Source of the DNA: Candidatus Latescibacterota bacterium | GTDB lineage: Bacteria; Latescibacterota; UBA2968; UBA8231 | Reading direction: 5' to 3' | Length of the DNA stretch: 64,000 nt | Assembly (NCBI GenBank): GCA_965203175.1 | Contig: OZ241867.1 | Location: 1,376,001-1,440,000, forward strand | Part shown: positions 1 to 64,000 of the stretch, piece after piece | Layout of the letters: every line of letters starts with the position of its first letter | How positions within the stretch are numbered: position 1 is the first letter of the stretch | The notes under the pieces: generated by a model | What the model was told of the DNA's origin: nothing | Database searches by the model: none | Seen by the model: only the letters and a program-made list of their open reading frames with translations | Program-made: the position numbers and the translations under genes

Positions 1-1
1 G

Positions 2-241
2 ACCGTGAGCGACGCCACATGGGTAACTAAGCCTACTTGGTCACCTGACAGCATGAGAATGGCCTTCACTTCTCTCACTCACCTTGGGCTCATTTGGGCC
101 GTTGATCTAGACGGGGGCAACTTGGTCGAGTTGACCAACGGCTTAGGTGGACGCGGGCCCACTTGGCAACCGGCGATCCCTGCTGCTACGAGCGTCGAGT
201 CCCAGTCGTGGGGACAGGTTAAATCGCTGCTTTCTCATTAA
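2..241 (+). CDS. TolB/PD40-repeat secreted protein, C-terminal part (5' end outside window)
   Basis: PTWSPDS and PTWQP PD40-like motifs; ends ATSVESQSWGQVKSLLSH; frame open to the window edge. Confidence 0.7.
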   Translation, partial: TVSDATWVTKPTWSPDSMRMAFTSLTHLGLIWAVDLDGGNLVELTNGLGGRGPTWQPAIPAATSVESQSWGQVKSLLSH

Positions 242-253
242 TCGCGCCTCGTG

Positions 254-288
254 CGTAGGGGCGGTGCGGAGCGCAAGCCGTCCCTACG
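254..288. repeat. GTAG-type REP-like palindrome, copy 1
   Basis: cgtaggggcgg...ccgtccctacg; related copies at 2137-2171 and 3888-3917. Confidence 0.7.
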
Positions 289-331
289 TGCTTTTCTGCA
301 CCAACCTACCCTTTGATCTAGGAGGTCAACT

Positions 332-1972
332 ATGCACCGCTTTATCGTAGCTATTTTGCTGTTGGCGGCTCCACACGGGGCTTTTGCCTCGCCCGGTGCG
401 TTGTTCGCAGAACCCGACTTTTTCACCCTTGGTCCGGGCATCGGCACGGGATTCCCTGATGATACCGGCGCTTTGGGCGATGTAGATGGCGATGGGGATG
501 TGGATCTCGTGGTAGGTTGGACTCGTTGGTCGCCACACGTATATGCAGACGACGGAGCCTCGGGAGAGCACTTTCCACATTGGGGCTGGACCGTGGCGTC
601 CAACGACGGCTTGGGTGGCTTGGTCCCCACCCGCGACGTCATGCACGGAAGAGAAGAAGCAGGAGCAAGCAGTGCGCCCGGCATTGGTATCTGGGGGGAT
701 GACTTCGACGGGGATGGACTTTTGGACCTAGCCTTCGCGGAGGGATTGGACCTCGAACTGTGGCACAACCGGGGCGAGGACGGCTTTGCAACCATCCTGC
801 GACTGCCCAACACCGGTTTCGTTGGCCTAGCCGATGGTGAAGGCGACGGCGATTTGGACCTGTTGGTCACGGAGTATGAGGAGTATGAGGACGAGGCAGA
901 GCACACCCACGACGGGACATCCCAAGCGACCCTGTGGTTCAATGACGGCGACGCGGAGTTTGTCCGCAGCGATCGGTTCACCCTCGACAGCGAGGCGGGG
1001 CTCTGGCCTATGCTTTGGCCCGCCGAGCAATCGTTGGGAGCGGGAAGGTCCATACGGCTGTTATGGACCCGATCGTGCTATCGGCAGCTCCAAGAGTCTG
1101 GGCCGACGGGGATTTGGCTGACCCAGCCGTGGGCGGCCAGCGCGGAGCCGCCGCTGTTTTTCGAGTCCATGGTCAGCCCCTGTAGCTACACCCCTCTGCA
1201 GGTTGGTCGCGATGGACAGGTGGATTTAGTTGGCATCGCCGAGGCAACCGTTTCCTCCTACGTACACACCTATCACGGCTTGGCGCTGTGGCGTCTGGAC
1301 GCCTCGGGCGCGGTGGCAAGCCACACCCTGCTCGGCTCGCAGGTACACGTGCAAGGTCGCCCCCTCGTCAGCGACCTCAACGGCGATGGTCTGCAGGACG
1401 TGGCCTTGGTCGATGGCAATTTGGAAACGGGTCCGGCCTTGGTCGTCTTGCTCGGCCAGCGCGGTGGCGTGCCCGTGCTTGAAGGCCGCTACCGGCTGCC
1501 GGGCACAGGAGGCATGGGCAACGAGGTGCTCGCTGGCGACCTCAACGGCGATGGGGCCGCCGATCTGGTCGTGTTGGGGCGGAATGAGGATGGCGGGACT
1601 TTAGGGGCTTGGGGGGTTCCTGGTGGGGCTTTCGTCTTTATCAATCAGAACAGTCTGCCCACAGCCGTCGCCGTTGAGTCGGCCACGCCGTCGGCCTTTG
1701 TCTTGGGTGCGAACTATCCCAATCCGTTTAATCCGGCCACGACCATCCCCCTATCGGTGCCCGACGGTGCTGAGAGTGTGGACGTAGCCATCTACAACCT
1801 CTTGGGACAACTTGTGCGCCAAGTGTGGTCGGGTCCGTTGGCGGCGGGCGAACACCGGCTGACTTGGGATGGCCGAGACGATAAGGGCCAACTCGTCGCT
1901 TCTGGAGCCTATTTGTATCAGGTACGCGTGGGTGAGCAGCTACGCACCCGAAAAATGGTCAAGCTCGAATAG
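332..1972 (+). CDS. Secreted FG-GAP/VCBS-repeat protein with C-terminal FlgD-Ig/T9SS-like domain (paralogue 1)
   Basis: Signal peptide; DVDGDGDVDL, DFDGDGLLDL and DLNGDGxxD repeats; NYPNPFNPATTI...WDGRD...SGAYLY; RBS aggagg. Confidence 0.9.
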   Translation: MHRFIVAILLLAAPHGAFASPGALFAEPDFFTLGPGIGTGFPDDTGALGDVDGDGDVDLVVGWTRWSPHVYADDGASGEHFPHWGWTVASNDGLGGLVPTRDVMHGREEAGASSAPGIGIWGDDFDGDGLLDLAFAEGLDLELWHNRGEDGFATILRLPNTGFVGLADGEGDGDLDLLVTEYEEYEDEAEHTHDGTSQATLWFNDGDAEFVRSDRFTLDSEAGLWPMLWPAEQSLGAGRSIRLLWTRSCYRQLQESGPTGIWLTQPWAASAEPPLFFESMVSPCSYTPLQVGRDGQVDLVGIAEATVSSYVHTYHGLALWRLDASGAVASHTLLGSQVHVQGRPLVSDLNGDGLQDVALVDGNLETGPALVVLLGQRGGVPVLEGRYRLPGTGGMGNEVLAGDLNGDGAADLVVLGRNEDGGTLGAWGVPGGAFVFINQNSLPTAVAVESATPSAFVLGANYPNPFNPATTIPLSVPDGAESVDVAIYNLLGQLVRQVWSGPLAAGEHRLTWDGRDDKGQLVASGAYLYQVRVGEQLRTRKMVKLE

Positions 1973-2015
1973 ACGATCCGTAGCCTATTCATAACCTTCT
2001 GAAAGGAGCCGCGCT

Positions 2016-2124
2016 ATGAACTCTCGATCCCTATTGATCGTCTGCTTGGCAACCGGCGATCCCTGCTGCTACGAGCGTCGAGTCCCAGTCGTGGGGACAG
2101 ATCAAATCGCTGCTTTCTCATTAA
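2016..2124 (+). pseudogene. Internally deleted remnant of the upstream TolB-like gene
   Basis: RBS gaaaggag, then MNSRSLLIVCL joined at cttggcaac, out of frame, to a near-exact copy of ~162-241. Confidence 0.55.
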
Positions 2125-2136
2125 TCGCGCCTCGTG

Positions 2137-2171
2137 CGTAGGGGCGGTGCGTAGCGCAAGCCGTCCCTACG
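2137..2171. repeat. GTAG-type REP-like palindrome, copy 2
   Basis: cgtaggggcgg...ccgtccctacg. Confidence 0.7.
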
Positions 2172-2214
2172 TGCCTTTCTGCACCAACCTACCCTTTGAT
2201 CTAGGAGGTCAACT

Positions 2215-3834
2215 ATGCACCGCTTTATCGTAGCTATTTTGCTGTTGGCGGCTCCACACAGGGCTTTTGCCTCGCCCGGCGCGTTGTTCGCAGAACCCGA
2301 CTTTTTCACCCTTGGCCCGGGCATCGGCATGGGGTTCACTGATGATACCGGCGTTTTGGGCGATGTAGATGGCGATGGGGATTTGGATCTTGTGGTAGGT
2401 TGGAATCGTTGGTTGGTGTACGCAGACGACGGAGCCTCGGGAGGGCACGAGCACCTTACACATTGGGGCTGGACCGTGGCGTCCAACGACGGCTTGGGTG
2501 GCTTGGTCCCCACCCGCGACGTCATGCACGGGAGAAAAGAAGCAGGAGCAAGCGGCGCGCCCATCATTAGTATCTGGGGGGATGACTTCGACGGGGATGG
2601 ACTCCTGGATCTGGCCTTTGAGCAGGGATTGAACCTCGAACTGTGGCACAACCGGGGCGAGGACGGCTTTGCAACCATTCTGCAACTGCCCAATGTCGGT
2701 TTCATTGGCCTAGCCGATGGTGAAGGCGACGGCGATGTGGATCTGTTGGTCATGGAGTATGACGACGAGTCATTGGAAAACCACGAGGGGACATCCCAAG
2801 CGACCCTGTGGTTCAACGACGGCGACGCGGCGTTTGTCCGTAGCGACCGGTTCACCCTCGACAGCGAGGAGAGGCTCTGGCCTAGGCTTTGGCCCGCAGA
2901 GCGATGGTTAGGAGCGGGAGGGGCCGTGCGCCTTTTATGGTACCGAACGTGCTATCAGCAGCTCCGAGAGGCTGGGCCGACGGTGGGTTGGCTGACCCAG
3001 CCGTGGGCGGCCAGCGCGGAGCCGCCGCTTTTTTTAAAGTCCATGGTCAACCCCTGTTACTCCATCCCTCTACAGGCCGGTCGCGATGGACAGATGGATT
3101 TAGTCAGCATCGCCGAGGTAACCGTTTCCTCCAACATACACACCAACCACGGCTTGGCGCTGTGGCGTCTGGACCCCTCGGGCGTGGAGGCACACCACAC
3201 GCTGCTCGGCTCGCAGGTACATGTGCAAGGTCACCCCTTGGTCAGCGACCTCAACGGCGATGGTCTGCCGGACGTGGCCGTGATCGATGGCAACGAGGAA
3301 ACGGGTCCGGCCTTGGTCGTCTTGATCGGCCAGAGTGATGGCGTACCCGTGCTCGAAGGTCGTTACCGGCTGCCGGGCACGGGGGGCATGGGCAACGAGG
3401 TACTTGCCGGTGACCTCAACGGCGATGGGGCCACCGATCTGGTCGTGCTGGGGCGGAATGAGGAAGGAGATCTTGATGATTTTGGCGGGGCTTTTGTCTT
3501 TATCAACCAGAACAGTCCACCCACAGCCGTAGCCGTTGAGTCGGCCACGCCGGCGGACTTTGTCTTGGGTGCGAACTATCCCAATCCGTTTAATCCGGCT
3601 ACGACCATCCCCCTGTCGGTGCCCGACGGTGCCGAGGCTGTGGACGTAGGCATCTACAACCTCTTGGGACAGCTTGTGCGCCAAGTGTGGTCGGGTCCGT
3701 TGGCGGCGGGCGAACACCGGCTGACTTGGGATGGCCGAGACGGGCAGGGACGCCCCGTCGCTTCTGGAGCCTATTTGTATCAGGTACGCGTGGGTGAGCA
3801 GCTACGCACCCGAAAAATGGTCAAGCTCGAATAG
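2215..3834 (+). CDS. Secreted FG-GAP/VCBS-repeat protein with FlgD-Ig/T9SS-like domain (paralogue 2)
   Basis: Highly similar to 332-1972 over the full length; same motifs. Confidence 0.9.
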   Translation: MHRFIVAILLLAAPHRAFASPGALFAEPDFFTLGPGIGMGFTDDTGVLGDVDGDGDLDLVVGWNRWLVYADDGASGGHEHLTHWGWTVASNDGLGGLVPTRDVMHGRKEAGASGAPIISIWGDDFDGDGLLDLAFEQGLNLELWHNRGEDGFATILQLPNVGFIGLADGEGDGDVDLLVMEYDDESLENHEGTSQATLWFNDGDAAFVRSDRFTLDSEERLWPRLWPAERWLGAGGAVRLLWYRTCYQQLREAGPTVGWLTQPWAASAEPPLFLKSMVNPCYSIPLQAGRDGQMDLVSIAEVTVSSNIHTNHGLALWRLDPSGVEAHHTLLGSQVHVQGHPLVSDLNGDGLPDVAVIDGNEETGPALVVLIGQSDGVPVLEGRYRLPGTGGMGNEVLAGDLNGDGATDLVVLGRNEEGDLDDFGGAFVFINQNSPPTAVAVESATPADFVLGANYPNPFNPATTIPLSVPDGAEAVDVGIYNLLGQLVRQVWSGPLAAGEHRLTWDGRDGQGRPVASGAYLYQVRVGEQLRTRKMVKLE

Positions 3835-3887
3835 ACGATCTGACTGTCTCGCTGCTTTCAACGGACACTCGTTAATTGCGCCTCGTC

Positions 3888-3917
3888 CGTAGGGACGGTG
3901 CACAAGCCGTTCCTACG
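3888..3917. repeat. GTAG-type REP-like palindrome, copy 3
   Basis: cgtagggacgg...ccgttcctacg. Confidence 0.65.
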
Positions 3918-3949
3918 TGCCTTTCTGCACCAACCTCAGGAGGTAAACT

Positions 3950-5581
3950 ATGCACCGCTTTATGGTAGCTATTTTGCTGTTGGCGGCTCCACACGGGGCT
4001 TTTGCCTCGCCCGGTGCGTTGTTCGCAGAACCCGACTTTTTCACCCTTGGCCCGGGCATCGGCATGGGGTTCCATGATGGTACCGGCGTTTTGGGCGATG
4101 TAGATGGCGATGGGGATTTGGATCTCGTGGTAGGTTGGAATCGTTGGTCGCCACACGTATATGCAGACGACGGAGCCTCGGGAGAGCACTTTCCACACTG
4201 GGGCTGGACCGTGGCGTCCAACGATGGCTTGGGTGGCTTGGTTCCCACCCGCGACGTCATGCACGGAAGAAAAGAATCAGGAGCAAACAGTGTGTCCATC
4301 ATTAGTATCTACGGGGATGACTTCGACGGGGATGGACTCTTAGATCTGGCCGTTGAGGAGGGATTCAACTTCGAACTGTGGCACAACCGGGGCGAGGACG
4401 GCTTTGCAACCATCCTGCGACTACCCAACACTGGTTTCGTTGGCCTAGCCGATGGTGAAGGCGACGGCGATTTGGACCTGTTGGTCACGGGGTATGACGA
4501 CGAGTCATTGCGCAACCACGAGGGGACATCCCAAGCGACCCTGTGGTACAACGATGGCGACGCTGCGTTTGTCCGTAGCGACCGGTTCACCCTCGACAGC
4601 GAGGAGAGGTTCTTGCCTATGCTTTGGCCCGCTGAGCAATCATTGGGAGCGGAAGGGACCGTGCGGCTGCTATGGACCCGATCGTGCTATCGGCAGCTCC
4701 AAGAGTCTGGGCCGACTAGGGTTTGGCTGACTCAGCCGTGGGCGGCCAGCGCGGAGCCGCCGTTTTCTTTTGAGTCCATGATCAACCCCTGTAGCTACAC
4801 CCCTCTGCAGGTCGGTCGCGATGGACAGGTGGGTTTAGTTGGAATCGTCGAAGTAACCGTTTCCTCCCACATATACATCTACCACGGCTTGGCGCTGTGG
4901 CGTCTGGACGCCTCGGGCGCGGTGGCAAGCCACACCCTGCTCGGCTCGCAGGTACACGTGCAAGGTCACCCCCTCGTCAGCGACCTCAACGGCGATGGTC
5001 TGCCGGACGTGGCCTTGGTCGATGGCAATTTGGAAACGGGTCCGGCCTTGGTCGTCTTGCTCGGCCAGCGCGGTGGCGTGCCCGTCCTCGAAGGTCGCTA
5101 CCGGCTGTCGAGCACAGGGGGCATGGGCAACGAGGTGCTTGTCGGCGACCTCAACGGCGATGGGGCCGCCGATCTGGTCGTGCTGGGGTGGAATGAGGAT
5201 CGCGGGATTTTAGGGGCTTGGGGGGTTCCTGGTGGGGCTTTCGTCTTTATCAACCAGAACAGTCCACCCACAGCCGTGGCCGTTGAGTCGGCTACGCCGT
5301 CGGCCTTTGTTTTAGGTGCGAACTATCCCAATCCGTTTAATCCGGCCACGACCATCCCCCTATCGGTGCCCGACGGTGCCGAGGCTGTCGATGTAGCCAT
5401 CTACAACCTCTTGGGCCAGCTTGTGCGCCAAGTGTGGTCGGGTCCGTTGGCGGCGGGCGAACATCGGCTGACTTGGGATGGCCGAGACGGGCAGGGCCGA
5501 CCCGTTGCTTCTGGAGCGTATTTGTATCAGCTACGCGTGGGTGATCAGTTGCACACCCGCAAGATGGTCAAGCTCGAATAG
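3950..5581 (+). CDS. Secreted FG-GAP/VCBS-repeat protein with FlgD-Ig/T9SS-like domain (paralogue 3)
   Basis: Highly similar to paralogues 1 and 2; RBS aggagg. Confidence 0.9.
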   Translation: MHRFMVAILLLAAPHGAFASPGALFAEPDFFTLGPGIGMGFHDGTGVLGDVDGDGDLDLVVGWNRWSPHVYADDGASGEHFPHWGWTVASNDGLGGLVPTRDVMHGRKESGANSVSIISIYGDDFDGDGLLDLAVEEGFNFELWHNRGEDGFATILRLPNTGFVGLADGEGDGDLDLLVTGYDDESLRNHEGTSQATLWYNDGDAAFVRSDRFTLDSEERFLPMLWPAEQSLGAEGTVRLLWTRSCYRQLQESGPTRVWLTQPWAASAEPPFSFESMINPCSYTPLQVGRDGQVGLVGIVEVTVSSHIYIYHGLALWRLDASGAVASHTLLGSQVHVQGHPLVSDLNGDGLPDVALVDGNLETGPALVVLLGQRGGVPVLEGRYRLSSTGGMGNEVLVGDLNGDGAADLVVLGWNEDRGILGAWGVPGGAFVFINQNSPPTAVAVESATPSAFVLGANYPNPFNPATTIPLSVPDGAEAVDVAIYNLLGQLVRQVWSGPLAAGEHRLTWDGRDGQGRPVASGAYLYQLRVGDQLHTRKMVKLE

Positions 5582-5676
5582 ACGATCCGACTGTCTCGCT
5601 GCTTTCGTCGGGCCTATATTTCCTCTGAAAATGGCATGTGGAAGAGTCCTCAAAAATCACCGAAAGTAGGATACAA

Positions 5677-6219
5677 ATGAACAAATCAATGCTACGCACG
5701 TTGCAAGCCGCAACGATCCTCACGGTGCTCGTGCTCCTGCTTTCGATCAACTTGGGCCAAGCCGACCATGACAAGGATCGAGTTCGTTGTGGTAGCGATG
5801 AAACAAAATGGGACCAGTGTTTTGATTGTAGCTTAAACCCCGATCATCGTTTTTGTTCTTGGGAATATATAGATAGAAATACACCATATCCGAAATACGC
5901 TTGGATCACGTTTGCCTTAGATTGGGAGTGCAATCTATATATAGCGGATAGGCAGTATTCCTCTACTCCCTGTTCATTGGTCGTGCCAGACAATGCAACG
6001 GATCAGAATTTTAGCTGCCGCCGCTTCCGTGGTAGCTTGTGCGAGGATTTTAACCCGGACGAACCATATACATTAGGCACCAGTTACCATATCGACAACA
6101 AGACGCAGGACAGTCGTCTGTGTTCGTCCGCTCCTTGTTCAGAAACCAATCAGGCTACGGTTGTGGACGAGACCTCGTGGGGGCAAATCAAATCGCTGCT
6201 TGCAACGGGAACTCATTAG
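5677..6219 (+). CDS. Secreted Cys-rich hypothetical protein with C-terminal SWGQIK motif
   Basis: Hydrophobic signal peptide; about 10 Cys; ends ATVVDETSWGQIKSLL; central part AT-richer than its flanks. Confidence 0.75.
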   Translation: MNKSMLRTLQAATILTVLVLLLSINLGQADHDKDRVRCGSDETKWDQCFDCSLNPDHRFCSWEYIDRNTPYPKYAWITFALDWECNLYIADRQYSSTPCSLVVPDNATDQNFSCRRFRGSLCEDFNPDEPYTLGTSYHIDNKTQDSRLCSSAPCSETNQATVVDETSWGQIKSLLATGTH

Positions 6220-6457
6220 TCGCTCTTGGTTTATAAGCTTCTGCGCCTAAAGGATGCAACGTGATTCCCGCCCTACTCGACCGCATTCTCGAACTAGCCT
6301 TCGACCCCCGAGTCGCCGCCTTCTTCGGCGTCTGCTTGGGGCTGTATATCCTGCGGGACGTGGCCCGTATATGTTTGCGGCTACTGGAGGCTTTTTGGCG
6401 GGGACGGAGGAAGAAGGGCGATGCGTGATGAGTGGTTAGACGCTATCCACTGACCAC

Positions 6458-7183
6458 TTAAACGAAATGTTCGGAGTTATCTTGGGGGTCGTAGCCTAAT
6501 TCGCGGCGGGCGTTTTCGAGGTCCCAGTAGGCGCGGGTGTTGCCCGAGATGCCGTAGTAGATTCCGAAGCGCACATCGGCCTCAATGGAGCGCTGCACGA
6601 GTTGGACGCAGTCGCGGTGGCTCAGCCAGGTGGAGAGAATCCGGTCGCTTTGGCGCTTGACGACTGCGGAATCCGGCTGGAACGAGCCGATGCGCAGGCA
6701 TACGACCTCCAAACCGTAGCGATCCACATAGTAGCGTCCCAAACTTTCGCCAAATGCCTTGCTGGCTCCGTACAGGCTGTCGGGCCGCACGGGCATTTCC
6801 GACGTGGTGTACATCCTTTCTTCCTCGTAAAGGCCGGTCACGTGATTGGTGCTGGCGAAGACGACCCGCTTGACGCCCGCGTTTCTGCAGGCCTCATAGG
6901 TGCAGTACACGCCTTGGATGTTCTTTTCTAGCACCGACTCCCAAGTGGCGCTAACCTCTGGATCGCCGGCGAGGTGGACTACCGCATTGACGCCGGCGAC
7001 CGCCTCGACCATAGCGGCCAGATCGGCGACGCTGCCGCGGACGACCTCTTCGCCTGCGGCGGCTTCCCGCACTGTGCGGTGATACATCAGCCGCAAGTCG
7101 TAATACTCCCGCAGCCCTTGGCGCATCACCTCGCCGATGCGTCCGGCCGCTCCCGTAATTAGCACTTTTTTGCGACCCATCAC
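6458..7183 (-). CDS. NAD-dependent epimerase/dehydratase, uronate dehydrogenase-like
   Basis: ITGAAGRIG, FASTNHVTG, RPDSLYGASK, LRIGS, WLSHRD. Confidence 0.9.
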   Translation of the reverse strand: MMGRKKVLITGAAGRIGEVMRQGLREYYDLRLMYHRTVREAAAGEEVVRGSVADLAAMVEAVAGVNAVVHLAGDPEVSATWESVLEKNIQGVYCTYEACRNAGVKRVVFASTNHVTGLYEEERMYTTSEMPVRPDSLYGASKAFGESLGRYYVDRYGLEVVCLRIGSFQPDSAVVKRQSDRILSTWLSHRDCVQLVQRSIEADVRFGIYYGISGNTRAYWDLENARRELGYDPQDNSEHFV

Positions 7184-7311
7184 TTCTCAGACAGTCGGTT
7201 AATAAGCCACCACGTCAGGACGGCTATGAGGAGGCCCGCCGCTAGCCCAAGGCTCCAAAAGAGGCACTCCTGCGAGGAAAGATTTTTGCGAAACTTCATA
7301 GCGCGATCTCC

Positions 7312-7962
7312 TCAGCGGCTGGCCCAGAGCATGCCGCGCCGCTGGATCTCGCGCGCTTCGGGCACGTCGAAGTCTCGCGCCACGTGGCCCAGCGACGAGT
7401 AGAACACCCGACCCGCTCCCCACGCGCGCTTCCACACCACTGGCATGACCGTTCCGTTGACCCAAGGCGCACTTTGACGGCCCTCTAGGGTCGTCGTGGC
7501 CAGTACCTGATTGCCCGGGTCGGTGTGCATGTAGTACTGCTCGGAGTGCATCTGGAAGTCGTCTAGGCCGGCGACGATGGGGTCGTCTGGGGCCGCGATG
7601 TTGACCGTGTAGTCGATGATGCCGTCTGGATGGGCGACAAACTGGCCGCCGACCATGAACTGATAGGTGGTATTGTTGCGAAACGAATCGGCCATGCAGC
7701 CGTGCCAGCCCGCTACGCCGGCACCGCGATCAACGGCCGCGAGCAGCCCCTGTTCCTGCTCTCCTTCGATCTGGCCCATCGTCCACGCCGGCACCACCAG
7801 ATCCTGCTCGGCCATGAGGTCGCGGTCTTTGTACGTGTCGAGGGTGTCCGAAATGGTTACTGCGAATCCGTCTTCTTCTAGAATGGGGGCGAAAATATCG
7901 ACGCACTGCTTGGGCTCGTGCCCCTCCCAGCCGCCCCAAACCATGATTGCCTTCTTTGCCAT
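7312..7962 (-). CDS. ThuA-like domain protein
   Basis: [37 protein letters not shown]. Confidence 0.9.
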
Positions 7963-7977
7963 GACGCTCCTTATGCG

Positions 7978-8733
7978 TTATTCGGCGCCGCGCGCCAGTT
8001 CGTTGCCAACGAGGTATTGATAGCTTTTTTCCACAGCTTCCATCATGTCGGTCGCACAGCGGTCCAACTCGACGATCAGCCAGTCGCAGGTGCCGTGGCT
8101 GGCCTCGATAATAGGCGGGAAATCCATGGCCCCTTCGCCGACGGCGAGCATGTCCTGCTCAGGATCGCACGGGCCGTCCTTGATGTGCAAAAGCGGCGCT
8201 CGCTCGCCTAACTCCTCGACGACATGCACCGAATCGCCGCCGCCGGTATTGACCCAGTAGGTATCGACCTGAAAGAAAATGGACTCGTCGAGCTCGTCGA
8301 TTAGATGCTCAAAACCCGGACGCCCTTCCACTTCTTGGAACTCCCACCAGTGGTTGTGGAGGCCTAGCTCCAACCCGTTCTCGATGGCAATCTCGGCGGC
8401 TTGGTTCCAGCTATCGCAAAGCTCCTTGAGCGCGTCTGCGCTCGCGAAGGCATCGCGCGGCGTGGAGCTCACCACGCGGGTGGCTTCCAGCTCGTAGGCT
8501 AGTTCGATGACTTGGTTTTTTTGCTTGCCCAAGGGTAGCTGCGTATGCACGCTGCATACGTCTAACCCAAGATCGGCAAATAGGTCGCTGGCTTCATCTA
8601 CTCCGATGCCGGGGAATCCAGCCGTTTCGACTCCCACGTACCCTATCTCGGCAATCCGGGTGACCACGGACTTGAAGTTGCGAGCGAGGGCGTCGCGGAC
8701 CGTGTAGAGTTGAAGCGCTATGGGGGCAGCCAT
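7978..8733 (-). CDS. Sugar phosphate isomerase/epimerase (xylose isomerase-like TIM barrel)
   Basis: LQLYTVR, HNHWWEF, DTYW, HIKDG, IVELD. Confidence 0.9.
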   Translation of the reverse strand: MAAPIALQLYTVRDALARNFKSVVTRIAEIGYVGVETAGFPGIGVDEASDLFADLGLDVCSVHTQLPLGKQKNQVIELAYELEATRVVSSTPRDAFASADALKELCDSWNQAAEIAIENGLELGLHNHWWEFQEVEGRPGFEHLIDELDESIFFQVDTYWVNTGGGDSVHVVEELGERAPLLHIKDGPCDPEQDMLAVGEGAMDFPPIIEASHGTCDWLIVELDRCATDMMEAVEKSYQYLVGNELARGAE

Positions 8734-8962
8734 TTCTTCCTTCCTTGTGGGTGAGATATAATAGGGATATGAAAGTTAAAGCGATAGTTAAGCGGGCGGG
8801 CGAATGGTCAGGCGTCAATAGTCGATAGGGGACTCGTGTGTAACGTCAGATAATTAAAGAAAAAAAATAAGCCGGTAGGCAAATTAATTTGTAATGACAC
8901 TGCACTTGCTGCGCCGCTCACTCGCTCCTACATTAGCCGCTCCAACCAAGGAGCAATTGCCA

Positions 8963-10036
8963 ATGAGCACCCAAAACAAAGCGCGCCTCGGGTTTATCGG
9001 CGCTGGCTGGTGGGCCACCAGCAACCACATGCCCGTTTTTGCCACCCGCGACGACGTCGAGTTGACGGCCGTGTGCCGCTTGGGCCAAGCCGAGCTAGAG
9101 CAGGTGCGGGATCACTTCGGATTCGCGTTTGCCACCGAGGACTACCGAGAGTTATTGGCCGACTGCGAACTCGACGGAATCGTCGTGGCCTCGCCACACC
9201 CCCTGCACTACGAACACGCCCGCGCCGCCTTGGAGGCGGGCCTGCACGTGATGTGCGAAAAACCCCTGACCACCCGCGCTGCCCACGCGCGCGAATTGGT
9301 GCGCCTCGCCGCGGAGCGAGACCGCCACTTGCTCGTGCCCTACGGCTGGCACCACAAGCCTTTTATCCAGCGGGCCAAGGCGCTGATGGACGAACAAGCT
9401 ATCGGCGAGGTCGAGTTCGCGCTCTGCCACATGGCCTCGCCGATCCGCGCCCTGCTGTCGGGGGAGGAGGTGGATGTGTCCGACATTTCTGGGCAGGACA
9501 GTGCTAGCCTTTTCGGCCCCACGCCGTCTACGTGGGCCGATCCCGCCATTGCCGAAGGCGGCTACGCCCACGCGCAAATATCGCACTCCTCGGGGCTGCT
9601 GTTTTGGCTGTCCGGGCTGCGCGCCGAGCGCGTCTTTGCCGCCATGAGCGCGCCCGGGTCCGAGGTTGAGCTGTACGACGCGCTGACGGTGCGCTTTACC
9701 TCGGGGGCCGTGGGCACGGTCAGTGGTGCAGGCACCGTGCCCACAGATCAGACCTTTCAGGTCGATGTGCGCCTGTTTGGCTCGGAGGGTATGCTGCTAG
9801 TCGATTGCGAGCGCGCCCGCATGCACCTGCGCCGCCACGACGGTCAACACGTCGTCGAGGAGGTGGCCGAGGACGCGGGGGCCTACGAGTGCGATGGTCC
9901 GCCGAACAACTTTGCCGACTTGATCTTGGGCAAAACCGACGTCAACTGGACCCCGGGCGAAGCGGCCATGCGCGGGGTGGAAATGCTCGACGCAGCGTAC
10001 CGCTCGGCCGCTTCGGGCCGTGAAGAGCAGGTGTAA
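8963..10036 (+). CDS. Gfo/Idh/MocA family oxidoreductase
   Basis: GFIGAGWW and HVMCEKP; start placed at the ATG after aaggag. Confidence 0.9.
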   Translation: MSTQNKARLGFIGAGWWATSNHMPVFATRDDVELTAVCRLGQAELEQVRDHFGFAFATEDYRELLADCELDGIVVASPHPLHYEHARAALEAGLHVMCEKPLTTRAAHARELVRLAAERDRHLLVPYGWHHKPFIQRAKALMDEQAIGEVEFALCHMASPIRALLSGEEVDVSDISGQDSASLFGPTPSTWADPAIAEGGYAHAQISHSSGLLFWLSGLRAERVFAAMSAPGSEVELYDALTVRFTSGAVGTVSGAGTVPTDQTFQVDVRLFGSEGMLLVDCERARMHLRRHDGQHVVEEVAEDAGAYECDGPPNNFADLILGKTDVNWTPGEAAMRGVEMLDAAYRSAASGREEQV

Positions 10037-10060
10037 CATCGGCCCTGTCCGCTTGCGGTA

Positions 10061-10963
10061 ATGGCCTTTCTGCTCGACGTCATTGCCCCGATTTTCCTGC
10101 TCATCGGCTGTGGCTATCTGTTGGGGCGGCGGCGCTCTGTTGACCCCGCCCCCTTGGCCGATGTGGCCATATACATCTGCCTGCCCTTCTTGCTGTTTTC
10201 GGCACTGGTGCGCCACCCGGTTACCGGCGCGGCGGCCGCTCAAACCTTCGCTTGGCAAGTTGGGATGTACGTGGTCAGCATGCCCATCATTGCGCTCGTT
10301 GCGCGTCTCGCTGGCTGGGACAAACCCACTCGCAGCGCAGTTGCCCTCTCCCTCCCCACGGTCAACATCGCCTCGTATGGCGTCCCTGTAGTGCTCTTCG
10401 CCTTTGGTGATGAGGCCCTGGCGATCGTCATGCTGCTCTTTGTGTACGGCAATGTTACGGCCGCGTCGCTCGGCACGTACATCGCCGCTGGCGGGCGGCA
10501 AAGTCCGCTGCAAGCGTTCAAGAGCATTTTCAGGTTGCCGCTGATTTACACCGCGGTCTTGGCCTTGGCCGTCAATGCCCTCGCCGTACCGATCCCGGCC
10601 TCTGTCCTCGACGCGGCCGATCTGATCGGCAAAGCCGGCCCGATCCTCGCGATCATCCTCCTCGGAGTCCAAGTCTCGCACATCCCCATCCGCGGCCGCA
10701 ATTCAGCCGCCCTGTACGGCGGCATTGGCGCCAAGGTCCTGTTGGGGCCAGCGATTGGCATCGGCCTGACGCTGCTCATCGGCGCGCAGGGCGCGGTGCG
10801 CGACGTGCTGTTGCTGTGCTCTTGCCTGCCTACGGCCATCAGCGCCCTCATCCTCACGGTGCGCTTTGACGCGCGTCCCGATCTGCTCGGCGGCATTCTC
10901 ATTGGCTCGACTTTGTGGAGCCCGCTTGGGCTGTCGATTCTGCTCTATTGGATCGGCCCTTAG
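10061..10963 (+). CDS. AEC (auxin efflux carrier) family transporter
   Basis: Multi-TM; NIASYGVP and LPTA motifs. Confidence 0.85.
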   Translation: MAFLLDVIAPIFLLIGCGYLLGRRRSVDPAPLADVAIYICLPFLLFSALVRHPVTGAAAAQTFAWQVGMYVVSMPIIALVARLAGWDKPTRSAVALSLPTVNIASYGVPVVLFAFGDEALAIVMLLFVYGNVTAASLGTYIAAGGRQSPLQAFKSIFRLPLIYTAVLALAVNALAVPIPASVLDAADLIGKAGPILAIILLGVQVSHIPIRGRNSAALYGGIGAKVLLGPAIGIGLTLLIGAQGAVRDVLLLCSCLPTAISALILTVRFDARPDLLGGILIGSTLWSPLGLSILLYWIGP

Positions 10964-11287
10964 CCTGAGATTGATGTAGCCTCATTTCGCGTTTTCTAAA
11001 AATTTTCACATCCCCTTGACACTGTTTTACGCCCCCTCGTAACTAGAGCTTATAGGGCAAACGACAGACTCCACGACGCTTTCAAAAGCGCCCACAGGAG
11101 AATGAAAATGATAGGTGTACATCGCTTCGACATGCGCGGGACGCTGCGCATAGACGCCGGGGAAAATCTATATGGTGGGTGCACCTATCTAGCTGCCGAT
11201 GTGCAGCTCGAAAACACCCTATTCGCGCCGAGAGGAAGGGGCTGTGTCCCCGACTGAAGCTCGCCTTTGCGAGAAGCTCAACGTGGC

Positions 11288-11332
11288 AAGAGGCCGTGGC
11301 GCGAAAAACAACGCGCTGCGGCCTCTTTTTTT
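11288..11332 (+). terminator. Rho-independent terminator
   Basis: aagaggccgtggcgcg...cgcgctgcggcctctt followed by a T-tract. Confidence 0.75.
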
Positions 11333-11365
11333 GTGAAAAATGCTTGACATTGTATCAGGTTTATA

Positions 11366-11381
11366 CTGAACTTTTGTTCAG
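11366..11381. promoter_or_regulatory. Palindromic operator containing GAAC-N4-GTTC (LexA box-like) next to TTGACA and TATACT hexamers
   Basis: ctgaacttttgttcag; ttgaca 11344-11349 and tatact 11362-11367 are only 12 bp apart, so the promoter geometry is uncertain. Confidence 0.4.
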
Positions 11382-11636
11382 GTAAAAAGAGTAATAAACG
11401 GAACCGTAAAAATGAAAACCAACGAGAAAACACGACACTTCAACACCGCCCACGGCGGTGCCAAGATGCGCGTTGTGACCAGGGCCGGCCGGGTCATCGA
11501 CGCGCGACCGCGCTTCGCCGCTTTGCGGCGCGGCTTAGACAGCGGGGCGTTGCCGCCCACCCCGGGCGGACGGCAGCGGGTCTGCGCGACATTCACCAAG
11601 CCAACCAAGGACCTCATCGCAAGGAGCAACCACACT

Positions 11637-11729
11637 ATGCGACGCGAGATCATCAACCAAGGACTGATGTACGTACTCATCAGCCTCTTTGTATTCGCGA
11701 TGATGCCGCTCCTGCGCTTCCTAAGCTAA
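11637..11729 (+). CDS. Small 30-aa hydrophobic peptide (or the C-terminus of the 105-aa ORF starting at 11412)
   Basis: aaggag upstream of the ATG; MRREIINQGLMYVLISLFVFAMMPLLRFLS has one TM-like segment. Confidence 0.5.
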   Translation: MRREIINQGLMYVLISLFVFAMMPLLRFLS

Positions 11730-11833
11730 TGGCTCTTTGACGCGCAGCGGCATTGCGAAACGGCCTGGGGCAGCGGCGGCGACCGCTGCCCCAGGGATAT
11801 CAACCCCCTCGACTTTAGGACACAGAAAACAAC

Positions 11834-14341
11834 ATGCAAAGCTACAAGACAAATAACATGCAAAACCGCAAGACAAACGTGTGCTATCGGCTGCTCAACT
11901 GGCTGTATTGCTTGGCATCGGTGGCCTGTGCAGTCCTCGGCCCTCGCGGTCTGCACGCTCACCAAGCGCCCGACCGCGCGCTCGACGCCGTGCGTATAGA
12001 GGGCACCGGCCCGCAGATCGACGGCGTGCTCGACGACTCGGTGTGGCAGCAGGCCCCGATTTTTACGGGTTTTGTCCAGCGCGAGCCAGAGGAAGGGCAG
12101 CCGGCGAGCGAAAAGACCACCGTACAGTTGGCGTACGACGACGAGGCGCTCTACGTGGGGATCACGGCCTACGATTCGGCTCCCGAGCAGATCGTCTCGC
12201 GCTTGGTGCGCCGCGACCAGTGGACCGAAGCCGATTGGATCCAAGTTAGCTTAGACACGCATCACGACCACCAGACAGGCTATGCCTTTGCGGTGTATGC
12301 TGGTGGATCGATCTACGACGCTGTAATCAAGGATTATGGTTGGGACAACGACACCTGGAACGGCGTGTGGGAATCCGCGCATACTATCGGTGCAGAGGGA
12401 TGGAGCGTGGAGTTTGCCATCCCGTTCCACAACCTCCGCTTTAGCAGCGGCGGGGACTGGGGTATCAACATCGCCCGCTACATCAGCCGCAAGAAGGAAC
12501 AGGCCTTCTGGGTCATGGTTCCGCGCAAGGAAAGCGGCTCGGTCTCGCGCTTTGCCCACCTAGAGGGCTTAGCGGACATCGAATCTACGCGTGCGCTGGA
12601 GCTTTTGCCCTATTCGGTGGGCCGCTCCACTGTGGCGGATGCGCGCGAATTATTCGGCAGTGCTGGCGCAGACTTGCGCTACGGACTGTCGTCGAATATT
12701 TCGCTCAACGCCACGATTAACCCGGATTTTGGCCAAGTGGAGGCCGACCCGGCCGAGCTCAACCTCTCGGTCTTTGAGACGTTCCAGGATGAGCGCCGCC
12801 CCTTCTTCGTGGAGGATGGCGAGGCGTTCGACACGCCAATCGACCTGTTCTACTCGCGGCGCATCGGCCGCCAGCCCGGCTATCACTCGCTGCCCGACGG
12901 CTACGACGCCCTCAACGAGAGTGAGTCCACCACCATTCTGGGCGCAGCCAAGCTGACGGGCAAGACCGCATCCAAGACCACTTTTGGCCTGCTGACGGCG
13001 CTTACCGCCAAAGAGTACGCGCGCGTTGAAACGATTCACTCGCCGCCTTCAGGCGGTGCGACGACCATGGTGCGCGAGGTGTCCGGCGAGGAGTACCAAG
13101 AGCGCAGCGACTTTCTCGTCGAGCCGCGCACCCACTTTCTCGTCGGCCGCGTCAAGCAGGATCTATTTGCTGGCAACTCGCACGTCGGCCTCTTGGGCAC
13201 GGCCGTGCAGCGCGACCGGGCTCGGAATGCCTATACCGGCGGCGTGGATTGGACTCTCAAGTGGCGCGACAACGGATACACCTTTTGGGGCCAGCTCGCC
13301 GGCAGCCGCGCCACAGTGGAGGACCAGCGCCGCAGCGGTTTGGGCAATATGGCGGTTTTGAGTAAGAACAGCGGCTGGTTGCGCGGCGAGCTTTGGTGGG
13401 AGGCCTATTCACGGCATTTCGAGATCGACGACTTGGGCTTCCAATGGCGCAGCGACTTCTACAACCCTTGGCTCTGGATCCAACTGCGTAAGGAAGAGGA
13501 CTGGGCCATCTTTCGCCGCAATTTCTACAACTTCAACCGCTGGGGCACGTGGAACTTCGACCGCACCAATCTGCAAAACGGCTTTGACTTCAACACCCAC
13601 CACCAGCTCAAAAACTACTGGTGGATCCACTTCGACTACTACCACATGTGGCGGGCCTTCGACGATCTCGACACCCGCGGCGGCCCCCTAATTGTGAGGC
13701 CGGCAAGCGATGGCTTTGAGATTGAACTGGAAAGCGACGATCGCTTTATGGTCAGCGGCTGGGTCGAGTACGAGTGGGACGGCAACTCGGCTGGTAGCTC
13801 CCACCGCGAGGTCTCCGGCAGCATCCGCATCCGGCCGACCTCGCGGTTCGAGATCAGTCTCCGGCCGCGCTATAGTTGGGGTTTCAACGATGCTCAATGG
13901 GTCGAAAACTTCGATGCGAACGCCGACGGAGAAGACGATCAATTCGTGTATGGGGAGTTAGACAGCCAAACCCTCGATCTGACGACGCGGGCCAACATCC
14001 TCTTCAGCCGCGACTTGAGTTTGGAGCTCTATGTCCAGCCTTTTATTAGCGCGGGCCAGTACTCCAACTTCAAGGAGCTGGCCCAGCCGCGCTCCTACTC
14101 GTTTGTCGCGCATCCCGGCCCAGAGGAAAGCCCTGATTTTCGCAACCGCTCGCTGCACAGCAACGCCGTCCTGCGCTGGGAGTACAAACCGGGCAGCACC
14201 CTTTTCGTCGTCTGGTCGCAGTTCCGCCACGACGACTCCGACTTGGGCGCGTTTCGCCCCGGGTACAACCTGCGGCACAGCTTTGTGGACGAGGGAACCA
14301 ACATCTTCTTGGTGAAGCTCAACTATTGGTTGAACATTTAG
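11834..14341 (+). CDS. DUF5916 protein with N-terminal CBM9-like domain (outer-membrane barrel-like)
   Basis: IDGVLDDSVW, WSVEFAIPF, NPDFGQVEAD, ERRPFF, FYSRRIG, C-terminal KLNYW; start codon uncertain. Confidence 0.85.
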   Translation: MQSYKTNNMQNRKTNVCYRLLNWLYCLASVACAVLGPRGLHAHQAPDRALDAVRIEGTGPQIDGVLDDSVWQQAPIFTGFVQREPEEGQPASEKTTVQLAYDDEALYVGITAYDSAPEQIVSRLVRRDQWTEADWIQVSLDTHHDHQTGYAFAVYAGGSIYDAVIKDYGWDNDTWNGVWESAHTIGAEGWSVEFAIPFHNLRFSSGGDWGINIARYISRKKEQAFWVMVPRKESGSVSRFAHLEGLADIESTRALELLPYSVGRSTVADARELFGSAGADLRYGLSSNISLNATINPDFGQVEADPAELNLSVFETFQDERRPFFVEDGEAFDTPIDLFYSRRIGRQPGYHSLPDGYDALNESESTTILGAAKLTGKTASKTTFGLLTALTAKEYARVETIHSPPSGGATTMVREVSGEEYQERSDFLVEPRTHFLVGRVKQDLFAGNSHVGLLGTAVQRDRARNAYTGGVDWTLKWRDNGYTFWGQLAGSRATVEDQRRSGLGNMAVLSKNSGWLRGELWWEAYSRHFEIDDLGFQWRSDFYNPWLWIQLRKEEDWAIFRRNFYNFNRWGTWNFDRTNLQNGFDFNTHHQLKNYWWIHFDYYHMWRAFDDLDTRGGPLIVRPASDGFEIELESDDRFMVSGWVEYEWDGNSAGSSHREVSGSIRIRPTSRFEISLRPRYSWGFNDAQWVENFDANADGEDDQFVYGELDSQTLDLTTRANILFSRDLSLELYVQPFISAGQYSNFKELAQPRSYSFVAHPGPEESPDFRNRSLHSNAVLRWEYKPGSTLFVVWSQFRHDDSDLGAFRPGYNLRHSFVDEGTNIFLVKLNYWLNI

Positions 14342-14376
14342 GGCGCAGGATGTGCATACCGCTGACATCTGGTGCT

Positions 14377-14455
14377 TGTCATGCTGAGGGAGCCGATGGG
14401 CGGACGAAGCATCTTTTACCTAGGTAGGAGATGCTTCGCTCCGCTCAGCATGACA
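14377..14455. repeat. Nested palindromic intergenic repeat (MITE/REP-like) between convergent genes
   Basis: tgtcatgctgag...cgaagcatct...agatgcttcg...ctcagcatgaca. Confidence 0.75.
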
Positions 14456-14459
14456 GAGC

Positions 14460-15539
14460 CTATTCTTCCAAGAAGCTCCACAGCGCGTCGAAGCGCGCTC
14501 CTTCAATCGGCTCTCGCAGCACCGAGTTGACGCCTCTTTCCGCCATGTAGTGTGGTGTAAACGACAGCCCCTTTTGCAACGCCGTGCGCTCCAGTCCCAT
14601 TTGCTTGGGCCGCCAGCGCACCTGACAGCGGTCCAGCCGCTTTGCCAACCCCGCCGTATCCCCCGCGCAGCACCAAGTGATGATCATCGCCCCCAAAGCC
14701 ACTAGCTCGCCGTGGATCCAGGTCCGTCGGTTGGCCGTCTCCAATGCGATCCAGAACGGATGGTCGCCGCTTTCCGTAGGGGCGTTTAGCTGCTGGCTAT
14801 CGCGCTCCTTAATCCGCTGCGCGATGTTGGCCGCGCTCGCCTCGGTCATGCGCCCGTTGGAATCCAACGTTGCGGCAAAAGAACTGGCGATTGATTCGTG
14901 ATGGGTCACCTGCTGTGCCGCCAGCGCCAGGTCGAACGCTGCCCCTTGTCCCAACGCCGCCCGCCGCTGCCACTCCTCTAACCCGGCATGGCCGCAGAGG
15001 ATGTCGCCTAGCCCAGCGGTGTGCAAGTAATCTGGTGCCTTGAGGACCACATCGACATCCACGAGCACGTATTGGCAATCCACCCACGGCCAGTCGTCCA
15101 AATCGCCCACGGTCTGATAGCCGTCCCACCGCGCCACGTGGCTGTGGATGATCGCCCCGGAAGAGAGAATTGTCGGTGCCAAGATCAGTTCGGCGTCCTT
15201 GTCCAAGGCCACGAACTTAGAAGCATCTAGGGCCTTGCCGCCGCCTAGACCGATGACCAACTCGATCCCGGCTGGCAGCTGGTCGCTGAGATCCTGCTGA
15301 TGCGCCGAGTCCAGCCACTCGGCAAAAACTACGCCCTCTGGCTCGCGCCCAAGGTATTCTTGGGCGGCTGCGTACGCGCTGGGTGTGGTGACAATCGCAT
15401 ATGCTGGCCAACGGACGCTTTCTCGTTGCAACAAGCCACGGGCGACGCGCATGTCGTATTCAGCAGCCGGTTTGCACTGGCGGCCCATGGACCAGCCTCG
15501 ATTGGTTTTAGGCATCTGCTCTCTTTCCCGTCTAGGCAA
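14460..15539 (-). CDS. Iron-containing alcohol dehydrogenase / glycerol-1-phosphate dehydrogenase-like protein
   Basis: GLGGGKALDASK, PTILS, AGLGD, HGELVALG; true start probably 15515 or 15488. Confidence 0.8.
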   Translation of the reverse strand: MPRREREQMPKTNRGWSMGRQCKPAAEYDMRVARGLLQRESVRWPAYAIVTTPSAYAAAQEYLGREPEGVVFAEWLDSAHQQDLSDQLPAGIELVIGLGGGKALDASKFVALDKDAELILAPTILSSGAIIHSHVARWDGYQTVGDLDDWPWVDCQYVLVDVDVVLKAPDYLHTAGLGDILCGHAGLEEWQRRAALGQGAAFDLALAAQQVTHHESIASSFAATLDSNGRMTEASAANIAQRIKERDSQQLNAPTESGDHPFWIALETANRRTWIHGELVALGAMIITWCCAGDTAGLAKRLDRCQVRWRPKQMGLERTALQKGLSFTPHYMAERGVNSVLREPIEGARFDALWSFLEE

Positions 15540-15627
15540 AGCAAACTATTGCGTCTGTTATTGTGATTGCACAACAATATACAAGTCCTTTTTTCGCTGC
15601 CAACGCATCTTTCCGAGTGCAAAACCT

Positions 15628-16542
15628 ATGTCCACTGCCCACATCGCCCGCGCGCTCTCCGCAATGGACGAGCCTTTTGTACGCTACAAGATCCGCCTCA
15701 ATGTCTCGGCTCGCCCGCCCAGCGAGCGCGAGATTCGCATTCTCCGCGACGAGATCCGCGAATCGGTTTTGGTCCGTACTCTGTTGGCCGAGTTGGATGC
15801 TACAGGCCGCATTCCCCTCCCGCCGATTCACCGCTGGCGCGGTGCCCATTGGGTGCTCTACATGCTGGCCGACCTAGGCTCTGCGTCTGGTGACCGGAGC
15901 CTCTGGGCCTTGCGCGATCAAGCGTGCGAGTGGCTTTTGGACCCCGACCGCCCCGAGCCCATCTGCGGCGCAATTGAGGGCAACGCGCTGTACTATTTGC
16001 TTTTCCTCGAGATCGACAATGGCCGCGCCGACGCCTTGGCCCAGCGCCTCGTGGGCAGTTTGCCCAAGGCGTTGGGCCGCAGTCCCGCTGCCTTCGGCCA
16101 AGCGCTCACCGCCCTGCGCGGCCTCGCCCTGCATGCTCGCCTCTGCGCCGACAAAGCCTCTGGCGAGGCCGCCGATCGGCTCACCGAGCACTTGCTCGCC
16201 CACCGCCTCTACCAAAAGCCCGATGGCAACCCCTTGAGCGCGGACGGTGCCTCGTTGCACTACCCCTGCTACGAGCACTGCGACTTTCTCTTTGCTCTCA
16301 AGGTCATGGTCGAAGCCGGCCATCTGGCCGATGCGCGCTGCCGCGATGCGCTCGATCTGCTCAAGTCGAAGCAACTCGCCGATGGCGCGTTCCCGGCCGA
16401 GCGCAAACACTACCGAGTCGGGCGCGTCGGCAAGGGCGACGATTCGCTCGTCGATTGGGGCCGTCCCAACCGCAGCCGGCCCAACCTCCACGTCACCTGC
16501 GATGCGCTCGGCGTGCTCCACGCTGCGGGCGAGCGGTTTTGA
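15628..16542 (+). CDS. Hypothetical protein with prenyltransferase/squalene-oxidase-like repeat
   Basis: WRGAHWVL, HYPCY, LLKSKQLADGAFP. Confidence 0.65.
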   Translation: MSTAHIARALSAMDEPFVRYKIRLNVSARPPSEREIRILRDEIRESVLVRTLLAELDATGRIPLPPIHRWRGAHWVLYMLADLGSASGDRSLWALRDQACEWLLDPDRPEPICGAIEGNALYYLLFLEIDNGRADALAQRLVGSLPKALGRSPAAFGQALTALRGLALHARLCADKASGEAADRLTEHLLAHRLYQKPDGNPLSADGASLHYPCYEHCDFLFALKVMVEAGHLADARCRDALDLLKSKQLADGAFPAERKHYRVGRVGKGDDSLVDWGRPNRSRPNLHVTCDALGVLHAAGERF

Positions 16543-16602
16543 GTGCCAACTCAAAATGTCGATATTGTGCCATATCACTCCCCGCTTCACAGGTTTGCTG
16601 CC

Positions 16603-17559
16603 ATGCGCTCTCTACTGTTGTTCTTCGCCCTCGTTTTTGCGGGCTGCTATGCGGCCTCGCTCGCGCCCGATCCCTTGGGCCACTTTGCCGCGCGCACCGA
16701 CCACCTCCACCGCCTAGAGCCGCTCGGCGAGCGCATCTTGCACGGAGCTGCGCTCAGCTATGGGCCGCTCGACCACGAAGAACGCACGCGTCCGCTTTTC
16801 TATGCCGTGTACTACGAGCTCCACGATCTGCCCTACGACTGGCATTTGGCGTTGCTCGCGAATCTGGACCAGCACGTAGGGTACGGCCTACCCCAAATTG
16901 ACCTTGGTTTCAACTCCGCCGGCCAACCCTACGAGGCGGCCATTGCCGATGGTCAGCTCGACGAGGCGATTGAGCAGCTCTGCTGGGGGTTGCAGCAGCT
17001 AGAGCGCCCGGTTTTGCTGCGGTTAGGCTATGCGTTCAATAGCTCTTGGCGCGCCTATGACGCGACGAGTTACACCGAGGCTTGGCGACGGATAGCGCAA
17101 ACGCTGCGGGGCCGCTGGGGTTTGGACCACGTGGCGCTGGTATGGACGCAGAAGGAAGACGGCGGTCCCGATTACTTGGCCTACTATCCGGGGGATGAGT
17201 ACGTCGATTGGTGGTCGATTGACGTGGCTGCGCCGCAAGATCTGCGCCGCAGCCGCGCCTTTATCGAGGCGGCGCAGGAGCGCGGCTACCCCGTGCTGGT
17301 TGGCGTGGTCACGCCGGTTACTACCGATCTGAGCCAGGCCGAGCAGGCGTGGCCCCATTGGTTCATCCCCTTCCTCCGCTTCTTGCGCCACCATCCCAAC
17401 ATCAAGGCATTTACTTATATAGATTGGGACTGGTCGCAGGCGGAGCGCTTTGTCGATCCCATACTCTTCGCGCGCTATCGCAGCGAGCTGATGAATCCGA
17501 TTTACCTACACGCGGCCTCGCCCGGCGAGTTGCGCTGGAACCTAAACCTCGATCCCTAG
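16603..17559 (+). CDS. GH26-like TIM-barrel lipoprotein, apparently non-catalytic
   Basis: Lipobox FAGC; PVLLRLGYAFN, YYPGDEYVDWWSID, HPNIKAFTYIDWDW. Confidence 0.75.
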   Translation: MRSLLLFFALVFAGCYAASLAPDPLGHFAARTDHLHRLEPLGERILHGAALSYGPLDHEERTRPLFYAVYYELHDLPYDWHLALLANLDQHVGYGLPQIDLGFNSAGQPYEAAIADGQLDEAIEQLCWGLQQLERPVLLRLGYAFNSSWRAYDATSYTEAWRRIAQTLRGRWGLDHVALVWTQKEDGGPDYLAYYPGDEYVDWWSIDVAAPQDLRRSRAFIEAAQERGYPVLVGVVTPVTTDLSQAEQAWPHWFIPFLRFLRHHPNIKAFTYIDWDWSQAERFVDPILFARYRSELMNPIYLHAASPGELRWNLNLDP

Positions 17560-17579
17560 CTAGAGAAAGGATGTAGCAG

Positions 17580-18458
17580 ATGGATAAAGTTGATGTGCAC
17601 GTTCACGTCTTTGACCTGCCGAGCGAGCGGTTTCCCCGCGAGCTGAGCAGCCTCGCACCGGCTGACCGCGCCTGTCCGATTGAGGCGCTGATAGCCGACA
17701 TGGATGCTTCGGGCATCGACCGCGCCGTGTTGATCGAAATGAACGGCATCCAAATCGAGCAGCACGCTTACGTCACGCACTGCGTGCAGACGTGGCCTAA
17801 CCGTTTTACGGCGACGGGCTTGATTGACATGAACGATCCGGACCCGCCCGCTCGCCTGCGCGAGCTCGTCGCCGCCACTGGCATTGAGGGGATCCGGCTG
17901 GGGGCGTTGGGCGACCCGGCCGCCCAGCGGGCCGAGGACCTGGCGACCTACGCGGTCTTTGAGTGTGCGGACGAGTTGGGGCTCAACATCAATATCTACA
18001 CCGGCGGTGCTCAGTTCCCCTGCATCGAACTGTTGGCCGCGGCTTTTCCCGGGGTGAACATTTCCCTCGACCACTTAGGCGTGATGCCAACCACGCCCAA
18101 CGAGCCGGACCGGTGGGGCCGTCCCCGCTTTGGAGCCGAGCCGTTGCCGCCGGCCAATTATCCGCAAGTGATGGCGCTGTCTCGCTTTCCCAATGTCTAT
18201 GTCAAAATTTCGGGGGAGTACGCGTTTTCCAAGGTGCCTTGGCCCTATGGGGATATGCAGTCCATGGTCGAGGATGTGTATCGGGCCTATGGCGCGGATC
18301 GGATGATGTGGTGTACGGATTCGCCGTGGATTGTGGTGGAGCCGGGCTATCAGAAACTGGTGGATTTGCTCGACTGCCATTTGCCGAATATTTCCGCGGC
18401 GGAGAAGGAGATGATTATGGGTGGGACGGCGATGAAGTTGTGGTTTAAGGGGCGGTAG
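17580..18458 (+). CDS. Amidohydrolase_2 family protein (sugar lactonase-like)
   Basis: DVHVH, LDHLG, PNVYVKISG, MMWCTDSP. Confidence 0.9.
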   Translation: MDKVDVHVHVFDLPSERFPRELSSLAPADRACPIEALIADMDASGIDRAVLIEMNGIQIEQHAYVTHCVQTWPNRFTATGLIDMNDPDPPARLRELVAATGIEGIRLGALGDPAAQRAEDLATYAVFECADELGLNINIYTGGAQFPCIELLAAAFPGVNISLDHLGVMPTTPNEPDRWGRPRFGAEPLPPANYPQVMALSRFPNVYVKISGEYAFSKVPWPYGDMQSMVEDVYRAYGADRMMWCTDSPWIVVEPGYQKLVDLLDCHLPNISAAEKEMIMGGTAMKLWFKGR

Positions 18459-18472
18459 CAGATGGAGCTAAA

Positions 18473-18570
18473 GATAGATTGAGGAGCAGTGCGATGAAAC
18501 GAGCGGAGCTGTTGCCCGTTTCTGGCAGCGGCCTGTGCGATTTGAGCCGGACGCGTCTGGTGGATTACCT
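18473..18570 (+). repeat. 98-bp direct repeat of 19358-19455
   Basis: gatagattg...gatttgagccggacgcg...tacct, near-identical in both copies. Confidence 0.85.
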
Positions 18571-18661
18571 CACCCTTCTGACTATCGACAATCCCGAAGA
18601 GTGCCGCTTTTACGAGGTTGAGGCTGAGGCCGCCAAGGTTCAGTATCTTTAGAAGAGTGAT
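18571..18661 (+). repeat. 91-bp DUF1016/YhcG-derived fragment, repeated at 23884-23974 and partly at 23719-23752
   Basis: Encodes TLLTIDNPEExRFYExEA in each full copy. Confidence 0.85.
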
Positions 18662-18694
18662 CGTGGTCGCCTGTAATTGCAAAGGAGAAATAAA

Positions 18695-18970
18695 ATGCCC
18701 GTACCAAAACCTCGGTACAGCAAAGAGGAGTTCGCTCGTCGTGGCGATGAGATTTACGACCGAGAGATAAGGCCCCATGTTGGGCCTGATGACGAAGGTA
18801 AATTCGTCGTCATCGACATTGAGACGGGAGCTTATGAGATCGATAAGGACGAATTGGCTGCATCCGACCGGCTTCTTGCCCGCAGACTTGATGCACAAAT
18901 TTGGACAAGGCGTGTCGGTTCTCGTTATGCTCGCCGCTTTGGCCCTCGCTACAGGGCGAGTGGTGCATGA
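18695..18970 (+). CDS. Small hypothetical protein (DUF5678-like) coupled to an aspartic protease gene
   Basis: RBS aaggag; GKFVVIDIETGAYEID; ATGA overlap with the next gene. Confidence 0.8.
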   Translation: MPVPKPRYSKEEFARRGDEIYDREIRPHVGPDDEGKFVVIDIETGAYEIDKDELAASDRLLARRLDAQIWTRRVGSRYARRFGPRYRASGA

Positions 18971-19356
18971 TAACCGGCCATGTTACTGCATACCGAGAGG
19001 CCGTCATTTCTCTGAATGTGGGGGGACCTAGGAACCAAGAGCGGGAGATTGATGCGGTTGTAGATACAGGTTTCAACGGTTTTCTGACGCTTCCTGCATC
19101 CATTATTCAGGAGTTGGATCTCGTCTGGCATCGGCGGGGTCGGGCTATGCTTGCCGACGGCAGTAACAGCGTCTTCGATATCTACGAGGCTACCATTACA
19201 TGGAATAGCAGGCCGAGACGGATCGCCGTGGACGAGGCAGAGTGTGATCCTCTTGTTGGCATGTCTTTGCTTTACGGCTGTGAGTTGACTGTTCAAGTCG
19301 TAGATGGAGGCCGTGTGTCTATATATCCCCTGCCGCGTCAGATCGAAAGGGGCTAA
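18967..19356 (+). CDS. Clan AA aspartic protease (AF_0612-like)
   Basis: MITGHV..., AVVDTGFNGFLTLP, LADG, PLVGMSLL. Confidence 0.85.
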   Translation: MITGHVTAYREAVISLNVGGPRNQEREIDAVVDTGFNGFLTLPASIIQELDLVWHRRGRAMLADGSNSVFDIYEATITWNSRPRRIAVDEAECDPLVGMSLLYGCELTVQVVDGGRVSIYPLPRQIERG

Positions 19357-19378
19357 CGATAGATTGCGGAGTGGTGCG

Positions 19379-20208
19379 ATGAAACGAGTGGAGCTATTGC
19401 CCGTTTACGGCAGCGGTCTGTGCGATTTGAGCCGGACGCGGCTGGCGGACTACCTTACTGCTATCGTCGGCGACCGGGAAGTGCCAGAGACCGATGAGGA
19501 GTGGAATGAGCGGCTTTGCGCGCTGGGGTTCATGGTCGAGCGAGAAGACGGCCCGCCCGCCTGTACTATCGCCGGGTTGATCCTGTTTGGCTATCGGCCC
19601 CGTCGCCTGTTGCGCCATGCTGGCATCCGCTGGATGTGCTTTGAGGGGGAGGAGAAAACCTACGATGCCATTGACGATCAAGTGATTGAAGGGCCGCTGG
19701 TCGATCTTTGGCAGGTGCTGTCAGGGGGGCGTGAACTGGTGGAAAAGGGGCTGATTGAACGCCTTGCCGATGCGATGCGGCCGTTCGTATCTGAGGAGGC
19801 GGGCCAAGTGGAAGAGTCCATGCGTCGGGAACGACGCTGGCACTATCCGCTGGAAGCGCTGCGCGAAGGTGTTGTCAATGCGCTGACGCATCGGGACTGG
19901 ACGCGGTACGAGGAAATTGAGGTGGTCCGTTATGCGGACCGGATAGAGATACTCAGCCCTGGTGCACTGCAAAACGCATGACGATCGAAAAAATGATTGC
20001 TGGTCAACGGGTGCCGCGCAATCTGCTCATCTCTGAGACGTTGCGGGACTATAGCTATTCTGATGCTCGCGACATGGGGGTGCGGAACAAGATCATTCCG
20101 TTGATGCGAGCGCATAACGGGGTTGACCCGGAGTTTGAGGCGACGGAGGACTACTTGCGATTGACGCTGCGCCGAGGTTCGTCACCCTGTACCGAAGCTG
20201 AACGGTGA
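19379..20208 (+). pseudogene. Truncated, frameshifted AlbA_2/HATPase_c_4 ('RecG C-terminal-like') protein
   Basis: YPLEALREGVVNALTHRDW, IEILSPGAL; frame break near 19978, then PRNLLI...GVRNKI; no N-terminal AlbA domain. Confidence 0.75.
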
Positions 20209-21014
20209 CGAGACGGATGAATCGGTATTCTGTTGGCTACAATGAGCGCACGGCTGGTTTCTTCCAAGAGCGCACAGCCGACACGCACGCTCAGTTTCTT
20301 CTGGAGTACCTCGTGCCCGGGCTGGCTCTCTTAGACGGTGGATGTGGGCCCGGGACCATAACCAAAGGACTCGCAGAGATCGTGGCACCTGGGCGCGTCG
20401 TAGGGATCGACAGAGAGCCGAGTCAAATCGATCTTGCTCAGCGTCTCACCGATGGATTCCCTACAATCGAGTTCAAAACGGACGACCTTTGCAGCCTGAC
20501 TGCTGATGACGAGTCATTCGATGTCGTCTTCGTTCACGGAGTCTTAGAGCACATCGCTGACTCAGAGCAAGCTACCTCTGAGATTCGCCGAGTACTGAAA
20601 TCGGGAGGGCTAGTGGGCTCAAGACACGCCGACTTCGGAGGATTCCTGCTTGAGCCTACGCCTGAGCCGCTTGGGAAATTTTCGCAGTTATTCATCGAAC
20701 TGATGAAACGAAATGGCGGAGATCCGTACTGTGGACGTCGCCAGCCAGGACTATTCCGCAAGGCAGGATTCGAGATTGTCAAGGTTTCCGCGTCGTATGA
20801 CTGTTGGACGCCGGATGCGGAGTCCACGCGGAGAAACGCGCACTTTCTGGCGGAGTTGTGCGGCGACTCTGAATTCTCTGATCAGCTTGTGGAATACGGA
20901 CTAGCAGACGAACGGGTCTTGGCTCAACTAAAGTCATCATTCCTCACGTGGGGAGAGATGCCAGAGGCATTTGCCGCAGAAGCGTGGGGCGAGCTCGTCG
21001 CCAGAAAAGCGTAA
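20205..21014 (+). CDS. Class I SAM-dependent methyltransferase
   Basis: LLDGGCGPGTIT, VVGID, DESFDVV, EIRRVLKSGG; alternative start at 20217. Confidence 0.9.
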   Translation: MTRRMNRYSVGYNERTAGFFQERTADTHAQFLLEYLVPGLALLDGGCGPGTITKGLAEIVAPGRVVGIDREPSQIDLAQRLTDGFPTIEFKTDDLCSLTADDESFDVVFVHGVLEHIADSEQATSEIRRVLKSGGLVGSRHADFGGFLLEPTPEPLGKFSQLFIELMKRNGGDPYCGRRQPGLFRKAGFEIVKVSASYDCWTPDAESTRRNAHFLAELCGDSEFSDQLVEYGLADERVLAQLKSSFLTWGEMPEAFAAEAWGELVARKA

Positions 21015-21126
21015 ATTTGGGTTCCGCAGATTCAACAGACAGTGTTAGTTGAATCCACCGAACCGACCAAGAATCGGCAATCATTTTGCTCATCGGCGGG
21101 CATTTTAGAAGGAGCTAGCAGCGCAC

Positions 21127-23571
21127 ATGGCTTTGAAAAAGTCCCAACTCTACTCCTCGCTGTGGCAAAGCTGCGACGAGTTACGTGGCGGCATGGACGC
21201 CTCGCAGTACAAGGACTACGTCCTGACGCTGCTGTTTATGAAGTACGTCTCGGACAAATACGCTGACGATCCGTACCCGCTCATTGAAGTTCCACCCGGC
21301 GGCAGCTTCGCGGATATGTCAAACCTCAAGGGCGACAAGGAGATCGGCGACAAGATCAACAAGATCATCGGTCAGCTCATCGAGGCCAATGACCAGCTCA
21401 AGGGCGTCATCGACCAAGCTGACTTCAACGACGAGAGCAAGCTCGGCACAGGCAAGGAGATGCAGGACCGACTCTCGAAGCTGGTCGCTATATTCGAGGG
21501 GCTCGACTTCCGCGCCAACCGGGCCGAGGGCGACGATCTGTTGGGCGATGCCTACGAATACCTGATGCGGCACTTTGCGACCGAGTCAGGGAAGAGCAAG
21601 GGGCAGTTCTATACGCCGGCCGAGGTCTCCCGCATTATGGCACAGGTGGTTGGGATCGGCTCGGGCACCCAACAGGATCAGACTATTTACGATCCGACTT
21701 GTGGCTCTGGCTCGCTCTTGCTCAAGGCTGCGGACGAAGCGCCGCACGGCATTACCGTTTACGGCCAGGAGATGGACAACGCCACCTATGCGCTGGCACG
21801 GATGAACATGATCCTGCATGGCCATGAGACCGCTGAACTTTGGCGCGGCAACACCTTGGCCGCTCCGTACTTCAAGAACCCGGACGACCGCCTTAAGACC
21901 TTTGACTTTGCCGTCGCTAATCCGCCTTTTTCCGCCAAGGCTTGGTCCAGCGGCCTCAATCCAGACCACGACGAGTACGGGCGCTTCGAATACGGCATCC
22001 CTCCGACGAAAAACGGTGACTACGCCTTCCTTTTACATTTAATTGCGTCGCTCAACAGCAAGGGCAAAGGCGCGATTATCCTGCCGCACGGCGTGCTGTT
22101 TCGCGGCAACAAGGAGGCGGACATCCGCAAAAAGCTCATCCGCCAGGGCTTCATCAAGGGCATCATCGGCCTGCCGGCCAATCTGTTCTACGGCACTGGC
22201 ATCCCCGCCTGTATCTTGGTTCTCGATAAAGAGAACGCCCACGCTCGTAGCGGTATCTTCATGATCGACGCGAGCAAGGGCTTTCTCAAGGACGGCAACA
22301 AGAATCGCCTGCGCGCACAGGACATCCACCAAATCGTCGATGTGTTCAACCGGCAGACTGAGTTGTCGCGCTATTCCCGCATGGTGCCGGTGGCTGAGAT
22401 CGCTAGTCCGGCTAACGACTACAATCTGAACATTCCGCGCTACATTGATTCCAGCGAATCGGAAGACCTGCACGACCTCGACGCGCATTTGCACGGCGGC
22501 ATTCCCGACCGCGATCTCGACGAGCTCGGAACCTATTGGGATGTCTTCCCTTCGTTGCGCCAAGCGTTGTTTGTCGGCAACGGACGGGCGGGCTACAGCG
22601 AGGCTCGCGTTGAGACGCCGCAGGTGAAGGCCGCCATTCTCGGGCATGGGGAGTTCAAGTCGTACGAGGCGCGGGTCGCGGTCGTTCTCGACGGTTGGTG
22701 CAAGACGCACGAGCCGGTTCTCAAGGGGCTGGAGATAGACGCCAATCCCAAGGACATCATCCACACTCTGGCGGAGGATCTGCTGGCGAGTTTTGCCGAC
22801 TTGCCGCTGCTTGATCCGTACGACGTGTATCAGCGGCTGATGGACTATTGGGACGAGGTGATGCAGGACGATGTGTATCTCATTACTGCGGACGGTTGGG
22901 AAGAGGCAGTCAAGCCGCGTGGGATCATTGAGGACAAAGAGAAGAAGATCAAGGAGACGCCGGACCTGACTGTCAAACGCAGGAAGTACAAGATGGACCT
23001 GATTCCTCCGGGGCTGATCGTCGCGCGTTATTTCGCTGATGAACAGGCCGCTGTCGAGGCGCTACAGGCCAAGCAGGAGGCCGCAGCCCGCGAACTGGAA
23101 GAGTTCGTCGAAGAGCACACTGGCGAGGAGGGCTTGCTGGAGGATGCGGTCAACGACAAGGACAAAGTCACCAAGGGCGGCGTGACGGAGCGGCTCAAGG
23201 CTATCCGGTACGAGCCGGAGAGCGACGAGGAACGCGATGCCCTCAAGCATTGTAAAAGTCTGATTGAGGGCGAGGCTAAGGCGGCTAAGGCCGTCAAGGA
23301 GGCCCAAGCCCGCTTGGATGAGCAGGTGCTGGCCCGCTACGGCGTGCTCACTGAAGCCGAGATCAAGACGCTGGTGGTTGAGGACAAGTGGTTTGCGAGC
23401 ATCCGGGGTGCTATCGAAGGTGAGGTGCAGCGGTTGACACAGCAGCTCGCCGGGCGGGTGAAGGAGTTAGAAGAGCGCTACGCCCGTCCGCTGCCGGAGT
23501 TGGAGCGGGAGGTGGAGGTGTTTGGTGATAAGGTCGAGGAGCACTTAAAGAGGATGGGGATTTCGCTATGA
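21127..23571 (+). CDS. hsdM: Type I restriction-modification methyltransferase subunit
   Basis: GQFYTP, DPTCGSGSLL, ANPPF (m6A motif IV), LPHGVLFRG, YNLNIPRY. Confidence 0.97.
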   Translation: MALKKSQLYSSLWQSCDELRGGMDASQYKDYVLTLLFMKYVSDKYADDPYPLIEVPPGGSFADMSNLKGDKEIGDKINKIIGQLIEANDQLKGVIDQADFNDESKLGTGKEMQDRLSKLVAIFEGLDFRANRAEGDDLLGDAYEYLMRHFATESGKSKGQFYTPAEVSRIMAQVVGIGSGTQQDQTIYDPTCGSGSLLLKAADEAPHGITVYGQEMDNATYALARMNMILHGHETAELWRGNTLAAPYFKNPDDRLKTFDFAVANPPFSAKAWSSGLNPDHDEYGRFEYGIPPTKNGDYAFLLHLIASLNSKGKGAIILPHGVLFRGNKEADIRKKLIRQGFIKGIIGLPANLFYGTGIPACILVLDKENAHARSGIFMIDASKGFLKDGNKNRLRAQDIHQIVDVFNRQTELSRYSRMVPVAEIASPANDYNLNIPRYIDSSESEDLHDLDAHLHGGIPDRDLDELGTYWDVFPSLRQALFVGNGRAGYSEARVETPQVKAAILGHGEFKSYEARVAVVLDGWCKTHEPVLKGLEIDANPKDIIHTLAEDLLASFADLPLLDPYDVYQRLMDYWDEVMQDDVYLITADGWEEAVKPRGIIEDKEKKIKETPDLTVKRRKYKMDLIPPGLIVARYFADEQAAVEALQAKQEAAARELEEFVEEHTGEEGLLEDAVNDKDKVTKGGVTERLKAIRYEPESDEERDALKHCKSLIEGEAKAAKAVKEAQARLDEQVLARYGVLTEAEIKTLVVEDKWFASIRGAIEGEVQRLTQQLAGRVKELEERYARPLPELEREVEVFGDKVEEHLKRMGISL

Positions 23572-23974
23572 GTCAAAAATTCGATTTCCGGCAGCCCTGA
23601 GATTTCCGCGACAGCGTTGCGGAAATTGTCTGACCCACTGATGGAACTACCGAAAATTCCACAGACACTGTCTGTTGAATTGGCAAAGCGACTTCCCCTT
23701 GCTTGGTCTCCCTACGTTACCCTGCTGACCATCGACAATCCCGAAGAGCGCCAGTCGTCTGCAAAGGATCGGGATAAAGAGCAGTTCGGGGACCCGTTTG
23801 AAGCTCTACCGACGTTTCTACCAGAAGCAGAAAGAAATTGGTCCGACACTGTCGGACCAATTGGCATCCTTGGCGTCCGTTGTCACCCTGCTGACCATCG
23901 ACAATCCCGAAGAGCGCCGCTTCTACGAGATTGAGGCTGAGGCCGCCGAGGTTCAGTATCTTTAGAAGAGCGAT
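23568..23974 (+). pseudogene. Scrambled DUF1016/YhcG fragments
   Basis: IPQTLSVELAKRLPLAWSPYVTLLTIDNPEER; KLYRRFY...IGPTLSDQL; stops and internal duplications. Confidence 0.7.
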
Positions 23975-24010
23975 TCTCCAGTTGGCGATCAAGAGAATGA
24001 GAGGTCTGAA

Positions 24011-24305
24011 ATGACCAAAGACATAGAGAAGGGCTACCCCTGGGCAGTCCTTTGATGATTATCTCAAGGAGCAGGGTGCCTATGAGAAAACCACTGAACT
24101 GGCCGTGAAGCGTGTGCTGGCCTTCCAACTTGCCGAGGCAATGAAGCAGCAAGGCATCTCCAAGGCGGAAATGGCGCGCCGCCTCCGTACAAGCCGGTCT
24201 CAGCTTGATCGCCTGCTTGATCCTGGGCATGACGGCGTGACAGTCGGCGTACTGGCGCGCGCTGCAAAAGCGGTTGGCCGTGAATTTCGGCTCGAACTTG
24301 CCTGA
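24011..24305 (+). pseudogene. XRE/HTH antitoxin with a +1 frameshift, preceded by a toxin C-terminal remnant
   Basis: SFDDYLKEQG...KRVLAFQLAEAMKQQGISKAEMARRLRTSRSQLDRLLDP; ATG 24011 is out of frame by one base, plausibly at cccc 24037-24040. Confidence 0.75.
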
Positions 24306-24317
24306 TCGGAGATTCCA

Positions 24318-24450
24318 TATTGAGACGGGAGCGTATGAGATTGGTCAGGACGAACTGGTAGCATCCGACCGGCTTCTTGCCCGCAGACTCGATGCACAAA
24401 TTTGGACAAGGCAGGTTGGATCCCGGTATGCCCGCCGCTTTGGACTTCGC
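24318..24450 (+). pseudogene. 3' remnant of a paralogue of 18695-18970
   Basis: IETGAYEIGQDELVASDRLLARRLDAQIWTRQVGSRYARRFG. Confidence 0.8.
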
Positions 24451-24665
24451 TACAAGCGAATAGATTTATCTGATTCTAAAACAAGAAGTTACATCAAACA
24501 GAAGAGTGTTAAGTGGGAATTGGGAAACAGAAAAAATTGAAAGCGGAGGAAGGGTGAACGGCAATTGCGGGAACAGTGGATGAGCATCAAGTCAAAATGG
24601 ACGAGGTAATAAACGATAGTTATATTTTTGCACCAATAAATAATATGAAGGAGGACATCAACATC

Positions 24666-24902
24666 ATGCCAGACCGTTATGTAACGAAGCATCCAGAAGG
24701 GTGGTCAGTGAAAGCACCGGGTGCCGCACGCGCAAGCAGCGTTCATGGGACGCAGCGGGAGGCCGAGGCGGCGGCGAAACAGATCGTGGCTAATCTTGGC
24801 GGCGGTGAGGTTCGTATCCAAGGACGCGATGGCAAGTGGCGTGATTCGGACACGGTCCCGCCGGGTAACGACCCGAATCCGCCACGCGACAAGAAGCACT
24901 AA
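24666..24902 (+). CDS. DUF2188 domain protein
   Basis: GWSVK...ASSVHGTQREA...EVRIQGRDGKWRDSDT..GNDPNPPRD; RBS aaggagg. Confidence 0.85.
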   Translation: MPDRYVTKHPEGWSVKAPGAARASSVHGTQREAEAAAKQIVANLGGGEVRIQGRDGKWRDSDTVPPGNDPNPPRDKKH

Positions 24903-24923
24903 CGGAAGGTTAGGGGTATTTCG

Positions 24924-25874
24924 ATGAGAATATTCATTTCATATTCGCACAAAGACCAAGCAGTACTGGAGCGGCTACATACCCATTTGGCTCCCCTTCA
25001 GTCTGAAGGGCTTATTGATACATGGTATGATCGCCAAATTCTGGCGGGTGGGAGGGTCGACGAGGAGATCGGCAAAGAACTTGAGTCCTGCGATCTCTTC
25101 CTGATGCTTGTCAGTCCTGATTTCCTAGCGTCTGACTATTGCGTCAATCGTGAAATGAGGCGAGCGCTTGAGCGCCATAGGGACGACGCGGCGCATGTTG
25201 TACCAATTATCGTCGAGCCCTGCGATTGGCTTTCTTCGCCACTAAGTGAACTCAAGGTCCTACCACTTGATGGGGAACCTATTAGCGAGTGGCCAAACCC
25301 AAACAACGCCTATCTCGATGTAGTCAGGGAACTTCGGCGTATTCTTGAAACTCGTAAGGCCGCTGTGCCTCCTATGGGACATGCTACGTTCTCCGAGGAG
25401 ACTAATGAAACGCGACCTGTGGCTTCCCGTTATAGGGTACAGCAAGACTTCGATGATATAGATCGTAGTGAGTTCCGAGAGACCGCGTTTGCGACTATCT
25501 GCGATTACTTCCAGCAGCAGATTGCCGAGATCAATACGGACAGCAAATTACGCGGGCGTTTTGTGCCCCGGGGGCCGAGTTCGTTCGGATGCACAATCGT
25601 CAATAGGGCACGTGAGTTGAACCGTGGTACGGCGCACATCACTGTACATCGCGGAGACGGTGCCCCTGGGCTTGGCGACATCTACTACTCGTTCTCGGAA
25701 AATGCCGCAGCCAATACTGCAAGTGGCATGCTCTACATTGAGTCGGACAATTACGAAATGTATCTCAGCAGTATGATGAACTTCGGCAGTGGGCGGGAAC
25801 GGCTCACTCCGGAAGAAGCGGCAGAGTGCTTGTGGGCTGATTTTATCGAGAAGGCAGGAGTTTCTTTGGGCTGA
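24924..25874 (+). CDS. TIR domain protein with an uncharacterised C-terminal domain
   Basis: IFISYSHKD, WYDRQILAG, SPDFLASDYCVNREM (catalytic Glu), VVPIIVEPCDW. Confidence 0.9.
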   Translation: MRIFISYSHKDQAVLERLHTHLAPLQSEGLIDTWYDRQILAGGRVDEEIGKELESCDLFLMLVSPDFLASDYCVNREMRRALERHRDDAAHVVPIIVEPCDWLSSPLSELKVLPLDGEPISEWPNPNNAYLDVVRELRRILETRKAAVPPMGHATFSEETNETRPVASRYRVQQDFDDIDRSEFRETAFATICDYFQQQIAEINTDSKLRGRFVPRGPSSFGCTIVNRARELNRGTAHITVHRGDGAPGLGDIYYSFSENAAANTASGMLYIESDNYEMYLSSMMNFGSGRERLTPEEAAECLWADFIEKAGVSLG

Positions 25875-26103
25875 TTTGATTTGCAGAGGACAATCCGTCG
25901 ATTTCAATTCGGGGGACGTCTTGGCAACACCGCCGGGAAATCACTTTGGGACACCATGCTGGAAATCAGCCACAACGCGCAACGGTGCGGTCTAACTCCG
26001 GAAATTTTGCAGTCCATCCTAGCCGAAGAATGATCCGCTTCATCTTCGATACAAACGTCTAACCATTGGGGCCGCGCTGCTGTCCGAGGGCCGGTGAACG
26101 TGG

Positions 26104-27392
26104 ATGAATAGCGAGCAAGGGACAACGGGCAGCACCCTTGGAGGCGGACGCCGTGTGCCCGTGGAACCTGTTCCCGCCGGCTACAAGCGCACCGAAGTGG
26201 GCGTAATTCCGGAGGATTGGGAGCGTTCGAGCGTACATGCCATTGCCTCATCGACGCGCAACGCGATCGTTGGTGGTCCCTTTGGATCTGACCTCGTGTC
26301 CAAGGACTACGTGGCTCATGGCGTTCCGGTTATTCGTGGCCAGAATATGAGCGGCCAGTGGGTTTCGGGCAGTTTTGTTTTTGTTACGCCAACGAAAGCA
26401 AAATCACTCGAAGCGAATCTAGCGCATCCTGGAGACATTATCTTTACGCAACGAGGAACGCTTGGCCAAGTAAGCCTCGTTCCGGACAAACCCTTCAGCG
26501 CTTACTTGGTCTCCCAGAGCCAGATGAAGCTTTCGGTAAACCGCAAGGTGGCTGATCCGCTCTTCCTCTTCTATTTTTTTACAAGCTACGAACAGCAGAA
26601 ATCGATTCAGGGCAGGACGATTCAGACGGGAGTTCCGCATATTAATCTCGGAATTCTTCGTGAGATGCCCGTTCGACTTCCGCCATTAGCCGAGCAACGC
26701 GTCATCGCCGAGGCGTTGTCGGATGTGGATGGGTTGCTCACGGCGTTAGAGGCGCTGATCGCCAAGAAGCAGGCCGTCAAGCAGGCCGCCATGCGGCAAC
26801 TCCTCTCTGGCAAGACTCGTCTGCCGGGGTTTAGTGAGGCGTGGGAGACGAAGCGGATTGGCGACTTACTCTATTATGAACGACCAGATCGCTACATTGT
26901 GCAATGCACAGAGTACAGCGATTACGGCAATGTTCCAGTATTGACCGCAAACAAGTCGTTTGTTTTGGGCTACACCGACGAAGATTTCGGTATCTGTACT
27001 GATACTCCTGTTATCGTTTTTGACGATTTTACGACCGATTCAAGTATGCAACGTCTCCATTCAAAGTAAAGTCGTCAGCGATCAAGCTTCTCCGCGCCCG
27101 TCAGAATCAAGCACATCTTAGGTACGTTTTTGAACGTATGCAGTTGATTCGCTTCCCGTTGGGCGATCATAAGAGATACTATATATCGGATTATCAAAAC
27201 ATTGAGTTGGCCGTTCCCGGTTTCGGTGAACAACAGGCTCTTTCTTCAGTCCTCTCCGAAATGGACGCCGAGATCGCCACGCTGGAGCGACGCCGGGACA
27301 AGATTCGCGCCGTCAAGCAGGGCATGATGCAGCAGCTTCTCGTCGGTCGGGTGCGGCTGGTCGAACCAGACTTAGATCGTACGAGGAGTTAA
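26104..27392 (+). pseudogene. hsdS: Type I R-M specificity subunit with a frameshift near 27040 (ORFs 26104-27069 and 27138-27392)
   Basis: GYKRTEVGVIPEDW, LPPLAEQRVIAEALSDVD, KQAAMRQLLSGKTRLPGF; adding 1 nt at gattcaag restores FDDFTTDSKYATSPFKVKSSA through to KQGMMQQLL. Confidence 0.88.
27307..27351 (+). repeat. 45-bp hsdS 3' segment duplicated at 31728-31772
   Basis: 40/45 identity by manual comparison. Confidence 0.85.
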
Positions 27393-27468
27393 AGTCAGTC
27401 TCGCGAAAATGAGTCATCTTTACAGATCACACATGATGCTGTAAAAACAGACACTTGGAGGTGTGTTG

Positions 27469-28422
27469 ATGTCCAAGGACCTGAAGAGTCAGCAGGAGCA
27501 GGGTACCACCAGTATTAAGAACCGAGACTTTCCGAGCCTATACCAGAGTGCCGACAAAGCGTCACTTTCAGCACAACGACGTTATCTTTGTTTGCAGAAG
27601 AGCTATATCGGTTGTCTTATTTTGGGGAGCGTTGGTGCTGCCCTTGCGACGATAGTTCCGGTCGTAGCCGTCAAGTGGACTCACATTGTCTTGGCGATAG
27701 TTCTGGTAACTGGCGTCGTTCTCACTTGGGTATCCCGAGTACGTCGAGACGACAAGGTGTGGTTTGGCTGTCGCGCCATTGCTGAGTCCACAAAGACCGC
27801 TACATGGCGATTCATGATGAAGGCTGCACCTTTCAAAGATGACAGCATCGCTAGGCAGTCATTCATTGACCAGCTTCGACTAATACGAGAGGAGAGGCAT
27901 TTCAGTTCACACGATTTGGCGCAAAGCTTGGATGCAAACACTCAGTCTATTAGCGATTTCATGGATAATGTGCGACAGAAGCCCTTGAATAAACAGCGGA
28001 ACCTATATCTTGAGTCGAGACTTCGCGATCAAAAGGCTTGGTATTCAAATAAAGCCAAGTTCAATTCAAAGAAGGAATCTTGTTGGTTCTGGGTGGTTTT
28101 GGCACTACATGTGGTCGCCATTGCTTTTGCAATTATTCAGGCTGGTTCAGGTGGCTTACCGGTAAACATGGTTCCATTTTTGATGACCTGCGCTGCTTCT
28201 GCTATCGCATGGAGCCATATGAAGCGCTACGGCGAGTTAGCTCAGACCTACTCACTCTCTGCACAGGAGCTGAGAGACCAAGAAGCGATTGCCTCGGATA
28301 TAACGGAAGAGGCTGACTTCCTCGCACTTGTGGAGCAAGTCGAGGAGACCATTTCTCGTGAACATACCATGTGGTGTGCGCGCCGGAATGTGATAATCAG
28401 ACCAACCGACAAGGGAAACTAA
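27469..28422 (+). CDS. SLATT-family (DUF4231; SLATT_3 + SLATT_1-like) 4TM membrane effector
   Basis: FPSLYQSADKASLSAQRRY, W..CRAIAESTKTATWRFMM, RLRDQKAWYSNKA, EETISREHTMW; four hydrophobic segments; RBS ggagg. Confidence 0.85.
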   Translation: MSKDLKSQQEQGTTSIKNRDFPSLYQSADKASLSAQRRYLCLQKSYIGCLILGSVGAALATIVPVVAVKWTHIVLAIVLVTGVVLTWVSRVRRDDKVWFGCRAIAESTKTATWRFMMKAAPFKDDSIARQSFIDQLRLIREERHFSSHDLAQSLDANTQSISDFMDNVRQKPLNKQRNLYLESRLRDQKAWYSNKAKFNSKKESCWFWVVLALHVVAIAFAIIQAGSGGLPVNMVPFLMTCAASAIAWSHMKRYGELAQTYSLSAQELRDQEAIASDITEEADFLALVEQVEETISREHTMWCARRNVIIRPTDKGN

Positions 28423-28423
28423 C

Positions 28424-28825
28424 ATGGCTAAAAGGAAGATATTCGTGAGTTATGACTACGACAACGATAGGTATTACAAGAATCTACTCTTGGCATGGGA
28501 TAAGAACCGCGAATTCGATTTCGGCTTTAGTGATCAGTCCGCTGATGTGTCCATCCAGAGCACTAACGTAGTCGCCATCAAACGCGCGATTTCAGCCAAG
28601 ATCAATGCCTCTACTTACTTCCTGTGCCTTGTTGGCGAGAAGACCAGCAAGAGCTATTGGGTTGCATGGGAGATCGACAAGGCTAAGGAATTAAGAAAAA
28701 AGCTTGTTGCTGTGAAGATTTCGAATAGGAATGTGACTCCAAACGGACTCTTGAATGCCGGGGCATCGTGGGCTATGTCGTTCTCATTCGACGCCATCAA
28801 AGACGCCATCGAAGGCGCTTATTAA
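28424..28825 (+). CDS. ThsB-like TIR domain protein (DUF1863/MTH538-like)
   Basis: KIFVSYDYDND, IKRAISAKI, LCLVGEKT..SYWVAWEIDKA (catalytic Glu). Confidence 0.9.
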   Translation: MAKRKIFVSYDYDNDRYYKNLLLAWDKNREFDFGFSDQSADVSIQSTNVVAIKRAISAKINASTYFLCLVGEKTSKSYWVAWEIDKAKELRKKLVAVKISNRNVTPNGLLNAGASWAMSFSFDAIKDAIEGAY

Positions 28826-28862
28826 TGGTGATGAAACTGGAAACGTGACTAAGAAAATAGCC

Positions 28863-29837
28863 ATGGCAATAGATCGAAGCAGGAACCTATACATCGCGCA
28901 GACAGCCCTTCCTATACCATGCTTTTTTCCATCGGTTTCGAGCGTTAAGACAAACCTGATGCCCGTTGATTATGTAGAGCTTCTCGTTGCAGCCGGTCAT
29001 TCGCTCTTTCTGGTATCCGCCTATGACATTGCCCATTGCACCGATGATCAGCGCCCGCGTATGGATGCCGCGCTGACGAAAGGTAAAGAACACGATGCCG
29101 TGATCCTTATGGACAGCGGGAATTACGAAAGCTTTTGGAAAGACGACAAAGACTGGCAACCTGACAGGTTCCATGAAATTGCTGGTTCTAGCCATCATCA
29201 TCTCTGTTTCTGCTACGATAACCAGCAGCCGCCCAGCACCTCAGAGTCAATTGCCGAAGACGTAGTGGCCAGTGTTATCCGAGATCAGAAACACGCCCTC
29301 GAAACCGTAGCTCCGATAGTCCATGGGGACACAGCATTGCTATCAGATGCGGCCCGTAGAACGGCGGAGCAACTTTACCCCCTACTCTTGGCCGTCCCGG
29401 AACGTGAGCTTGGAGAAGGCATTATCGAGCGAACCCGAACAGTAAGGAAAATCCGAGAGGCGCTTGATACGCTAGAGGTATATTGCCCTCTTCATCTGCT
29501 CGGCACGGGGAATCCGCTTTCGATTATTGCTTACGCCTTAGCTGGAGCCGATAGCTTCGATGGTCTGGAATGGTGTCAGACCGTTGTCGACCACCAAACA
29601 GGTAGGCTGTTACATTTTCAACAATGGGACTTGATCCGCGATCAGACAGAATGGGGTCGATGCCCTGTACTACCGTATGTCCAATCGGTCTTGATGCACA
29701 ATCTAGATTTCTATCGCGAGTTTATGAAAAAGTTACACGAAGCAATACATCTCGAAGACACTGAAACTTTCATTCAACAGTACGTAACTAACGAACAGGC
29801 AGATCTTCTACTCCGGGCCAGCGAAGGAAGTGAGTAA
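28863..29837 (+). CDS. tRNA-guanine transglycosylase (TGT/DpdA)-fold protein, Cap10-like
   Basis: ILMDSGNYE (cf. TGT DSGG), PIVHG, LHLLGTGNP, GADSFDG, HNL; start may be GTG 28845. Confidence 0.8.
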   Translation: MAIDRSRNLYIAQTALPIPCFFPSVSSVKTNLMPVDYVELLVAAGHSLFLVSAYDIAHCTDDQRPRMDAALTKGKEHDAVILMDSGNYESFWKDDKDWQPDRFHEIAGSSHHHLCFCYDNQQPPSTSESIAEDVVASVIRDQKHALETVAPIVHGDTALLSDAARRTAEQLYPLLLAVPERELGEGIIERTRTVRKIREALDTLEVYCPLHLLGTGNPLSIIAYALAGADSFDGLEWCQTVVDHQTGRLLHFQQWDLIRDQTEWGRCPVLPYVQSVLMHNLDFYREFMKKLHEAIHLEDTETFIQQYVTNEQADLLLRASEGSE

Positions 29838-30534
29838 CGTGACAATGATTCGCTTTTCTCTTTCAGCTATCGAACATGCGATCCGGGATGTGTACAGCGT
29901 ACTTGACGAGTGTACTTCAGTCCCATGGAAGGAAAGTAGCGAAGACGATCTATGGCGAGAGCTTGTATTTTGTATCCTAGGTAGCCGAGTGAGGTTTGAA
30001 ACTGTCCACGCAGCGGTTGAAAGAATGGACGGTATGTGTTTGCTTTCTCGTCCACGACGAAACACACAGTTCGATCAATATGAAGAGGACACGATGACGG
30101 CCCTTTCTATGGGCTATCCATTCTATCGCGTCAGGGCTAATCAGATTCGCCGGGCAGCAGAATACCTATACAACTACTCACGGGGGTCAATTGGGGAGTT
30201 ACTGAATAGCGCTAGTGATGCTCACAGCGCGCGACGCCTTCTGACGGCTGAGGTAGTGGGTTTGGGACCCAAGCAAGCAAGCCTATTCCTCCGGAACATC
30301 GGTTATGCAAAGTCCATCGCGGTCTTAGACGTACATATTTTGACATATTTGAGTTGGATCGGTCTTGCTGAATCTTCGCTCAAATCGGTTCCGACATTAA
30401 GCAAGTACGAAGCACTGGAAGAATCTTTTATCCAACATGCCTATTCATTAGGATTCTCACCCGATCAATTCGATCTTGCGGTGTGGATTGTAATGAAAGT
30501 GGCAAAGGAGGAATCAAACGCATGGGGATCGTGA
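29830..30534 (+). CDS. HhH N-glycosylase/DNA lyase (archaeal OGG-like), Cap11-like
   Basis: ELVFCILG, YPFYRVRA, GLGPKQASLFLRNIGY (HhH Lys), AVLDVHIL (Asp), YEALE, DLAVW. Confidence 0.85.
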   Translation: MSNVTMIRFSLSAIEHAIRDVYSVLDECTSVPWKESSEDDLWRELVFCILGSRVRFETVHAAVERMDGMCLLSRPRRNTQFDQYEEDTMTALSMGYPFYRVRANQIRRAAEYLYNYSRGSIGELLNSASDAHSARRLLTAEVVGLGPKQASLFLRNIGYAKSIAVLDVHILTYLSWIGLAESSLKSVPTLSKYEALEESFIQHAYSLGFSPDQFDLAVWIVMKVAKEESNAWGS

Positions 30535-31118
30535 CTTTGGTATCTGGAGGATTCGATTCAACTCTTATGAGTCTTATGGCTCATGAGGAAGGGATCGCAC
30601 TATTCCCTCTCTTTATCGATTACGGGCAACTCGGAGTAAACAAGGAATGGTCAGCGTGTCAGCGACTTCACAAACAATTCGGTTTGCCACCGGTGACCTA
30701 TATGGATTTGTCTGGTTTTGGAAAAACAATCCCGAGCGGACTTACAGATAGCAGTTTACGCATCAACGAAGATGCCTTCTTGCCAGGTCGAAATCTTCTT
30801 TTTGTGCTAGCAGGAGCGGCTCATGCCTGCCAGACTCAAGCTAGTAGCGTCGCGCTTGGTCTACTCAATCCCGCCGACCACCTTTTTCCAGATCAGACCA
30901 AGGGGTTTGTAGAAGAGTGCGAAAGGATTATCGAGATGGCAATGGGCCGGAGGATTTCTGTTCTTATCCCACTGATCGAGTTCTCGAAGAGAGATATTAT
31001 GGTGATGGCTCGTGATCGGGGGATAAAGCATACCTATTCATGTCATGCAGGTGGGGACGAACCTTGCGGAGTGTGCATAGCATGCATTGAAATTATTAAT
31101 GCAAAGGAAAGGAGGTAG
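30522..31118 (+). CDS. queC: QueC-family 7-cyano-7-deazaguanine synthase-like PP-loop enzyme, Cap9-like
   Basis: SGGFDST, DYGQ, PGRNLLF, FPD, TYSC-x7-CGVCIAC Zn site; RBS ggagg; probably a defence-associated paralogue rather than the housekeeping enzyme. Confidence 0.88.
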   Translation: MGIVTLVSGGFDSTLMSLMAHEEGIALFPLFIDYGQLGVNKEWSACQRLHKQFGLPPVTYMDLSGFGKTIPSGLTDSSLRINEDAFLPGRNLLFVLAGAAHACQTQASSVALGLLNPADHLFPDQTKGFVEECERIIEMAMGRRISVLIPLIEFSKRDIMVMARDRGIKHTYSCHAGGDEPCGVCIACIEIINAKERR

Positions 31119-31120
31119 CC

Positions 31121-31618
31121 ATGGGTGGCGGACGCAGTAGTCGCGGTTTAACCCCAGACGAATTCAGGAGTGCTGAACAACGTGCCAAAAAATCTCTGAA
31201 GGAAGGCGATGGCAAGCACAATGTCTTTATCAGCTTCTCCTCGGATGATCTCGATGAAGTTAACCTGTTACGTGGTCAGGCTAAGAACGAAAACAGCAAC
31301 ATTGAGTTCAACGACCGGTCACTGAAAAAGCCGTTCGACAGTAAGAAAGCCGACTATATAAAACGAGGCATTCGGGACCGTATTCGTCAATCCTCCGTTA
31401 CTGTCGTGTATGTATCGGACAAAACCGCCGATAGTAAATGGGTGGACTGGGAAATACGAGAGAGTCTTGTCATGGGGAAAGGTGTCGTCGCCATGCACAA
31501 GGGCGACACCCCACCCAGACGTCTCCCAAAGGCTATCACCGACAACAATATTCCGGTTGTACCGTGGAACCAAGAACAGTTGGCAAAAGCCATTGAGACT
31601 CAGTTCGAGAACCGATGA
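31121..31618 (+). CDS. ThsB-like TIR domain protein with a Gly-rich N-terminal extension
   Basis: MGGGRSSRG..., NVFISFS, YIKRGIRDRIRQSSVTVVYVSDKT..SKWVDWEIRES; RBS aggagg, 2 bp after the queC stop. Confidence 0.9.
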   Translation: MGGGRSSRGLTPDEFRSAEQRAKKSLKEGDGKHNVFISFSSDDLDEVNLLRGQAKNENSNIEFNDRSLKKPFDSKKADYIKRGIRDRIRQSSVTVVYVSDKTADSKWVDWEIRESLVMGKGVVAMHKGDTPPRRLPKAITDNNIPVVPWNQEQLAKAIETQFENR

Positions 31619-31727
31619 AACAAACTAACAATTGGTTACAAACGGACGGTTCTAGATGCTGCTGGACTAAGTAGTAGAGTAAGAATCGTAGAAATCGGGC
31701 TAGAGTGACATTTATCGAGACACACCT

Positions 31728-31772
31728 GCGCCGTCAAGCTGATCATGATGCAGCAGCTTCTCGTAGGTAGGG
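31728..31772 (+). repeat. Degenerate copy of the hsdS 3' end
   Basis: gcgccgtcaagc...catgatgcagcagcttctcgt. Confidence 0.85.
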
Positions 31773-31820
31773 AGAGGTCTGCTCCAACCCGAGGCTCTAA
31801 CTAAAGAAGAATAAGGCGAC

Positions 31821-33416
31821 ATGAGCGAGAGCTAGAACATCGAATGGAAAGAGACGTGGCGGGACGAATACCTAAAATGGGTCTGCGGCTTCGCCAATGC
31901 TCAGGGCGGCGTACTGGAAATCGGCAAGAATGACCGGGGTGAGGTGGTCGGAGTGAAGGACGTTCTCCGACTGCTCGAAGAAATTCCCAATAAGGCCCAG
32001 GCACTGCTCGGCGTCGTGGTGGACGTGAACCTGAAGTCGGAAGACGGCGGGGAATATCTGGAAATCGCGGTTGATCCCTACCCCAATCCAATCAGCTACA
32101 AAGGCGAATTCTACTATCGCAGCGGCAGCACCAAGCAGGTGCTCAGAGGGGCGGCACTTAGCCGCTTCCTGTTGCAGAAATACGGCCGAACGTGGGACGA
32201 TGTGCCCCTGCCGGGCGTCGGCCTCAAGGACTTGGACGGTCGCGTCTTTGACGGGTTTCGTCAGCGGGGTGCTGACAGCGAACGCTTACCGCAGGACATA
32301 TTGGACGAATCCGACGAAGGGGTAATCGAGAGGCTTCAGTTGCGAGAGACGGGTTTCCTAAAGCGTGCCGCGGTCCTGCTCTTTCATCCAGCGCCGGACC
32401 GGTTCGTGATGGAAGCCTATGTGAAGATCGGCTATTTCCGTGGTTCGGAGTTGCTGTATCAGGACGTTATTGAAGGCGACTTGTTCACTCAGGTCGATCG
32501 GACGATGGACTTGCTGTACACGAAATACACGAAGGCATTGATTTCCTACGACGGCGTTTATCGCGTGGAGACCTTTCCCGTGCCGCGTGAAGCCATGCGC
32601 GAAGCGGTGATCAACGCCATCATTCACCGGGATTACTCCAGTCCTACCACAATTCAGATTCGCGTGTACGACGACCAGATCGCGATCTGGAATGCGGTGC
32701 AGTTGCCGTCTGAATGGGCCGCCGATCAACTTGCTGGAGAACTTTCGTCAAAGCCGTATAACCCGCGAATCGCCTACGCCTTCTTCCGCGCCGGAATGAT
32801 CGAAGCCTGGGGACGGGGCATCCGGCGGATTGCGGAAATGTGCAAGGAGGCTGGCAACCCCGTACCAGAGTGGAAGCTGCAATCTAGCGGCGACGGTCTG
32901 TGGTTGAGGTTCCCGTTCTCTGCTGCGTACCAAGCAGCCGATTCCTCTACTGGCAGTGCTACTACCCAAGAAACTACCCAAGAGGCTACCCAAGAAACTA
33001 CCCAAGAGGCTACCCAAGAAACTACCCAAGAACGCATTTTGGCCTTACTCAAAGCTGAGCCTGAGCTAACGCAGCGTATGCTCGCCGAACGCATTGGTCT
33101 TACGCCGGATGGGGTCAAATACCACTTGGCTAAGCTGCGAACTGCTGGAGCCATCCGACATGTTGGACCAACCAAGGCGGGTCGATGGGAAGTGCTGACT
33201 ACCCAAGAAACCACCCAAGAGGCTACCCAAGAAACTACCCAAGAACGCATTTTGGCCTTACTCAAAGCTGAGCCTGAGCTAACGCAGCGTATGCTCGCCG
33301 AACGCATTGGTCTTACGCCGGATGGGGTCAAATACCACTTGGCTAAGCTGCGAACTGCTGGAGCCATCCGACATGTTGGACCAACCAAGGCGGGTCGATG
33401 GGAAGTGCTCAAGTGA
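31821..33416 (+). pseudogene. Schlafen/AlbA_2 + HATPase_c_4 + duplicated HTH protein, amber stop at codon 5
   Basis: MSES*NIEWKETWRDEYLKWVCGFANAQGG is in frame with ORF 31944-33416; REAVINAIIHRDY; IEAWGRG. Confidence 0.8.
32961..33409 (+). repeat. 12-bp tandem repeats (TTQE/ATQE; 6 + 4 units) and a 213-bp tandem duplication of the HTH
   Basis: Units at 32961-33032 and 33198-33245; HTH copies start at 33033 and 33246. Confidence 0.92.
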
Positions 33417-33444
33417 GTGCCTTTAAAGCAAAGGGGCTGAAAAC

Positions 33445-36400
33445 ATGAGCGCCGTCGGCCAGCGGGAAATCCAAACCCAGCGGCGAGTGGTGGCGTTTTT
33501 CCAAGACGTGCTCGACTACAAGTACCTCGGTCATTGGCAGGACCGCCCCGGCAACCGCAACGTCGAGAGAGAGCATATCACCGACTGGCTCAAGCGCCAG
33601 GGGCACAGCGACAAAATCATCGACAGGGTGCTGTTCGAGCTGAACAGGGCAGCAGGGCTCGGCGGCAGCAAGACGCTCTACGACGCCAACCGCGAGGTCT
33701 ATGGCCTGCTCCGCTACGGCGTGAAAGTCCGGCCGGATGTGGGCGAACAGAACGTCACGGTCTGGTTGATCGACTGGGAGAATCCCGGCAACAACGACTT
33801 CGCCATCGCCGAGGAGGTGACGGTCCGCGGCGAGAATACCAAGCGGCCCGACCTCGTGCTCTACGTCAACGGCATTGCCTTGGGGGTGCTGGAACTGAAG
33901 CGCTCGACGGTGTCAGTGACTGAGGGCATTCGCCAGAATCTCGACAGCCAAAAGAAGGAATTCATCGAGCCGTTCTTCGCCACCGTACAACTCGTGATGG
34001 CGGGCAACGATACTGAGGGCCTGCGCTACGGCGTGATCGAGACGGCGGAGAAGTACTGGCTGCACTGGAAGGAAGCCGAGGTCCATCCGAGTGCTGACGA
34101 CAATCCGCTGCTCCGGGAGTTGAGCCAACTCTGCGGCAAGGAGCGGCTGATAGAAATCATCCACGATTTCATCGTCTTCGATGCGGGCGTCAAGAAGATC
34201 TGCCGCCACAACCAGTACTTCGGCGTAAAGGCGGCGCAGGCTCGCGTGAAGCGCCGCGAGGGCGGCATCATCTGGCACACCCAAGGCAGCGGCAAGAGCC
34301 TGACCATGGTCTGGCTGGCCAAGTGGATCCGCGAGCACGTCACAGACGCTCGGGTCCTACTCATCACCGACCGCACCGAACTGGACGAGCAAATCGAAAA
34401 GGTCTTCAAGGGCGTCAGCGAGGACATCCATCGCACGAGGAGCGGTGCCGACTTGGTGCGCGTGCTCAATGCCAGCGACGAATGGCTGATCGCTTCGCTG
34501 ATCCACAAGTTCGGCGCGGCAGAGGAAGGCGACGTCGATACGTTCGTCGAGGACATTCGCAGCCACCTGCCCAAAGACTTCCACGCCAAGGGCGATATTT
34601 TCGTCTTCGTAGATGAGTGCCACCGCACCCAGTCCGGTAAGCTCCACGAGGCAATGAAGGAATTGTTGCCGGGGGCCATGATGATCGGCTTCACCGGGAC
34701 GCCGTTGCTCAAGAGCGACAAGCAACAGAGTATCGAAACCTTCGGGCCGTACATCCACGCCTACAAGTACGACGAGGCGGTGAAAGACGGCGTGGTACTG
34801 GACTTGCGCTACGAGGCGCGCGACATCGACCAGAACATCACCTCGCAGACCAAAATCGATCAGTGGTTCGACATCAAGACTCGTGGGCTGACCGATGTGG
34901 CCAAGGCCCAGCTCAAGCAGCGCTGGGGCACGATGCGAAGAGTCCTGAGTGCGCGGGATCGGCTGGAGAAAATCGTCGCCGACATCCTATTCGACATGGA
35001 AACGCGCGACCGCCTCAAGAGCGGTCGTGGCAACGCCATACTCGTCTCCGGCAGTATCCGCTCAGCGTGCCGCTTCTTCGACATGCTCCAGCAGACTGAA
35101 CTGGCGGGCAAATGCGCCATCGTCACCTCGTACAGGCCAACCTTAGCGGACATCAAGGGCGAGGAGACCGGCGAGGGATACACCGAAAAACTACTCCGGC
35201 ACGCCACCTACCGTAAAATGCTGGCGGCGCACTTCAACGAGCCGGAAGACTCGGCGATGCACAAGGTCGAACGCTTTGAGCAGGAAGTGAAAAAGCGCTT
35301 CATCGACGAGCCAGGACAGATGAAGCTCCTGATCGTGGTGGATAAGCTGCTGACCGGCTTTGACGCGCCATCGGCGACCTATCTCTACATCGACAAGCAG
35401 ATGCAGGACCACGGCCTATTCCAAGCGATCTGCCGGGTCAATCGCCTCGACGGCGAAGACAAGGAATACGGCTACATCATCGACTACAAAGACCTGTTCC
35501 GGTCGCTGGAGCAATCCATTAAGGACTACACGGGCGAGGCATTCGACGGGTACGACAAGGCCGATGTGGAGGGTCTGCTGAAGGACCGGCTTCAGCAAGG
35601 TCGAGAGCGGCTGGAGGAGACACGCGAGGCGACCAAGGCGCTGTGCGAGCCGGTCGAGCCGCCGCACGACACTGCGGCCTATTTGCACTACTTCTGCACG
35701 GCCAGTAACGCTCGCCAGCTCAAAAACAATGAGCCGAAGCGCGTGGCGCTCTACAAGCAAGTCGCTGCGTTCCTACGCGCCTACGCCAACTTGGCCAACG
35801 AGATGTGTGAGGCCGGCTATTCCGATGCCGAAGCGCAGGAGATCAAAGCCGAAGTGGATCACTACGAGAAGGTGCGCCAGGAGATCAAGCTGGCCAGCGG
35901 CGACTACATCGACCTGAAGATGTACGAGCCAGCCATGCGGCACCTGCTTGATACGTACATCCGCGCCGAAGAGAGCGAGCAGCTATCAGGATTCGACGAT
36001 TTGACGCTCGTGCAACTGATTGTCGAGCGCGGGGAAGAGGCGGTCGAGGAACTGCCCGCAGGCATTCGCAAGAACCGCGAGGCGGTGGCTGAGACGATTG
36101 AAAACAACGTCCGGCGGCTCATTATCGACGAGACGGGAGTCAACCCCAGGTACTACGAGAAAATGTCGGAGCTGCTGGAAGCCCTGATCCGGCAACGCAA
36201 GCAAGAGGCGATTGACTACAAGGCGTATCTGGCGCGGATCGTCGATCTGACCAGAAAGACCAGTCGGCCAGAAACCCAAGCGTCCTATCCCGCCAGCATC
36301 AACAGCCCGGCATTGAGGGCGCTGTTCGACAACTTGGTGGTGCTAGTTCCGACAGCCCGAGAGCCACTCGACACTGAGCCGCCCGTTGATGTCAGGGAGG

Positions 36401-36570
36401 CGAAAGCGCTCACCCTAGATTCCGCCATCCGTCGGGTAAAGAAGGCGGACTGGCGGGGAAACAGGCTCAAGGAGCGCGAGGTCCGCAACGCCATCCACGC
36501 AGAACTCGGCGGCAACGAGAGCCTCGTAAACGCGATATTTGAGATCGTGAAGGCACAGAGTGAGTACTAA
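33445..36570 (+). CDS. hsdR: Type I restriction endonuclease subunit R
   Basis: RPDLVLYVNG...ELK nuclease; HTQGSGKS, DECHR, GFTGTP, LLTGFDAP, QAICRVNR. Confidence 0.97.
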   Translation: MSAVGQREIQTQRRVVAFFQDVLDYKYLGHWQDRPGNRNVEREHITDWLKRQGHSDKIIDRVLFELNRAAGLGGSKTLYDANREVYGLLRYGVKVRPDVGEQNVTVWLIDWENPGNNDFAIAEEVTVRGENTKRPDLVLYVNGIALGVLELKRSTVSVTEGIRQNLDSQKKEFIEPFFATVQLVMAGNDTEGLRYGVIETAEKYWLHWKEAEVHPSADDNPLLRELSQLCGKERLIEIIHDFIVFDAGVKKICRHNQYFGVKAAQARVKRREGGIIWHTQGSGKSLTMVWLAKWIREHVTDARVLLITDRTELDEQIEKVFKGVSEDIHRTRSGADLVRVLNASDEWLIASLIHKFGAAEEGDVDTFVEDIRSHLPKDFHAKGDIFVFVDECHRTQSGKLHEAMKELLPGAMMIGFTGTPLLKSDKQQSIETFGPYIHAYKYDEAVKDGVVLDLRYEARDIDQNITSQTKIDQWFDIKTRGLTDVAKAQLKQRWGTMRRVLSARDRLEKIVADILFDMETRDRLKSGRGNAILVSGSIRSACRFFDMLQQTELAGKCAIVTSYRPTLADIKGEETGEGYTEKLLRHATYRKMLAAHFNEPEDSAMHKVERFEQEVKKRFIDEPGQMKLLIVVDKLLTGFDAPSATYLYIDKQMQDHGLFQAICRVNRLDGEDKEYGYIIDYKDLFRSLEQSIKDYTGEAFDGYDKADVEGLLKDRLQQGRERLEETREATKALCEPVEPPHDTAAYLHYFCTASNARQLKNNEPKRVALYKQVAAFLRAYANLANEMCEAGYSDAEAQEIKAEVDHYEKVRQEIKLASGDYIDLKMYEPAMRHLLDTYIRAEESEQLSGFDDLTLVQLIVERGEEAVEELPAGIRKNREAVAETIENNVRRLIIDETGVNPRYYEKMSELLEALIRQRKQEAIDYKAYLARIVDLTRKTSRPETQASYPASINSPALRALFDNLVVLVPTAREPLDTEPPVDVREAKALTLDSAIRRVKKADWRGNRLKEREVRNAIHAELGGNESLVNAIFEIVKAQSEY

Positions 36571-37294
36571 GGCTAGAGGCCACCGCATCGACATTCGCGG
36601 AATCCCGGTAGAGGTCGTCCACAAGAGCATCAAGAACCTCCACATAGGCGTCTATCCGCCGAGTGGTCGGGTACGGGTGGCCGCCCCGCTGTGGCTCGAC
36701 GATGACGCCGTGCGTTTGGCCGTCATTTCGCGCTTGGGATGGATTCACCGAAAGCGAGCCGAATTTGCCCAACAGGATCGCCAATCCCAGCGCGAGTTCG
36801 TGACCGGCGAGAGCCATTACTTCCGGGGCCGGCGCTATCGACTCGACGTGATTGAGCACGATGGTCCACCGGCAGTTCGTCTGCTCAGTAATACGAAGAT
36901 GGCGTTGCGCGTCCGTCCGGGCACCGACCGGGACGCAAAGGAGGCGGTACTGGAGCGATGGTATCGCCGTCAACTCCGCGACCAGTTGCCAGAGCTGTGC
37001 GTCAAATGGGAGCAGAAGGTTGGAGTGACGGTCGATGAGGTGCGGATCAAGAAAATGAAGACCCTCTGGGGCTCCTGTAATATCGAAGCCAAGCGCATCT
37101 GGCTAAACCTCGAACTGGCCAAGAAGCCGACTTCGTGCTTGGAGTTAGTCCTCGTCCACGAAATGGTCCACTTGATCGAGCGCCACCACAACGAGCGTTT
37201 TCGCAAGCTGATGGACAGGTTCATGCCGCAATGGCGCGTTCATCGGGACGAACTGAATCAGCAGCCGCTCGCACACGAGGATTGGGCGTACTGA
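36560..37294 (+). CDS. M48/YgjP-like (DUF45) zinc metallopeptidase accompanying hsdR
   Basis: MKTLWGSC, HEMVHL, HHNERF. Confidence 0.92.
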   Translation: MSTKARGHRIDIRGIPVEVVHKSIKNLHIGVYPPSGRVRVAAPLWLDDDAVRLAVISRLGWIHRKRAEFAQQDRQSQREFVTGESHYFRGRRYRLDVIEHDGPPAVRLLSNTKMALRVRPGTDRDAKEAVLERWYRRQLRDQLPELCVKWEQKVGVTVDEVRIKKMKTLWGSCNIEAKRIWLNLELAKKPTSCLELVLVHEMVHLIERHHNERFRKLMDRFMPQWRVHRDELNQQPLAHEDWAY

Positions 37295-37315
37295 AGCGTC
37301 TGCGGCAAAGGCTGG

Positions 37316-38890
37316 TCAATCGTCGCGGCGCAAGCGCTCGCGCTGCATCCATTCTTGCATGACGTGCTCGGAGCGGTTCAACAAGCTCAAGTAACCACCC
37401 TGTACCTCACTGCGAACCTTCCCAGACTTCGGCGGTTTGTTGGGCACTGCGTTGTAGCGCCCCCTCGCTTGAGTCACCGTCCGGCTCTTGATGTCCAGTG
37501 CGACTGTCAGCACGTGCTCCCGTTCCTCGGCTCCGTCTTGCAGCGCGCCAATCGACCAGATTGCGGTGTTGCCGTCGGCGCACTGGTCTGAATACGAGAC
37601 CACGCAGTGGTGCATTGCCCGGCCTTCAGCGGCCAGCTCCCAACTCGACAACAGCTCCTGCACTGTCCACCGTACCTTGCCCAGTTCGTCCGTCTCGTCC
37701 TCCAACTCCCACGGCCGGATTCCACACGGCTGCCAAGATTGAAAATTGACGTATTCCTCGCGGCTCAAGTGACCGTGCCAAGCCTCGACTTGGCGCAGGA
37801 GCTTGGTGGCGCTGCGGCCCTTCATGGTGAAATTGGGCTGCGGCGGAGGCGCTTCCTCTAAGCCGCCGACCTCCTGCACAATGCGGCGCGGGGCGAATTT
37901 CATGTTGTGGACATAATCGACAAGCGGCCCCACCCAAGTCGGGTCCAGCATCGCGTTATTGACTAGGAAAAGCACCACTGTACTCCAGAACTCGTCGTTT
38001 TCAAAATTGCGCCCTAGGCGGGTCTTGAGGGTCGCCTGCGCCAGAGGCCCATTGCCGCCCATGCCGAGGACCTGCGCCCAGCGCATGCTCTTTTCGACGC
38101 TGCCTAGTTGCGGCGAGCGCTGAAAGAGATGGGCCATGCGCCGCGTCAGTTTGACAGGCGCATCCAAGTCGCGGATGCTACCGCCAGAGGCCATGTGGAT
38201 AAACCACTCCTGCTGCCGCAACCCCTGCTCTTCAACGCCCCCGAACCAAGCCGAAACCATGGCATTGGGCACGGGGTAACGCGCCAACAAATAGCACGCC
38301 AGCGAGAAAACTTGGTCGCTGCGCCGGGGATGGCCGCCCTTGGGGACGACGCAGCGCCACTCCTCTAGGGGGCGAATCCAGTGGCGGTGGTGACGGGCCA
38401 AGGCCAGAAGACAGTGGGTTAGGTGTCGGTAAGGCCCCGATTTATAGATGCTCTTGGCCGTTATCACATTCATGAATTCATCGACGTGGAAAATCAGGCG
38501 TTGGAACGCCTTGTGTGCCTCCGCGTCTTGCCCGAGCCATTCTACGACAAAGCCCTTCCAGGGGAGCTCGCCAGCGGCGAGTTGCGCTAGGGTCTGCTGG
38601 CGTTTCTCCGTCAGCGGGCGCTTAGGCACTAGTGCCTCGGCCAAGTGGTGCTCCAGCCGGTTAGTGAACTGCTCCTGATTTAGGCCGTCGTCCATGCCGC
38701 TGAGCCGACACCAGTGCTGGTAGGATCTGAGCGATTCAAAGCCCACCTTGGCCAACTCCTCCCAAGTCGGGACGACCGTTGTATCGGCTGCGGTTTGCGT
38801 CAATCCTGTCAACTGTCTCACTCCCCTATTATTACAACTTGACAAAGACGGCCACCAAGCCGCTACAATGTCAAGTAGAGCCCCATTCAT
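37316..38890 (-). CDS. PcfJ domain-containing protein
   Basis: LLARYPVP, VEAWH, ELAAEGRAMHHCVVSY, QARGRYN; start uncertain, possibly near 38770. Confidence 0.8.
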   Translation of the reverse strand: MNGALLDIVAAWWPSLSSCNNRGVRQLTGLTQTAADTTVVPTWEELAKVGFESLRSYQHWCRLSGMDDGLNQEQFTNRLEHHLAEALVPKRPLTEKRQQTLAQLAAGELPWKGFVVEWLGQDAEAHKAFQRLIFHVDEFMNVITAKSIYKSGPYRHLTHCLLALARHHRHWIRPLEEWRCVVPKGGHPRRSDQVFSLACYLLARYPVPNAMVSAWFGGVEEQGLRQQEWFIHMASGGSIRDLDAPVKLTRRMAHLFQRSPQLGSVEKSMRWAQVLGMGGNGPLAQATLKTRLGRNFENDEFWSTVVLFLVNNAMLDPTWVGPLVDYVHNMKFAPRRIVQEVGGLEEAPPPQPNFTMKGRSATKLLRQVEAWHGHLSREEYVNFQSWQPCGIRPWELEDETDELGKVRWTVQELLSSWELAAEGRAMHHCVVSYSDQCADGNTAIWSIGALQDGAEEREHVLTVALDIKSRTVTQARGRYNAVPNKPPKSGKVRSEVQGGYLSLLNRSEHVMQEWMQRERLRRDD

Positions 38891-38973
38891 CTTGTGGCAG
38901 CACTGGCTGCAACGCGCCGTTGCACGTATTTACCAAGCCAGCTAATTTTCATCTCAACGCGAAAGGAGAGCTA

Positions 38974-39771
38974 GTGGCGTCAGAATACAAGGTTTTGCTC
39001 ATCGGCGGGCGCGGCACGATTGGCTCGGGCCTGCGGACCTATATGCCGCGACTCGATCCGCGCTACCGCATGGTCTCCGTGGATTTGCCCGGCGCGCCGG
39101 ACAAGGCGACGGAGCCGGATGCCGGGGGGGATTTTATCGATCTCGATATTATGGAGTCGCCGGATGATTTCCGCGCCCTGATCCCTGGGTGCGACTTGGT
39201 CGTCTATCTGGCCCGCTGCGGCGACTTGGCGGCCATGCGCCGGATGACCGACTTGGTTTTTGAGGCGATATTGGCCCAAAATGAGCCGCCGATGATCGTC
39301 GGCTCCAGTTCGGTGCACGCGGTCGATGGGCTGTACGACTTTAACCAGCCGGGCTTCTTTTGGACCTTGGCCGAGCGGCAGTTCGACCAGATAACCGAGT
39401 GGCCCGAGCGGATTTCCGCGGCCGTGCCCGCGCACCCGATCAACGACTACGGACGCGAAAAAGCCCACGTGGAAGAATGGGCGCAGAAGGTTGCCGACTT
39501 GGGGCACAGCGCGGTTGCCATGCGCTGGGGCGGCGTCAACGCGGAAAACAATGTCCACGTAGCGGAACGGGGTTACTTTGCCGTCTGGTGCCACCAAGAG
39601 GACGCCGCCCGCTTGGTCCACGCCTGCTTCCAGCGGCACTGCGCGGGCGACCTGCCCAGCGGCGCGCATTACTTTGCGATCTCGGACAACACCTATAACA
39701 TCTTTGACATTGAAACGCCCCGGCGCGAAGTCGGCTACGACCCAGTGCACAACTCGGAGACGTACTTTTAG
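38974..39771 (+). CDS. NAD-dependent epimerase/dehydratase family protein
   Basis: IGGRGTIGS, SSSVHA, YGREK; GTG start after aaggag. Confidence 0.85.
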   Translation: MASEYKVLLIGGRGTIGSGLRTYMPRLDPRYRMVSVDLPGAPDKATEPDAGGDFIDLDIMESPDDFRALIPGCDLVVYLARCGDLAAMRRMTDLVFEAILAQNEPPMIVGSSSVHAVDGLYDFNQPGFFWTLAERQFDQITEWPERISAAVPAHPINDYGREKAHVEEWAQKVADLGHSAVAMRWGGVNAENNVHVAERGYFAVWCHQEDAARLVHACFQRHCAGDLPSGAHYFAISDNTYNIFDIETPRREVGYDPVHNSETYF

Positions 39772-40608
39772 ATGAACGATACTGAGAAATTTCTCTTCGA
39801 CCTCCAGGGCTTCCTAAAGGTCCCCGACTTCCTCACTTCTGCCGAAGTCAATGCACTCAATGCAGCCTTTGACGCCAATGAGGACAAACGCGGCGAAGAC
39901 GGCAATCACAATACCGGCGGCAGCGACGCGCTCGAGGGCCGGCGGCGCGGTATGTTCACGGGGATGCTCGAATGGGAAAAACCCCACTGTCTGCCCTTCC
40001 GCGCGCTGTTGGCGCACAAAAAGCTCATCCCCTATCTCGACGCGCTCTTTGGCCGCGGCTGGAAGATGGACCACTCGCCCTTTATGCTCTGCGGCGGCAA
40101 AGGTGCCGAGGGCCTGATCCTCCACGGCTCAACTAGCCGCCACTTCAACGGCTCGCAATACTACGCTTATGCCAACGACCAGATGCGCTGTGGCATGATC
40201 GTCTGCCAGTTCCAGCTCGCTGACGTCAATGAGGGCGACGGCGGATTGTGCGTGATCCCAGGCAGCCACAAGGCCAACTTCCCGCTGCCGCAAAAAATTT
40301 GCCACTGGCAAGAGCACCGCGAGGTCGTGTACAACGTCCCCTGCAAGACCGGCGACATGGTCATCTTCAACGAGGCGACCTTGCACGGTACGCTCCCGTG
40401 GACGGCCGAGCACGAGCGGCGCTCCCTGCTCTACCGCTACTCGCCCAAGTATTTGCACTTTGCCGGCGGAACGTATCAGACCAGCCAGCCGGAATGGGTG
40501 AGCGAGCTGACCGAGGCGCAACAGGCCGTGCTCGAACCCCCCTATATCTACAATCGGCCGCTGGTGGAAGCCGACGGCGAAACCGTGGTACGGCCGCGGA
40601 CGGGCTGA
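39772..40608 (+). CDS. Phytanoyl-CoA dioxygenase (PhyH) family protein
   Basis: FLFDLQGF, GGLCVIPGSHK, GDMVIFNEATLHG, RRSLLYRY. Confidence 0.9.
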   Translation: MNDTEKFLFDLQGFLKVPDFLTSAEVNALNAAFDANEDKRGEDGNHNTGGSDALEGRRRGMFTGMLEWEKPHCLPFRALLAHKKLIPYLDALFGRGWKMDHSPFMLCGGKGAEGLILHGSTSRHFNGSQYYAYANDQMRCGMIVCQFQLADVNEGDGGLCVIPGSHKANFPLPQKICHWQEHREVVYNVPCKTGDMVIFNEATLHGTLPWTAEHERRSLLYRYSPKYLHFAGGTYQTSQPEWVSELTEAQQAVLEPPYIYNRPLVEADGETVVRPRTG

Positions 40609-40638
40609 TCTTTTGCCCACTGTCTTGCACTCCGGTGT

Positions 40639-42747
40639 TTAGTGCAGCAGTAGCATGAGCCTTTGTCGGACCGCGTATTCGGTAACTAGTTCGCAGATAT
40701 AGGTGCCGGAACCAGCCGGCCGCTGGTCTTGGCCCCTGCCGTCCCACGTCACCGTCTGCATACCCATTGGCTGGTGCGCTTGGACCAAGGTTTTAATGCG
40801 CTGCCCTAGACTGTTATAGATACTGAGGCGCACCTCGGTAGGGGCCGCCAACGAGTAGCGGATCGTGGTGTAGGGATTGAAGGGATTGGGATAATTTTGT
40901 TCGAGATTGAACCGAGTGGGTTGTGCCTCCGTATCGCGGATATTGGTCGCGACGTCTAGCCGGATGGTAACGGGTTCCATGTCAGCTTCGAGGGTAAAGG
41001 GTGCGGTGAACACTTCGTCGCCGAGGCGAACCTCTACTTGGTAGGAGCCGTAAAAACCCCGGCCACTGAACTGTCCTGCGGCGCTGGTGCGACCCTGCTG
41101 GCGGGTCCACCACTGATCAAAAACCAAATCCTTGTAGATCTGGGCGTGAGGTCTAGGACTCCAGTCGGCGTTGTACAGGGCGGCGTTGGGTCGCCAGTGA
41201 GCCTTTTCCCAGAAACCCCACCACTGCAAACCGGCGACCGCCGGGTGGCTGAAGACGACGGTCATAAAGTCGCGGGTATAATCGTTGAGTAGTGCTTGGT
41301 CGGTTGTGTTGATGTCGAATTCGGTGATTTTGATGTCGAGGCCGAAGCGGCCGAAGCGGTCGAGCAGTGCCAATAGCTTTGCAGGAGCTGTCACTTGGTC
41401 GCCAAAATGCCCTTGCATACCCAAGCCGGTAATGGGGGCACCTTGATCGAGCAAATACTGAATGGTTTGCTCGTAGTGGTTCTGGTGAGCTATATCTTGG
41501 CCGTTATTGCTGAGGATGTTGTAGTCGTTGAGGTACAGGGGGGCCGTGGGGAGATTGCGGCGGGCGGCTTGGAACCACTCGACTATGACGTGATCGCCGC
41601 TGAGATCCATGAGGTCGTGGTTGGTGTACGGCTCGTTGATGACGTCCCACTCCTCGACCAGCCCCTCGGTGGCTTGGGTGATCTCGTCTATATGGTCAAT
41701 GACGAGTGGGGGAATAGCCGTGGCCGCGTCGGCTTGGTCGGTCATATCACGGATGCTTTGAGGCAGATTGCGCCAGCTAGGCCAGACCAAGACGTGGCCG
41801 CGCCGGTGAAAACCATGGGCTTTGAGCCAGGCAAAGCCGGCCAGCGTCTTGGCGCGACTGAAATGGGTTTGGCCCCAGTCGCCATCCCAAGGCGGCCATT
41901 TGAGGGCGTTCTCGTTGGCGGCGGCGTTGAAGAGCTCTTGGACCTTGGCGCGATAGGTCTGATCTTCGGCCGTCTCGCTGGTCAGCCGCCACATCTGCAG
42001 AGCCGAGCCAAACAGGAAGGCGTGGCGCTGCATGGTGACTTCGACGAGGGCATCGGCTACTGGCTGTCCAGCCGAGTCGACGATTTGCAGCGTGAAATCG
42101 CCTTGGCGGTGCTGCCTGATGCGCTCCTCAGCGCTCTGTCGCCAAGCGGCGTCAGGGGCGCGACCGGCGTAGGTCAAGCGGGTCTGGGGCAGGTCGCCCA
42201 CGGATAGGCTGCTGCCGTAGTGAAGGACTTCAAAGCCGGCGATTTCAATGGTCTGGCGACGGCTGCCGACGCCGAAGTTAATCGCGGCTGCGCCGGCGTC
42301 GTACTCGTCGATAAATTCAAACGGATAAAAGAACTCGCGCCAAGCAAGCCCTACACTGAACCCCTTGTAGAGCGATTTGTCCCAATCGGGCGCGGCTTTC
42401 TGGGCATAGACGGTGGCATCGACCTCGCCGGTCTCGTCACTCGACTCGATCCCCCGCGCCCAAAAGTGGACCAGGGCGACATCGCCCTTTTGCACCGCGA
42501 GGGCCGTGGGGTTGCCAATTTCGACGCTCCAAGGATCGCCAGCCTCGTGCAGCACTTCGATGCGCAGGGCTTGGGTAAATGATGCGTGCTCAACCTCTAC
42601 GACCTGACTGCGGGCACGGTTGGCGGCGCTGGGTACGCGGGCCGAGTGGAGAAAGTCGCCTTGGGTCAAAGGAATGCCGCCAGTGGGGATCTGTGCTTGG
42701 GCGGCGTGGACGGCTAGCAGGAGGGCAAAAGAGATGAATTTGAGCAT
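40639..42747 (-). CDS. GH10 endo-1,4-beta-xylanase with C-terminal FlgD-Ig/T9SS-like domain
   Basis: ENALKW, RGHVLVW, WDVINE (acid/base), GMQGH, ITEFD (nucleophile), NYPNPFNP; signal peptide. Confidence 0.92.
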   Translation of the reverse strand: MLKFISFALLLAVHAAQAQIPTGGIPLTQGDFLHSARVPSAANRARSQVVEVEHASFTQALRIEVLHEAGDPWSVEIGNPTALAVQKGDVALVHFWARGIESSDETGEVDATVYAQKAAPDWDKSLYKGFSVGLAWREFFYPFEFIDEYDAGAAAINFGVGSRRQTIEIAGFEVLHYGSSLSVGDLPQTRLTYAGRAPDAAWRQSAEERIRQHRQGDFTLQIVDSAGQPVADALVEVTMQRHAFLFGSALQMWRLTSETAEDQTYRAKVQELFNAAANENALKWPPWDGDWGQTHFSRAKTLAGFAWLKAHGFHRRGHVLVWPSWRNLPQSIRDMTDQADAATAIPPLVIDHIDEITQATEGLVEEWDVINEPYTNHDLMDLSGDHVIVEWFQAARRNLPTAPLYLNDYNILSNNGQDIAHQNHYEQTIQYLLDQGAPITGLGMQGHFGDQVTAPAKLLALLDRFGRFGLDIKITEFDINTTDQALLNDYTRDFMTVVFSHPAVAGLQWWGFWEKAHWRPNAALYNADWSPRPHAQIYKDLVFDQWWTRQQGRTSAAGQFSGRGFYGSYQVEVRLGDEVFTAPFTLEADMEPVTIRLDVATNIRDTEAQPTRFNLEQNYPNPFNPYTTIRYSLAAPTEVRLSIYNSLGQRIKTLVQAHQPMGMQTVTWDGRGQDQRPAGSGTYICELVTEYAVRQRLMLLLH

Positions 42748-42929
42748 GGATACTCCCAGATAGATTATTAGAAGCGCACCAAGTGCGGTTTATCGTCGAG
42801 CAGATCATCGGTTCGCCGGTTGCCCCGTCTTTGCCCATGCCACTATATTGCTCCAGCCACCGTGCCACAGGAACCTCCGATAAGCTACCTGTAAGCTATA
42901 CCAGTGGCCCCAACCCAGAAAGGACTCCT

Positions 42930-43973
42930 ATGCCAACCATTGCTGCCAACGATTCCCGTCTGACGTGGAGCGGCCCTCTTTCGCTCGAAGAAGGACCGGG
43001 TTGGGTCAAGCCTTGGCGCATTCCCCATGGGGATTTGGACCTGTACTCGCCTGGGGAGAGCGGCCTTGCCGAGCGGGCCGAGATGCCTTCGGGCGTGCGC
43101 GTGCGCTTGGCCACAGACGCAGAGGAATTGGTCGTCAGTTGTGAGCCGCTAGCCGAGGATGGCTGTTTTGACCTGTGCGTCGGTGGGCAGATTGTGGCCA
43201 CCACTTCGCATGCGGCTGGAGCGACCGAGGTCCGTTTTGAGGGCTTGCCCGCGGGCGAGAAATCCGTGGAGATTTGGCTATCGCCGGCCATGCCCGTCGC
43301 CGTGCGCCACATTGCATTGCCCGGGGGAGCACATTGCGAAAAAAGCGAAGACACTCGGCTGAAGTGGGTTGCGTATGGCAGCTCCATCACCCATTGCCGC
43401 ACCGCGGGATCGCCCGCCACCACTTGGCCCGGAGTGGTAGCGCGCGCCCGGGACTTCAACCTCACGTCGCTGGGTTTCGGCGGCCAGTGCCACGCCGACC
43501 CGTTCATCGCCCGGCTGATCCGCGACCTGCCCGCGGACTTTATCTCGGTCAAGATCGGCATCAACATCTACGGTGCCGCTAGCCTCGGCCCGCGCGCTTT
43601 CCGCCCGGCCGTTCTCGGCACCATTGCCACCATCCGCGACGGCCATCCCCACACCCCGTTTGCGGTCTGCTCGCCGATTTGGGGCCACGACCGCGAGACT
43701 ACGCCCAATATGGTTGGCCTAACGTTGGAGCAGATGCGCGTCGAGGTTGCAGAAGCCGTGGAGTCGTTCAAAAAGCGCGGCGACGACAACATCTATTACA
43801 TAGACGGTCTCAAGCTCTTTGACGAAAGCCTCGCCGAATATCTGCCGGACAACCTCCATCCAGACGCCACCGGCTACGAGCTTATGGGGCAGAATTTTCT
43901 CGAAGAAGTGTTTGGGGTGCAGGGGGTGCAGGTGGGGAAGGAACTTGGCCAGCGGGCATCGACCGTAGATTAG
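42930..43973 (+). CDS. SGNH/GDSL hydrolase
   Basis: YGSSIT, GFGG, GIN, DNLHP. Confidence 0.88.
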   Translation: MPTIAANDSRLTWSGPLSLEEGPGWVKPWRIPHGDLDLYSPGESGLAERAEMPSGVRVRLATDAEELVVSCEPLAEDGCFDLCVGGQIVATTSHAAGATEVRFEGLPAGEKSVEIWLSPAMPVAVRHIALPGGAHCEKSEDTRLKWVAYGSSITHCRTAGSPATTWPGVVARARDFNLTSLGFGGQCHADPFIARLIRDLPADFISVKIGINIYGAASLGPRAFRPAVLGTIATIRDGHPHTPFAVCSPIWGHDRETTPNMVGLTLEQMRVEVAEAVESFKKRGDDNIYYIDGLKLFDESLAEYLPDNLHPDATGYELMGQNFLEEVFGVQGVQVGKELGQRASTVD

Positions 43974-43981
43974 GAGACATT

Positions 43982-44566
43982 ATGCAGGTTGTATGGGAGT
44001 TGGATAATTTAGATCAGTTGGGCGACAATAAACTCGACGTGGGTGGCCGACCCGCTGTAATTGCAGGCCCCTATGGACCGGCTATTGAGTTCGACGGGAT
44101 GCGGGATGCGTTGTTTATCGGAACCAATCCCCTCGCTGGGTTGGAGGTTTTTACCATTGAACTTGATTTCCGGCCCGATGAGGGAGGGTTGGCCGAGCAG
44201 CGCTTCTTGCATTTGGGGGAAGCCAACGGAGACCGCGTGCTTTTCGAGACGCGTCTGACTGGGACGGGGCACTGGTATCTCGACACCTTTATCAGCTCGG
44301 GAGACTCGGACCGAGCCTTGTTAAATGAAGGCCAACTCCATCCTGTGGGGGAGTGGTACCATTTAGCACTGACCTGCGACGGGCGCAATGAAACCAACTT
44401 TGTCAATGGCGTTGAGGAGGCGAGCGGGCCGATTGATTTTGCCCCGTTAACAGGGGGCCAGATGTCGATTGGGGTGCGGTTGAATCGCGTGTGTTGGTTT
44501 AAGGGAGCGATTGGTCGGATCCGGTTTACGGCCGGAGTATTGACGCCAGAGGAATTTATGCGCTAG
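43982..44566 (+). CDS. LamG/concanavalin A-like domain protein
   Basis: AIEFDG, WYHLALTCDG, FVNG, FKGAIGRIRF. Confidence 0.85.
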   Translation: MQVVWELDNLDQLGDNKLDVGGRPAVIAGPYGPAIEFDGMRDALFIGTNPLAGLEVFTIELDFRPDEGGLAEQRFLHLGEANGDRVLFETRLTGTGHWYLDTFISSGDSDRALLNEGQLHPVGEWYHLALTCDGRNETNFVNGVEEASGPIDFAPLTGGQMSIGVRLNRVCWFKGAIGRIRFTAGVLTPEEFMR

Positions 44567-44823
44567 GCGGGCAGGAGGGATAACAGGAATCTTGTTTGTT
44601 CTTTGTCAATTTCAAAGCGACCTACTACCGTTTGTTGCGTAAATAGCTGTAATTAGGTATTGTACTCAATAGTGTAGTTCCTCTGAGTTTTCAGACTACG
44701 CGAAGTTTTTTTGTAACCTACCGATGGTTTCTGCGCTTTTCTCGGCACCCCCAATCCAATCCTGTTTTGAGTGTATCCCCGAGGCATGTCGCTTTATATC
44801 TCGGACTATCAAGACAGGAGTTT

Positions 44824-46224
44824 ATGTCTTCTATTCAATTTGAGGCCCTCAAGCTAAACGAGCCATTGCTGCGCGCGTTGGCTAAAGAAGGGTACCAACA
44901 GCCGACGCCAATCCAGGAACAGGCTATTCCCAAGGTGCTGGCGGGCCAAGATCTGTTGGCCACCGCACAGACAGGTACCGGCAAGACGGCGGCCTTTGCA
45001 CTGCCGATGCTGCAAGTACTCTACGGGCGCAAGGGCCGCGGACCAATCCGTGCGCTGATCTTGACGCCGACGCGGGAGCTGGCGCTGCAGATCGACGAGA
45101 GTTTCCGCAACTATGGCCGCTATCTAAAGCTCACCAGCATGGTGATTCTCGGTGGAGTGCCGCTGGGCTCACAAGTGAGTGCGCTGCGCGAAAAACCCGA
45201 TATCGCGGTGGCGACGCCGGGCCGTTTGCTCGACCTGATAAACCAAGGCTATATAAAGCTGGACCAGATCGAGATGCTGGTCCTCGACGAGGCCGACCGG
45301 ATGTTGGACATGGGTTTTATCCACGATGTCCGCCGGATTGTCGGGGCCTTGCCCAAAAAGCGGCAGACGATGCTCTTTTCGGCGACCTTGTCCAAGGAAA
45401 TCACCGCCCTGGCCGGTGATATGCTCGACGAGCCGGTCAATGCCGAGGTGACGCCGGCGGCGTCGGTGTCGGAACGAATCGACCAACAAGTGCTATTTGT
45501 CGAACAAGATGGCAAACGCGATCTGCTGAAGCAGGTACTCAAGGGCGAAGACGTGCGCCGCGCCTTGGTCTTTACGCGGACCAAGCGTCGGGCCAACAGG
45601 GTGATGAAGCAATTGTCCAATCAGGGCATCGCCGCCGCCGCGATCCATGCCGACAAAAATCAGAGTGCCCGCCAGCGAGCGTTGGCGGCGTTTGATCGCG
45701 GGCGGATCAAAGTCCTGGTCGCCACCGATATCGTCGCTCGGGGTATCGACGTGGAGGGAATTTCCCACGTTATCAACTACGACCTACCCAATGACAAGGA
45801 GAGCTATGTGCACCGGATCGGCCGCACGGCCCGGGCTGGGGCGGAAGGCATCGCTCTGTCGTTTTGTGCGGCGGAGGAAGTGGCGATCTTGCGGAGCATT
45901 GAGCGGCTGACGGGCGTGCCCTTGACCATCGTCTCGCGCGGCGCAAGAGCGGAATACCAAGATAGCAATGGGGATAAGGGGCAGGGTGCGGCGAAGAGGC
46001 CGCGAAGGGGCGAGGGAAAAGCCTCGAATACGGCGAAGAGGCGGCGCAGGAGCAATGGAAATCGCCGCGACGGGACTCATGTTACATCGACGCTCGGTCC
46101 AGCCGCGAATGGACGGCGCAATACCAATGCGAATGCGCAAAAGCGCACGGGGATGCGAGGCGAGGGGGCAAGCCGGCAACGCCTGTTTGGGCGGCGGACT
46201 CGCGCGGCGCAGACGACTCGTTAG
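44824..46224 (+). CDS. rhlE: DEAD-box RNA helicase (RhlE-like) with a basic tail
   Basis: AQTGTGKT, PTRELA, DEAD, SAT, ARGID, HRIGRTAR. Confidence 0.9.
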   Translation: MSSIQFEALKLNEPLLRALAKEGYQQPTPIQEQAIPKVLAGQDLLATAQTGTGKTAAFALPMLQVLYGRKGRGPIRALILTPTRELALQIDESFRNYGRYLKLTSMVILGGVPLGSQVSALREKPDIAVATPGRLLDLINQGYIKLDQIEMLVLDEADRMLDMGFIHDVRRIVGALPKKRQTMLFSATLSKEITALAGDMLDEPVNAEVTPAASVSERIDQQVLFVEQDGKRDLLKQVLKGEDVRRALVFTRTKRRANRVMKQLSNQGIAAAAIHADKNQSARQRALAAFDRGRIKVLVATDIVARGIDVEGISHVINYDLPNDKESYVHRIGRTARAGAEGIALSFCAAEEVAILRSIERLTGVPLTIVSRGARAEYQDSNGDKGQGAAKRPRRGEGKASNTAKRRRRSNGNRRDGTHVTSTLGPAANGRRNTNANAQKRTGMRGEGASRQRLFGRRTRAAQTTR

Positions 46225-46278
46225 CGATTCGCCGACAGTGTGGCCGGTCAAACTCAAGGACAGGATCGACTGAAAACT

Positions 46279-46998
46279 ATGGCAGATCTAACAGGCAAAG
46301 TAGCGATCATCGTCGGTGCCAGTAGCGGAATGGGTGAGGCGACGGCGAAAACCTACGTCGAAGCCGGGGCAAAAGTGGTGCTGGCTGCCCGCAGCGGCGA
46401 CAAACTGGAGGCGCTGGCGGAGGAGTTAGGTGAAAACGCCTTGGCTTGTGCCACCGACGCGAGGGACAAGGCGGCCGCAGAGGCATTGGTCCAGCGGGCG
46501 GTAGCAGCGTATGGCCGGGTAGATATCCTGGCCTATGTGACGGGGACCAATATCCCGGATCGCGCATTGAAGGTGCTCACCGAGGAGACTTGGGAAATGA
46601 TGCTCGGCACCAATCTGACGGGGGCGTTCCACTGCACCCAGGCCGCATTGCCGGTGATGCGCGAGCAGGGCAGCGGATTGATCATTTACGTGTCGAGCGG
46701 TTGTGTGCAGCAGCCGGATGTCTCTGGGGTCTCTTATCAGGCGAGCAAGCACGGGATGGTCGGATTGGCCCACGGCACTTTCCAGGAGGAGAAGGAAAAC
46801 GGCGTCCGCACCTGCGTGATCTTTCCGGGGCTGACCGACACGCCGCTGGTGCTCAAGCGGCCGGTGCCCACCCCACCGGAGGTGATGGCCCAGGCGTTAA
46901 TGCCGCAGGATGTGGCCGATGCCTGCCTCTTTGTCGCAGCGCTACCGGCGCGGGCCTATGTGCCAGAGTTGGTGTTATTGCCAGCGGGACTTTCCTAG
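46279..46998 (+). CDS. SDR family oxidoreductase
   Basis: GASSGMG, YQASK, PGLTDT. Confidence 0.92.
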   Translation: MADLTGKVAIIVGASSGMGEATAKTYVEAGAKVVLAARSGDKLEALAEELGENALACATDARDKAAAEALVQRAVAAYGRVDILAYVTGTNIPDRALKVLTEETWEMMLGTNLTGAFHCTQAALPVMREQGSGLIIYVSSGCVQQPDVSGVSYQASKHGMVGLAHGTFQEEKENGVRTCVIFPGLTDTPLVLKRPVPTPPEVMAQALMPQDVADACLFVAALPARAYVPELVLLPAGLS

Positions 46999-47102
46999 CG
47001 ATCAAATGGAGGACGGAGGATGGGCGATACCTATAGAGTGAGAGATTGCTTTGGCCACGATGCTTGACAATGGGACGCCGCCGGGAAACAGGGGTTAATA
47101 TT

Positions 47103-48262
47103 GGCGTTGTTGCATGAATCATATCTGGGGCATCATTGTCGAATGTTGTTTTTTGTTCAGTTGATTTTTTCTACTCGATACGACTGGGGTTTGCCCACAT
47201 GGATCATTCGATTGAGGAGGGCACAGCCGAGGCGACTTTCGACCTGTTGGTTGATCCAGCTACGCGCCTTCAGCTTGTCGCCGATGAGGTGCTTATAGCG
47301 ATAGATTTGCGTTTCGGCCAACGAGCGTCGATGATAGCCACTGGCCTGTTTCCACTCCTTGCGTCCCTTTCGTCGTATGGCCCGCAGGATTTCATCGCGC
47401 GCCAACGGGGGGACCTTACAATTACCATGCTGATGGATTGTAGCGTCTTTGCGCAGTGCGATGATCGGCCGAATCGAGGGATCACTCCGCGTGGCCAAGG
47501 CGTCGAACACCTTCTGTTTGTCATAGGCCCCATCGCCGCCTACCGCCTCCACCGCCTCGTCGACTTGGGTCAACAGAGGGGCCACCTGCGAGGCATCATC
47601 GATCCGATGGGACGTCAACGTCTGCGCGACCACCTCGCCGGTGGCCTCGTTGACCCCCACATGCAGTTTGCGCCACGTGCGCCGTTTGGTCCAGCCGTGT
47701 TGACGGACTTTCCTCTCGCCCTCGCCATAGACTTTCAAACCCGTCGAATCCACTACCAAGTGCATCGGGCTAGCCGGGCTATCGGGCTGCTTTTTCGGCA
47801 ACTCCACCGCCAAGGCCCCTTGGCGACGCGACAAGGTCGAGTAGTCCGGCACGGCCAAGGCCAACCCCATCAAGTCCAACAGCGATTGGATAAACCCCTG
47901 CGTCTGGCGCAACGGCAACCCAAGCAACACCCGCATCGTCAACATCCATTCAATCGCTGGATCCGAATAGACAAACTGAGCACCCCGTTGCGATGGCCCC
48001 TGAGCATACCATTGCTTCCACAGACCATCGTCCAGCCACACCGTCAGGCTACCACGAGCCACCAACGCCCGATTATACGACGACCAATTCTTAACCCGAT
48101 ACACCGGTTGCGACTTGACCGAGGGCGAACTGCCAGATACTTTGCTCATCACAGGCTCTTTGGGAAGAAAGGAACGTGTTTCTTGCTGGAAACCACGAAC
48201 CAATCTAACCGAAGAGCCTGACTCATTTCAAGACCCGAACACAGCTTTCATGCAACAACGCC
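47103..48262 (-). mobile_element. IS5-family (IS903-group) element, copy 1, 1160 bp
   Basis: Terminal inverted repeats ggcgttgttgcatgaa / ttcatgcaacaacgcc; appears identical to 52528-53687 in inverted orientation. Confidence 0.95.
47157..48203 (-). CDS. IS5-family DDE transposase
   Basis: NWSSYNRALVARGSLTVW, VVDSTGLKVYGEG, WRKLH, GDGAYD, YHRRSLAET. Confidence 0.95.
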   Translation of the reverse strand: MVRGFQQETRSFLPKEPVMSKVSGSSPSVKSQPVYRVKNWSSYNRALVARGSLTVWLDDGLWKQWYAQGPSQRGAQFVYSDPAIEWMLTMRVLLGLPLRQTQGFIQSLLDLMGLALAVPDYSTLSRRQGALAVELPKKQPDSPASPMHLVVDSTGLKVYGEGERKVRQHGWTKRRTWRKLHVGVNEATGEVVAQTLTSHRIDDASQVAPLLTQVDEAVEAVGGDGAYDKQKVFDALATRSDPSIRPIIALRKDATIHQHGNCKVPPLARDEILRAIRRKGRKEWKQASGYHRRSLAETQIYRYKHLIGDKLKARSWINQQVESRLGCALLNRMIHVGKPQSYRVEKIN

Positions 48263-48543
48263 TCTCTGACAAAAATGATTTTCTTGCTAAGTGCGATCGC
48301 CATGCCCAACTCGACCCACATACCGCCCGTTGACGATACTCCGTCCAATAGAATCAAAGCATCTGCGTCTCTTAAGTCATTGTAGTCATTGCGAGCACAT
48401 AGGTCTAGCTCTTTACCATAGTTCAGACCAAGGACCCAACGTGCGTTGCAAGTCCAGCCGCTTAGTCTCTCAATCTCGCGTACCTTGTCCAGACTCCCCT
48501 CGCGGGTATTATAGGGTGCAGCTACGTAGAATTTTCCGCTCAT
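48263..48543 (-). pseudogene. Nucleoside 2-deoxyribosyltransferase-like gene, 5' part (split by IS and inversion)
   Basis: FYVAAPY, DYNDLRDADAL, GGMWVELGMAIAL; continues in frame at 53688+. Confidence 0.75.
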
Positions 48544-48567
48544 ATCATATACTCTTTCTTTAGTCCT

Positions 48568-49014
48568 TTGGCTTCGTTGAAGTCTGATCCTATCGCATTC
48601 AGTTGAAGGCATCCAGAGCTTGTGAACTTTCAGGGTAACACTCTTCGAGAAATGCTCTAACAATCGCTGGATTTTTTGACGAATCCCATCCGCGCCTCTC
48701 CTTGTCAGCTTCCGGTTCAATGTCTGCGATGAGCAAATCCTCAACAAACGGCTTTGACGAAGCAATTACCGCTCCATTGGGATCAATGATATTGTTGATC
48801 CGTAGGAAACGAACTCGTCTTGGTGTCCCGCGACGTCAGCCGCTATCACGGTCAAGCCATTCTCGACTGCCCGTGCGATCTGAGCGCTCCAGTCGAGTAC
48901 CTCGGTATAGCCCTCCCGGATAGGGTCATCAGACCTAAGCACATCCCGAGCGTACGTGGCCGCATTCTCGTCGTGATTGTAGATATCTACGTGACTACCT
49001 CTCATCTCCGTCAT
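48568..49014 (-). pseudogene. Chimera: methyltransferase-like 5' fragment fused to a frameshifted 3' copy of a carbon-nitrogen hydrolase
   Basis: 48568-48890 is a ~323-bp diverged direct repeat of 51941-52264; upstream part encodes YNHDENAATYARDV...REGY. Confidence 0.7.
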
Positions 49015-49031
49015 CCTTCTAACAGCATTTA

Positions 49032-49868
49032 CTAATCCGAACTAACAACAACCGAAATAGTTGGAACCAATGTCTTTTGTATTGCTTCCCACATCTCTTT
49101 ATTTGCAGCGCATAATAATCCTTTGCGGGAATCCAGCGGAGAGTATTCAGTTCCATCGAATCTGCGCACGAAACCTCCTGCCTCTTCTGCAATCAAGATT
49201 CCAGGAGCGTGATCCCACACCAACGTGCGGTAGTAAAACAGAAATTGCATTTCGTTTTTCGCAAAGGCGTTGTAATCATAGCCAGCGCATTTGGTTTTTT
49301 CTATACGTAGAAAGCAATTAGATGCTGCTTCGGCAGCGGGTCTTAAGGAGTCCGGCAAAAACCCCGTCAGCAATGCTCCGCGTAAATTAGACAAGGTCTG
49401 AAACGCAAATTCAACTTTTAGTCTTGTATCTCCTTCAAAAGCCCCACTCCCTTTTTCCGCGCTCGTCAACGTTCCGTCTAGCGGATTAAGTATCCATGCC
49501 CCGAGCGTGACACTGCAATAAATGAGGCAAACCATTATAGCAATAGGAGGTTTTCCCGAAACAAAATTTCCGGTTCCATCCAGAGGATCGATAATCCAGA
49601 CAGGTGCGTTTGAGCGTAGTGCTGACAGCAAACTCGGATTCGCGTGTACGCTCTCCTCACCTAGGACTAACGAACCCTCTATCAACTTGGGTAGATGGTC
49701 CATTAAGAATGACTCGCAGCTTCTATCCGCTATAGTGACGATTTCATCGGGAGTCTTTTCTGCGACATCACCCTGTCTGAGATTTTGCCAGAGAGGCATG
49801 ATTTTTTGCTCGGACGCTTCGCGAAGAAGTGTCTCGACTTGCCTATGAGGGATTTCCATGAAACGCAA
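49032..49868 (-). CDS. Inositol monophosphatase family protein
   Basis: VTIAD, GEES, WIIDPLDGTGNF, WDHAPG..IAEEAGG. Confidence 0.92.
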   Translation of the reverse strand: MRFMEIPHRQVETLLREASEQKIMPLWQNLRQGDVAEKTPDEIVTIADRSCESFLMDHLPKLIEGSLVLGEESVHANPSLLSALRSNAPVWIIDPLDGTGNFVSGKPPIAIMVCLIYCSVTLGAWILNPLDGTLTSAEKGSGAFEGDTRLKVEFAFQTLSNLRGALLTGFLPDSLRPAAEAASNCFLRIEKTKCAGYDYNAFAKNEMQFLFYYRTLVWDHAPGILIAEEAGGFVRRFDGTEYSPLDSRKGLLCAANKEMWEAIQKTLVPTISVVVSSD

Positions 49869-50348
49869 TTATTCCGCTTTGCTCCAGAACGCATCCAATA
49901 CCGTACGGACGCTAGACGCGACTTCGTAGTGGCCGATGTCGTGCATACTTACCCAAACATGTGCGTCATGTTCCGTGAGTTGAATTGGGCTTGCGCGGCA
50001 CACGTTCACTTCGAAGTTAAACTGGCGTGTTCGAGTGCCGCTTTTAGACTCGTAATCGAAGTTGGACAAATGGCGACGAATCCCGACTATATCAAGACCT
50101 GTTTCCTCAAGAACTTCACGTCTAAGGGCACTTTCAAGCGGTTCACCGTCTTCGACCTGACCGCTCGGTAGCTCGTAAATACCGCCTATAAAGTCGTCGA
50201 TCTTACGGCGGAGCAGGAGGACAGTGCCTTCTTTGAGAATAACCGCGCCTACGACATAGCGAAAGATGCCCTCCGATTTGGCCTCTGCAAGAAACTCATG
50301 AGCACTCTTATAGTTGATCTTAGGCGGCTTTGTTACATGAATATCCAT
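49869..50348 (-). CDS. NUDIX hydrolase
   Basis: PSGQVEDGEPLESALRREVLEETGL Nudix box. Confidence 0.92.
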   Translation of the reverse strand: MDIHVTKPPKINYKSAHEFLAEAKSEGIFRYVVGAVILKEGTVLLLRRKIDDFIGGIYELPSGQVEDGEPLESALRREVLEETGLDIVGIRRHLSNFDYESKSGTRTRQFNFEVNVCRASPIQLTEHDAHVWVSMHDIGHYEVASSVRTVLDAFWSKAE

Positions 50349-50403
50349 AAGTCGTTTTTTTTACAGCAAGTTAGCGTTTTGGTGTCAAATTTCGTAAACT
50401 ATT

Positions 50404-50478
50404 TTGGGTCCGTAAACAGCTCAATGCTTCCATTGAGCCATTCTCGAGCAGTGGTGCCTGATAGGCAGCAATCTTCAT
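50404..50478 (-). pseudogene. 5' fragment of a carbon-nitrogen hydrolase
   Basis: MKIAAYQAPLLENGSMEAL..., a nitrilase-family N-terminus that is then truncated. Confidence 0.55.
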
Positions 50479-50538
50479 GCGATCAATCCAATCCCAGTTC
50501 ATCAGGACAATCCGAGCATAGTCCGTCCAGTTAGAAGC

Positions 50539-51354
50539 TCAGCACGAGTAGGGCCCCAACATCTTCTCCAGTAGTTGAACCCTCGCTGGTAGCCCACCCC
50601 AGCGGGGTGACGGTCGCTGAAGATCCACAGCAAGCCGGAAGACGTGCGTTCCGGGGTGCGAAGTTGTTCTATGGAGAAGCGTCCTACCCTCAGGATCCGA
50701 TGCTAAGACTGCAATCTGCTCAGACTGCGTTTGTGCGTCGATACGAAAAGCGGCGATGACGTGGGCATTGCAGTCCATTGCCCTTGCTGCCTGCAAGATT
50801 TTCAGCTTGCTGCTCATGGACGCCGCAAAGGAATCGGTTGGAGAAAGGATCAGGTCAATCGACTCCAAGGCCGCAGCTATGCTTGGCTCGGGAAGTAGGA
50901 AGTCAGCGCAGGCTAAGATCGCTACTTTGGTTCCGTCTAGGTCTATGGGTGTGAGGGTTTGGCCTGATTTGAAAGGACCTGCCTTAGTTGGGTTCTGGGG
51001 AATTAGCTTCCTCTGGCTTCCCGCGTACCCATCCGGAGTCGCAATGAAATGCGTTAGGAACATACCGTCTGTTGAGGTCTCAACTAGTCCAGCACAGATG
51101 GCTGTTCGGTATCTCTTCGCCAAGGCACAGACTTCCCCCACATGGGATCCATCGGGAACTGTTTCTCCGAGATCGACAAGATCGGTTTTAGATATTACAC
51201 CGCCGGAGATGTTCAACTCCGGAAAGACGTATATGTCTGTCTCAGAGGTTTCTCCATTAGCGAGGACCTCCTCCATCAACGCTAGGTTCTTGTCCGAATC
51301 GCCTGTGGAGCAATTGTGAGCCACTACGGCGATGGTTGTCGTTTTTGTCTTCAT
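50539..51354 (-). CDS. Carbon-nitrogen hydrolase (nitrilase family)
   Basis: E-K-C triad: VFPEL, QRKL, LACADF; start MKTKTT. Confidence 0.88.
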   Translation of the reverse strand: MKTKTTTIAVVAHNCSTGDSDKNLALMEEVLANGETSETDIYVFPELNISGGVISKTDLVDLGETVPDGSHVGEVCALAKRYRTAICAGLVETSTDGMFLTHFIATPDGYAGSQRKLIPQNPTKAGPFKSGQTLTPIDLDGTKVAILACADFLLPEPSIAAALESIDLILSPTDSFAASMSSKLKILQAARAMDCNAHVIAAFRIDAQTQSEQIAVLASDPEGRTLLHRTTSHPGTHVFRLAVDLQRPSPRWGGLPARVQLLEKMLGPYSC

Positions 51355-51415
51355 AATCTCCGAGACTGAGGATGGTGTGCAACGTTTCAGTGCCCCAAAC
51401 CACGCAGCGGTTAGG

Positions 51416-51863
51416 CTAGGACGCCGGCCATGCCAAGTCAACTGCGAATGCCCCCATCGCAGTGAGTGGCAGCGACCGGGCTTGATTCTCGGTGCACCAC
51501 TCGCAACGATCCGTCGATCCGTCTTGCTCGAATCTGAGATCGAGGAAGCTAACAGTAACATTGTAGATGATACCGACGTGGTGAACCGAGTCGTACGGAC
51601 GCTCCACACTTTTGGGATAAGTGTGTGAATATACCTCAGTGACTCTAATCGCCTCAACGTCAGCGATGCCCGTTTCTTCTTCCAATTCTCGGAGCAGAGC
51701 AGCCTGTGGATGCTCTCCCCACTCAATCCCGCCACCTGGCATAGTCCACCTCCCTTGGTCCAGTCCGATAGCCATGCGAACCAAGAGAAGCCGGCCTGAC
51801 GGATCACGGCAAAACCCATAGGTACCCTATATAAACGCGCGGAGTATCGGAGGCTGAAGACAT
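51416..51863 (-). pseudogene. NUDIX hydrolase, frameshifted paralogue of 55359-55805
   Basis: 448 bp versus 447 bp; extra G in tataggg near 51825; GGGIEWGEHP...RELEEETG. Confidence 0.8.
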
Positions 51864-51971
51864 TCTGCTCGCTTTTCTTGAAGGAATACGGACTTTGTGG
51901 TAAATCAAAGACTCTGCCTGGGTTGGTGAAGCCACATGGCTTGGCTTCGTTGAAGTCTGATCCTATCGCAT

Positions 51972-52527
51972 TCAGTCGAAGGCATTTAGAGCTTGTGAAC
52001 TTTCAGGGTAACACTGTTCGAGAAAGGCTCTGACAATCGCTGGATTCTTTGACGAGTCCCATCCGCGTCTTTCTTGGTCAGCTTCTGGTTCAATGTCGGC
52101 GATGAGCAAATCCTCAACAAACGGCTTTGACGAAGCAAGCACCACTCCGTTGGGATCAATGATGTTTGTTGATCCGTAGGAAGCGAATCCATCTTGATGC
52201 CCCGCGACGTCAGCCGCTATCACGGTCAAGCCATTCTCGACCGCCCGGGCGATCTGAGCGCTCCTAGCCCTAGCTACTACATCGGCCTTGTTAAGCGGCA
52301 AGCAGTTGTTCGTGGGAACGAAAAGAACAGTCGCCCCTTTGGCTGCCATGACTCGGGACGGCTCGATATAATTGGTGTCATTGCAGATGATGATGCCAAA
52401 TGTCAACGATCCAAGCGTAAAGGTTGGCAGTTCGTCACCTGCATTATAGATCGAGTTGCGAATCGCTGGATACGCTTTTCGATATCGACCGAATACCTTA
52501 CCGCGGTGAAAAATAATAGCTGTATTG
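51972..52527 (-). pseudogene. Carbon-nitrogen hydrolase, 5'-truncated by IS
   Basis: Reads NTAIIFHRGKVFGRYRK...IICND...IARAVENG directly from the IS end; N-terminal catalytic Glu region missing. Confidence 0.8.
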
Positions 52528-53687
52528 GGCGTTGTTGCATGAAAGCTGTGTTCGGGTCTTGAAATGAGTCAGGCTCTTCGGTTAGATTGGTTCGTGGTTT
52601 CCAGCAAGAAACACGTTCCTTTCTTCCCAAAGAGCCTGTGATGAGCAAAGTATCTGGCAGTTCGCCCTCGGTCAAGTCGCAACCGGTGTATCGGGTTAAG
52701 AATTGGTCGTCGTATAATCGGGCGTTGGTGGCTCGTGGTAGCCTGACGGTGTGGCTGGACGATGGTCTGTGGAAGCAATGGTATGCTCAGGGGCCATCGC
52801 AACGGGGTGCTCAGTTTGTCTATTCGGATCCAGCGATTGAATGGATGTTGACGATGCGGGTGTTGCTTGGGTTGCCGTTGCGCCAGACGCAGGGGTTTAT
52901 CCAATCGCTGTTGGACTTGATGGGGTTGGCCTTGGCCGTGCCGGACTACTCGACCTTGTCGCGTCGCCAAGGGGCCTTGGCGGTGGAGTTGCCGAAAAAG
53001 CAGCCCGATAGCCCGGCTAGCCCGATGCACTTGGTAGTGGATTCGACGGGTTTGAAAGTCTATGGCGAGGGCGAGAGGAAAGTCCGTCAACACGGCTGGA
53101 CCAAACGGCGCACGTGGCGCAAACTGCATGTGGGGGTCAACGAGGCCACCGGCGAGGTGGTCGCGCAGACGTTGACGTCCCATCGGATCGATGATGCCTC
53201 GCAGGTGGCCCCTCTGTTGACCCAAGTCGACGAGGCGGTGGAGGCGGTAGGCGGCGATGGGGCCTATGACAAACAGAAGGTGTTCGACGCCTTGGCCACG
53301 CGGAGTGATCCCTCGATTCGGCCGATCATCGCACTGCGCAAAGACGCTACAATCCATCAGCATGGTAATTGTAAGGTCCCCCCGTTGGCGCGCGATGAAA
53401 TCCTGCGGGCCATACGACGAAAGGGACGCAAGGAGTGGAAACAGGCCAGTGGCTATCATCGACGCTCGTTGGCCGAAACGCAAATCTATCGCTATAAGCA
53501 CCTCATCGGCGACAAGCTGAAGGCGCGTAGCTGGATCAACCAACAGGTCGAAAGTCGCCTCGGCTGTGCCCTCCTCAATCGAATGATCCATGTGGGCAAA
53601 CCCCAGTCGTATCGAGTAGAAAAAATCAACTGAACAAAAAACAACATTCGACAATGATGCCCCAGATATGATTCATGCAACAACGCC
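52528..53687 (+). mobile_element. IS5-family (IS903-group) element, copy 2, 1160 bp
   Basis: Same terminal inverted repeats and identical translated transposase. Confidence 0.95.
52587..53633 (+). CDS. IS5-family DDE transposase
   Basis: Protein identical to 47157-48203. Confidence 0.95.
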   Translation: MVRGFQQETRSFLPKEPVMSKVSGSSPSVKSQPVYRVKNWSSYNRALVARGSLTVWLDDGLWKQWYAQGPSQRGAQFVYSDPAIEWMLTMRVLLGLPLRQTQGFIQSLLDLMGLALAVPDYSTLSRRQGALAVELPKKQPDSPASPMHLVVDSTGLKVYGEGERKVRQHGWTKRRTWRKLHVGVNEATGEVVAQTLTSHRIDDASQVAPLLTQVDEAVEAVGGDGAYDKQKVFDALATRSDPSIRPIIALRKDATIHQHGNCKVPPLARDEILRAIRRKGRKEWKQASGYHRRSLAETQIYRYKHLIGDKLKARSWINQQVESRLGCALLNRMIHVGKPQSYRVEKIN

Positions 53688-53832
53688 TGTCAGAGACAAC
53701 ACGAATCTTCTGACTAAACCGCCGGTGTTCTGCTCTCTGCCAGAAGTGATATGGGTTAGAAACCATCAGACTGTCGCTGGGCATCTGCGGCGACGCGCCT
53801 TTCGCGACGCTGAGCTTGGAGGGCCTGCTTAA
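53688..53832 (+). pseudogene. Nucleoside 2-deoxyribosyltransferase-like gene, 3' part
   Basis: VRDNTNLLTKPPVFCSLPEVIWV...PA* continues ...KKIIFVR from 48263 across the duplicated tgtcagaga. Confidence 0.7.
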
Positions 53833-53976
53833 TTCCGGATTCGGTCTCACAAGCGGCTCAAATAGCCTAAGAACGAGACGTCTCTCCTCGGAAATTATCC
53901 AAACCAACTGTTCGGGTACAAGCAGTTATGCGCTATGCCAAATTATGATGACATATTCTGAAATAGAGGAAGTACT

Positions 53977-54432
53977 ATGCCATCGAATGCTCCGACATAT
54001 GAAGGAAACTGTCTCTGCGGTCATGTAAGAATACAGGTGGAAGGTTCGCCTATTAAAGCTGGGTATTGCCATTGTAAGACATGCCGAACATGGCACGCGG
54101 CACCCATTAATGCTTACTCAGTGTGGCCGAACGAAGCCGTTCGCATTACGCAAGGTGAAGATTTGATTGCGAACTATCAGAGTAGAAATAGTAATCGACA
54201 TTGGTGTCGGCACTGTGGATCGGGTTTGATGAACCGTATAAGGAACGAGAGGACGGTAGTGTATGCTATGGTACTGGCCGAATCGGGCTATGTCCATGAA
54301 GCAGACTGCCATATCAACTGCGCTGAAGCCGTGTTGGATCTGCAGGACGGGATTCCCAAATATGTGGGGGAGCCGGATTCCGAGCCCATGGAAGAACCGC
54401 TACAGACCCGGATGCGACCCTCCACTGCCTAA
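53977..54432 (+). CDS. GFA/CENP-V family Zn-binding protein
   Basis: GNCLCG, CHCKTCR, RHWCRHCGS. Confidence 0.92.
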   Translation: MPSNAPTYEGNCLCGHVRIQVEGSPIKAGYCHCKTCRTWHAAPINAYSVWPNEAVRITQGEDLIANYQSRNSNRHWCRHCGSGLMNRIRNERTVVYAMVLAESGYVHEADCHINCAEAVLDLQDGIPKYVGEPDSEPMEEPLQTRMRPSTA

Positions 54433-54544
54433 GTTAGGAGGACCTGGGCTGCTCTGAGTGGGCGTAGCCGTAATGGGCAGGATGTCTACAACGACGTAAA
54501 TCTTGGTAAAAAATGAAGCGATGTGCTGATAACAAGCACGGGGA

Positions 54545-55138
54545 GTGTCTGAACGAGGTACTCGGAAGGACCGTAGACAGGAGAAAATAGTCTTGCGGCG
54601 GGCAATTTTGGAGGATGTCAGGAAGATCGAACCACTTGACGACTTGGAAGCGGAACACCAGCGCGATGCCATCGAATGGATTGAGAGTGGAGCGGAGCTA
54701 TGCCGCCAAGTGAAGCCAGCAACACCTCCCAAGCATCTCGTATCCTATTTTGTGCTTACGGACGACGACCACTTCCTTCTCGTAGAACACAGAAACGCCG
54801 GCCTCTGGTTGCCGACAGGTGGACACGTTGAGTCCGATGAGCGTCCCAGTGAAACTGCAAGAAGGGAGGCGAAAGAGGAATTGGGGATCGAACCCCGACT
54901 TTTCTCAGAGAAGCCGCTATTCATCACCTCAACGAAAACTGTTGGAAGGACAGAAAGACACACTGACATCTCCCTTTGGTATGTCGTGGTTCACCCGCGG
55001 ACGGAGGAACTTCATTTCGACCAGACGGAATTTAAATCGATTAGATGGTTTCACAGGGACGAACTGCCGCTAGATCGGTGCGATCCGCACATGGGTAGAT
55101 TCGTCCAGAAGCTAGGGAGTCTCGCCAACCGCAGGTAA
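54545..55138 (+). CDS. NUDIX hydrolase
   Basis: PPKHLVSYF, WLPTGGHVESDERPSETARREAKEELG; start uncertain. Confidence 0.88.
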   Translation: MSERGTRKDRRQEKIVLRRAILEDVRKIEPLDDLEAEHQRDAIEWIESGAELCRQVKPATPPKHLVSYFVLTDDDHFLLVEHRNAGLWLPTGGHVESDERPSETARREAKEELGIEPRLFSEKPLFITSTKTVGRTERHTDISLWYVVVHPRTEELHFDQTEFKSIRWFHRDELPLDRCDPHMGRFVQKLGSLANRR

Positions 55139-55202
55139 CACGTCGGTGCATGGCCCAGCTCTGACGGGCTTCGCAAGTTCATGCACCGCGAGAACGTTAG
55201 AG
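55133..55202 (+). other. attC-like imperfect palindrome
   Basis: ggtaac acgtc ggtgcatg...catgcacc gcgagaac gttagag between a stop codon and the next ATG. Confidence 0.4.
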
Positions 55203-55203
55203 G

Positions 55204-55337
55204 ATGATGTTGACAACCACGATGCTTCCACCGCAGGCAAGAACGGCCTTCCACCTGCTCGAACAATTTGAGCGACCTTGGTTTGTTGCAGGTGGCTGGG
55301 CACTAGACCTGTTCTTGGGGCAAATTACACGCGATTT
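55204..55337 (+). pseudogene. 5' fragment of an AadB/ANT(2'')-like nucleotidyltransferase
   Basis: PWFVAGGWALDLFLGQITR, then truncated. Confidence 0.65.
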
Positions 55338-55358
55338 CCTTCAAGAAAGGCGAGCAGA

Positions 55359-55805
55359 ATGTCTTCAGCCTCCGATACTCCACGCGTTTATATAGGTGCC
55401 TATGGATTTTGCCGTGATCCGTCAGGCCGGCTTCTCTTGGTTCGCATGGCTAGCGGACTGGACCAAGGAAGATGGACTATGCCAGGCGGCGGGATTGAGT
55501 GGGGAGAGCATCCAAAGGCTACCCTGCTCCGCGAATTGGAAGAGGAAACGGGCATCGCTGACGTTGAGGCGATTGGAGTCGCAGAGGTGTATTCACACAC
55601 GTACACCAGAAGTGTGGAGCGTCCGTACGACTCGGTTCACCACGTCGGTATCATCTACAATGTTACAGTTGGCTTCCTCGACCTCAGATCCGAGCAAGAC
55701 GGCTCGACGGATCGTTGCGAGTGGTGTACCGAGGATCAAGCCCGGTCGCTGCCACTGACTGCGGTGGGAGCATTCGCAGTTGACCTAGTGTGGCCGGCGT
55801 CTTAG
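55359..55805 (+). CDS. NUDIX hydrolase
   Basis: WTMPGGGIEWGEHP..TLLRELEEETG. Confidence 0.9.
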   Translation: MSSASDTPRVYIGAYGFCRDPSGRLLLVRMASGLDQGRWTMPGGGIEWGEHPKATLLRELEEETGIADVEAIGVAEVYSHTYTRSVERPYDSVHHVGIIYNVTVGFLDLRSEQDGSTDRCEWCTEDQARSLPLTAVGAFAVDLVWPAS

Positions 55806-55931
55806 CCACGCGTTCTGTTGGTGAAGTGGAGACACCGCCCAACATGTAGAGCCCGGCTGCCGCGCTCGCGCGCCTCTAACCCGACCTAGCTTCACCACAA
55901 ACTTTGACCGCCCACGACGATCGGAGGATCA

Positions 55932-57335
55932 ATGAAACGTACATCAATAGCATCTTTTCGTCCGCAGACTTGGCAATTGTCCCTCCACATAGTATTGGCT
56001 CTGCTCTGCCTGCGGACCGCCCCTGCCTTCTCGGCCATCGATACCCTCGTCGTCCTGCACACCAACGACTTTCACGGCTACATCTCGTCCGACGGCGACC
56101 GAGCCGCCGGACTGGCTCGCATTGCCACGTACTTCAACAGCGAACGCGCCCAGAGCTCGAAGGTGCTGGCCCTAGATGCTGGAGACTGCGTATCCGGCAC
56201 GCCCGTCTCAATCCTCTTTCAAGGGCGACCGATTTTTGAGGCAATGACAGCCGTCGGCTACGACGCCGTCACGCTCGGCAACCACGAATTTGACTATGGC
56301 TGGCGCGAGATCCTCGCCTACCGCGATATCGCCGACTTTCCCCTGCTGAGCGCAAACGCACGCGACCCTGCCGGCGAACTAATCGCCGACGCGCCTTTCG
56401 CAACGCTGAGTTTAGATGACTTGCGCGTCGGCATCATCGGCGTCACGACGGAGAAAACCAGAGACATTACCACGACGAAGGGCAACGAAGGAGTGACGTT
56501 CGACGGGGAAATCGCGTCCGTCCGTGCGGCCATTGACTCGATCAAAGCCCACGTCGATATCGTCATCCTCCTGTCCCATGCCGGTCACGTTGCCGACAGT
56601 ACTTTGGCCGAATCGGTGGACGGCATCGATCTCATTGTCAGCGGTCACAACCACACAGTCCTCAGTCCTCCTCAGATCGTGCGAGACACCCCAATCGTCC
56701 GCGCCGGTGCTTATACATCGCACGTCGGCCGCGTCCAACTGCTCTACGACCATGAGGCGGAACAGGTGACAAAAGTCGAGGGGTTTGTCGTGCCCGCCGC
56801 TGACGATCGAGTTCAACAGCCAGACCTCAAGGTAGCCGCCATCGTAGCAAAATGGGAAGATCGCGTCTCCCAATTGGTCGACGTCACCATCGGACACACC
56901 GAGCGAGACTGGAGTGAGGAGGAGATGTACATGCTCGTAGAGCACATCTTGGCGACCCGGTCCGGCTCGGACATCGGCTTCTACAACAAAGGAGGCGTGC
57001 GGAATCGCTTGTATCAGGGCAACATTACGGCCCGTCACATCTGGAACATCCACCCCTTCGGCAATCAACTCGCCATCGTGCAGATTCGCGGGAAGGACAT
57101 CGGCGGCAAACTGTTGGAGCGGCTAACCGCTGCGGGCACGGCGCTTGATCCCAACCGTCTCTATACGGTGGCGACGAGCTCCTTTGTCGTCGAGCCGCCT
57201 CGGCGCGAGTCATTGATCGGGACGGCCAAGTCGGTGTGGCTTGAAGAGGATTTGATCCGCGACGTAGTTATCAACTACATCAAACAGGGCGGTCCCATCG
57301 ACGCGCTGTTGCCGCCGACTACAACGGAGGAGTGA
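55932..57335 (+). CDS. Bifunctional metallophosphatase/5'-nucleotidase
   Basis: Signal peptide; HTNDFHG, DAGD, GNHEFD, LSHAG, SGHNH, NKGGVR, PFGN. Confidence 0.93.
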   Translation: MKRTSIASFRPQTWQLSLHIVLALLCLRTAPAFSAIDTLVVLHTNDFHGYISSDGDRAAGLARIATYFNSERAQSSKVLALDAGDCVSGTPVSILFQGRPIFEAMTAVGYDAVTLGNHEFDYGWREILAYRDIADFPLLSANARDPAGELIADAPFATLSLDDLRVGIIGVTTEKTRDITTTKGNEGVTFDGEIASVRAAIDSIKAHVDIVILLSHAGHVADSTLAESVDGIDLIVSGHNHTVLSPPQIVRDTPIVRAGAYTSHVGRVQLLYDHEAEQVTKVEGFVVPAADDRVQQPDLKVAAIVAKWEDRVSQLVDVTIGHTERDWSEEEMYMLVEHILATRSGSDIGFYNKGGVRNRLYQGNITARHIWNIHPFGNQLAIVQIRGKDIGGKLLERLTAAGTALDPNRLYTVATSSFVVEPPRRESLIGTAKSVWLEEDLIRDVVINYIKQGGPIDALLPPTTTEE

Positions 57336-57365
57336 TCTTCTACGGGGTCAGTATCTTGCAGAAGC

Positions 57366-58259
57366 TCACCCTCCGACCAACCCCTGGTGGGCGTAGTGCC
57401 AATCCTCTAAGTGATTGAGCAACACCCCTGAAGTCCACGTCGGAGGACGCTGCAAAGTGGCGTGGATCTCGGCCTGCTTGGCGGCGATGTGCTCGCGTTC
57501 GAGCAGGCGCTGATTGAAGGCCGCCACCGCTTCTCCCTCGATAGTACCTTCCTGTCGCACCCAGTCCTCAAACGCGAGATAGGTCGGCATCTCCTCGCGG
57601 AGAAACGCCAGGGCTGCGTCCTGATCCACCTGCAAGGTCTGCAAGCAGCGCTGGTCGAGGCTGCCCTCGGCACAGTCGGGGTAGTCGAGATGCAGCCAGC
57701 CCCTGGCGCGCAGGCAGGTCTTGAGCCACGTGCGCGGAAGCTGACAGATGCCCAGCGGGCCTCGGTCGATGCTGCTGAGAGTAGGGGCCACAGGCCCGGG
57801 CAGGCCCGGGGCATCGGGGGTGAGGACGCGAGCGAAGACGCGGCGATGGAAAAGGTGCCAGTCCTGTAGGCAGTTGAGCAGCACGGCCGATACCTCGGTC
57901 GTCTCCTCCAGCGACCAGCCTATATCCCCATAGGTCTCGTCGATTTTGTCCGGTCTATAGTGGGTGCGCGGCACCAGCGACTCATTCCAACGCGCGATGC
58001 ACATGGAATCGTAGGTGCCTTCGGCGGTCACCCACTCCTCGAATTCTAGGTAGTTAGGCCGCTGGTCCCACAAAAATTTCAAGGCACTGTCTTGGTCGAT
58101 TCGCAGCACCTCCAGCACGTATTTGTCGAGACCGCCACTGCAAAAGGGATAGTCCTCGTCGAGTTGCCCGGCTTGATGGAGGAGGTTTTTCCACCACAGA
58201 CGCGGTAGCTGGGCTACGCCTAGCGGACCTTGACAGAGAGTGCTGACCAATGGAATCAC
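57366..58259 (-). CDS. Tandem DUF5069-like protein
   Basis: Two repeats of GPLGxxQLPRxWxK...L..DYP.C..G.LD...L.ID...YL.FE.WV...LLN.L.DWH. Confidence 0.75.
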   Translation of the reverse strand: MIPLVSTLCQGPLGVAQLPRLWWKNLLHQAGQLDEDYPFCSGGLDKYVLEVLRIDQDSALKFLWDQRPNYLEFEEWVTAEGTYDSMCIARWNESLVPRTHYRPDKIDETYGDIGWSLEETTEVSAVLLNCLQDWHLFHRRVFARVLTPDAPGLPGPVAPTLSSIDRGPLGICQLPRTWLKTCLRARGWLHLDYPDCAEGSLDQRCLQTLQVDQDAALAFLREEMPTYLAFEDWVRQEGTIEGEAVAAFNQRLLEREHIAAKQAEIHATLQRPPTWTSGVLLNHLEDWHYAHQGLVGG

Positions 58260-58271
58260 AATCTGCTCCTT

Positions 58272-59126
58272 TCAGGTGGCTGCCAACTCAAACAGCGGTG
58301 TATTCTCCTCGGCGCGGACCCGCAAGTCTTCCACTTCGGCATCCGTGAGCGGCGCGAGGCGGTCGGCCATGTCTAGGGCCATTTCAAAGAGGGGGATTTC
58401 ACCGGGCGGCAGGGCGGCCGTGATGGGCTGCGATAGGGCGAAGCGCAGGGCTAGCTCGGCTAGCTCCGGCTCGTCAATGGGATCGTACCAGCATTTGGCG
58501 TAGCGTTTGGGTGCCCCTTGGGGTAGGAGCGAGCGGGCCATGGCTTTGAGGGCTAGGCAGGCGGTGCCGCGCTCCTGTGCCTTGGCCACAACTTGGGGGC
58601 CGAAGTCCGCCTGGAAGTAATTGACCCAGTTGACGGGGAAAAGCACCGAGTCAAAGGGGAAATAGTCCAGCAGTTGCAAGGCGATTTCAGCCGAGTGGGC
58701 TGAAAAACCTATATGGCGCACCAAGCCTTGATCGCGGGCCTCCACAAACGCCTCCAAGGCTCCGTCGGGAGCAGTCGCCGAGGCAAAATCCTCATCCGTG
58801 GTCATGGCGTGCAATTGGTACAGATCAAAGTGGTCGGTGCGCATGGTCTTGAGCGATTGGCGCAACTCAGCGGCAGCCCCGGCCCGCGTGCGCTGGGTCG
58901 TCTTGCAGGCCAAGAATACATCGCTGCGATACGGTTCCAGAGCTGGCCCCAAACGCTCCTCGGCGTTGCCGTAGGACGGAGCCACGTCAAAGTAATTAAC
59001 GCCGCGTTCAACGGCTCGTCCCACCAAGCGGGCGGCCTCGACCGCTTCCACTTGGCTGACGACGATGCCGCCAAAGCCGATTACAGAGAGATGTTCACCA
59101 GTGGTGCCATAGGGACGTCGCTGCAT
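58272..59126 (-). CDS. Aldo/keto reductase
   Basis: GVNYFDVAPSYG, ACKT, DLYQLHA, IGFSAH. Confidence 0.92.
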   Translation of the reverse strand: MQRRPYGTTGEHLSVIGFGGIVVSQVEAVEAARLVGRAVERGVNYFDVAPSYGNAEERLGPALEPYRSDVFLACKTTQRTRAGAAAELRQSLKTMRTDHFDLYQLHAMTTDEDFASATAPDGALEAFVEARDQGLVRHIGFSAHSAEIALQLLDYFPFDSVLFPVNWVNYFQADFGPQVVAKAQERGTACLALKAMARSLLPQGAPKRYAKCWYDPIDEPELAELALRFALSQPITAALPPGEIPLFEMALDMADRLAPLTDAEVEDLRVRAEENTPLFELAAT

Positions 59127-59162
59127 GGATATTCTCCTATTTTCCAGTAGTGATTAGACCAT

Positions 59163-59975
59163 TCAATTGGCGTTCTGTAGCACCGAAGCGCCACTAGTCG
59201 AGATCTTGCCGAGAGTGGGGCCGCCCTTGTATTTGAGCACAGAGGCACCCGTCAGCCGAGCGTCGAGGGTCCCTTGGGTATGGACGGTAACAACGCTAGC
59301 ACCGCTGAGGTCAATATCGGCGTTCTTGCAGACGAAATCGCCGAGCCGAAGGACACTGGCACCAGAAGCGCGGACGACGAGATCGTCACCGGTGCCGCTG
59401 AGTTGGAGTTGACAGGCACCGGATAACTGACACTTCAATGAGCCAGTATTGATCGTACCCGAAAGGCTACTGGCACCGCTGATATCGAAATTGACGGCAT
59501 GGGCTACCGCAAAGTCAGATATCTCGACGCGTGTAGCACCGATGAGCCCGAGATTTGTAAGATCGGGCATAATGATTTCGACATCGAAGGTGGTATTGCT
59601 GTACGAGCCGTTTTCGAGCCCGATTTCCAGTTTGTCACCCGAACGCGTCCCGTCGGCGGATTGGGCTTTATTGCCCTCGACACGCACTGTGGTGTTATTG
59701 ACGCGCAGGCGGTCAATGATGTTGTCGTCGATGCGAATGATCACCCGGTACTCGTCGCCCTGTGCGATGGTGCCCTGAGCGTGGTGGGTTAGATCAACTC
59801 GCGTAAAGTCGTCGAAATCCAATTCCAGGCTGACGACATCGCCAGATCCTTCGATTTTTTCGCCCTCGCCAATTTTTTCGCCCCCGTTGATACTTACCTC
59901 TCCTATGACACAGCCCCCCGACAAACAGATCAGCGCCACGAGCACTGCTACCTCGATTAGATACGTCCGCTGCAT
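59163..59975 (-). CDS. DUF2807 / head GIN domain lipoprotein
   Basis: LSGGC lipobox; IEGSG; repeated SGAS units. Confidence 0.85.
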   Translation of the reverse strand: MQRTYLIEVAVLVALICLSGGCVIGEVSINGGEKIGEGEKIEGSGDVVSLELDFDDFTRVDLTHHAQGTIAQGDEYRVIIRIDDNIIDRLRVNNTTVRVEGNKAQSADGTRSGDKLEIGLENGSYSNTTFDVEIIMPDLTNLGLIGATRVEISDFAVAHAVNFDISGASSLSGTINTGSLKCQLSGACQLQLSGTGDDLVVRASGASVLRLGDFVCKNADIDLSGASVVTVHTQGTLDARLTGASVLKYKGGPTLGKISTSGASVLQNAN

Positions 59976-60030
59976 GGAAAACCTCCTCGTTTGCTGCAGA
60001 TGGATTTGACGTAGGGACGAATGGTCCCAC

Positions 60031-61179
60031 TTAGTCAAACACCATTTCGCCGCATTTGTATCCTTCAATGTAATCCCAATCCATCTCCACGCCCAAACCC
60101 GGTCCCTGCGGCACGGGCACATGGCCTTGGGCATCAACGTTTTCCAACTCGTCGGTGAATTCGGGGGGATAGACGGGCGGCTTGGTGTTTTTAACTAAGG
60201 GATGGAGCAGACCCAATTCGTAGTAGTTGGTGTTGCGGATGGCGGCAATGCAGTGGCGGTGCGCCAAACCGCCGCCGTGGAACTCGCAGTCGAGACCAAA
60301 ACCCTCGGCCGCGTGGGCGACCTTCATCGCGCCCGTGATGCCGCCGTCCTCAAACGTGCCGACGCGGACGAAATCCGTGCCGCCGTGGGCGATGAAGTCC
60401 ACGTGCTGTTCAAGACCAAAGATGTGCTCGGTCTGCAAAAGCGGCGTCTTGAGCAATTCGCGCAGCTTCTTGTGGGCAAAAATCGACACGCCGCCGTCCT
60501 TATAGGGATCCTCCAGCCAGAAGTAGCCCGCCTCGTCGCAGGCGCGGCCCACGCGCAGAGCGTCCGCCCACGTCTCGTATTCACAGGCCGGGTCGATCAT
60601 CAGATCCATCCGGTCGCCCACGCGCTCGCCAACTGCGAGCACATTGGCGACCTCGCGGGCGATGGGAGCGTTGCCCCAGCCGTGAATCTTGAACGCGGGA
60701 TAGCCAATTCCCGCGCACTGCTCGGCAAAGTCGGCAAAAGCCTCCGGCGTGCTCAAGCCACCGTTTTCGTCGCCGTGGTAGGTCGAAGCATAGGCGGGAA
60801 TGGTCTTTCGCCAGCCGCCCAAAAGCTGCCAGATAGGCGCGTCGTACACCTTGCCGGCAAAATCCCACAGCGCCACGTCAACAGCGCAGATTTCGGTGCG
60901 GGCGGAGTGGCGCAGACCGCGCTTGATATCGTTGTAAATCCGCTCGCGGGCAAACGGATTCCGACCGAGCAGGTAGCGGGCGACGTTTTCGGGCACCGGA
61001 GGGCCGAGGCATTCGCCGGTGACGCCAATGCTGGTGTGGATGCGCACCGCGCAGGGCGTCATCGACAGCGTCGCACCCTGCTGGTAAACCTGATTAAAAC
61101 CATTGTAGTCAGTGCCCATGTTTTCGATCTGATGGGCGAAGTAAATATTTTCGATCTGGGTGATTTTGGGATCGGCCAT
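60031..61179 (-). CDS. Mandelate racemase/muconate lactonizing enzyme (enolase superfamily)
   Basis: DVALWD, PAYAS, KIHG, LMID, WLEDP, QTEH, GPGLGVE. Confidence 0.92.
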   Translation of the reverse strand: MADPKITQIENIYFAHQIENMGTDYNGFNQVYQQGATLSMTPCAVRIHTSIGVTGECLGPPVPENVARYLLGRNPFARERIYNDIKRGLRHSARTEICAVDVALWDFAGKVYDAPIWQLLGGWRKTIPAYASTYHGDENGGLSTPEAFADFAEQCAGIGYPAFKIHGWGNAPIAREVANVLAVGERVGDRMDLMIDPACEYETWADALRVGRACDEAGYFWLEDPYKDGGVSIFAHKKLRELLKTPLLQTEHIFGLEQHVDFIAHGGTDFVRVGTFEDGGITGAMKVAHAAEGFGLDCEFHGGGLAHRHCIAAIRNTNYYELGLLHPLVKNTKPPVYPPEFTDELENVDAQGHVPVPQGPGLGVEMDWDYIEGYKCGEMVFD

Positions 61180-61190
61180 AGGGGCTCCTC

Positions 61191-62030
61191 TCAGGCGAAA
61201 ACCGTCAGACGGGCAGGATTGGCGGGATTGACGGTCCACAGTTCCGCTGGATCGTAAACGCGCACGGCCTTCGGAGGATGCGCCGGTAGCGTCCACTCTG
61301 GGTTGAAGCGCTCGATTAGCCCAGCGAGATTCTTGTAGGCGATGCGGTCCTTGAGGTCGTCGTCAACTGGGGCCTCCTCAATAACCTTCTGCAATATCCT
61401 ATAGTCGTAATAGGGCAAGTCGGCACCAAAAATCAGCCGCTCGCGTCCCACCTTGTCGGCCAGCCACGCGAAATCCCACTCAGAGCCCGGCCCGTCCGGG
61501 TACTGGACGACCTCGAAAAATACATTGTCGTACTTGGCCAGATTCTCGGCGGCCCAAGTGCTGGCGTGGGCGATGAACGTGCAGTGTCGGAACATTGCGG
61601 CAATGCGGTCCATGAGCGGGTTGTGCATATGCAGGTTGACCAAGCCCTCGCGAGCGGCTGCAGCCTCGACGAAGGGAATGCACCACTCGGCGATGGGCGG
61701 ATGGCCGACGATGCCGACCAACCCCAATTCGCTCATGGCCTTTTCGGCCTCCTCAATACCCAGCTTGCCAAAGCGCTCCTCAATCAGGGCCAAGCCGATG
61801 GGGAAGACGCCGGGAAAATCGCGGCAGGCGCGGGCAATAACCTCGTTCTGGTGGCGAATATCCACGATGCCGCGGGCGATCGGACTGCCGACGGCAGTGG
61901 GCATGGAGATCGCGGCGTGGATGTGGGTCTCGGCAAAGCGCGTGAGGCACATGGCGGTGTTTTGGCCGACCGGCGGCACGCGGTCGATGGTGCGGCCAAT
62001 GTGGTTGTGGCAGTCGATATAGGGACGCAT
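61191..62030 (-). CDS. Amidohydrolase family protein
   Basis: IDCHNH, LHMH, AHAS, IFGADLPY. Confidence 0.85.
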   Translation of the reverse strand: MRPYIDCHNHIGRTIDRVPPVGQNTAMCLTRFAETHIHAAISMPTAVGSPIARGIVDIRHQNEVIARACRDFPGVFPIGLALIEERFGKLGIEEAEKAMSELGLVGIVGHPPIAEWCIPFVEAAAAREGLVNLHMHNPLMDRIAAMFRHCTFIAHASTWAAENLAKYDNVFFEVVQYPDGPGSEWDFAWLADKVGRERLIFGADLPYYDYRILQKVIEEAPVDDDLKDRIAYKNLAGLIERFNPEWTLPAHPPKAVRVYDPAELWTVNPANPARLTVFA

Positions 62031-63077
62031 TCAAAGCTCCGTTAGGTCGATGGCGCGGCGCGCTTGGGTGGCACGGCGCGCCGCCTCGATAATGCTGAGG
62101 TTGTGATAGGCCCGCGCGGCGGTGATCGGCGGCGAATCCCCCGCGGCTAGGGCAGCGAACGTGGCGGTGAGATAGCCAGCGTGGCCGGTGACATTGCGCT
62201 CCGTGACGTCGAGCGGAATCTCGGACCAACTGCCCGTCTCCCGCGAGAAGCAATGCAACGCCCGGCCGCGACCAACGACGCGCAGGCAGTCGCCGCGAGT
62301 GTGCACTTCGCAGAGATTGCCCAACTCGCCGGCCCCACCACCGACCATGCCCCACGAGGTCGAGACCGTGGAGATGGCTCCGTTTTCGTGTTCGAGGAGC
62401 AAGAGCGCCACATCGTCGACGTCGATGTCGAAAAAGCGCGTCTGCACCCTCGCCTCGACATAGCGCACCGGCGAGCACATCAAGGTTTCGAGCGAATAGA
62501 TCTCGTGGTACCCCGTATCGCCGATGCAGCCGCCGCCCGCCGCTTTGGAAGCCCGCCAGATCCTAGCCGGGCTGGCGCGGTGATGGGCCTCGGTCATGGG
62601 GAAGATCGATTTGGCGCGACCGACTTGCGGTTCGGGCAACTCGTCCCCGTGCAAAAGCGCGATGGCGTGCAGGGTGCCGGGAGTAAAGACGGCGTTGTGG
62701 ACGACTGTATAAACGACGTCATGGCGCGCGACAGCGTCTAGCACGGCCGCGGCTTCCTCCAGCGAGGTGGCCATCGGCTTTTCGCTGATGACGGCACAAC
62801 CAGCCTCAGCCGCGGCAATGACTTGCTCGGCGTGGAGGTGGTGCGGCGTGGCAATGAGGACGGCGTCGAGGGCGGCTTGCTCCAGCATATCGCGGTAGTC
62901 GGCGTAGCGCTGGGCGGGCGGGACGCCGGTCGTCGCACCGACTTTAGCAAGGTTGTCATCGTCTGGATCAGCCAGCGCGGCAATGCGTACCGTATCGAGC
63001 TCGCACAACGTCGGCAGGTGCTGCAGCTGGACGATGCCGCCGCAGCCGATTAGTCCGAGGCGAATGGGTGTTTGCAT
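62031..63077 (-). CDS. Gfo/Idh/MocA family oxidoreductase
   Basis: GLIGCGGI, SEKPMA, GGGCIGDTGYH. Confidence 0.92.
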   Translation of the reverse strand: MQTPIRLGLIGCGGIVQLQHLPTLCELDTVRIAALADPDDDNLAKVGATTGVPPAQRYADYRDMLEQAALDAVLIATPHHLHAEQVIAAAEAGCAVISEKPMATSLEEAAAVLDAVARHDVVYTVVHNAVFTPGTLHAIALLHGDELPEPQVGRAKSIFPMTEAHHRASPARIWRASKAAGGGCIGDTGYHEIYSLETLMCSPVRYVEARVQTRFFDIDVDDVALLLLEHENGAISTVSTSWGMVGGGAGELGNLCEVHTRGDCLRVVGRGRALHCFSRETGSWSEIPLDVTERNVTGHAGYLTATFAALAAGDSPPITAARAYHNLSIIEAARRATQARRAIDLTEL

Positions 63078-63084
63078 AGGCTTA

Positions 63085-63107
63085 GGCGACCGGCCGGTCG
63101 CCCCTAC
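63085..63107 (-). repeat. GTAG-type REP palindrome
   Basis: Minus strand reads gtaggggcgaccggccggtcgcc. Confidence 0.65.
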
Positions 63108-63110
63108 ATC

Positions 63111-64000
63111 TTAATACGGCGTATCCTTGGTGGTGATGGGACACCAGCGGGCGGCGAACAAATAGTCGAACAAGAGCTCCGTCGCCTCCGGCGTCCCAAT
63201 GCGCTCCAAGGTTTTGGCCGCCTTGGCACTGACGTAGCGGTTTGGGTCGTCTAGGGCTGCTACCACCGCTGGCTGCACAGCTTCGGCAGCCGGGCCCAGC
63301 CGCGCCAAGCCCAAGGCGGCATTGCGCCGTACCCATTCGTCGTCGTCACCCAAAACTCCGGCCAGTTCCTCTAGCACCGCTGAGGGCAATGCGCCCATGG
63401 CACCCAAGGCTTCGGCGGCGTGGCCTCGCACCTCGTCTGACGCATCGCCTAGCGCCCGCTGCAATGCAGGTACCGCTGCGGCACCCTCCCGACCCATATC
63501 GCCCAAACAATCGACCGCGGCTAGCCGCACGTCCGAATCGTCGTCAGCGCAGGCTTGGGCTAGCGCCTCGACTGCGACCGGGCCGGCTGCGGCCAAACCG
63601 TAGCCAGCGTTGCGCCGCACGTGTTCCGATCCCTGGCGCAAGCAGTCCACAAGCGGCCCCACGGCTGGCTCCCCAGCGCGACCAAGGGCATAGGCCGCCG
63701 CTTGACTCGCCGCCTCGGAATCACCCCTCAGCATCTGCAGCAACGCCGACTGCTCACCGTCGACAGCAAGACCTGCGGACCGCCCGCCGTACCATTCCCA
63801 CATACTGTGCCACATGGGTGCCTCGGCATGCCCGTTCCCAGCCCAAGGCTCCCCGCTTGCATCCCAACTAGGCCCGTCTGGCTCTTCAAGGCGGACGAAG
63901 AGAAACTTGACCATATAGCGAGCCTGCTCGGTGCTATTGGGCGTGGCTCGGTGCCACAGATCGTAGTGGACAATGCCGACCGTCCCAGCCTCCCCCGCGA
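63111..64000 (-). CDS. PhyH-like dioxygenase fused to HEAT repeats (5' end outside window)
   Basis: Frame open upstream of 63914: AGTVGIVHYDLWHRATPN..RYMVKFLF; several VRxxAAxALG repeats. Confidence 0.85.
   Translation of the reverse strand, partial: AGEAGTVGIVHYDLWHRATPNSTEQARYMVKFLFVRLEEPDGPSWDASGEPWAGNGHAEAPMWHSMWEWYGGRSAGLAVDGEQSALLQMLRGDSEAASQAAAYALGRAGEPAVGPLVDCLRQGSEHVRRNAGYGLAAAGPVAVEALAQACADDDSDVRLAAVDCLGDMGREGAAAVPALQRALGDASDEVRGHAAEALGAMGALPSAVLEELAGVLGDDDEWVRRNAALGLARLGPAAEAVQPAVVAALDDPNRYVSAKAAKTLERIGTPEATELLFDYLFAARWCPITTKDTPY

Follow-up and report, generated by a model that had tools for sequence, protein, structure and literature searches.

Which signalling enzyme is served by a Cap9/Cap10/Cap11 module whose neighbours are TIR genes? 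The question is raised by an operon within 64,000 nt of Candidatus Latescibacterota DNA (the window; contig OZ241867.1), in which the accessory genes of type IV CBASS stand between a SLATT gene and a TIR gene. The explanation favoured here, and considered likely, is Thoeris-type abortive infection in which a signal-making TIR (TIR2) is controlled by a type IV CBASS-like Cap9/Cap10/Cap11 module. It is built on observed genes with intact motifs, synteny free of a CD-NTase, a conserved N-terminal tail and a patchy, horizontally acquired distribution.

Operon layout and gene content

Open reading frames were annotated with Pfam, PADLOC and NCBIfam profiles. Six + strand frames in the ORF list of the window filled 27469-31618 exactly, in the order SLATT (x2), TIR1, Cap10, Cap11, Cap9 and TIR2, which bears out the six co-oriented genes of the preliminary description. 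Starts were chosen by homologue lengths and ribosome-binding sites, and the resulting junctions were, in order, a 1-nt gap, a 37-nt gap, an 8-nt overlap, a 13-nt overlap and a 2-nt gap. GC was 0.486 at 27469-31618 vs 0.585 in the window without 24576-31618, so the operon is AT-richer than its host, as claimed; the flanks (hsdS upstream, HATPase_c_4/wHTH and hsdR downstream) were also as claimed.

26104-27069, plus fragment 27138-27392: hsdS, upstream of the operon
27469..28422 (alternative start 27463), + strand: predicted SLATT effector gene, SLATT_3 + SLATT_1, ~317 aa
28424..28825, + strand: TIR1, ThsB_TIR (Pfam), 133 aa
28863..29837 (alternative start 28755), + strand: Cap10, TGT-like, TGT profile, 324-aa form
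29830..30534, + strand: Cap11, OGG-like HhH-GPD glycosylase/lyase homologue, Ogg-HhH profile
30522..31118 (alternative start 30483), + strand: Cap9, QueC-like PP-loop enzyme, QueC profile, 198-aa form
31121..31618, + strand: TIR2, ThsB_TIR, 165 aa
31121..31150, + strand: codons of the TIR2 N-terminal tail (MGGGRSSRGL), predicted NDG site at Gly2
31944-33416: HATPase_c_4/wHTH protein, downstream of the operon
33445-36570: hsdR, downstream of the operon

Because the neighbouring hsdS is split, some of the island may be in decay. The preliminary description missed one further TIR, the third, which lies with a DUF2188 partner 2.6 kb upstream of the operon.

The SLATT gene matched SLATT_3 and SLATT_1 in Pfam (8.7e-32 and 6.2e-32) and in NCBIfam (1e-37 and 5.9e-31). 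Residues 47-94 and 205-232 of its protein form hydrophobic stretches, and GGAGG lies 7 nt 5' of the ATG at 27469. The product of 27469-28422 is a putative double SLATT membrane effector that resembles ThsH at the level of domains. TIR1 matched ThsB_TIR (Pfam, 1.2e-19) and ThsB (PADLOC, 4.3e-17) and is a minimal ThsB-type TIR that starts with MAKRK and has no N-terminal tail; TIR2 matched ThsB_TIR (Pfam, 8.9e-25), and the two are 33% identical. The catalytic Glu reported for both TIRs is present (WVAWEI, E83 of TIR1; WVDWEI, E111 of TIR2) and invariant across aligned loci, E83 among intact TIR1 copies. Every catalytic residue examined in the operon is intact.

Cap10 matched TGT (Pfam, 3.6e-10) and TGT model PDLC00913 (PADLOC, 8.1e-25). 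Its sole phmmer match in the PDB was Cap10 9ntn_A (1.4e-7; 65 residues aligned), and 9ntn was also the best fold match of its AF2 model (pLDDT 92; E 9.2e-14, TM 0.69), at a fold identity to solved Cap10 of 20-21%, which makes it a very distant relative. D84, S85, H211 and D233 aligned with D73, S74, H226 and D248 of Rhizobiales Cap10; in the characterised protein D73/S74 are nucleobase readers and H226/D248 an Asp/His pair (10.1101/2025.04.06.647259). Equivalents were located for these four positions but not for D122 and K154, and all four were invariant in 51 homologues. The CxCxxC zinc motif was not found in the Cap10 sequence, and length was 324 aa in most of 120 homologues among the matches listed.

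Cap11 matched Ogg-HhH (Pfam, 2.4e-27) and, under the curated cut-off, NCBIfam N-glycosylase/DNA lyase (3.8e-29); its GLGPKQA motif (K148) and D167 were invariant in 18 sequences. Cap9 matched QueC in Pfam (1.4e-33) and PADLOC (PDLC00911, 9.1e-28), and its top PDB match was Cap9 9nto_B (1.7e-12), above QueC structures. The SGGFDS of Cap9 aligned with SGGMDS of 9nto_B; SGGxDS was kept in 18 sequences, and a GRN motif, LFPDQ and four C-terminal Cys were likewise conserved. Two QueC copies beyond the operon and one QueD/PTPS match ~3 Mb away were found in the genome, and supply of the 7-deazaguanine substrate from the host genome is plausible. PADLOC returned partial Cap9, Cap10 and ThsB matches and no complete system, as had been forecast.

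Synteny and spread without a CD-NTase

The operon was compared in 19 loci from other genomes, of which 17 were assessable, the exceptions being L010, on a contig of 2.7 kb, and the degenerate L018. The order SLATT-(TIR1)-Cap10-Cap11-Cap9-TIR2 was found in 17/19 loci from many phyla, with no CD-NTase gene conserved beside it; because the same order recurs so often, the arrangement is far beyond chance. SLATT (double, or single at ~145 aa), Cap10, Cap9 and TIR2 were all present in 17/17 assessable loci and Cap11 in 16/17, and the order was kept in 16/17, the assessable loci bearing all five families. Identity across >10 phyla was 57-92%, and a metagenomic protein set held 1,495 TIR2-like and 2,056 Cap10-like clusters. 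Among 60 relatives searched (30 of the same genus), none had a Cap10 homologue at E<=1e-20. The operon is real and horizontally acquired, as its GC and patchy distribution show, and its role is predicted to be anti-phage defence.

Apart from type I R-M genes, no flank family was recurrent in the 19 loci. Identity of hsdM was 68-86% in L001, L003 and L009 and that of hsdR 77-82% in L003, L012 and L019; an hsdS-like gene lay <=7 kb away in 7/19 loci and none that close in 12/19. The family is read as a predicted defence operon that moves between phyla within one given type I R-M locus. A distant variant (L020 and Rhizobium plasmid L028) carries a SLATT+ThsB+TPR-S set opposite in strand to the Cap genes. 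The recurrence of an extra TIR beside Cap10 (TIR1 in this operon), together with the fusion of a TIR_2 domain to Cap10 on Rhizobium plasmids, hints, for the further-reaching and rather unlikely version given below, that Cap10 might act as a TIR-gathering platform.

The reported lack of a CD-NTase was confirmed for the six ORFs (Pfam, PADLOC) and extended to the genome, where Pfam SMODS (PF18144) gave 0 matches (whole 6.58 Mb, 93% complete). No CD-NTase-like family was recurrent beside the operon in the 19 loci, and in five host genomes SMODS was either not found (three) or found only >=350 kb from the operon (two). SIR2_2 had three matches in the genome, each >900 kb from the window.

TIR1 could be judged in 18 loci: it was intact in 7, carried in-frame stops in 2, had an ACG start in 1, was a 3' remnant in 1 and was absent from 7. 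It was thus missing, remnant or broken in 11/18, and therefore the core comprises five genes, not six; the fixed six-gene unit described earlier has to be given up. TIR1 is accessory and dispensable.

The TIR2 tail and its proposed role

In type IV CBASS, CD-NTases carry an N-terminal M(G/S)G(G/S)GG motif that is deazaguanylated by Cap9 (10.1101/2025.04.06.647259). An extension of this type is present here on the signalling enzyme TIR2, not on a cyclase. TIR2 starts with MGGGRSSRGL, poorer in Gly (GGG then RSS) than the family consensus GGGGGG. Its homologues start with (M)GG[GSI]G[GSE]GRGL or a similar Gly run in 16/17 loci, the exception being L009 (MGNKS). Among the closest TIR2 homologue clusters (best 120 of 1,495), 105 start with MGG and the other 15 mostly with MGS/MGV or with alternative start calls; the Cap10 clade at 38% identity retains M(M)GGSSTGG. 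In the AF2 model residues 1-14 are disordered and are followed by a helix (12-27) and the TIR fold, at a mean pLDDT of only 67.5 and with low confidence in the tail and first helix. The tail occurs only on TIR2, and the two TIRs are not equivalent. Judged from sequence, a TIR occupies the CD-NTase slot of type IV CBASS and TIR2 bears what looks like a Cap9-substrate tail. TIR2 is predicted to be both the signal-making enzyme and the deazaguanylation substrate, Gly2 of MGGGRSSRGL being where N-terminal 7-amido-7-deazaguanine (NDG) is expected to be attached, and Cap9 is predicted to join the 7-deazaguanine to it.

Prediction of a Cap10+TIR2 complex gave a median score of 0.45 (runs 0.45, 0.76 and 0.45; best of 3 controls 0.00), with >=50% of contacts agreeing between runs and partner pLDDT >=68. 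The calibration mark was reached by 58/80 solved complexes and 2/110 mismatched pairs, of which only 7/80 solved complexes and both mismatches scored <=0.60, and these counts are only rough for the custom alignments used here. The solved Cap10-CdnD complex is similar but has the cyclase in the TIR position. The prediction weakly supports a possible Cap10-TIR2 pairing.

For the Thoeris-type explanation, we infer all biochemical steps. The initiator Met of TIR2 would be cleaved under the general rule for small second residues, exposing Gly2. Cap9 would activate 7-carboxy-7-deazaguanine with ATP and link it to the Gly2 amine, giving NDG-TIR2, as homology and the conserved tail suggest. By comparison with the Cap10-CdnD structure, Cap10 would bind the NDG tail, keeping TIR2 either switched off or ready to be transferred to a target; Cap11, with Lys and Asp intact, may speculatively undo such a transfer. 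Upon infection TIR2 would turn NAD+ into a cyclic ADP-ribose-type signal, and the signal would make the four-helix double-SLATT assemble in the membrane, bringing death or arrest before phage completion. TIR1, a tail-less accessory ThsB, could serve as an additional sensor or pair with TIR2, and the system could run without it. A further-reaching version, rather unlikely in our estimate, makes TIRs and not CD-NTases a major deazaguanylation client, with Cap10 grafting NDG-TIR2 onto a nucleic-acid or ribosyl target and Cap11 resetting the system. In that logic, grafting through the intact Asp/His pair of Cap10 during infection would bring together TIR domains, whose activity depends on self-association, and OGG-like Cap11 would cut the graft.

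The operon might instead be two adjoining systems, SLATT+TIR1 being type VII Thoeris and Cap10-Cap11-Cap9-TIR2 a separate unit with its effector elsewhere. Such a division suits the 1-nt gap between SLATT and TIR1, the validation of TIR+SLATT alone as a system and the opposite strand of SLATT+ThsB+TPR-S in L020 and L028, and is made improbable by the joint presence of SLATT and TIR2 in 17/17 assessable loci. Seven loci lack TIR1; SLATT abuts Cap10 in five of them (L009, L013, L014, L016 and L017) and is separated from it by a ~140-nt spacer in L012 and L019, and TIR2 is the sole TIR by the operon in 6/7 (L014 has another TIR upstream). Where TIR1 is a remnant or damaged (4 loci), SLATT is intact in all and TIR2 in 3/4. 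NADase activity is common among bacterial TIR proteins, and no sequence feature shows a cyclic product; the TIRs could accordingly be NAD+-depleting effectors, with SLATT independent or a membrane anchor. We consider this quite improbable, given that both TIRs match ThsB-type models, that the SLATT partner is retained throughout the loci and that, in the account of type VII Thoeris cited below, SLATT with ThsB TIRs responds to canonical cADPR.

Location inside a type I R-M locus, recurrence of the same R-M genes in other phyla and the transglycosylase Asp/His pair kept in Cap10 would fit 7-deazaguanine modification of nucleic acid (Dpd-like or tRNA-directed) serving the R-M system, with TIRs and SLATT as passengers. 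This is very improbable: 12/19 loci have no hsdS-like gene <=7 kb away, the six ORFs gave no QueD, QueE, FolE or other Dpd-type match (Pfam, NCBIfam), Cap10 is without CxCxxC and finds its best structural and sequence match in protein-binding Cap10, and the Gly-rich TIR2 tail would be left unexplained. Homologues of Cap9, Cap10 and Cap11 beside SLATT, which is a CBASS effector too, could also be what type IV CBASS leaves after loss of its CD-NTase, an account that is almost certainly wrong. The 19 loci hold no recurrent CD-NTase-like family and the genome itself no SMODS, and motifs are intact in all genes at 57-92% identity across phyla, which argues for selection on the CD-NTase-free form.

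Relation to known defence systems

Of the hybrid first proposed, with 7-deazaguanine-gated TIR signalling to SLATT, the anatomy and the functional inference survive; its fixed gene number, its equivalent TIRs and its novelty do not. Thoeris operons with cap9, cap10 and cap11 already appear in passages of a preprint, which give AF3 ipTM values of 0.79 for TIR-Cap10 and 0.62 for TIR-Cap9 (10.64898/2025.12.03.692087). As in those operons, a TIR, an effector and cap9/cap10/cap11 share one operon here; the mechanism proposed there was drawn by analogy to type IV CBASS (10.64898/2025.12.03.692087; 6G, S10B). These passages of the preprint mention neither a Gly-rich tail on the TIR nor an optional second TIR nor the type I R-M context, all found here. 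In the literature searched, no experiments on TIR-linked Cap9/10/11 operons were found.

Deazaguanylation, a nucleobase-to-protein conjugation, was described in 2025, with the type IV CBASS cyclase as its single proven client. If the Thoeris-type explanation is true, a second, unrelated client with the same Gly2 tail would make Cap9/Cap10/Cap11 a portable priming module, in parallel with Cap2/Cap3, likewise found with TIRs. The family, compact, highly conserved and large, is a good model in which to look for the Cap10 target and for what Cap11 does, a protein almost always found with these TIRs yet dispensable in the CBASS studied.

A Dpd-type DNA modification cluster, which would join a TGT-like DpdA to DpdB/DpdC and preQ0 synthesis genes, was considered and rejected: the six ORFs gave QueC-, TGT- and OGG-like genes only, with no QueD, QueE or FolE match. 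QatABCD likewise employs a QueC-family protein (QatC) in phage defence, but among the operon ORFs (Pfam) no counterpart was found of its ATPase QatA, of QatB or of its TatD nuclease QatD; TGT-like and OGG-like genes and TIRs stand in their place.

A ThsB-type TIR with its catalytic Glu lies next to an effector gene, the general mark of Thoeris. Type VII Thoeris is described in passages of the preprint as TIR+SLATT (ThsB + ThsH), validated and signalling through canonical cADPR (10.64898/2025.12.03.692087). The operon shares with it, so described, a ThsB-type TIR adjoining a SLATT membrane protein and differs in three extra accessory genes and the N-terminal TIR tail; its SLATT is a double domain (SLATT_3+SLATT_1), likened to ThsH by domain content. 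With type IV CBASS it shares the SxGxDS of Cap9, the D/S readers and Asp/His pair of a Cap10 with no zinc site, a Gly-rich N-terminus from Gly2 on the signalling enzyme and a defence island location (10.1101/2025.04.06.647259), at ~20% identity to solved type IV CBASS Cap10. Cap11 is present in 16/17 loci here vs roughly a third of the operons in type IV CBASS, and the CD-NTase of that system (CD-NTase + effector + Cap9/Cap10 +/- Cap11) is replaced here by a TIR (10.1101/2025.04.06.647259).

Gene content and conservation of the operon

Six open reading frames, all on the forward strand, fill positions 27469-31618 of the window:

Gene 1, 27469-28422, + strand: double SLATT protein (SLATT_3, 8.7e-32; SLATT_1, 6.2e-32)
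Gene 2, 28424-28825, + strand: TIR1, 133 aa, ThsB-type TIR (1.2e-19)
Gene 3, 28863-29837, + strand: Cap10, TGT-like (Pfam, 3.6e-10; PADLOC TGT model, 8.1e-25)
Gene 4, 29830-30534, + strand: Cap11, Ogg-HhH protein (2.4e-27)
Gene 5, 30522-31118, + strand: Cap9, QueC-like (Pfam, 1.4e-33; PADLOC QueC model, 9.1e-28)
Gene 6, 31121-31618, + strand: TIR2, 165 aa, ThsB-type TIR (8.9e-25)

Starts were picked by homologue length and ribosome-binding sites, and with these starts the junctions are, in order, +1, +37, -8, -13 and +2 nt. A Cap10 start at 28755 (360 aa) was dropped for 28863 because most homologues listed are 324 aa, and a Cap9 start at 30483 (211 aa) was dropped for 30522, which has a ribosome-binding site ahead of it. 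GC content is 0.486 in the operon and 0.585 in the rest of the window. Promoter and terminator scans returned fewer sites than shuffled sequences, and none of these bounds the operon. The preliminary description had six co-oriented genes of these kinds, AT-richer than the host and with restriction-modification (R-M) genes as flanks, and it is correct.

Scanning a single genome for each species yielded 19 loci with Cap10 of 57-83% identity, in hosts that include Latescibacterota, Binatia, Nitrospirales, Acidobacteria, Planctomycetota, Methylomirabilota, Hydrogenedentales and Proteobacteria. Two were left out of the synteny counts: L010, whose 2.7-kb contig stops within Cap9, and L018, a degenerate locus with a frameshifted Cap10 and nothing downstream. 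The order SLATT-(TIR1)-Cap10-Cap11-Cap9-TIR2 is kept in all 17 assessable loci. SLATT, Cap10, Cap9 and TIR2 were present in 17/17 (the TIR2 frame of L008, short at 130 aa, was still scored present) and Cap11 in 16/17; the SLATT gene is either double (~320 aa) or a single DUF4231/SLATT domain of ~145 aa. When all flanking reading frames were clustered, type I R-M genes were the sole other recurring family and neither a CD-NTase nor another cyclase was among the recurrent families. SMODS had no match in the window's genome; among five host genomes tested it was absent from three and, in the other two, found only at least 350 kb away.

TIR1 is intact in 7 loci and absent in 7. In-frame stops interrupt it in L002 (6563-6964) and L006 (6572-6961), and in the latter Lys also replaces the catalytic Glu; L018 (6558-6962) has ACG where the start codon is expected, and L001 (6850-6963) keeps a 3' remnant only. 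TIR1 is thus decaying in several genomes, and because it is so patchy the core comprises five genes rather than the six originally proposed as a unit.

Cap proteins and the TIR2 tail

In type IV CBASS, Cap9 joins 7-amido-7-deazaguanine (NDG) to Gly2 of the CD-NTase, all type IV CD-NTases beginning M(G/S)G(G/S)GG; Cap10 grips the modified tail via D73, S74, D122 and K154 and retains a D248/H226 catalytic pair; Cap11 occurs in about one third of operons and is dispensable for defence (10.1101/2025.04.06.647259). Among solved structures, those closest in sequence to the window's QueC-like and TGT-like proteins are type IV CBASS Cap9 (9nto_B, 1.7e-12) and Cap10 (9ntn_A, 1.4e-7), rather than housekeeping QueC or TGT. 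When the TGT-like protein was modelled with AlphaFold (pLDDT 92), 9ntn was again the top match (E 9.2e-14, TM 0.69), with tRNA-guanine transglycosylases ranking below it. D84, S85, H211 and D233 of the window Cap10, invariant across 51 homologues, align to D73, S74, H226 and D248 of the characterised protein; the CxCxxC zinc motif was not found in the window Cap10. Equivalents of D122 and K154 were not placed, a profile of the 51 homologues against the PDB giving no longer 9ntn alignment; an invariant D119 in CFCYDN is a tentative candidate. Cap9 retains SGGxDS, GRN (ambiguously placed in the alignment), LFPDQ and four C-terminal Cys, and Cap11 retains the HhH Lys (K148) and D167.

Three QueC-family genes are present in the organism's own genome, two of them full-length matches outside the window (C1:3193150-3193764, 3.5e-60; C1:833959-834570, 1.6e-57). 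Because these accompany a QueD/PTPS match, the deazaguanine precursor is plausibly available.

The catalytic Glu is retained in both TIRs. TIR1 starts MAKRK, straight at the TIR domain; TIR2 starts MGGGRSSRGL, after which the structural model, of low confidence here, has a predicted helix leading into the TIR fold. A Gly-run start (e.g., MGGGGGGRGL, MGGSGSGRGL) was found in the TIR2 homologues of 16/17 related loci, the sole exception being L009 (MGNKS). Among the best 120 of 1,495 TIR2 homologue clusters, 105 have an MGG start and the remaining 15 mostly have MGS or MGV starts or alternative start-codon calls. A TIR beside Cap9 thus carries the tail by which the Cap9 substrate is defined in CBASS, and this is the strongest argument for the TIR, in the cyclase's place, as the predicted client of deazaguanylation. 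The preliminary description had 7-deazaguanine chemistry gating TIR signalling to a SLATT effector; that proposed mechanism appears correct in its essentials and can now be tied to one particular feature of the sequence, the TIR2 tail.

Co-folding of Cap10 with TIR2 gave a median score of 0.45 (runs 0.45, 0.76 and 0.45) against 0.00 for the best control, which weakly supports a putative Cap10-TIR2 complex. In calibration the mark was reached by 58/80 solved complexes and 2/110 mismatched pairs; with scores no higher than 0.60, those reaching it were just 7 of the 80 solved complexes and both mismatches. One less likely reading makes TIRs the main clients of deazaguanylation, ahead of CD-NTases. 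Wassarman et al. (49 type IV CBASS operons) used a different database, so counts from the metagenomic protein set are not comparable with theirs.

Restriction-modification context and a distant variant

The operon is flanked upstream by the following genes, and downstream by a HATPase_c_4/wHTH gene and then hsdR:

21127-23571: hsdM
26104-27069 and 27138-27392: hsdS, split into two pieces in different frames

The hsdS pieces are a 321-aa reading frame, with its stop at 27067-27069, and an 84-aa C-terminal fragment; either the specificity subunit is frameshifted or the assembly is wrong here. Horizontal acquisition of the operon is indicated by its low GC together with a Cap10 homologue in 0/60 relatives searched. 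Genomes assigned to different phyla carry the same type I R-M genes around the operon (window 21127-36570; L001, L003, L009, L012, L019), with amino-acid identities to the window of 68-86% for hsdM (L001, L003, L009) and 77-82% for hsdR (L003, L012, L019). L001 aligns colinearly with the window in five blocks of 75-82% DNA identity and, besides the gaps between blocks, is missing TIR1. The operon seems to move along with the R-M locus around it, within a composite R-M island.

Several further genes were observed around the operon. Between hsdM and hsdS (24576-25874), a third TIR (316 aa; TIR_2, 2.7e-19; PADLOC ThsB model PDLC00420, 6.5e-67) is preceded, after a gap of 21 nt, by a gene for a DUF2188 protein (108 aa; Pfam, 1.9e-18). 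In L001 a 72%-identical homologue of this TIR occupies the equivalent position; none of the fetched loci yielded the DUF2188 gene. The two may form a second Thoeris-like pair, since DUF2188 is named as a predicted Thoeris effector in the available text of a preprint (10.64898/2025.12.03.692087). The HATPase_c_4 and winged-helix protein between operon and hsdR (31944-33416) has 490 aa, and a 76-aa reading frame upstream of the R-M locus (19978-20208), with a match to the last part of the HATPase_c_4 domain (1.6e-6), may be a truncated paralogue. At 36560-38890, a YgjP-like metallopeptidase gene (3.2e-62) overlaps the hsdR end, and a PcfJ-like protein on the opposite strand just past it hints at a mobile-element border.

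A distant variant (Cap10 38-40% identity) sits on a conjugative element and on Rhizobium and Agrobacterium plasmids:

L020, 4320-11458, Cap genes on one strand: conjugative element
L028, 1084-8746, Cap genes on one strand: Rhizobium sophoriradicis plasmid

A PfkB-family kinase gene comes first, then the TIR_2-Cap10 fusion, Cap11, Cap9 and lastly a TIR whose tail reads M(M)GGSSTGG. Genes for SLATT/DUF4231, ThsB and TPR-S/TRAF-binding proteins are on the opposite strand. Both loci have the kinase gene, which may be part of the variant system. As a direct Rosetta-stone link for TIR1 the fusion was ruled out, because BLASTP found no similarity of the fused TIR_2 domain of L020 to TIR1 (or to the upstream 316-aa TIR).

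Comparison with known systems

Literature searches recovered no paper joining SMODS with QueC. Judged by title and abstract, SLATT with QueC and TIR returned a news article covering new defence systems and otherwise unrelated items, and Cap10 with Thoeris returned a single Thoeris research paper, the preprint 10.64898/2025.12.03.692087. A QueC-family survey (PMC13082051) makes no mention of TIR, SLATT, Thoeris or OGG. As far as its available text goes, the preprint validates TIR with SLATT as type VII Thoeris, with canonical cADPR as the signal, and notes Thoeris operons with Cap9-11 purely as a bioinformatic remark; the novelty first proposed gives way to this remark, which already puts such a kind of system in print. 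Nothing is said in that available text about a Gly-rich tail, an optional second TIR, a near-universal Cap11 or an R-M setting.

Judged from its sequence, the window operon is a real, well-conserved predicted defence operon of this already noted kind. It is chiefly of value because, as a putative second client system, it could help to establish the roles of Cap10 and Cap11. Having no CD-NTase, it falls outside type IV CBASS; its gene content places it within Thoeris and, as far as the preprint's available text defines the group, within 'Thoeris with Cap9-11' (10.64898/2025.12.03.692087).

Follow-up and report, generated by a model that had tools for sequence, protein, structure and literature searches.

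Type IV CBASS operons are composed of a CD-NTase, an effector, Cap9, Cap10 and, in some of them, Cap11 (Wassarman et al., 10.1101/2025.04.06.647259). All of their CD-NTases start with the hexapeptide M(G/S)G(G/S)GG, and on Gly2 of one such enzyme, CdnD, Cap9 places 7-amido-7-deazaguanine (NDG), shown as a 176-Da adduct; a G2D change in CdnD abolishes defence, the NDG-tagged tail is bound by Cap10, and the OGG protein Cap11 is found in about one third of the operons (10.1101/2025.04.06.647259). In QatABCD, according to the available part of the published account, QatB has a flexible N-terminus reading MGTS and its G2D mutant loses defence. The original prediction for the locus described here took both Cap9 and QatC to conjugate a 7-deazaguanine to a partner glycine. 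For Cap9 this is accurate, NDG having been shown on CdnD Gly2, while for QatC the available part of the account infers the modification from structures and from the defence lost in the G2D mutant.

Type VII Thoeris is described in the accessible portions of a preprint as a two-gene system of ThsB and the SLATT effector ThsH with a canonical cADPR signal (10.64898/2025.12.03.692087). The same portions of this December 2025 preprint report Thoeris operons carrying cap9, cap10 and cap11, give AlphaFold3 models of ThsB with Cap10 (ipTM 0.79) and with Cap9 (ipTM 0.62), and propose that ThsB engages Cap9 and Cap10 in the way known for CdnD (10.64898/2025.12.03.692087). The extension of deazaguanylation to TIR enzymes, offered as new by the original prediction, is thus a prediction already in print in that portion of the text (10.64898/2025.12.03.692087). 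Set beside what is accessible of the preprint, the idea itself is not new, and the present locus adds the conservation of a tail and helix, a contrast with QueC-less relatives, an optional TIR1 and a type I restriction-modification slot.

Here we describe a cassette at positions 27463-31618 of a 64,000-nucleotide stretch of DNA (the window). By analogy with the systems above, it is likely to be an anti-phage system of the Thoeris type, combining TIR with SLATT, that has three type IV CBASS helpers and a TIR2 deazaguanylated on Gly2.

Gene content and setting of the cassette

Six genes lie on a single strand in the order SLATT, TIR1, TGT, OGG, QueC and TIR2, with overlaps or 2-bp gaps and with 1 nt between SLATT and TIR1 (Table 1). 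The cassette is low in GC and is located within a type I restriction-modification locus. A scan for promoters and terminators over positions 27000-32200 on both strands, itself a weak scan, returned no sites, which fits one transcription unit. The start of the TGT-like gene was placed at ATG 28863 and not at the upstream ATG 28755; its homologues begin MATDRSRE. The ATG of the QueC-like gene at 30522 is preceded by an AGGAGG box. For the OGG-like gene, an ATG a few codons downstream of 29830 is a possible alternative start.

Table 1. Positions of cassette genes and of TIR2 elements, counted from the first letter of the window.
Feature	Position	Strand	Description
SLATT effector	27463..28422	+	319 aa, two SLATT domains, predicted membrane effector
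TIR1	28424..28825	+	133 aa, ThsB-type TIR, no N-terminal extension
TGT-like protein, Cap10-like	28863..29837	+	324 aa
OGG-type N-glycosylase/DNA lyase homologue, Cap11-like	29830..30534	+	234 aa
QueC-like protein, Cap9-like	30522..31118	+	198 aa
TIR2 gene, ThsB-type, glycine-tailed	31121..31618	+	
AGGAGG ribosome-binding site of TIR2	31110..31115	+	Read directly; within final codons of the QueC gene
TIR2 N-terminal tail MGGGRSSRGLT	31121..31153	+	Gly2 is the predicted 7-deazaguanine acceptor
TIR2 predicted amphipathic helix, residues 12-28, PDEFRSAEQRAKKSLKE	31154..31204	+	From AF2 and alignment
TIR2 ThsB-type TIR domain, residues 34-165 (stop included)	31220..31618	+	Pfam ThsB_TIR 8.9e-25

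No nucleotidyltransferase or SMODS domain was detected among the six operon proteins with Pfam and PADLOC, and membership in type IV CBASS was rejected on the lack of a CD-NTase in the operon. The QatA ATPase, QatB and the QatD TatD nuclease were all absent from the operon and its direct neighbours, on which ground membership in QatABCD was rejected.

The glycine tail of TIR2 and its conservation

TIR2 had been described as starting 2 bp past the queC stop behind a strong ribosome-binding site and as carrying an extension of about 30 residues, and the letters bear this out: the stop codon TAG (31116-31118) is followed by cc and by ATG 31121, the AGGAGG box lies 5 nt upstream of that ATG, and 33 residues were counted ahead of the first TIR strand. 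The N-terminus of the protein is MGGGRSSRGLTPDEF, and the extension runs into the first strand as MGGGRSSRGLTPDEFRSAEQRAKKSLKEGDGKH-NVFISF. The Pfam ThsB_TIR match begins at residue 36, and TIR and ThsB chains of the PDB match from profile position 34-36. A real start farther downstream would have undone the proposal, and no in-frame ATG, GTG or TTG follows until codon 96, within the TIR fold; upstream, 7 in-frame codons lead back to a TAA and none of them is a start codon. ATG 31121 is the sole usable TIR2 start.

In the AF2 model of TIR2, residues 1-9 have pLDDT below 50, secondary structure begins at residue 12, and a helix of residues 12-28 (pLDDT about 51-59) is followed by the TIR fold. 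Alignment of the window with 20 related loci showed conserved hydrophobic residues at helix positions 15, 18, 22 and 26 and conserved basic residues at 21, 23 and 27. By comparison with helix alpha1 of CdnD, helix 12-28 is likely a docking helix for QueC and TGT. A phmmer search with the first 36 TIR2 residues against PDB sequences gave nothing at E values up to 10, the query being too short to inform. Among PDB matches of the whole protein were the TIR structure 8fz9 (1.7e-17) and the ThsB chains 6lhy and 9b7d. Residues W107, V108, W110, E111 and I112, which form a WVxWEI motif, were invariant in 26 sequences, and we take E111 to be the catalytic Glu of TIR enzymes. Members of the family come from many phyla and are 54-85% identical to TIR2 of the window.

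Glycine had been expected at position 2 across QueC-adjacent homologues, and of 21 loci from many phyla with QueC directly upstream, 20 have Gly there and the remaining one Ala. In the alignment of 21 sequences (the window plus 20 loci), Gly occupies position 2 in 20 and position 3 in 19. Of the 120 closest TIR2 homologues, 113 start with MG and one more has GTG followed by Gly, giving Gly2 in 114 of 120; 3 of the 120 are annotated from a downstream start. The start MGGGGG occurs in 81 of the same 120, so that the family consensus agrees with the CBASS hexapeptide. The window tail, MGGGRS, departs from the hexapeptide of type IV CBASS CD-NTases by Arg and Ser at positions 5-6, and helix positions 15 and 18, Leu in 15 and 17 of the 21 aligned sequences, respectively, are Phe (F15) and Ala (A18) in the window. 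Because of these deviations, the window TIR2 may be a weaker deazaguanylation substrate. Other QueC-adjacent tails that deviate from the hexapeptide are MGGYRR (L006) and MGNKSN (L015), and in two further loci of the window's own phylum the TIR starts MGGIGSGRGL. Glycine codons of the tail in the 21 loci were GGT (50), GGC (39), GGA (30) and GGG (3), a synonymous variation that points to selection at the protein level. In 20 of the 21 loci a GGAG-type box recurs and TIR2 starts 2-4 nt past the stop of QueC.

Relatives without QueC lacked the tail in all 13 cases compared (0/13), a fourteenth being ambiguous. These 13 comprised L020, L021, L024 and L025, L037, which is viral, and L044-L051, eight paralogues that are distant; since the first four, which are the closest controls, share one clade, the independent contrasts are few. 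Among the compared loci, the glycine tail is strictly tied to QueC adjacency. In a wider sample made up of the 150 best cluster representatives at 50% identity, an MG[GS] start was found in 34 of 73 proteins with an extension of at least 20 aa vs 0 of 41 with one of 12 aa or less. On viral contigs there were 2 relatives only, one ending at the contig edge and the other tail-less and without QueC, and these two give no sign of a phage-borne cassette.

Helper proteins, TIR1 and effector

The QueC-like protein was matched by Pfam QueC (1.4e-33) and PADLOC QueC (9.1e-28) and scored 109.5 bits against the NCBIfam QueC equivalog TIGR00364, below its cut-off of 150.3, which two other host genes exceed (158.7 and 152.2 bits). 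Searched against the PDB as a single sequence, it matched Cap9 (9nto_B, 1.5e-12) and QueC (2pg3, 9.9e-12); searched as a family profile, it matched canonical QueC (2pg3) at 2.1e-21 and Cap9 at 4.2e-17. Residues S8, G9, G10, D12, S13, F122, D124 and four cysteines were invariant in 20 homologues. S8-S13 (SGGxDS) aligns to the pyrophosphate motif SxGxDS of Cap9 (S18-S23), F122/D124 to the NDG-contacting pair Y115/D117 of Cap9, and the invariant C-terminal cysteines C174, C182, C185 and C188 match the Zn site expected of a Cap9. Next to one of its QueC genes the host carries a QueE-like gene, and it has a QueD-family gene as well; judging by family assignment, this host QueC/QueD/QueE-like set could make the substrate 7-carboxy-7-deazaguanine (CDG).

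The TGT-like protein was matched by Pfam TGT (3.6e-10) and PADLOC TGT (8.1e-25), and at 26.8 bits falls below the cut-off of the general TGT model of NCBIfam (47.6). Its best PDB sequence match was Cap10 (9ntn_A), in an alignment that, for the single sequence and for a family profile alike, was significant over residues 176-238 alone, about a fifth of the protein; the base-reading Cap10 residues D122 and K154 fall outside it. With its AF2 model (pLDDT 87.4), the top Foldseek match was the Cap10-CdnD complex 9ntn (E 2.9e-13), canonical TGTs following at about 2e-10. H208 and D230 align to the catalytic pair of Cap10, H226 and D248, and D81/S82 align, in a weak alignment segment, to the base-reading Cap10 D73/S74; all four were invariant in 20 homologues. 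The OGG-like protein was matched by Pfam Ogg-HhH (2.4e-27) and scored 101.6 bits, below the NCBIfam N-glycosylase/DNA lyase cut-off of 183. Of the 21 related operons 19 encode it, and the two in which none was found are L006 and L015.

The N-terminus of TIR1 is MAKRKIFVSY with no extension, as first read, and ThsB_TIR is matched from residue 7 (Pfam 1.2e-19; PADLOC ThsB also matched); the WxWEI glutamate is retained. Across the 21 related operons TIR1 is intact in 8, interrupted by an in-frame stop in 2 (L007, L010), a remnant in 1 (L001) and not found in 10, whereas TIR2 is retained in all 21 (frameshifted in L027). TIR1 is an optional member of the cassette. The SLATT protein was matched by Pfam SLATT_3 (8.7e-32) and SLATT_1 (6.2e-32), and by the NCBIfam models SLATT_3 and SLATT_1; a long SLATT homologue is present in 17 of the 21 related operons. 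Gene order is kept across the 21 loci, with SLATT not found in one. Identities of TGT, QueC and TIR2 co-vary over 19 sources, 18 loci plus the window (Spearman 0.74-0.91), these being related sequences and not independent.

Proposed mechanism, other readings and comparison with known systems

What is shown directly is which genes the operon holds, how well tail and helix are conserved, the strict linkage to QueC, the conserved active-site residues and the CDG-pathway genes of the host, and it suggests that TIR2 is probably tagged on Gly2 in the manner of the type IV CBASS enzyme. Met1 would be stripped from TIR2 by methionine aminopeptidase. The QueC-like enzyme would activate host CDG with ATP, the flexible glycine tail entering its active site while helix 12-28 docks on the enzyme, and CDG would be joined to the free Gly2 amine, leaving an N-terminal NDG adduct on TIR2. 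The TGT-like protein would then take the NDG-tagged tail into its base pocket and hold TIR2 primed and inactive; it may also pass TIR2 on to some target, a transfer that the OGG-like protein may undo. Upon infection, TIR2 would turn NAD+ into a cyclic-ADP-ribose-type signal that opens the SLATT membrane effector, and the tail-less TIR1 would be an optional, ungated second TIR. Analogy with CdnD, Cap9 and Cap10 is the ground for proposing the adduct and the sequestering complex, and likewise the kind of signal and the parts played by OGG and TIR1. No mass or structural demonstration of an NDG adduct on any TIR was found in the literature.

That QueC, TGT and OGG instead place 7-deazaguanine in DNA or tRNA or take it out (as in Dpd-type DNA modification), the TIR2 tail being unconnected with them, would suit the nucleic-acid ancestry of all three families, the QueC family profile lying slightly nearer canonical QueC than Cap9, and the DNA-glycosylase fold of the OGG homologue. 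We consider it very unlikely: a tail unconnected with QueC would hardly occur in every one of the 21 QueC-adjacent loci whose N-terminus is whole, yet in none of the 13 QueC-less relatives, the QueC-like protein is below the canonical cut-off in a host that already has two QueC genes above it, and the TGT-like protein, below the cut-off of the general TGT model, has the protein-binding Cap10 as its best match in both sequence and structure. The glycine run might also be chemically idle, a mere artefact of annotation or else a flexible leader of low complexity, as the pLDDT below 50 of residues 1-9, the lack of secondary structure ahead of residue 12 and the downstream starts called in 3 of 120 database homologues would allow. 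The window, however, holds no alternative TIR2 start, Gly2 is near-invariant despite codon variation, and the motif matches those found experimentally essential in CdnD and, in the available part of the account, in QatB; a chemically idle leader is accordingly the least credible reading and extremely improbable.

A further reading accepts the tag and departs from the proposed signalling. Some bacterial TIRs are NADases, and a tagged TIR2 might be a terminal effector that depletes NAD+; alternatively, SLATT and TIR1, whose 1-nt gap resembles two-gene type VII Thoeris as far as the accessible text of the preprint describes it, might be the true Thoeris unit beside a separate TGT-OGG-QueC-TIR2 system. 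This is unlikely, if less so than the readings above, because where TIR1 is absent (10 of 21) or broken or a remnant (3), SLATT still stands directly upstream of TGT-OGG-QueC-TIR2, and because the identities of TGT, QueC and TIR2 co-vary, albeit among related sequences that are not independent. The preferred reading remains a single cassette in which an NDG-tagged TIR2 would signal to SLATT.

If this is confirmed, N-terminal deazaguanylation would be a general switch of immune signalling, beyond the CBASS cyclases; the six-gene operon is a compact test case with the tail-less TIR1 as a natural internal control. The glycine tail and amphipathic helix might even be a portable deazaguanylation tag, grafted onto unrelated immune enzymes (CD-NTase, TIR and QatB), with NDG gating major in Thoeris; in two-TIR cassettes such as this one, a single SLATT pore would then be driven both by an NDG-gated TIR and by a free one, two separately controlled inputs. 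We hold this broader idea as tentative and rather doubtful. Of the 150 best 50%-identity clusters of this TIR family, 34 start with the tail, on which count NDG gating could be a major rather than a rare form of Thoeris regulation.

Among described systems, type IV CBASS shares with the cassette the three helper genes, a signalling enzyme that begins with a Gly-rich tail and then a helix (here a predicted one), a membrane-type effector and, where they could be mapped, the conserved Cap9 and Cap10 residues; it differs in that the signalling enzyme is a CD-NTase and here a TIR, and in that OGG is present here in 19 of 21 operons vs about one third of those of CBASS. QatABCD, in the available part of its description, likewise pairs a QueC-family enzyme (QatC) with a partner that has a flexible Met-Gly N-terminus; the cassette lacks QatA, QatB and QatD, however, and QatABCD lacks TGT and OGG. 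Type VII Thoeris, as given in the accessible portions of the preprint, resembles the cassette in the domain pairing alone of a ThsB-type TIR with a SLATT membrane protein, a pairing that the cassette extends by three helper genes and by one more TIR. The Thoeris operons with cap9, cap10 and cap11 (10.64898/2025.12.03.692087) are alike, in those same portions, in that QueC-, TGT- and OGG-like genes stand in one operon with an effector and a ThsB-type TIR, and one of the related loci (L003) is from a genome of the Pseudomonadales, the bacterial order to which the modelled example belongs. The accessible text of that preprint is silent on the glycine tail and the putative docking helix, on the tail-less second TIR and on the placement within a type I restriction-modification locus, all of which are features of the cassette described here.

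Gene layout and the start of the second TIR

The six genes of the cassette are tightly packed and all lie on the plus strand (table below). Only 'cc' separates the QueC stop TAG (31116-31118) from the ATG of TIR2, the second ThsB-type TIR, and AGGAGG was read directly at 31110-31115. The TIR2 N-terminus reads MGGGRSSRGLTPDEFRSAEQRAKKSLKEGDGKH; its first TIR strand (NVFISF) begins at residue 34, and the Pfam and PDB TIR matches all start at residues 34-36. The original prediction had placed this TIR 2 bp past the queC stop behind an aggagg ribosome binding site, with an extension of ~30 aa before NVFISF, and had described the other TIR (TIR1) as starting MAKRKIFVSY without one; the leader is indeed absent from TIR1, and ATG 31121 is the sole possible TIR2 start, which excludes a real start further downstream. 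The sequence observation was therefore correct in all details. In the AF2 model of TIR2 (mean pLDDT 79.9), residues 1-9 have pLDDT <50, secondary structure is absent before residue 12, and a helix at 12-28 (pLDDT only ~51-59) precedes the TIR fold.

Features of the cassette and its surroundings, in window coordinates
Feature	Position	Strand	Remarks
hsdM	21127-23571		type I restriction-modification system
Small ORF, 66 aa	24105-24305		HTH-like by eye; flanks defence region
DUF2188 protein	24576-24902		Pfam 1.9e-18
316-aa ThsB-type TIR	24924-25874		PADLOC ThsB 6.5e-67
hsdS, broken	26104-27392		321-aa ORF and 84-aa ORF
Two-SLATT-domain protein	27463-28422	+	
TIR1	28424-28825	+	ThsB-type, no leader
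TGT-like protein	28863-29837	+
OGG-type glycosylase homologue	29830-30534	+
QueC-like protein	30522-31118	+
TIR2	31121-31618	+	ThsB-type
HATPase_c_4/winged-helix gene	31944-33416
TTQE repeats, 12 and 24 bp	32961-33032
Tandem duplication, 213 bp	32986-33409		2 copies, 99% identical
hsdR	33445-36570		same system as hsdM
YgjP-like metallopeptidase gene	36560-37294		after hsdR
PcfJ-like protein	37316-38890	-	Pfam 4.5e-11; flanks defence region

The TIR2 tail with and without a neighbouring QueC

Among the closest 120 database homologues of TIR2 (73-97% identity), an MG start is found in 113 and a GTG-Gly start in one other; 81 start MGGGGG and 2 MAGSGG, 3 are shorter gene calls, and one longer call contains MGGGGGGG. 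When species-representative genomes were scanned for TIR2, 29 loci emerged (L numbers below); a QueC homologue is directly upstream in 22 of them, and 21 of these have the whole TIR2 N-terminus. Alignment of these copies at Gly2, as the original prediction had proposed, gave Gly at residue 2 in 20/21 and Ala in one (L004); residues 2-3 are GG in 19/21, and the QueC stop lies 2-4 nt from the TIR2 start in 20/21. The tail Gly codons differ (GGT 50, GGC 39, GGA 30, GGG 3). Two additional QueC-adjacent copies, from a search of the window's own phylum, start MGGIGSGRGL. Conserved hydrophobic (15, 18, 22, 26) and basic (21, 23, 27) positions follow the tail. The window's own tail (MGGGRSS) and helix (F15, A18) deviate from the family consensus, and an identical N-terminus is found in its 97%-identical database homologue.

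TIR2 relatives without a neighbouring QueC are tail-less. L020, L021, L024 and L025 start MA(K)RQRTIKFPP and, since they form one clade, were counted as one lineage; a viral locus (L037) starts MAGKKRVFLSF. Eight distant paralogues from the window's phylum (30-35% identity) have leaders of ~3-10 residues, and no QueC was found within 1.5 kb of them. One locus with an ambiguous start (L029) and two truncated ones (L019, L026) were left out of this contrast. In the wider family, the best 150 of 629 matches (50%-identity cluster representatives, E <=0.001) were taken, of which 116 align across the first strand; as judged from protein sequences alone, MG[GS] begins 34/73 representatives with a leader of at least 20 aa and 0/41 with a leader of at most 12 aa.

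The database representatives P0173 (283 aa) and P0123 (226 aa) resemble fusions or merged gene calls: in P0173 a TIR follows a TGT-like N-terminus, and in P0123 a tailed TIR follows a QueC C-terminus. The 22nd QueC-adjacent locus, L022 (= L043; ~6374-7336), is a degenerate remnant with TGT, OGG and SLATT all absent nearby; its QueC frame continues in frame into TIR2 at ~residue 54, indicating an in-frame deletion of the tail, helix and first strand. The OGG-less operons L006 and L015 also have the two most degenerate tails (MGGYRRGSE, MGNKSNDYS), and because they are related, this counts as a single event.

Operon composition and genomic setting

TGT, QueC and TIR2 are present in 21/21 operons (TIR2 frameshifted in L027), OGG in 19/21, and a SLATT effector in 20/21. 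The effector is long in 17 operons and of a short DUF4231/SLATT type in L003, L023 and L027, and no SLATT protein was recognised in L028. Of the TIR1 copies, 8 are intact, 2 contain an in-frame stop and 1 is a remnant; in the other 10 operons TIR1 was not found. Thus the tailed TIR2 is the constant signalling enzyme and TIR1 an optional extra. The stops lie in L007 (4308-4709) and L010 (4257-4652), and L001 retains a C-terminal remnant only (4595-4705); the remaining operon genes are intact in all three.

The cassette has a GC content of 47-50%, versus 57-61% in the flanks, and sits between hsdS and hsdR. In L002, L004, L006 and L016 an orthologous hsdR (68-82% identity) is found downstream of the cassette, and hsdS upstream of it in all four; L001 and L015 have hsdS or hsdM upstream but no hsdR match. 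In one orthologous type I restriction-modification family, the hsdS-hsdR interval serves as a cargo slot with variable contents. A close TIR2 (at least 70% identity) occurs in 5 genomes besides the window's own among 168 of its phylum and in 0/30 other genomes of its genus, and this patchy distribution points to horizontal transfer.

The hsdS-hsdR interval carries the SLATT-to-TIR2 cassette in the window (restriction-modification region 21127-37294) and in the four loci with orthologous hsdR. In L020 its place is taken by TPR, DUF1828, an unknown gene, a tail-less TIR and DUF4062-HATPase_c_4, and in L025 a HATPase_c_4-type gene and an hsdR of this family lie downstream of a tail-less TIR. The smaller hsdS ORF holds the C-terminal conserved helix; a frameshift or stop codon within the second target-recognition domain may have caused the split, and hsdS is therefore possibly a pseudogene. 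The 213-bp duplication doubles the TQE-repeat linker and wHTH domain of the HATPase_c_4 gene. DUF2188, encoded directly upstream of the 316-aa TIR, is named as a predicted Thoeris effector in the accessible text of 10.64898/2025.12.03.692087; L001 also has a TIR 72% identical to the 316-aa protein upstream of its cassette.

Proposed modification and known systems

The QueC-like protein retains SGGxDS, aligned to S18/D22/S23 of Cap9, the QueC-like protein of type IV CBASS, and its F122 and D124 align to Cap9 Y115 and D117; these and four cysteines are invariant in 20 homologues. It scores 109.5 bits, below the canonical QueC equivalog cut-off of 150.3, and by family-profile comparison lies no nearer to Cap9 than to housekeeping QueC. 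Two other genes in the genome exceed that cut-off, one adjoining a QueE-like radical-SAM gene, and a QueD-family gene is also present; the substrate, 7-carboxy-7-deazaguanine (CDG), should therefore be available. For the TGT-like protein, the best PDB sequence match is Cap10 and the top structural match the Cap10-CdnD complex (E 2.9e-13, vs ~2e-10 for canonical TGTs); among the mapped residues, which exclude D122 and K154, equivalents of Cap10 D73/S74, H226 and D248 are invariant.

As far as sequence goes, deazaguanylation of TIR2 is supported, and QueC-dependent modification of its Gly2 is quite likely. The analysis itself shows the sequence features, and an adduct, complexes and a signal are inferred from the analogy with type IV CBASS. 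Met1 would be cleaved off, and the QueC-like enzyme would adenylate CDG and couple it to the Gly2 amine, giving an N-terminal 7-amido-7-deazaguanine (NDG) adduct. The TGT-like protein may bind the tagged tail and keep TIR2 primed and inactive, or transfer it to an unknown target; OGG may undo such transfer. Infection would free TIR2, whose cADPR-type signal would open the SLATT pore.

The original prediction had cited reported conjugation to an N-terminal Gly for both Cap9 and QatC. With Cap9 and CdnD the NDG chemistry is established (10.1101/2025.04.06.647259); for QatC and QatB the accessible part of the source infers it from a G2D mutant and structures. Literature searches covering deazaguanylation, Thoeris with Cap9 and Cap10, deazaguanine with ThsB, and QueC with TIR domains and type IV CBASS turned up no experiment that tests this on a TIR, and a QueC-family survey does not mention TIR. 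The accessible text of 10.64898/2025.12.03.692087 describes Thoeris operons with cap9, cap10 and cap11, assigns TIR plus SLATT to type VII Thoeris, in which cADPR is the signal, and reports AF3 placement of ThsB on Cap10 (ipTM 0.79) and Cap9 (ipTM 0.62), 'suggesting a similar mechanism'. The novelty of the window's cassette is low: it adds a further example to a kind that had been predicted in print before, and the mechanism proposed for it is modelled on type IV CBASS (10.1101/2025.04.06.647259).
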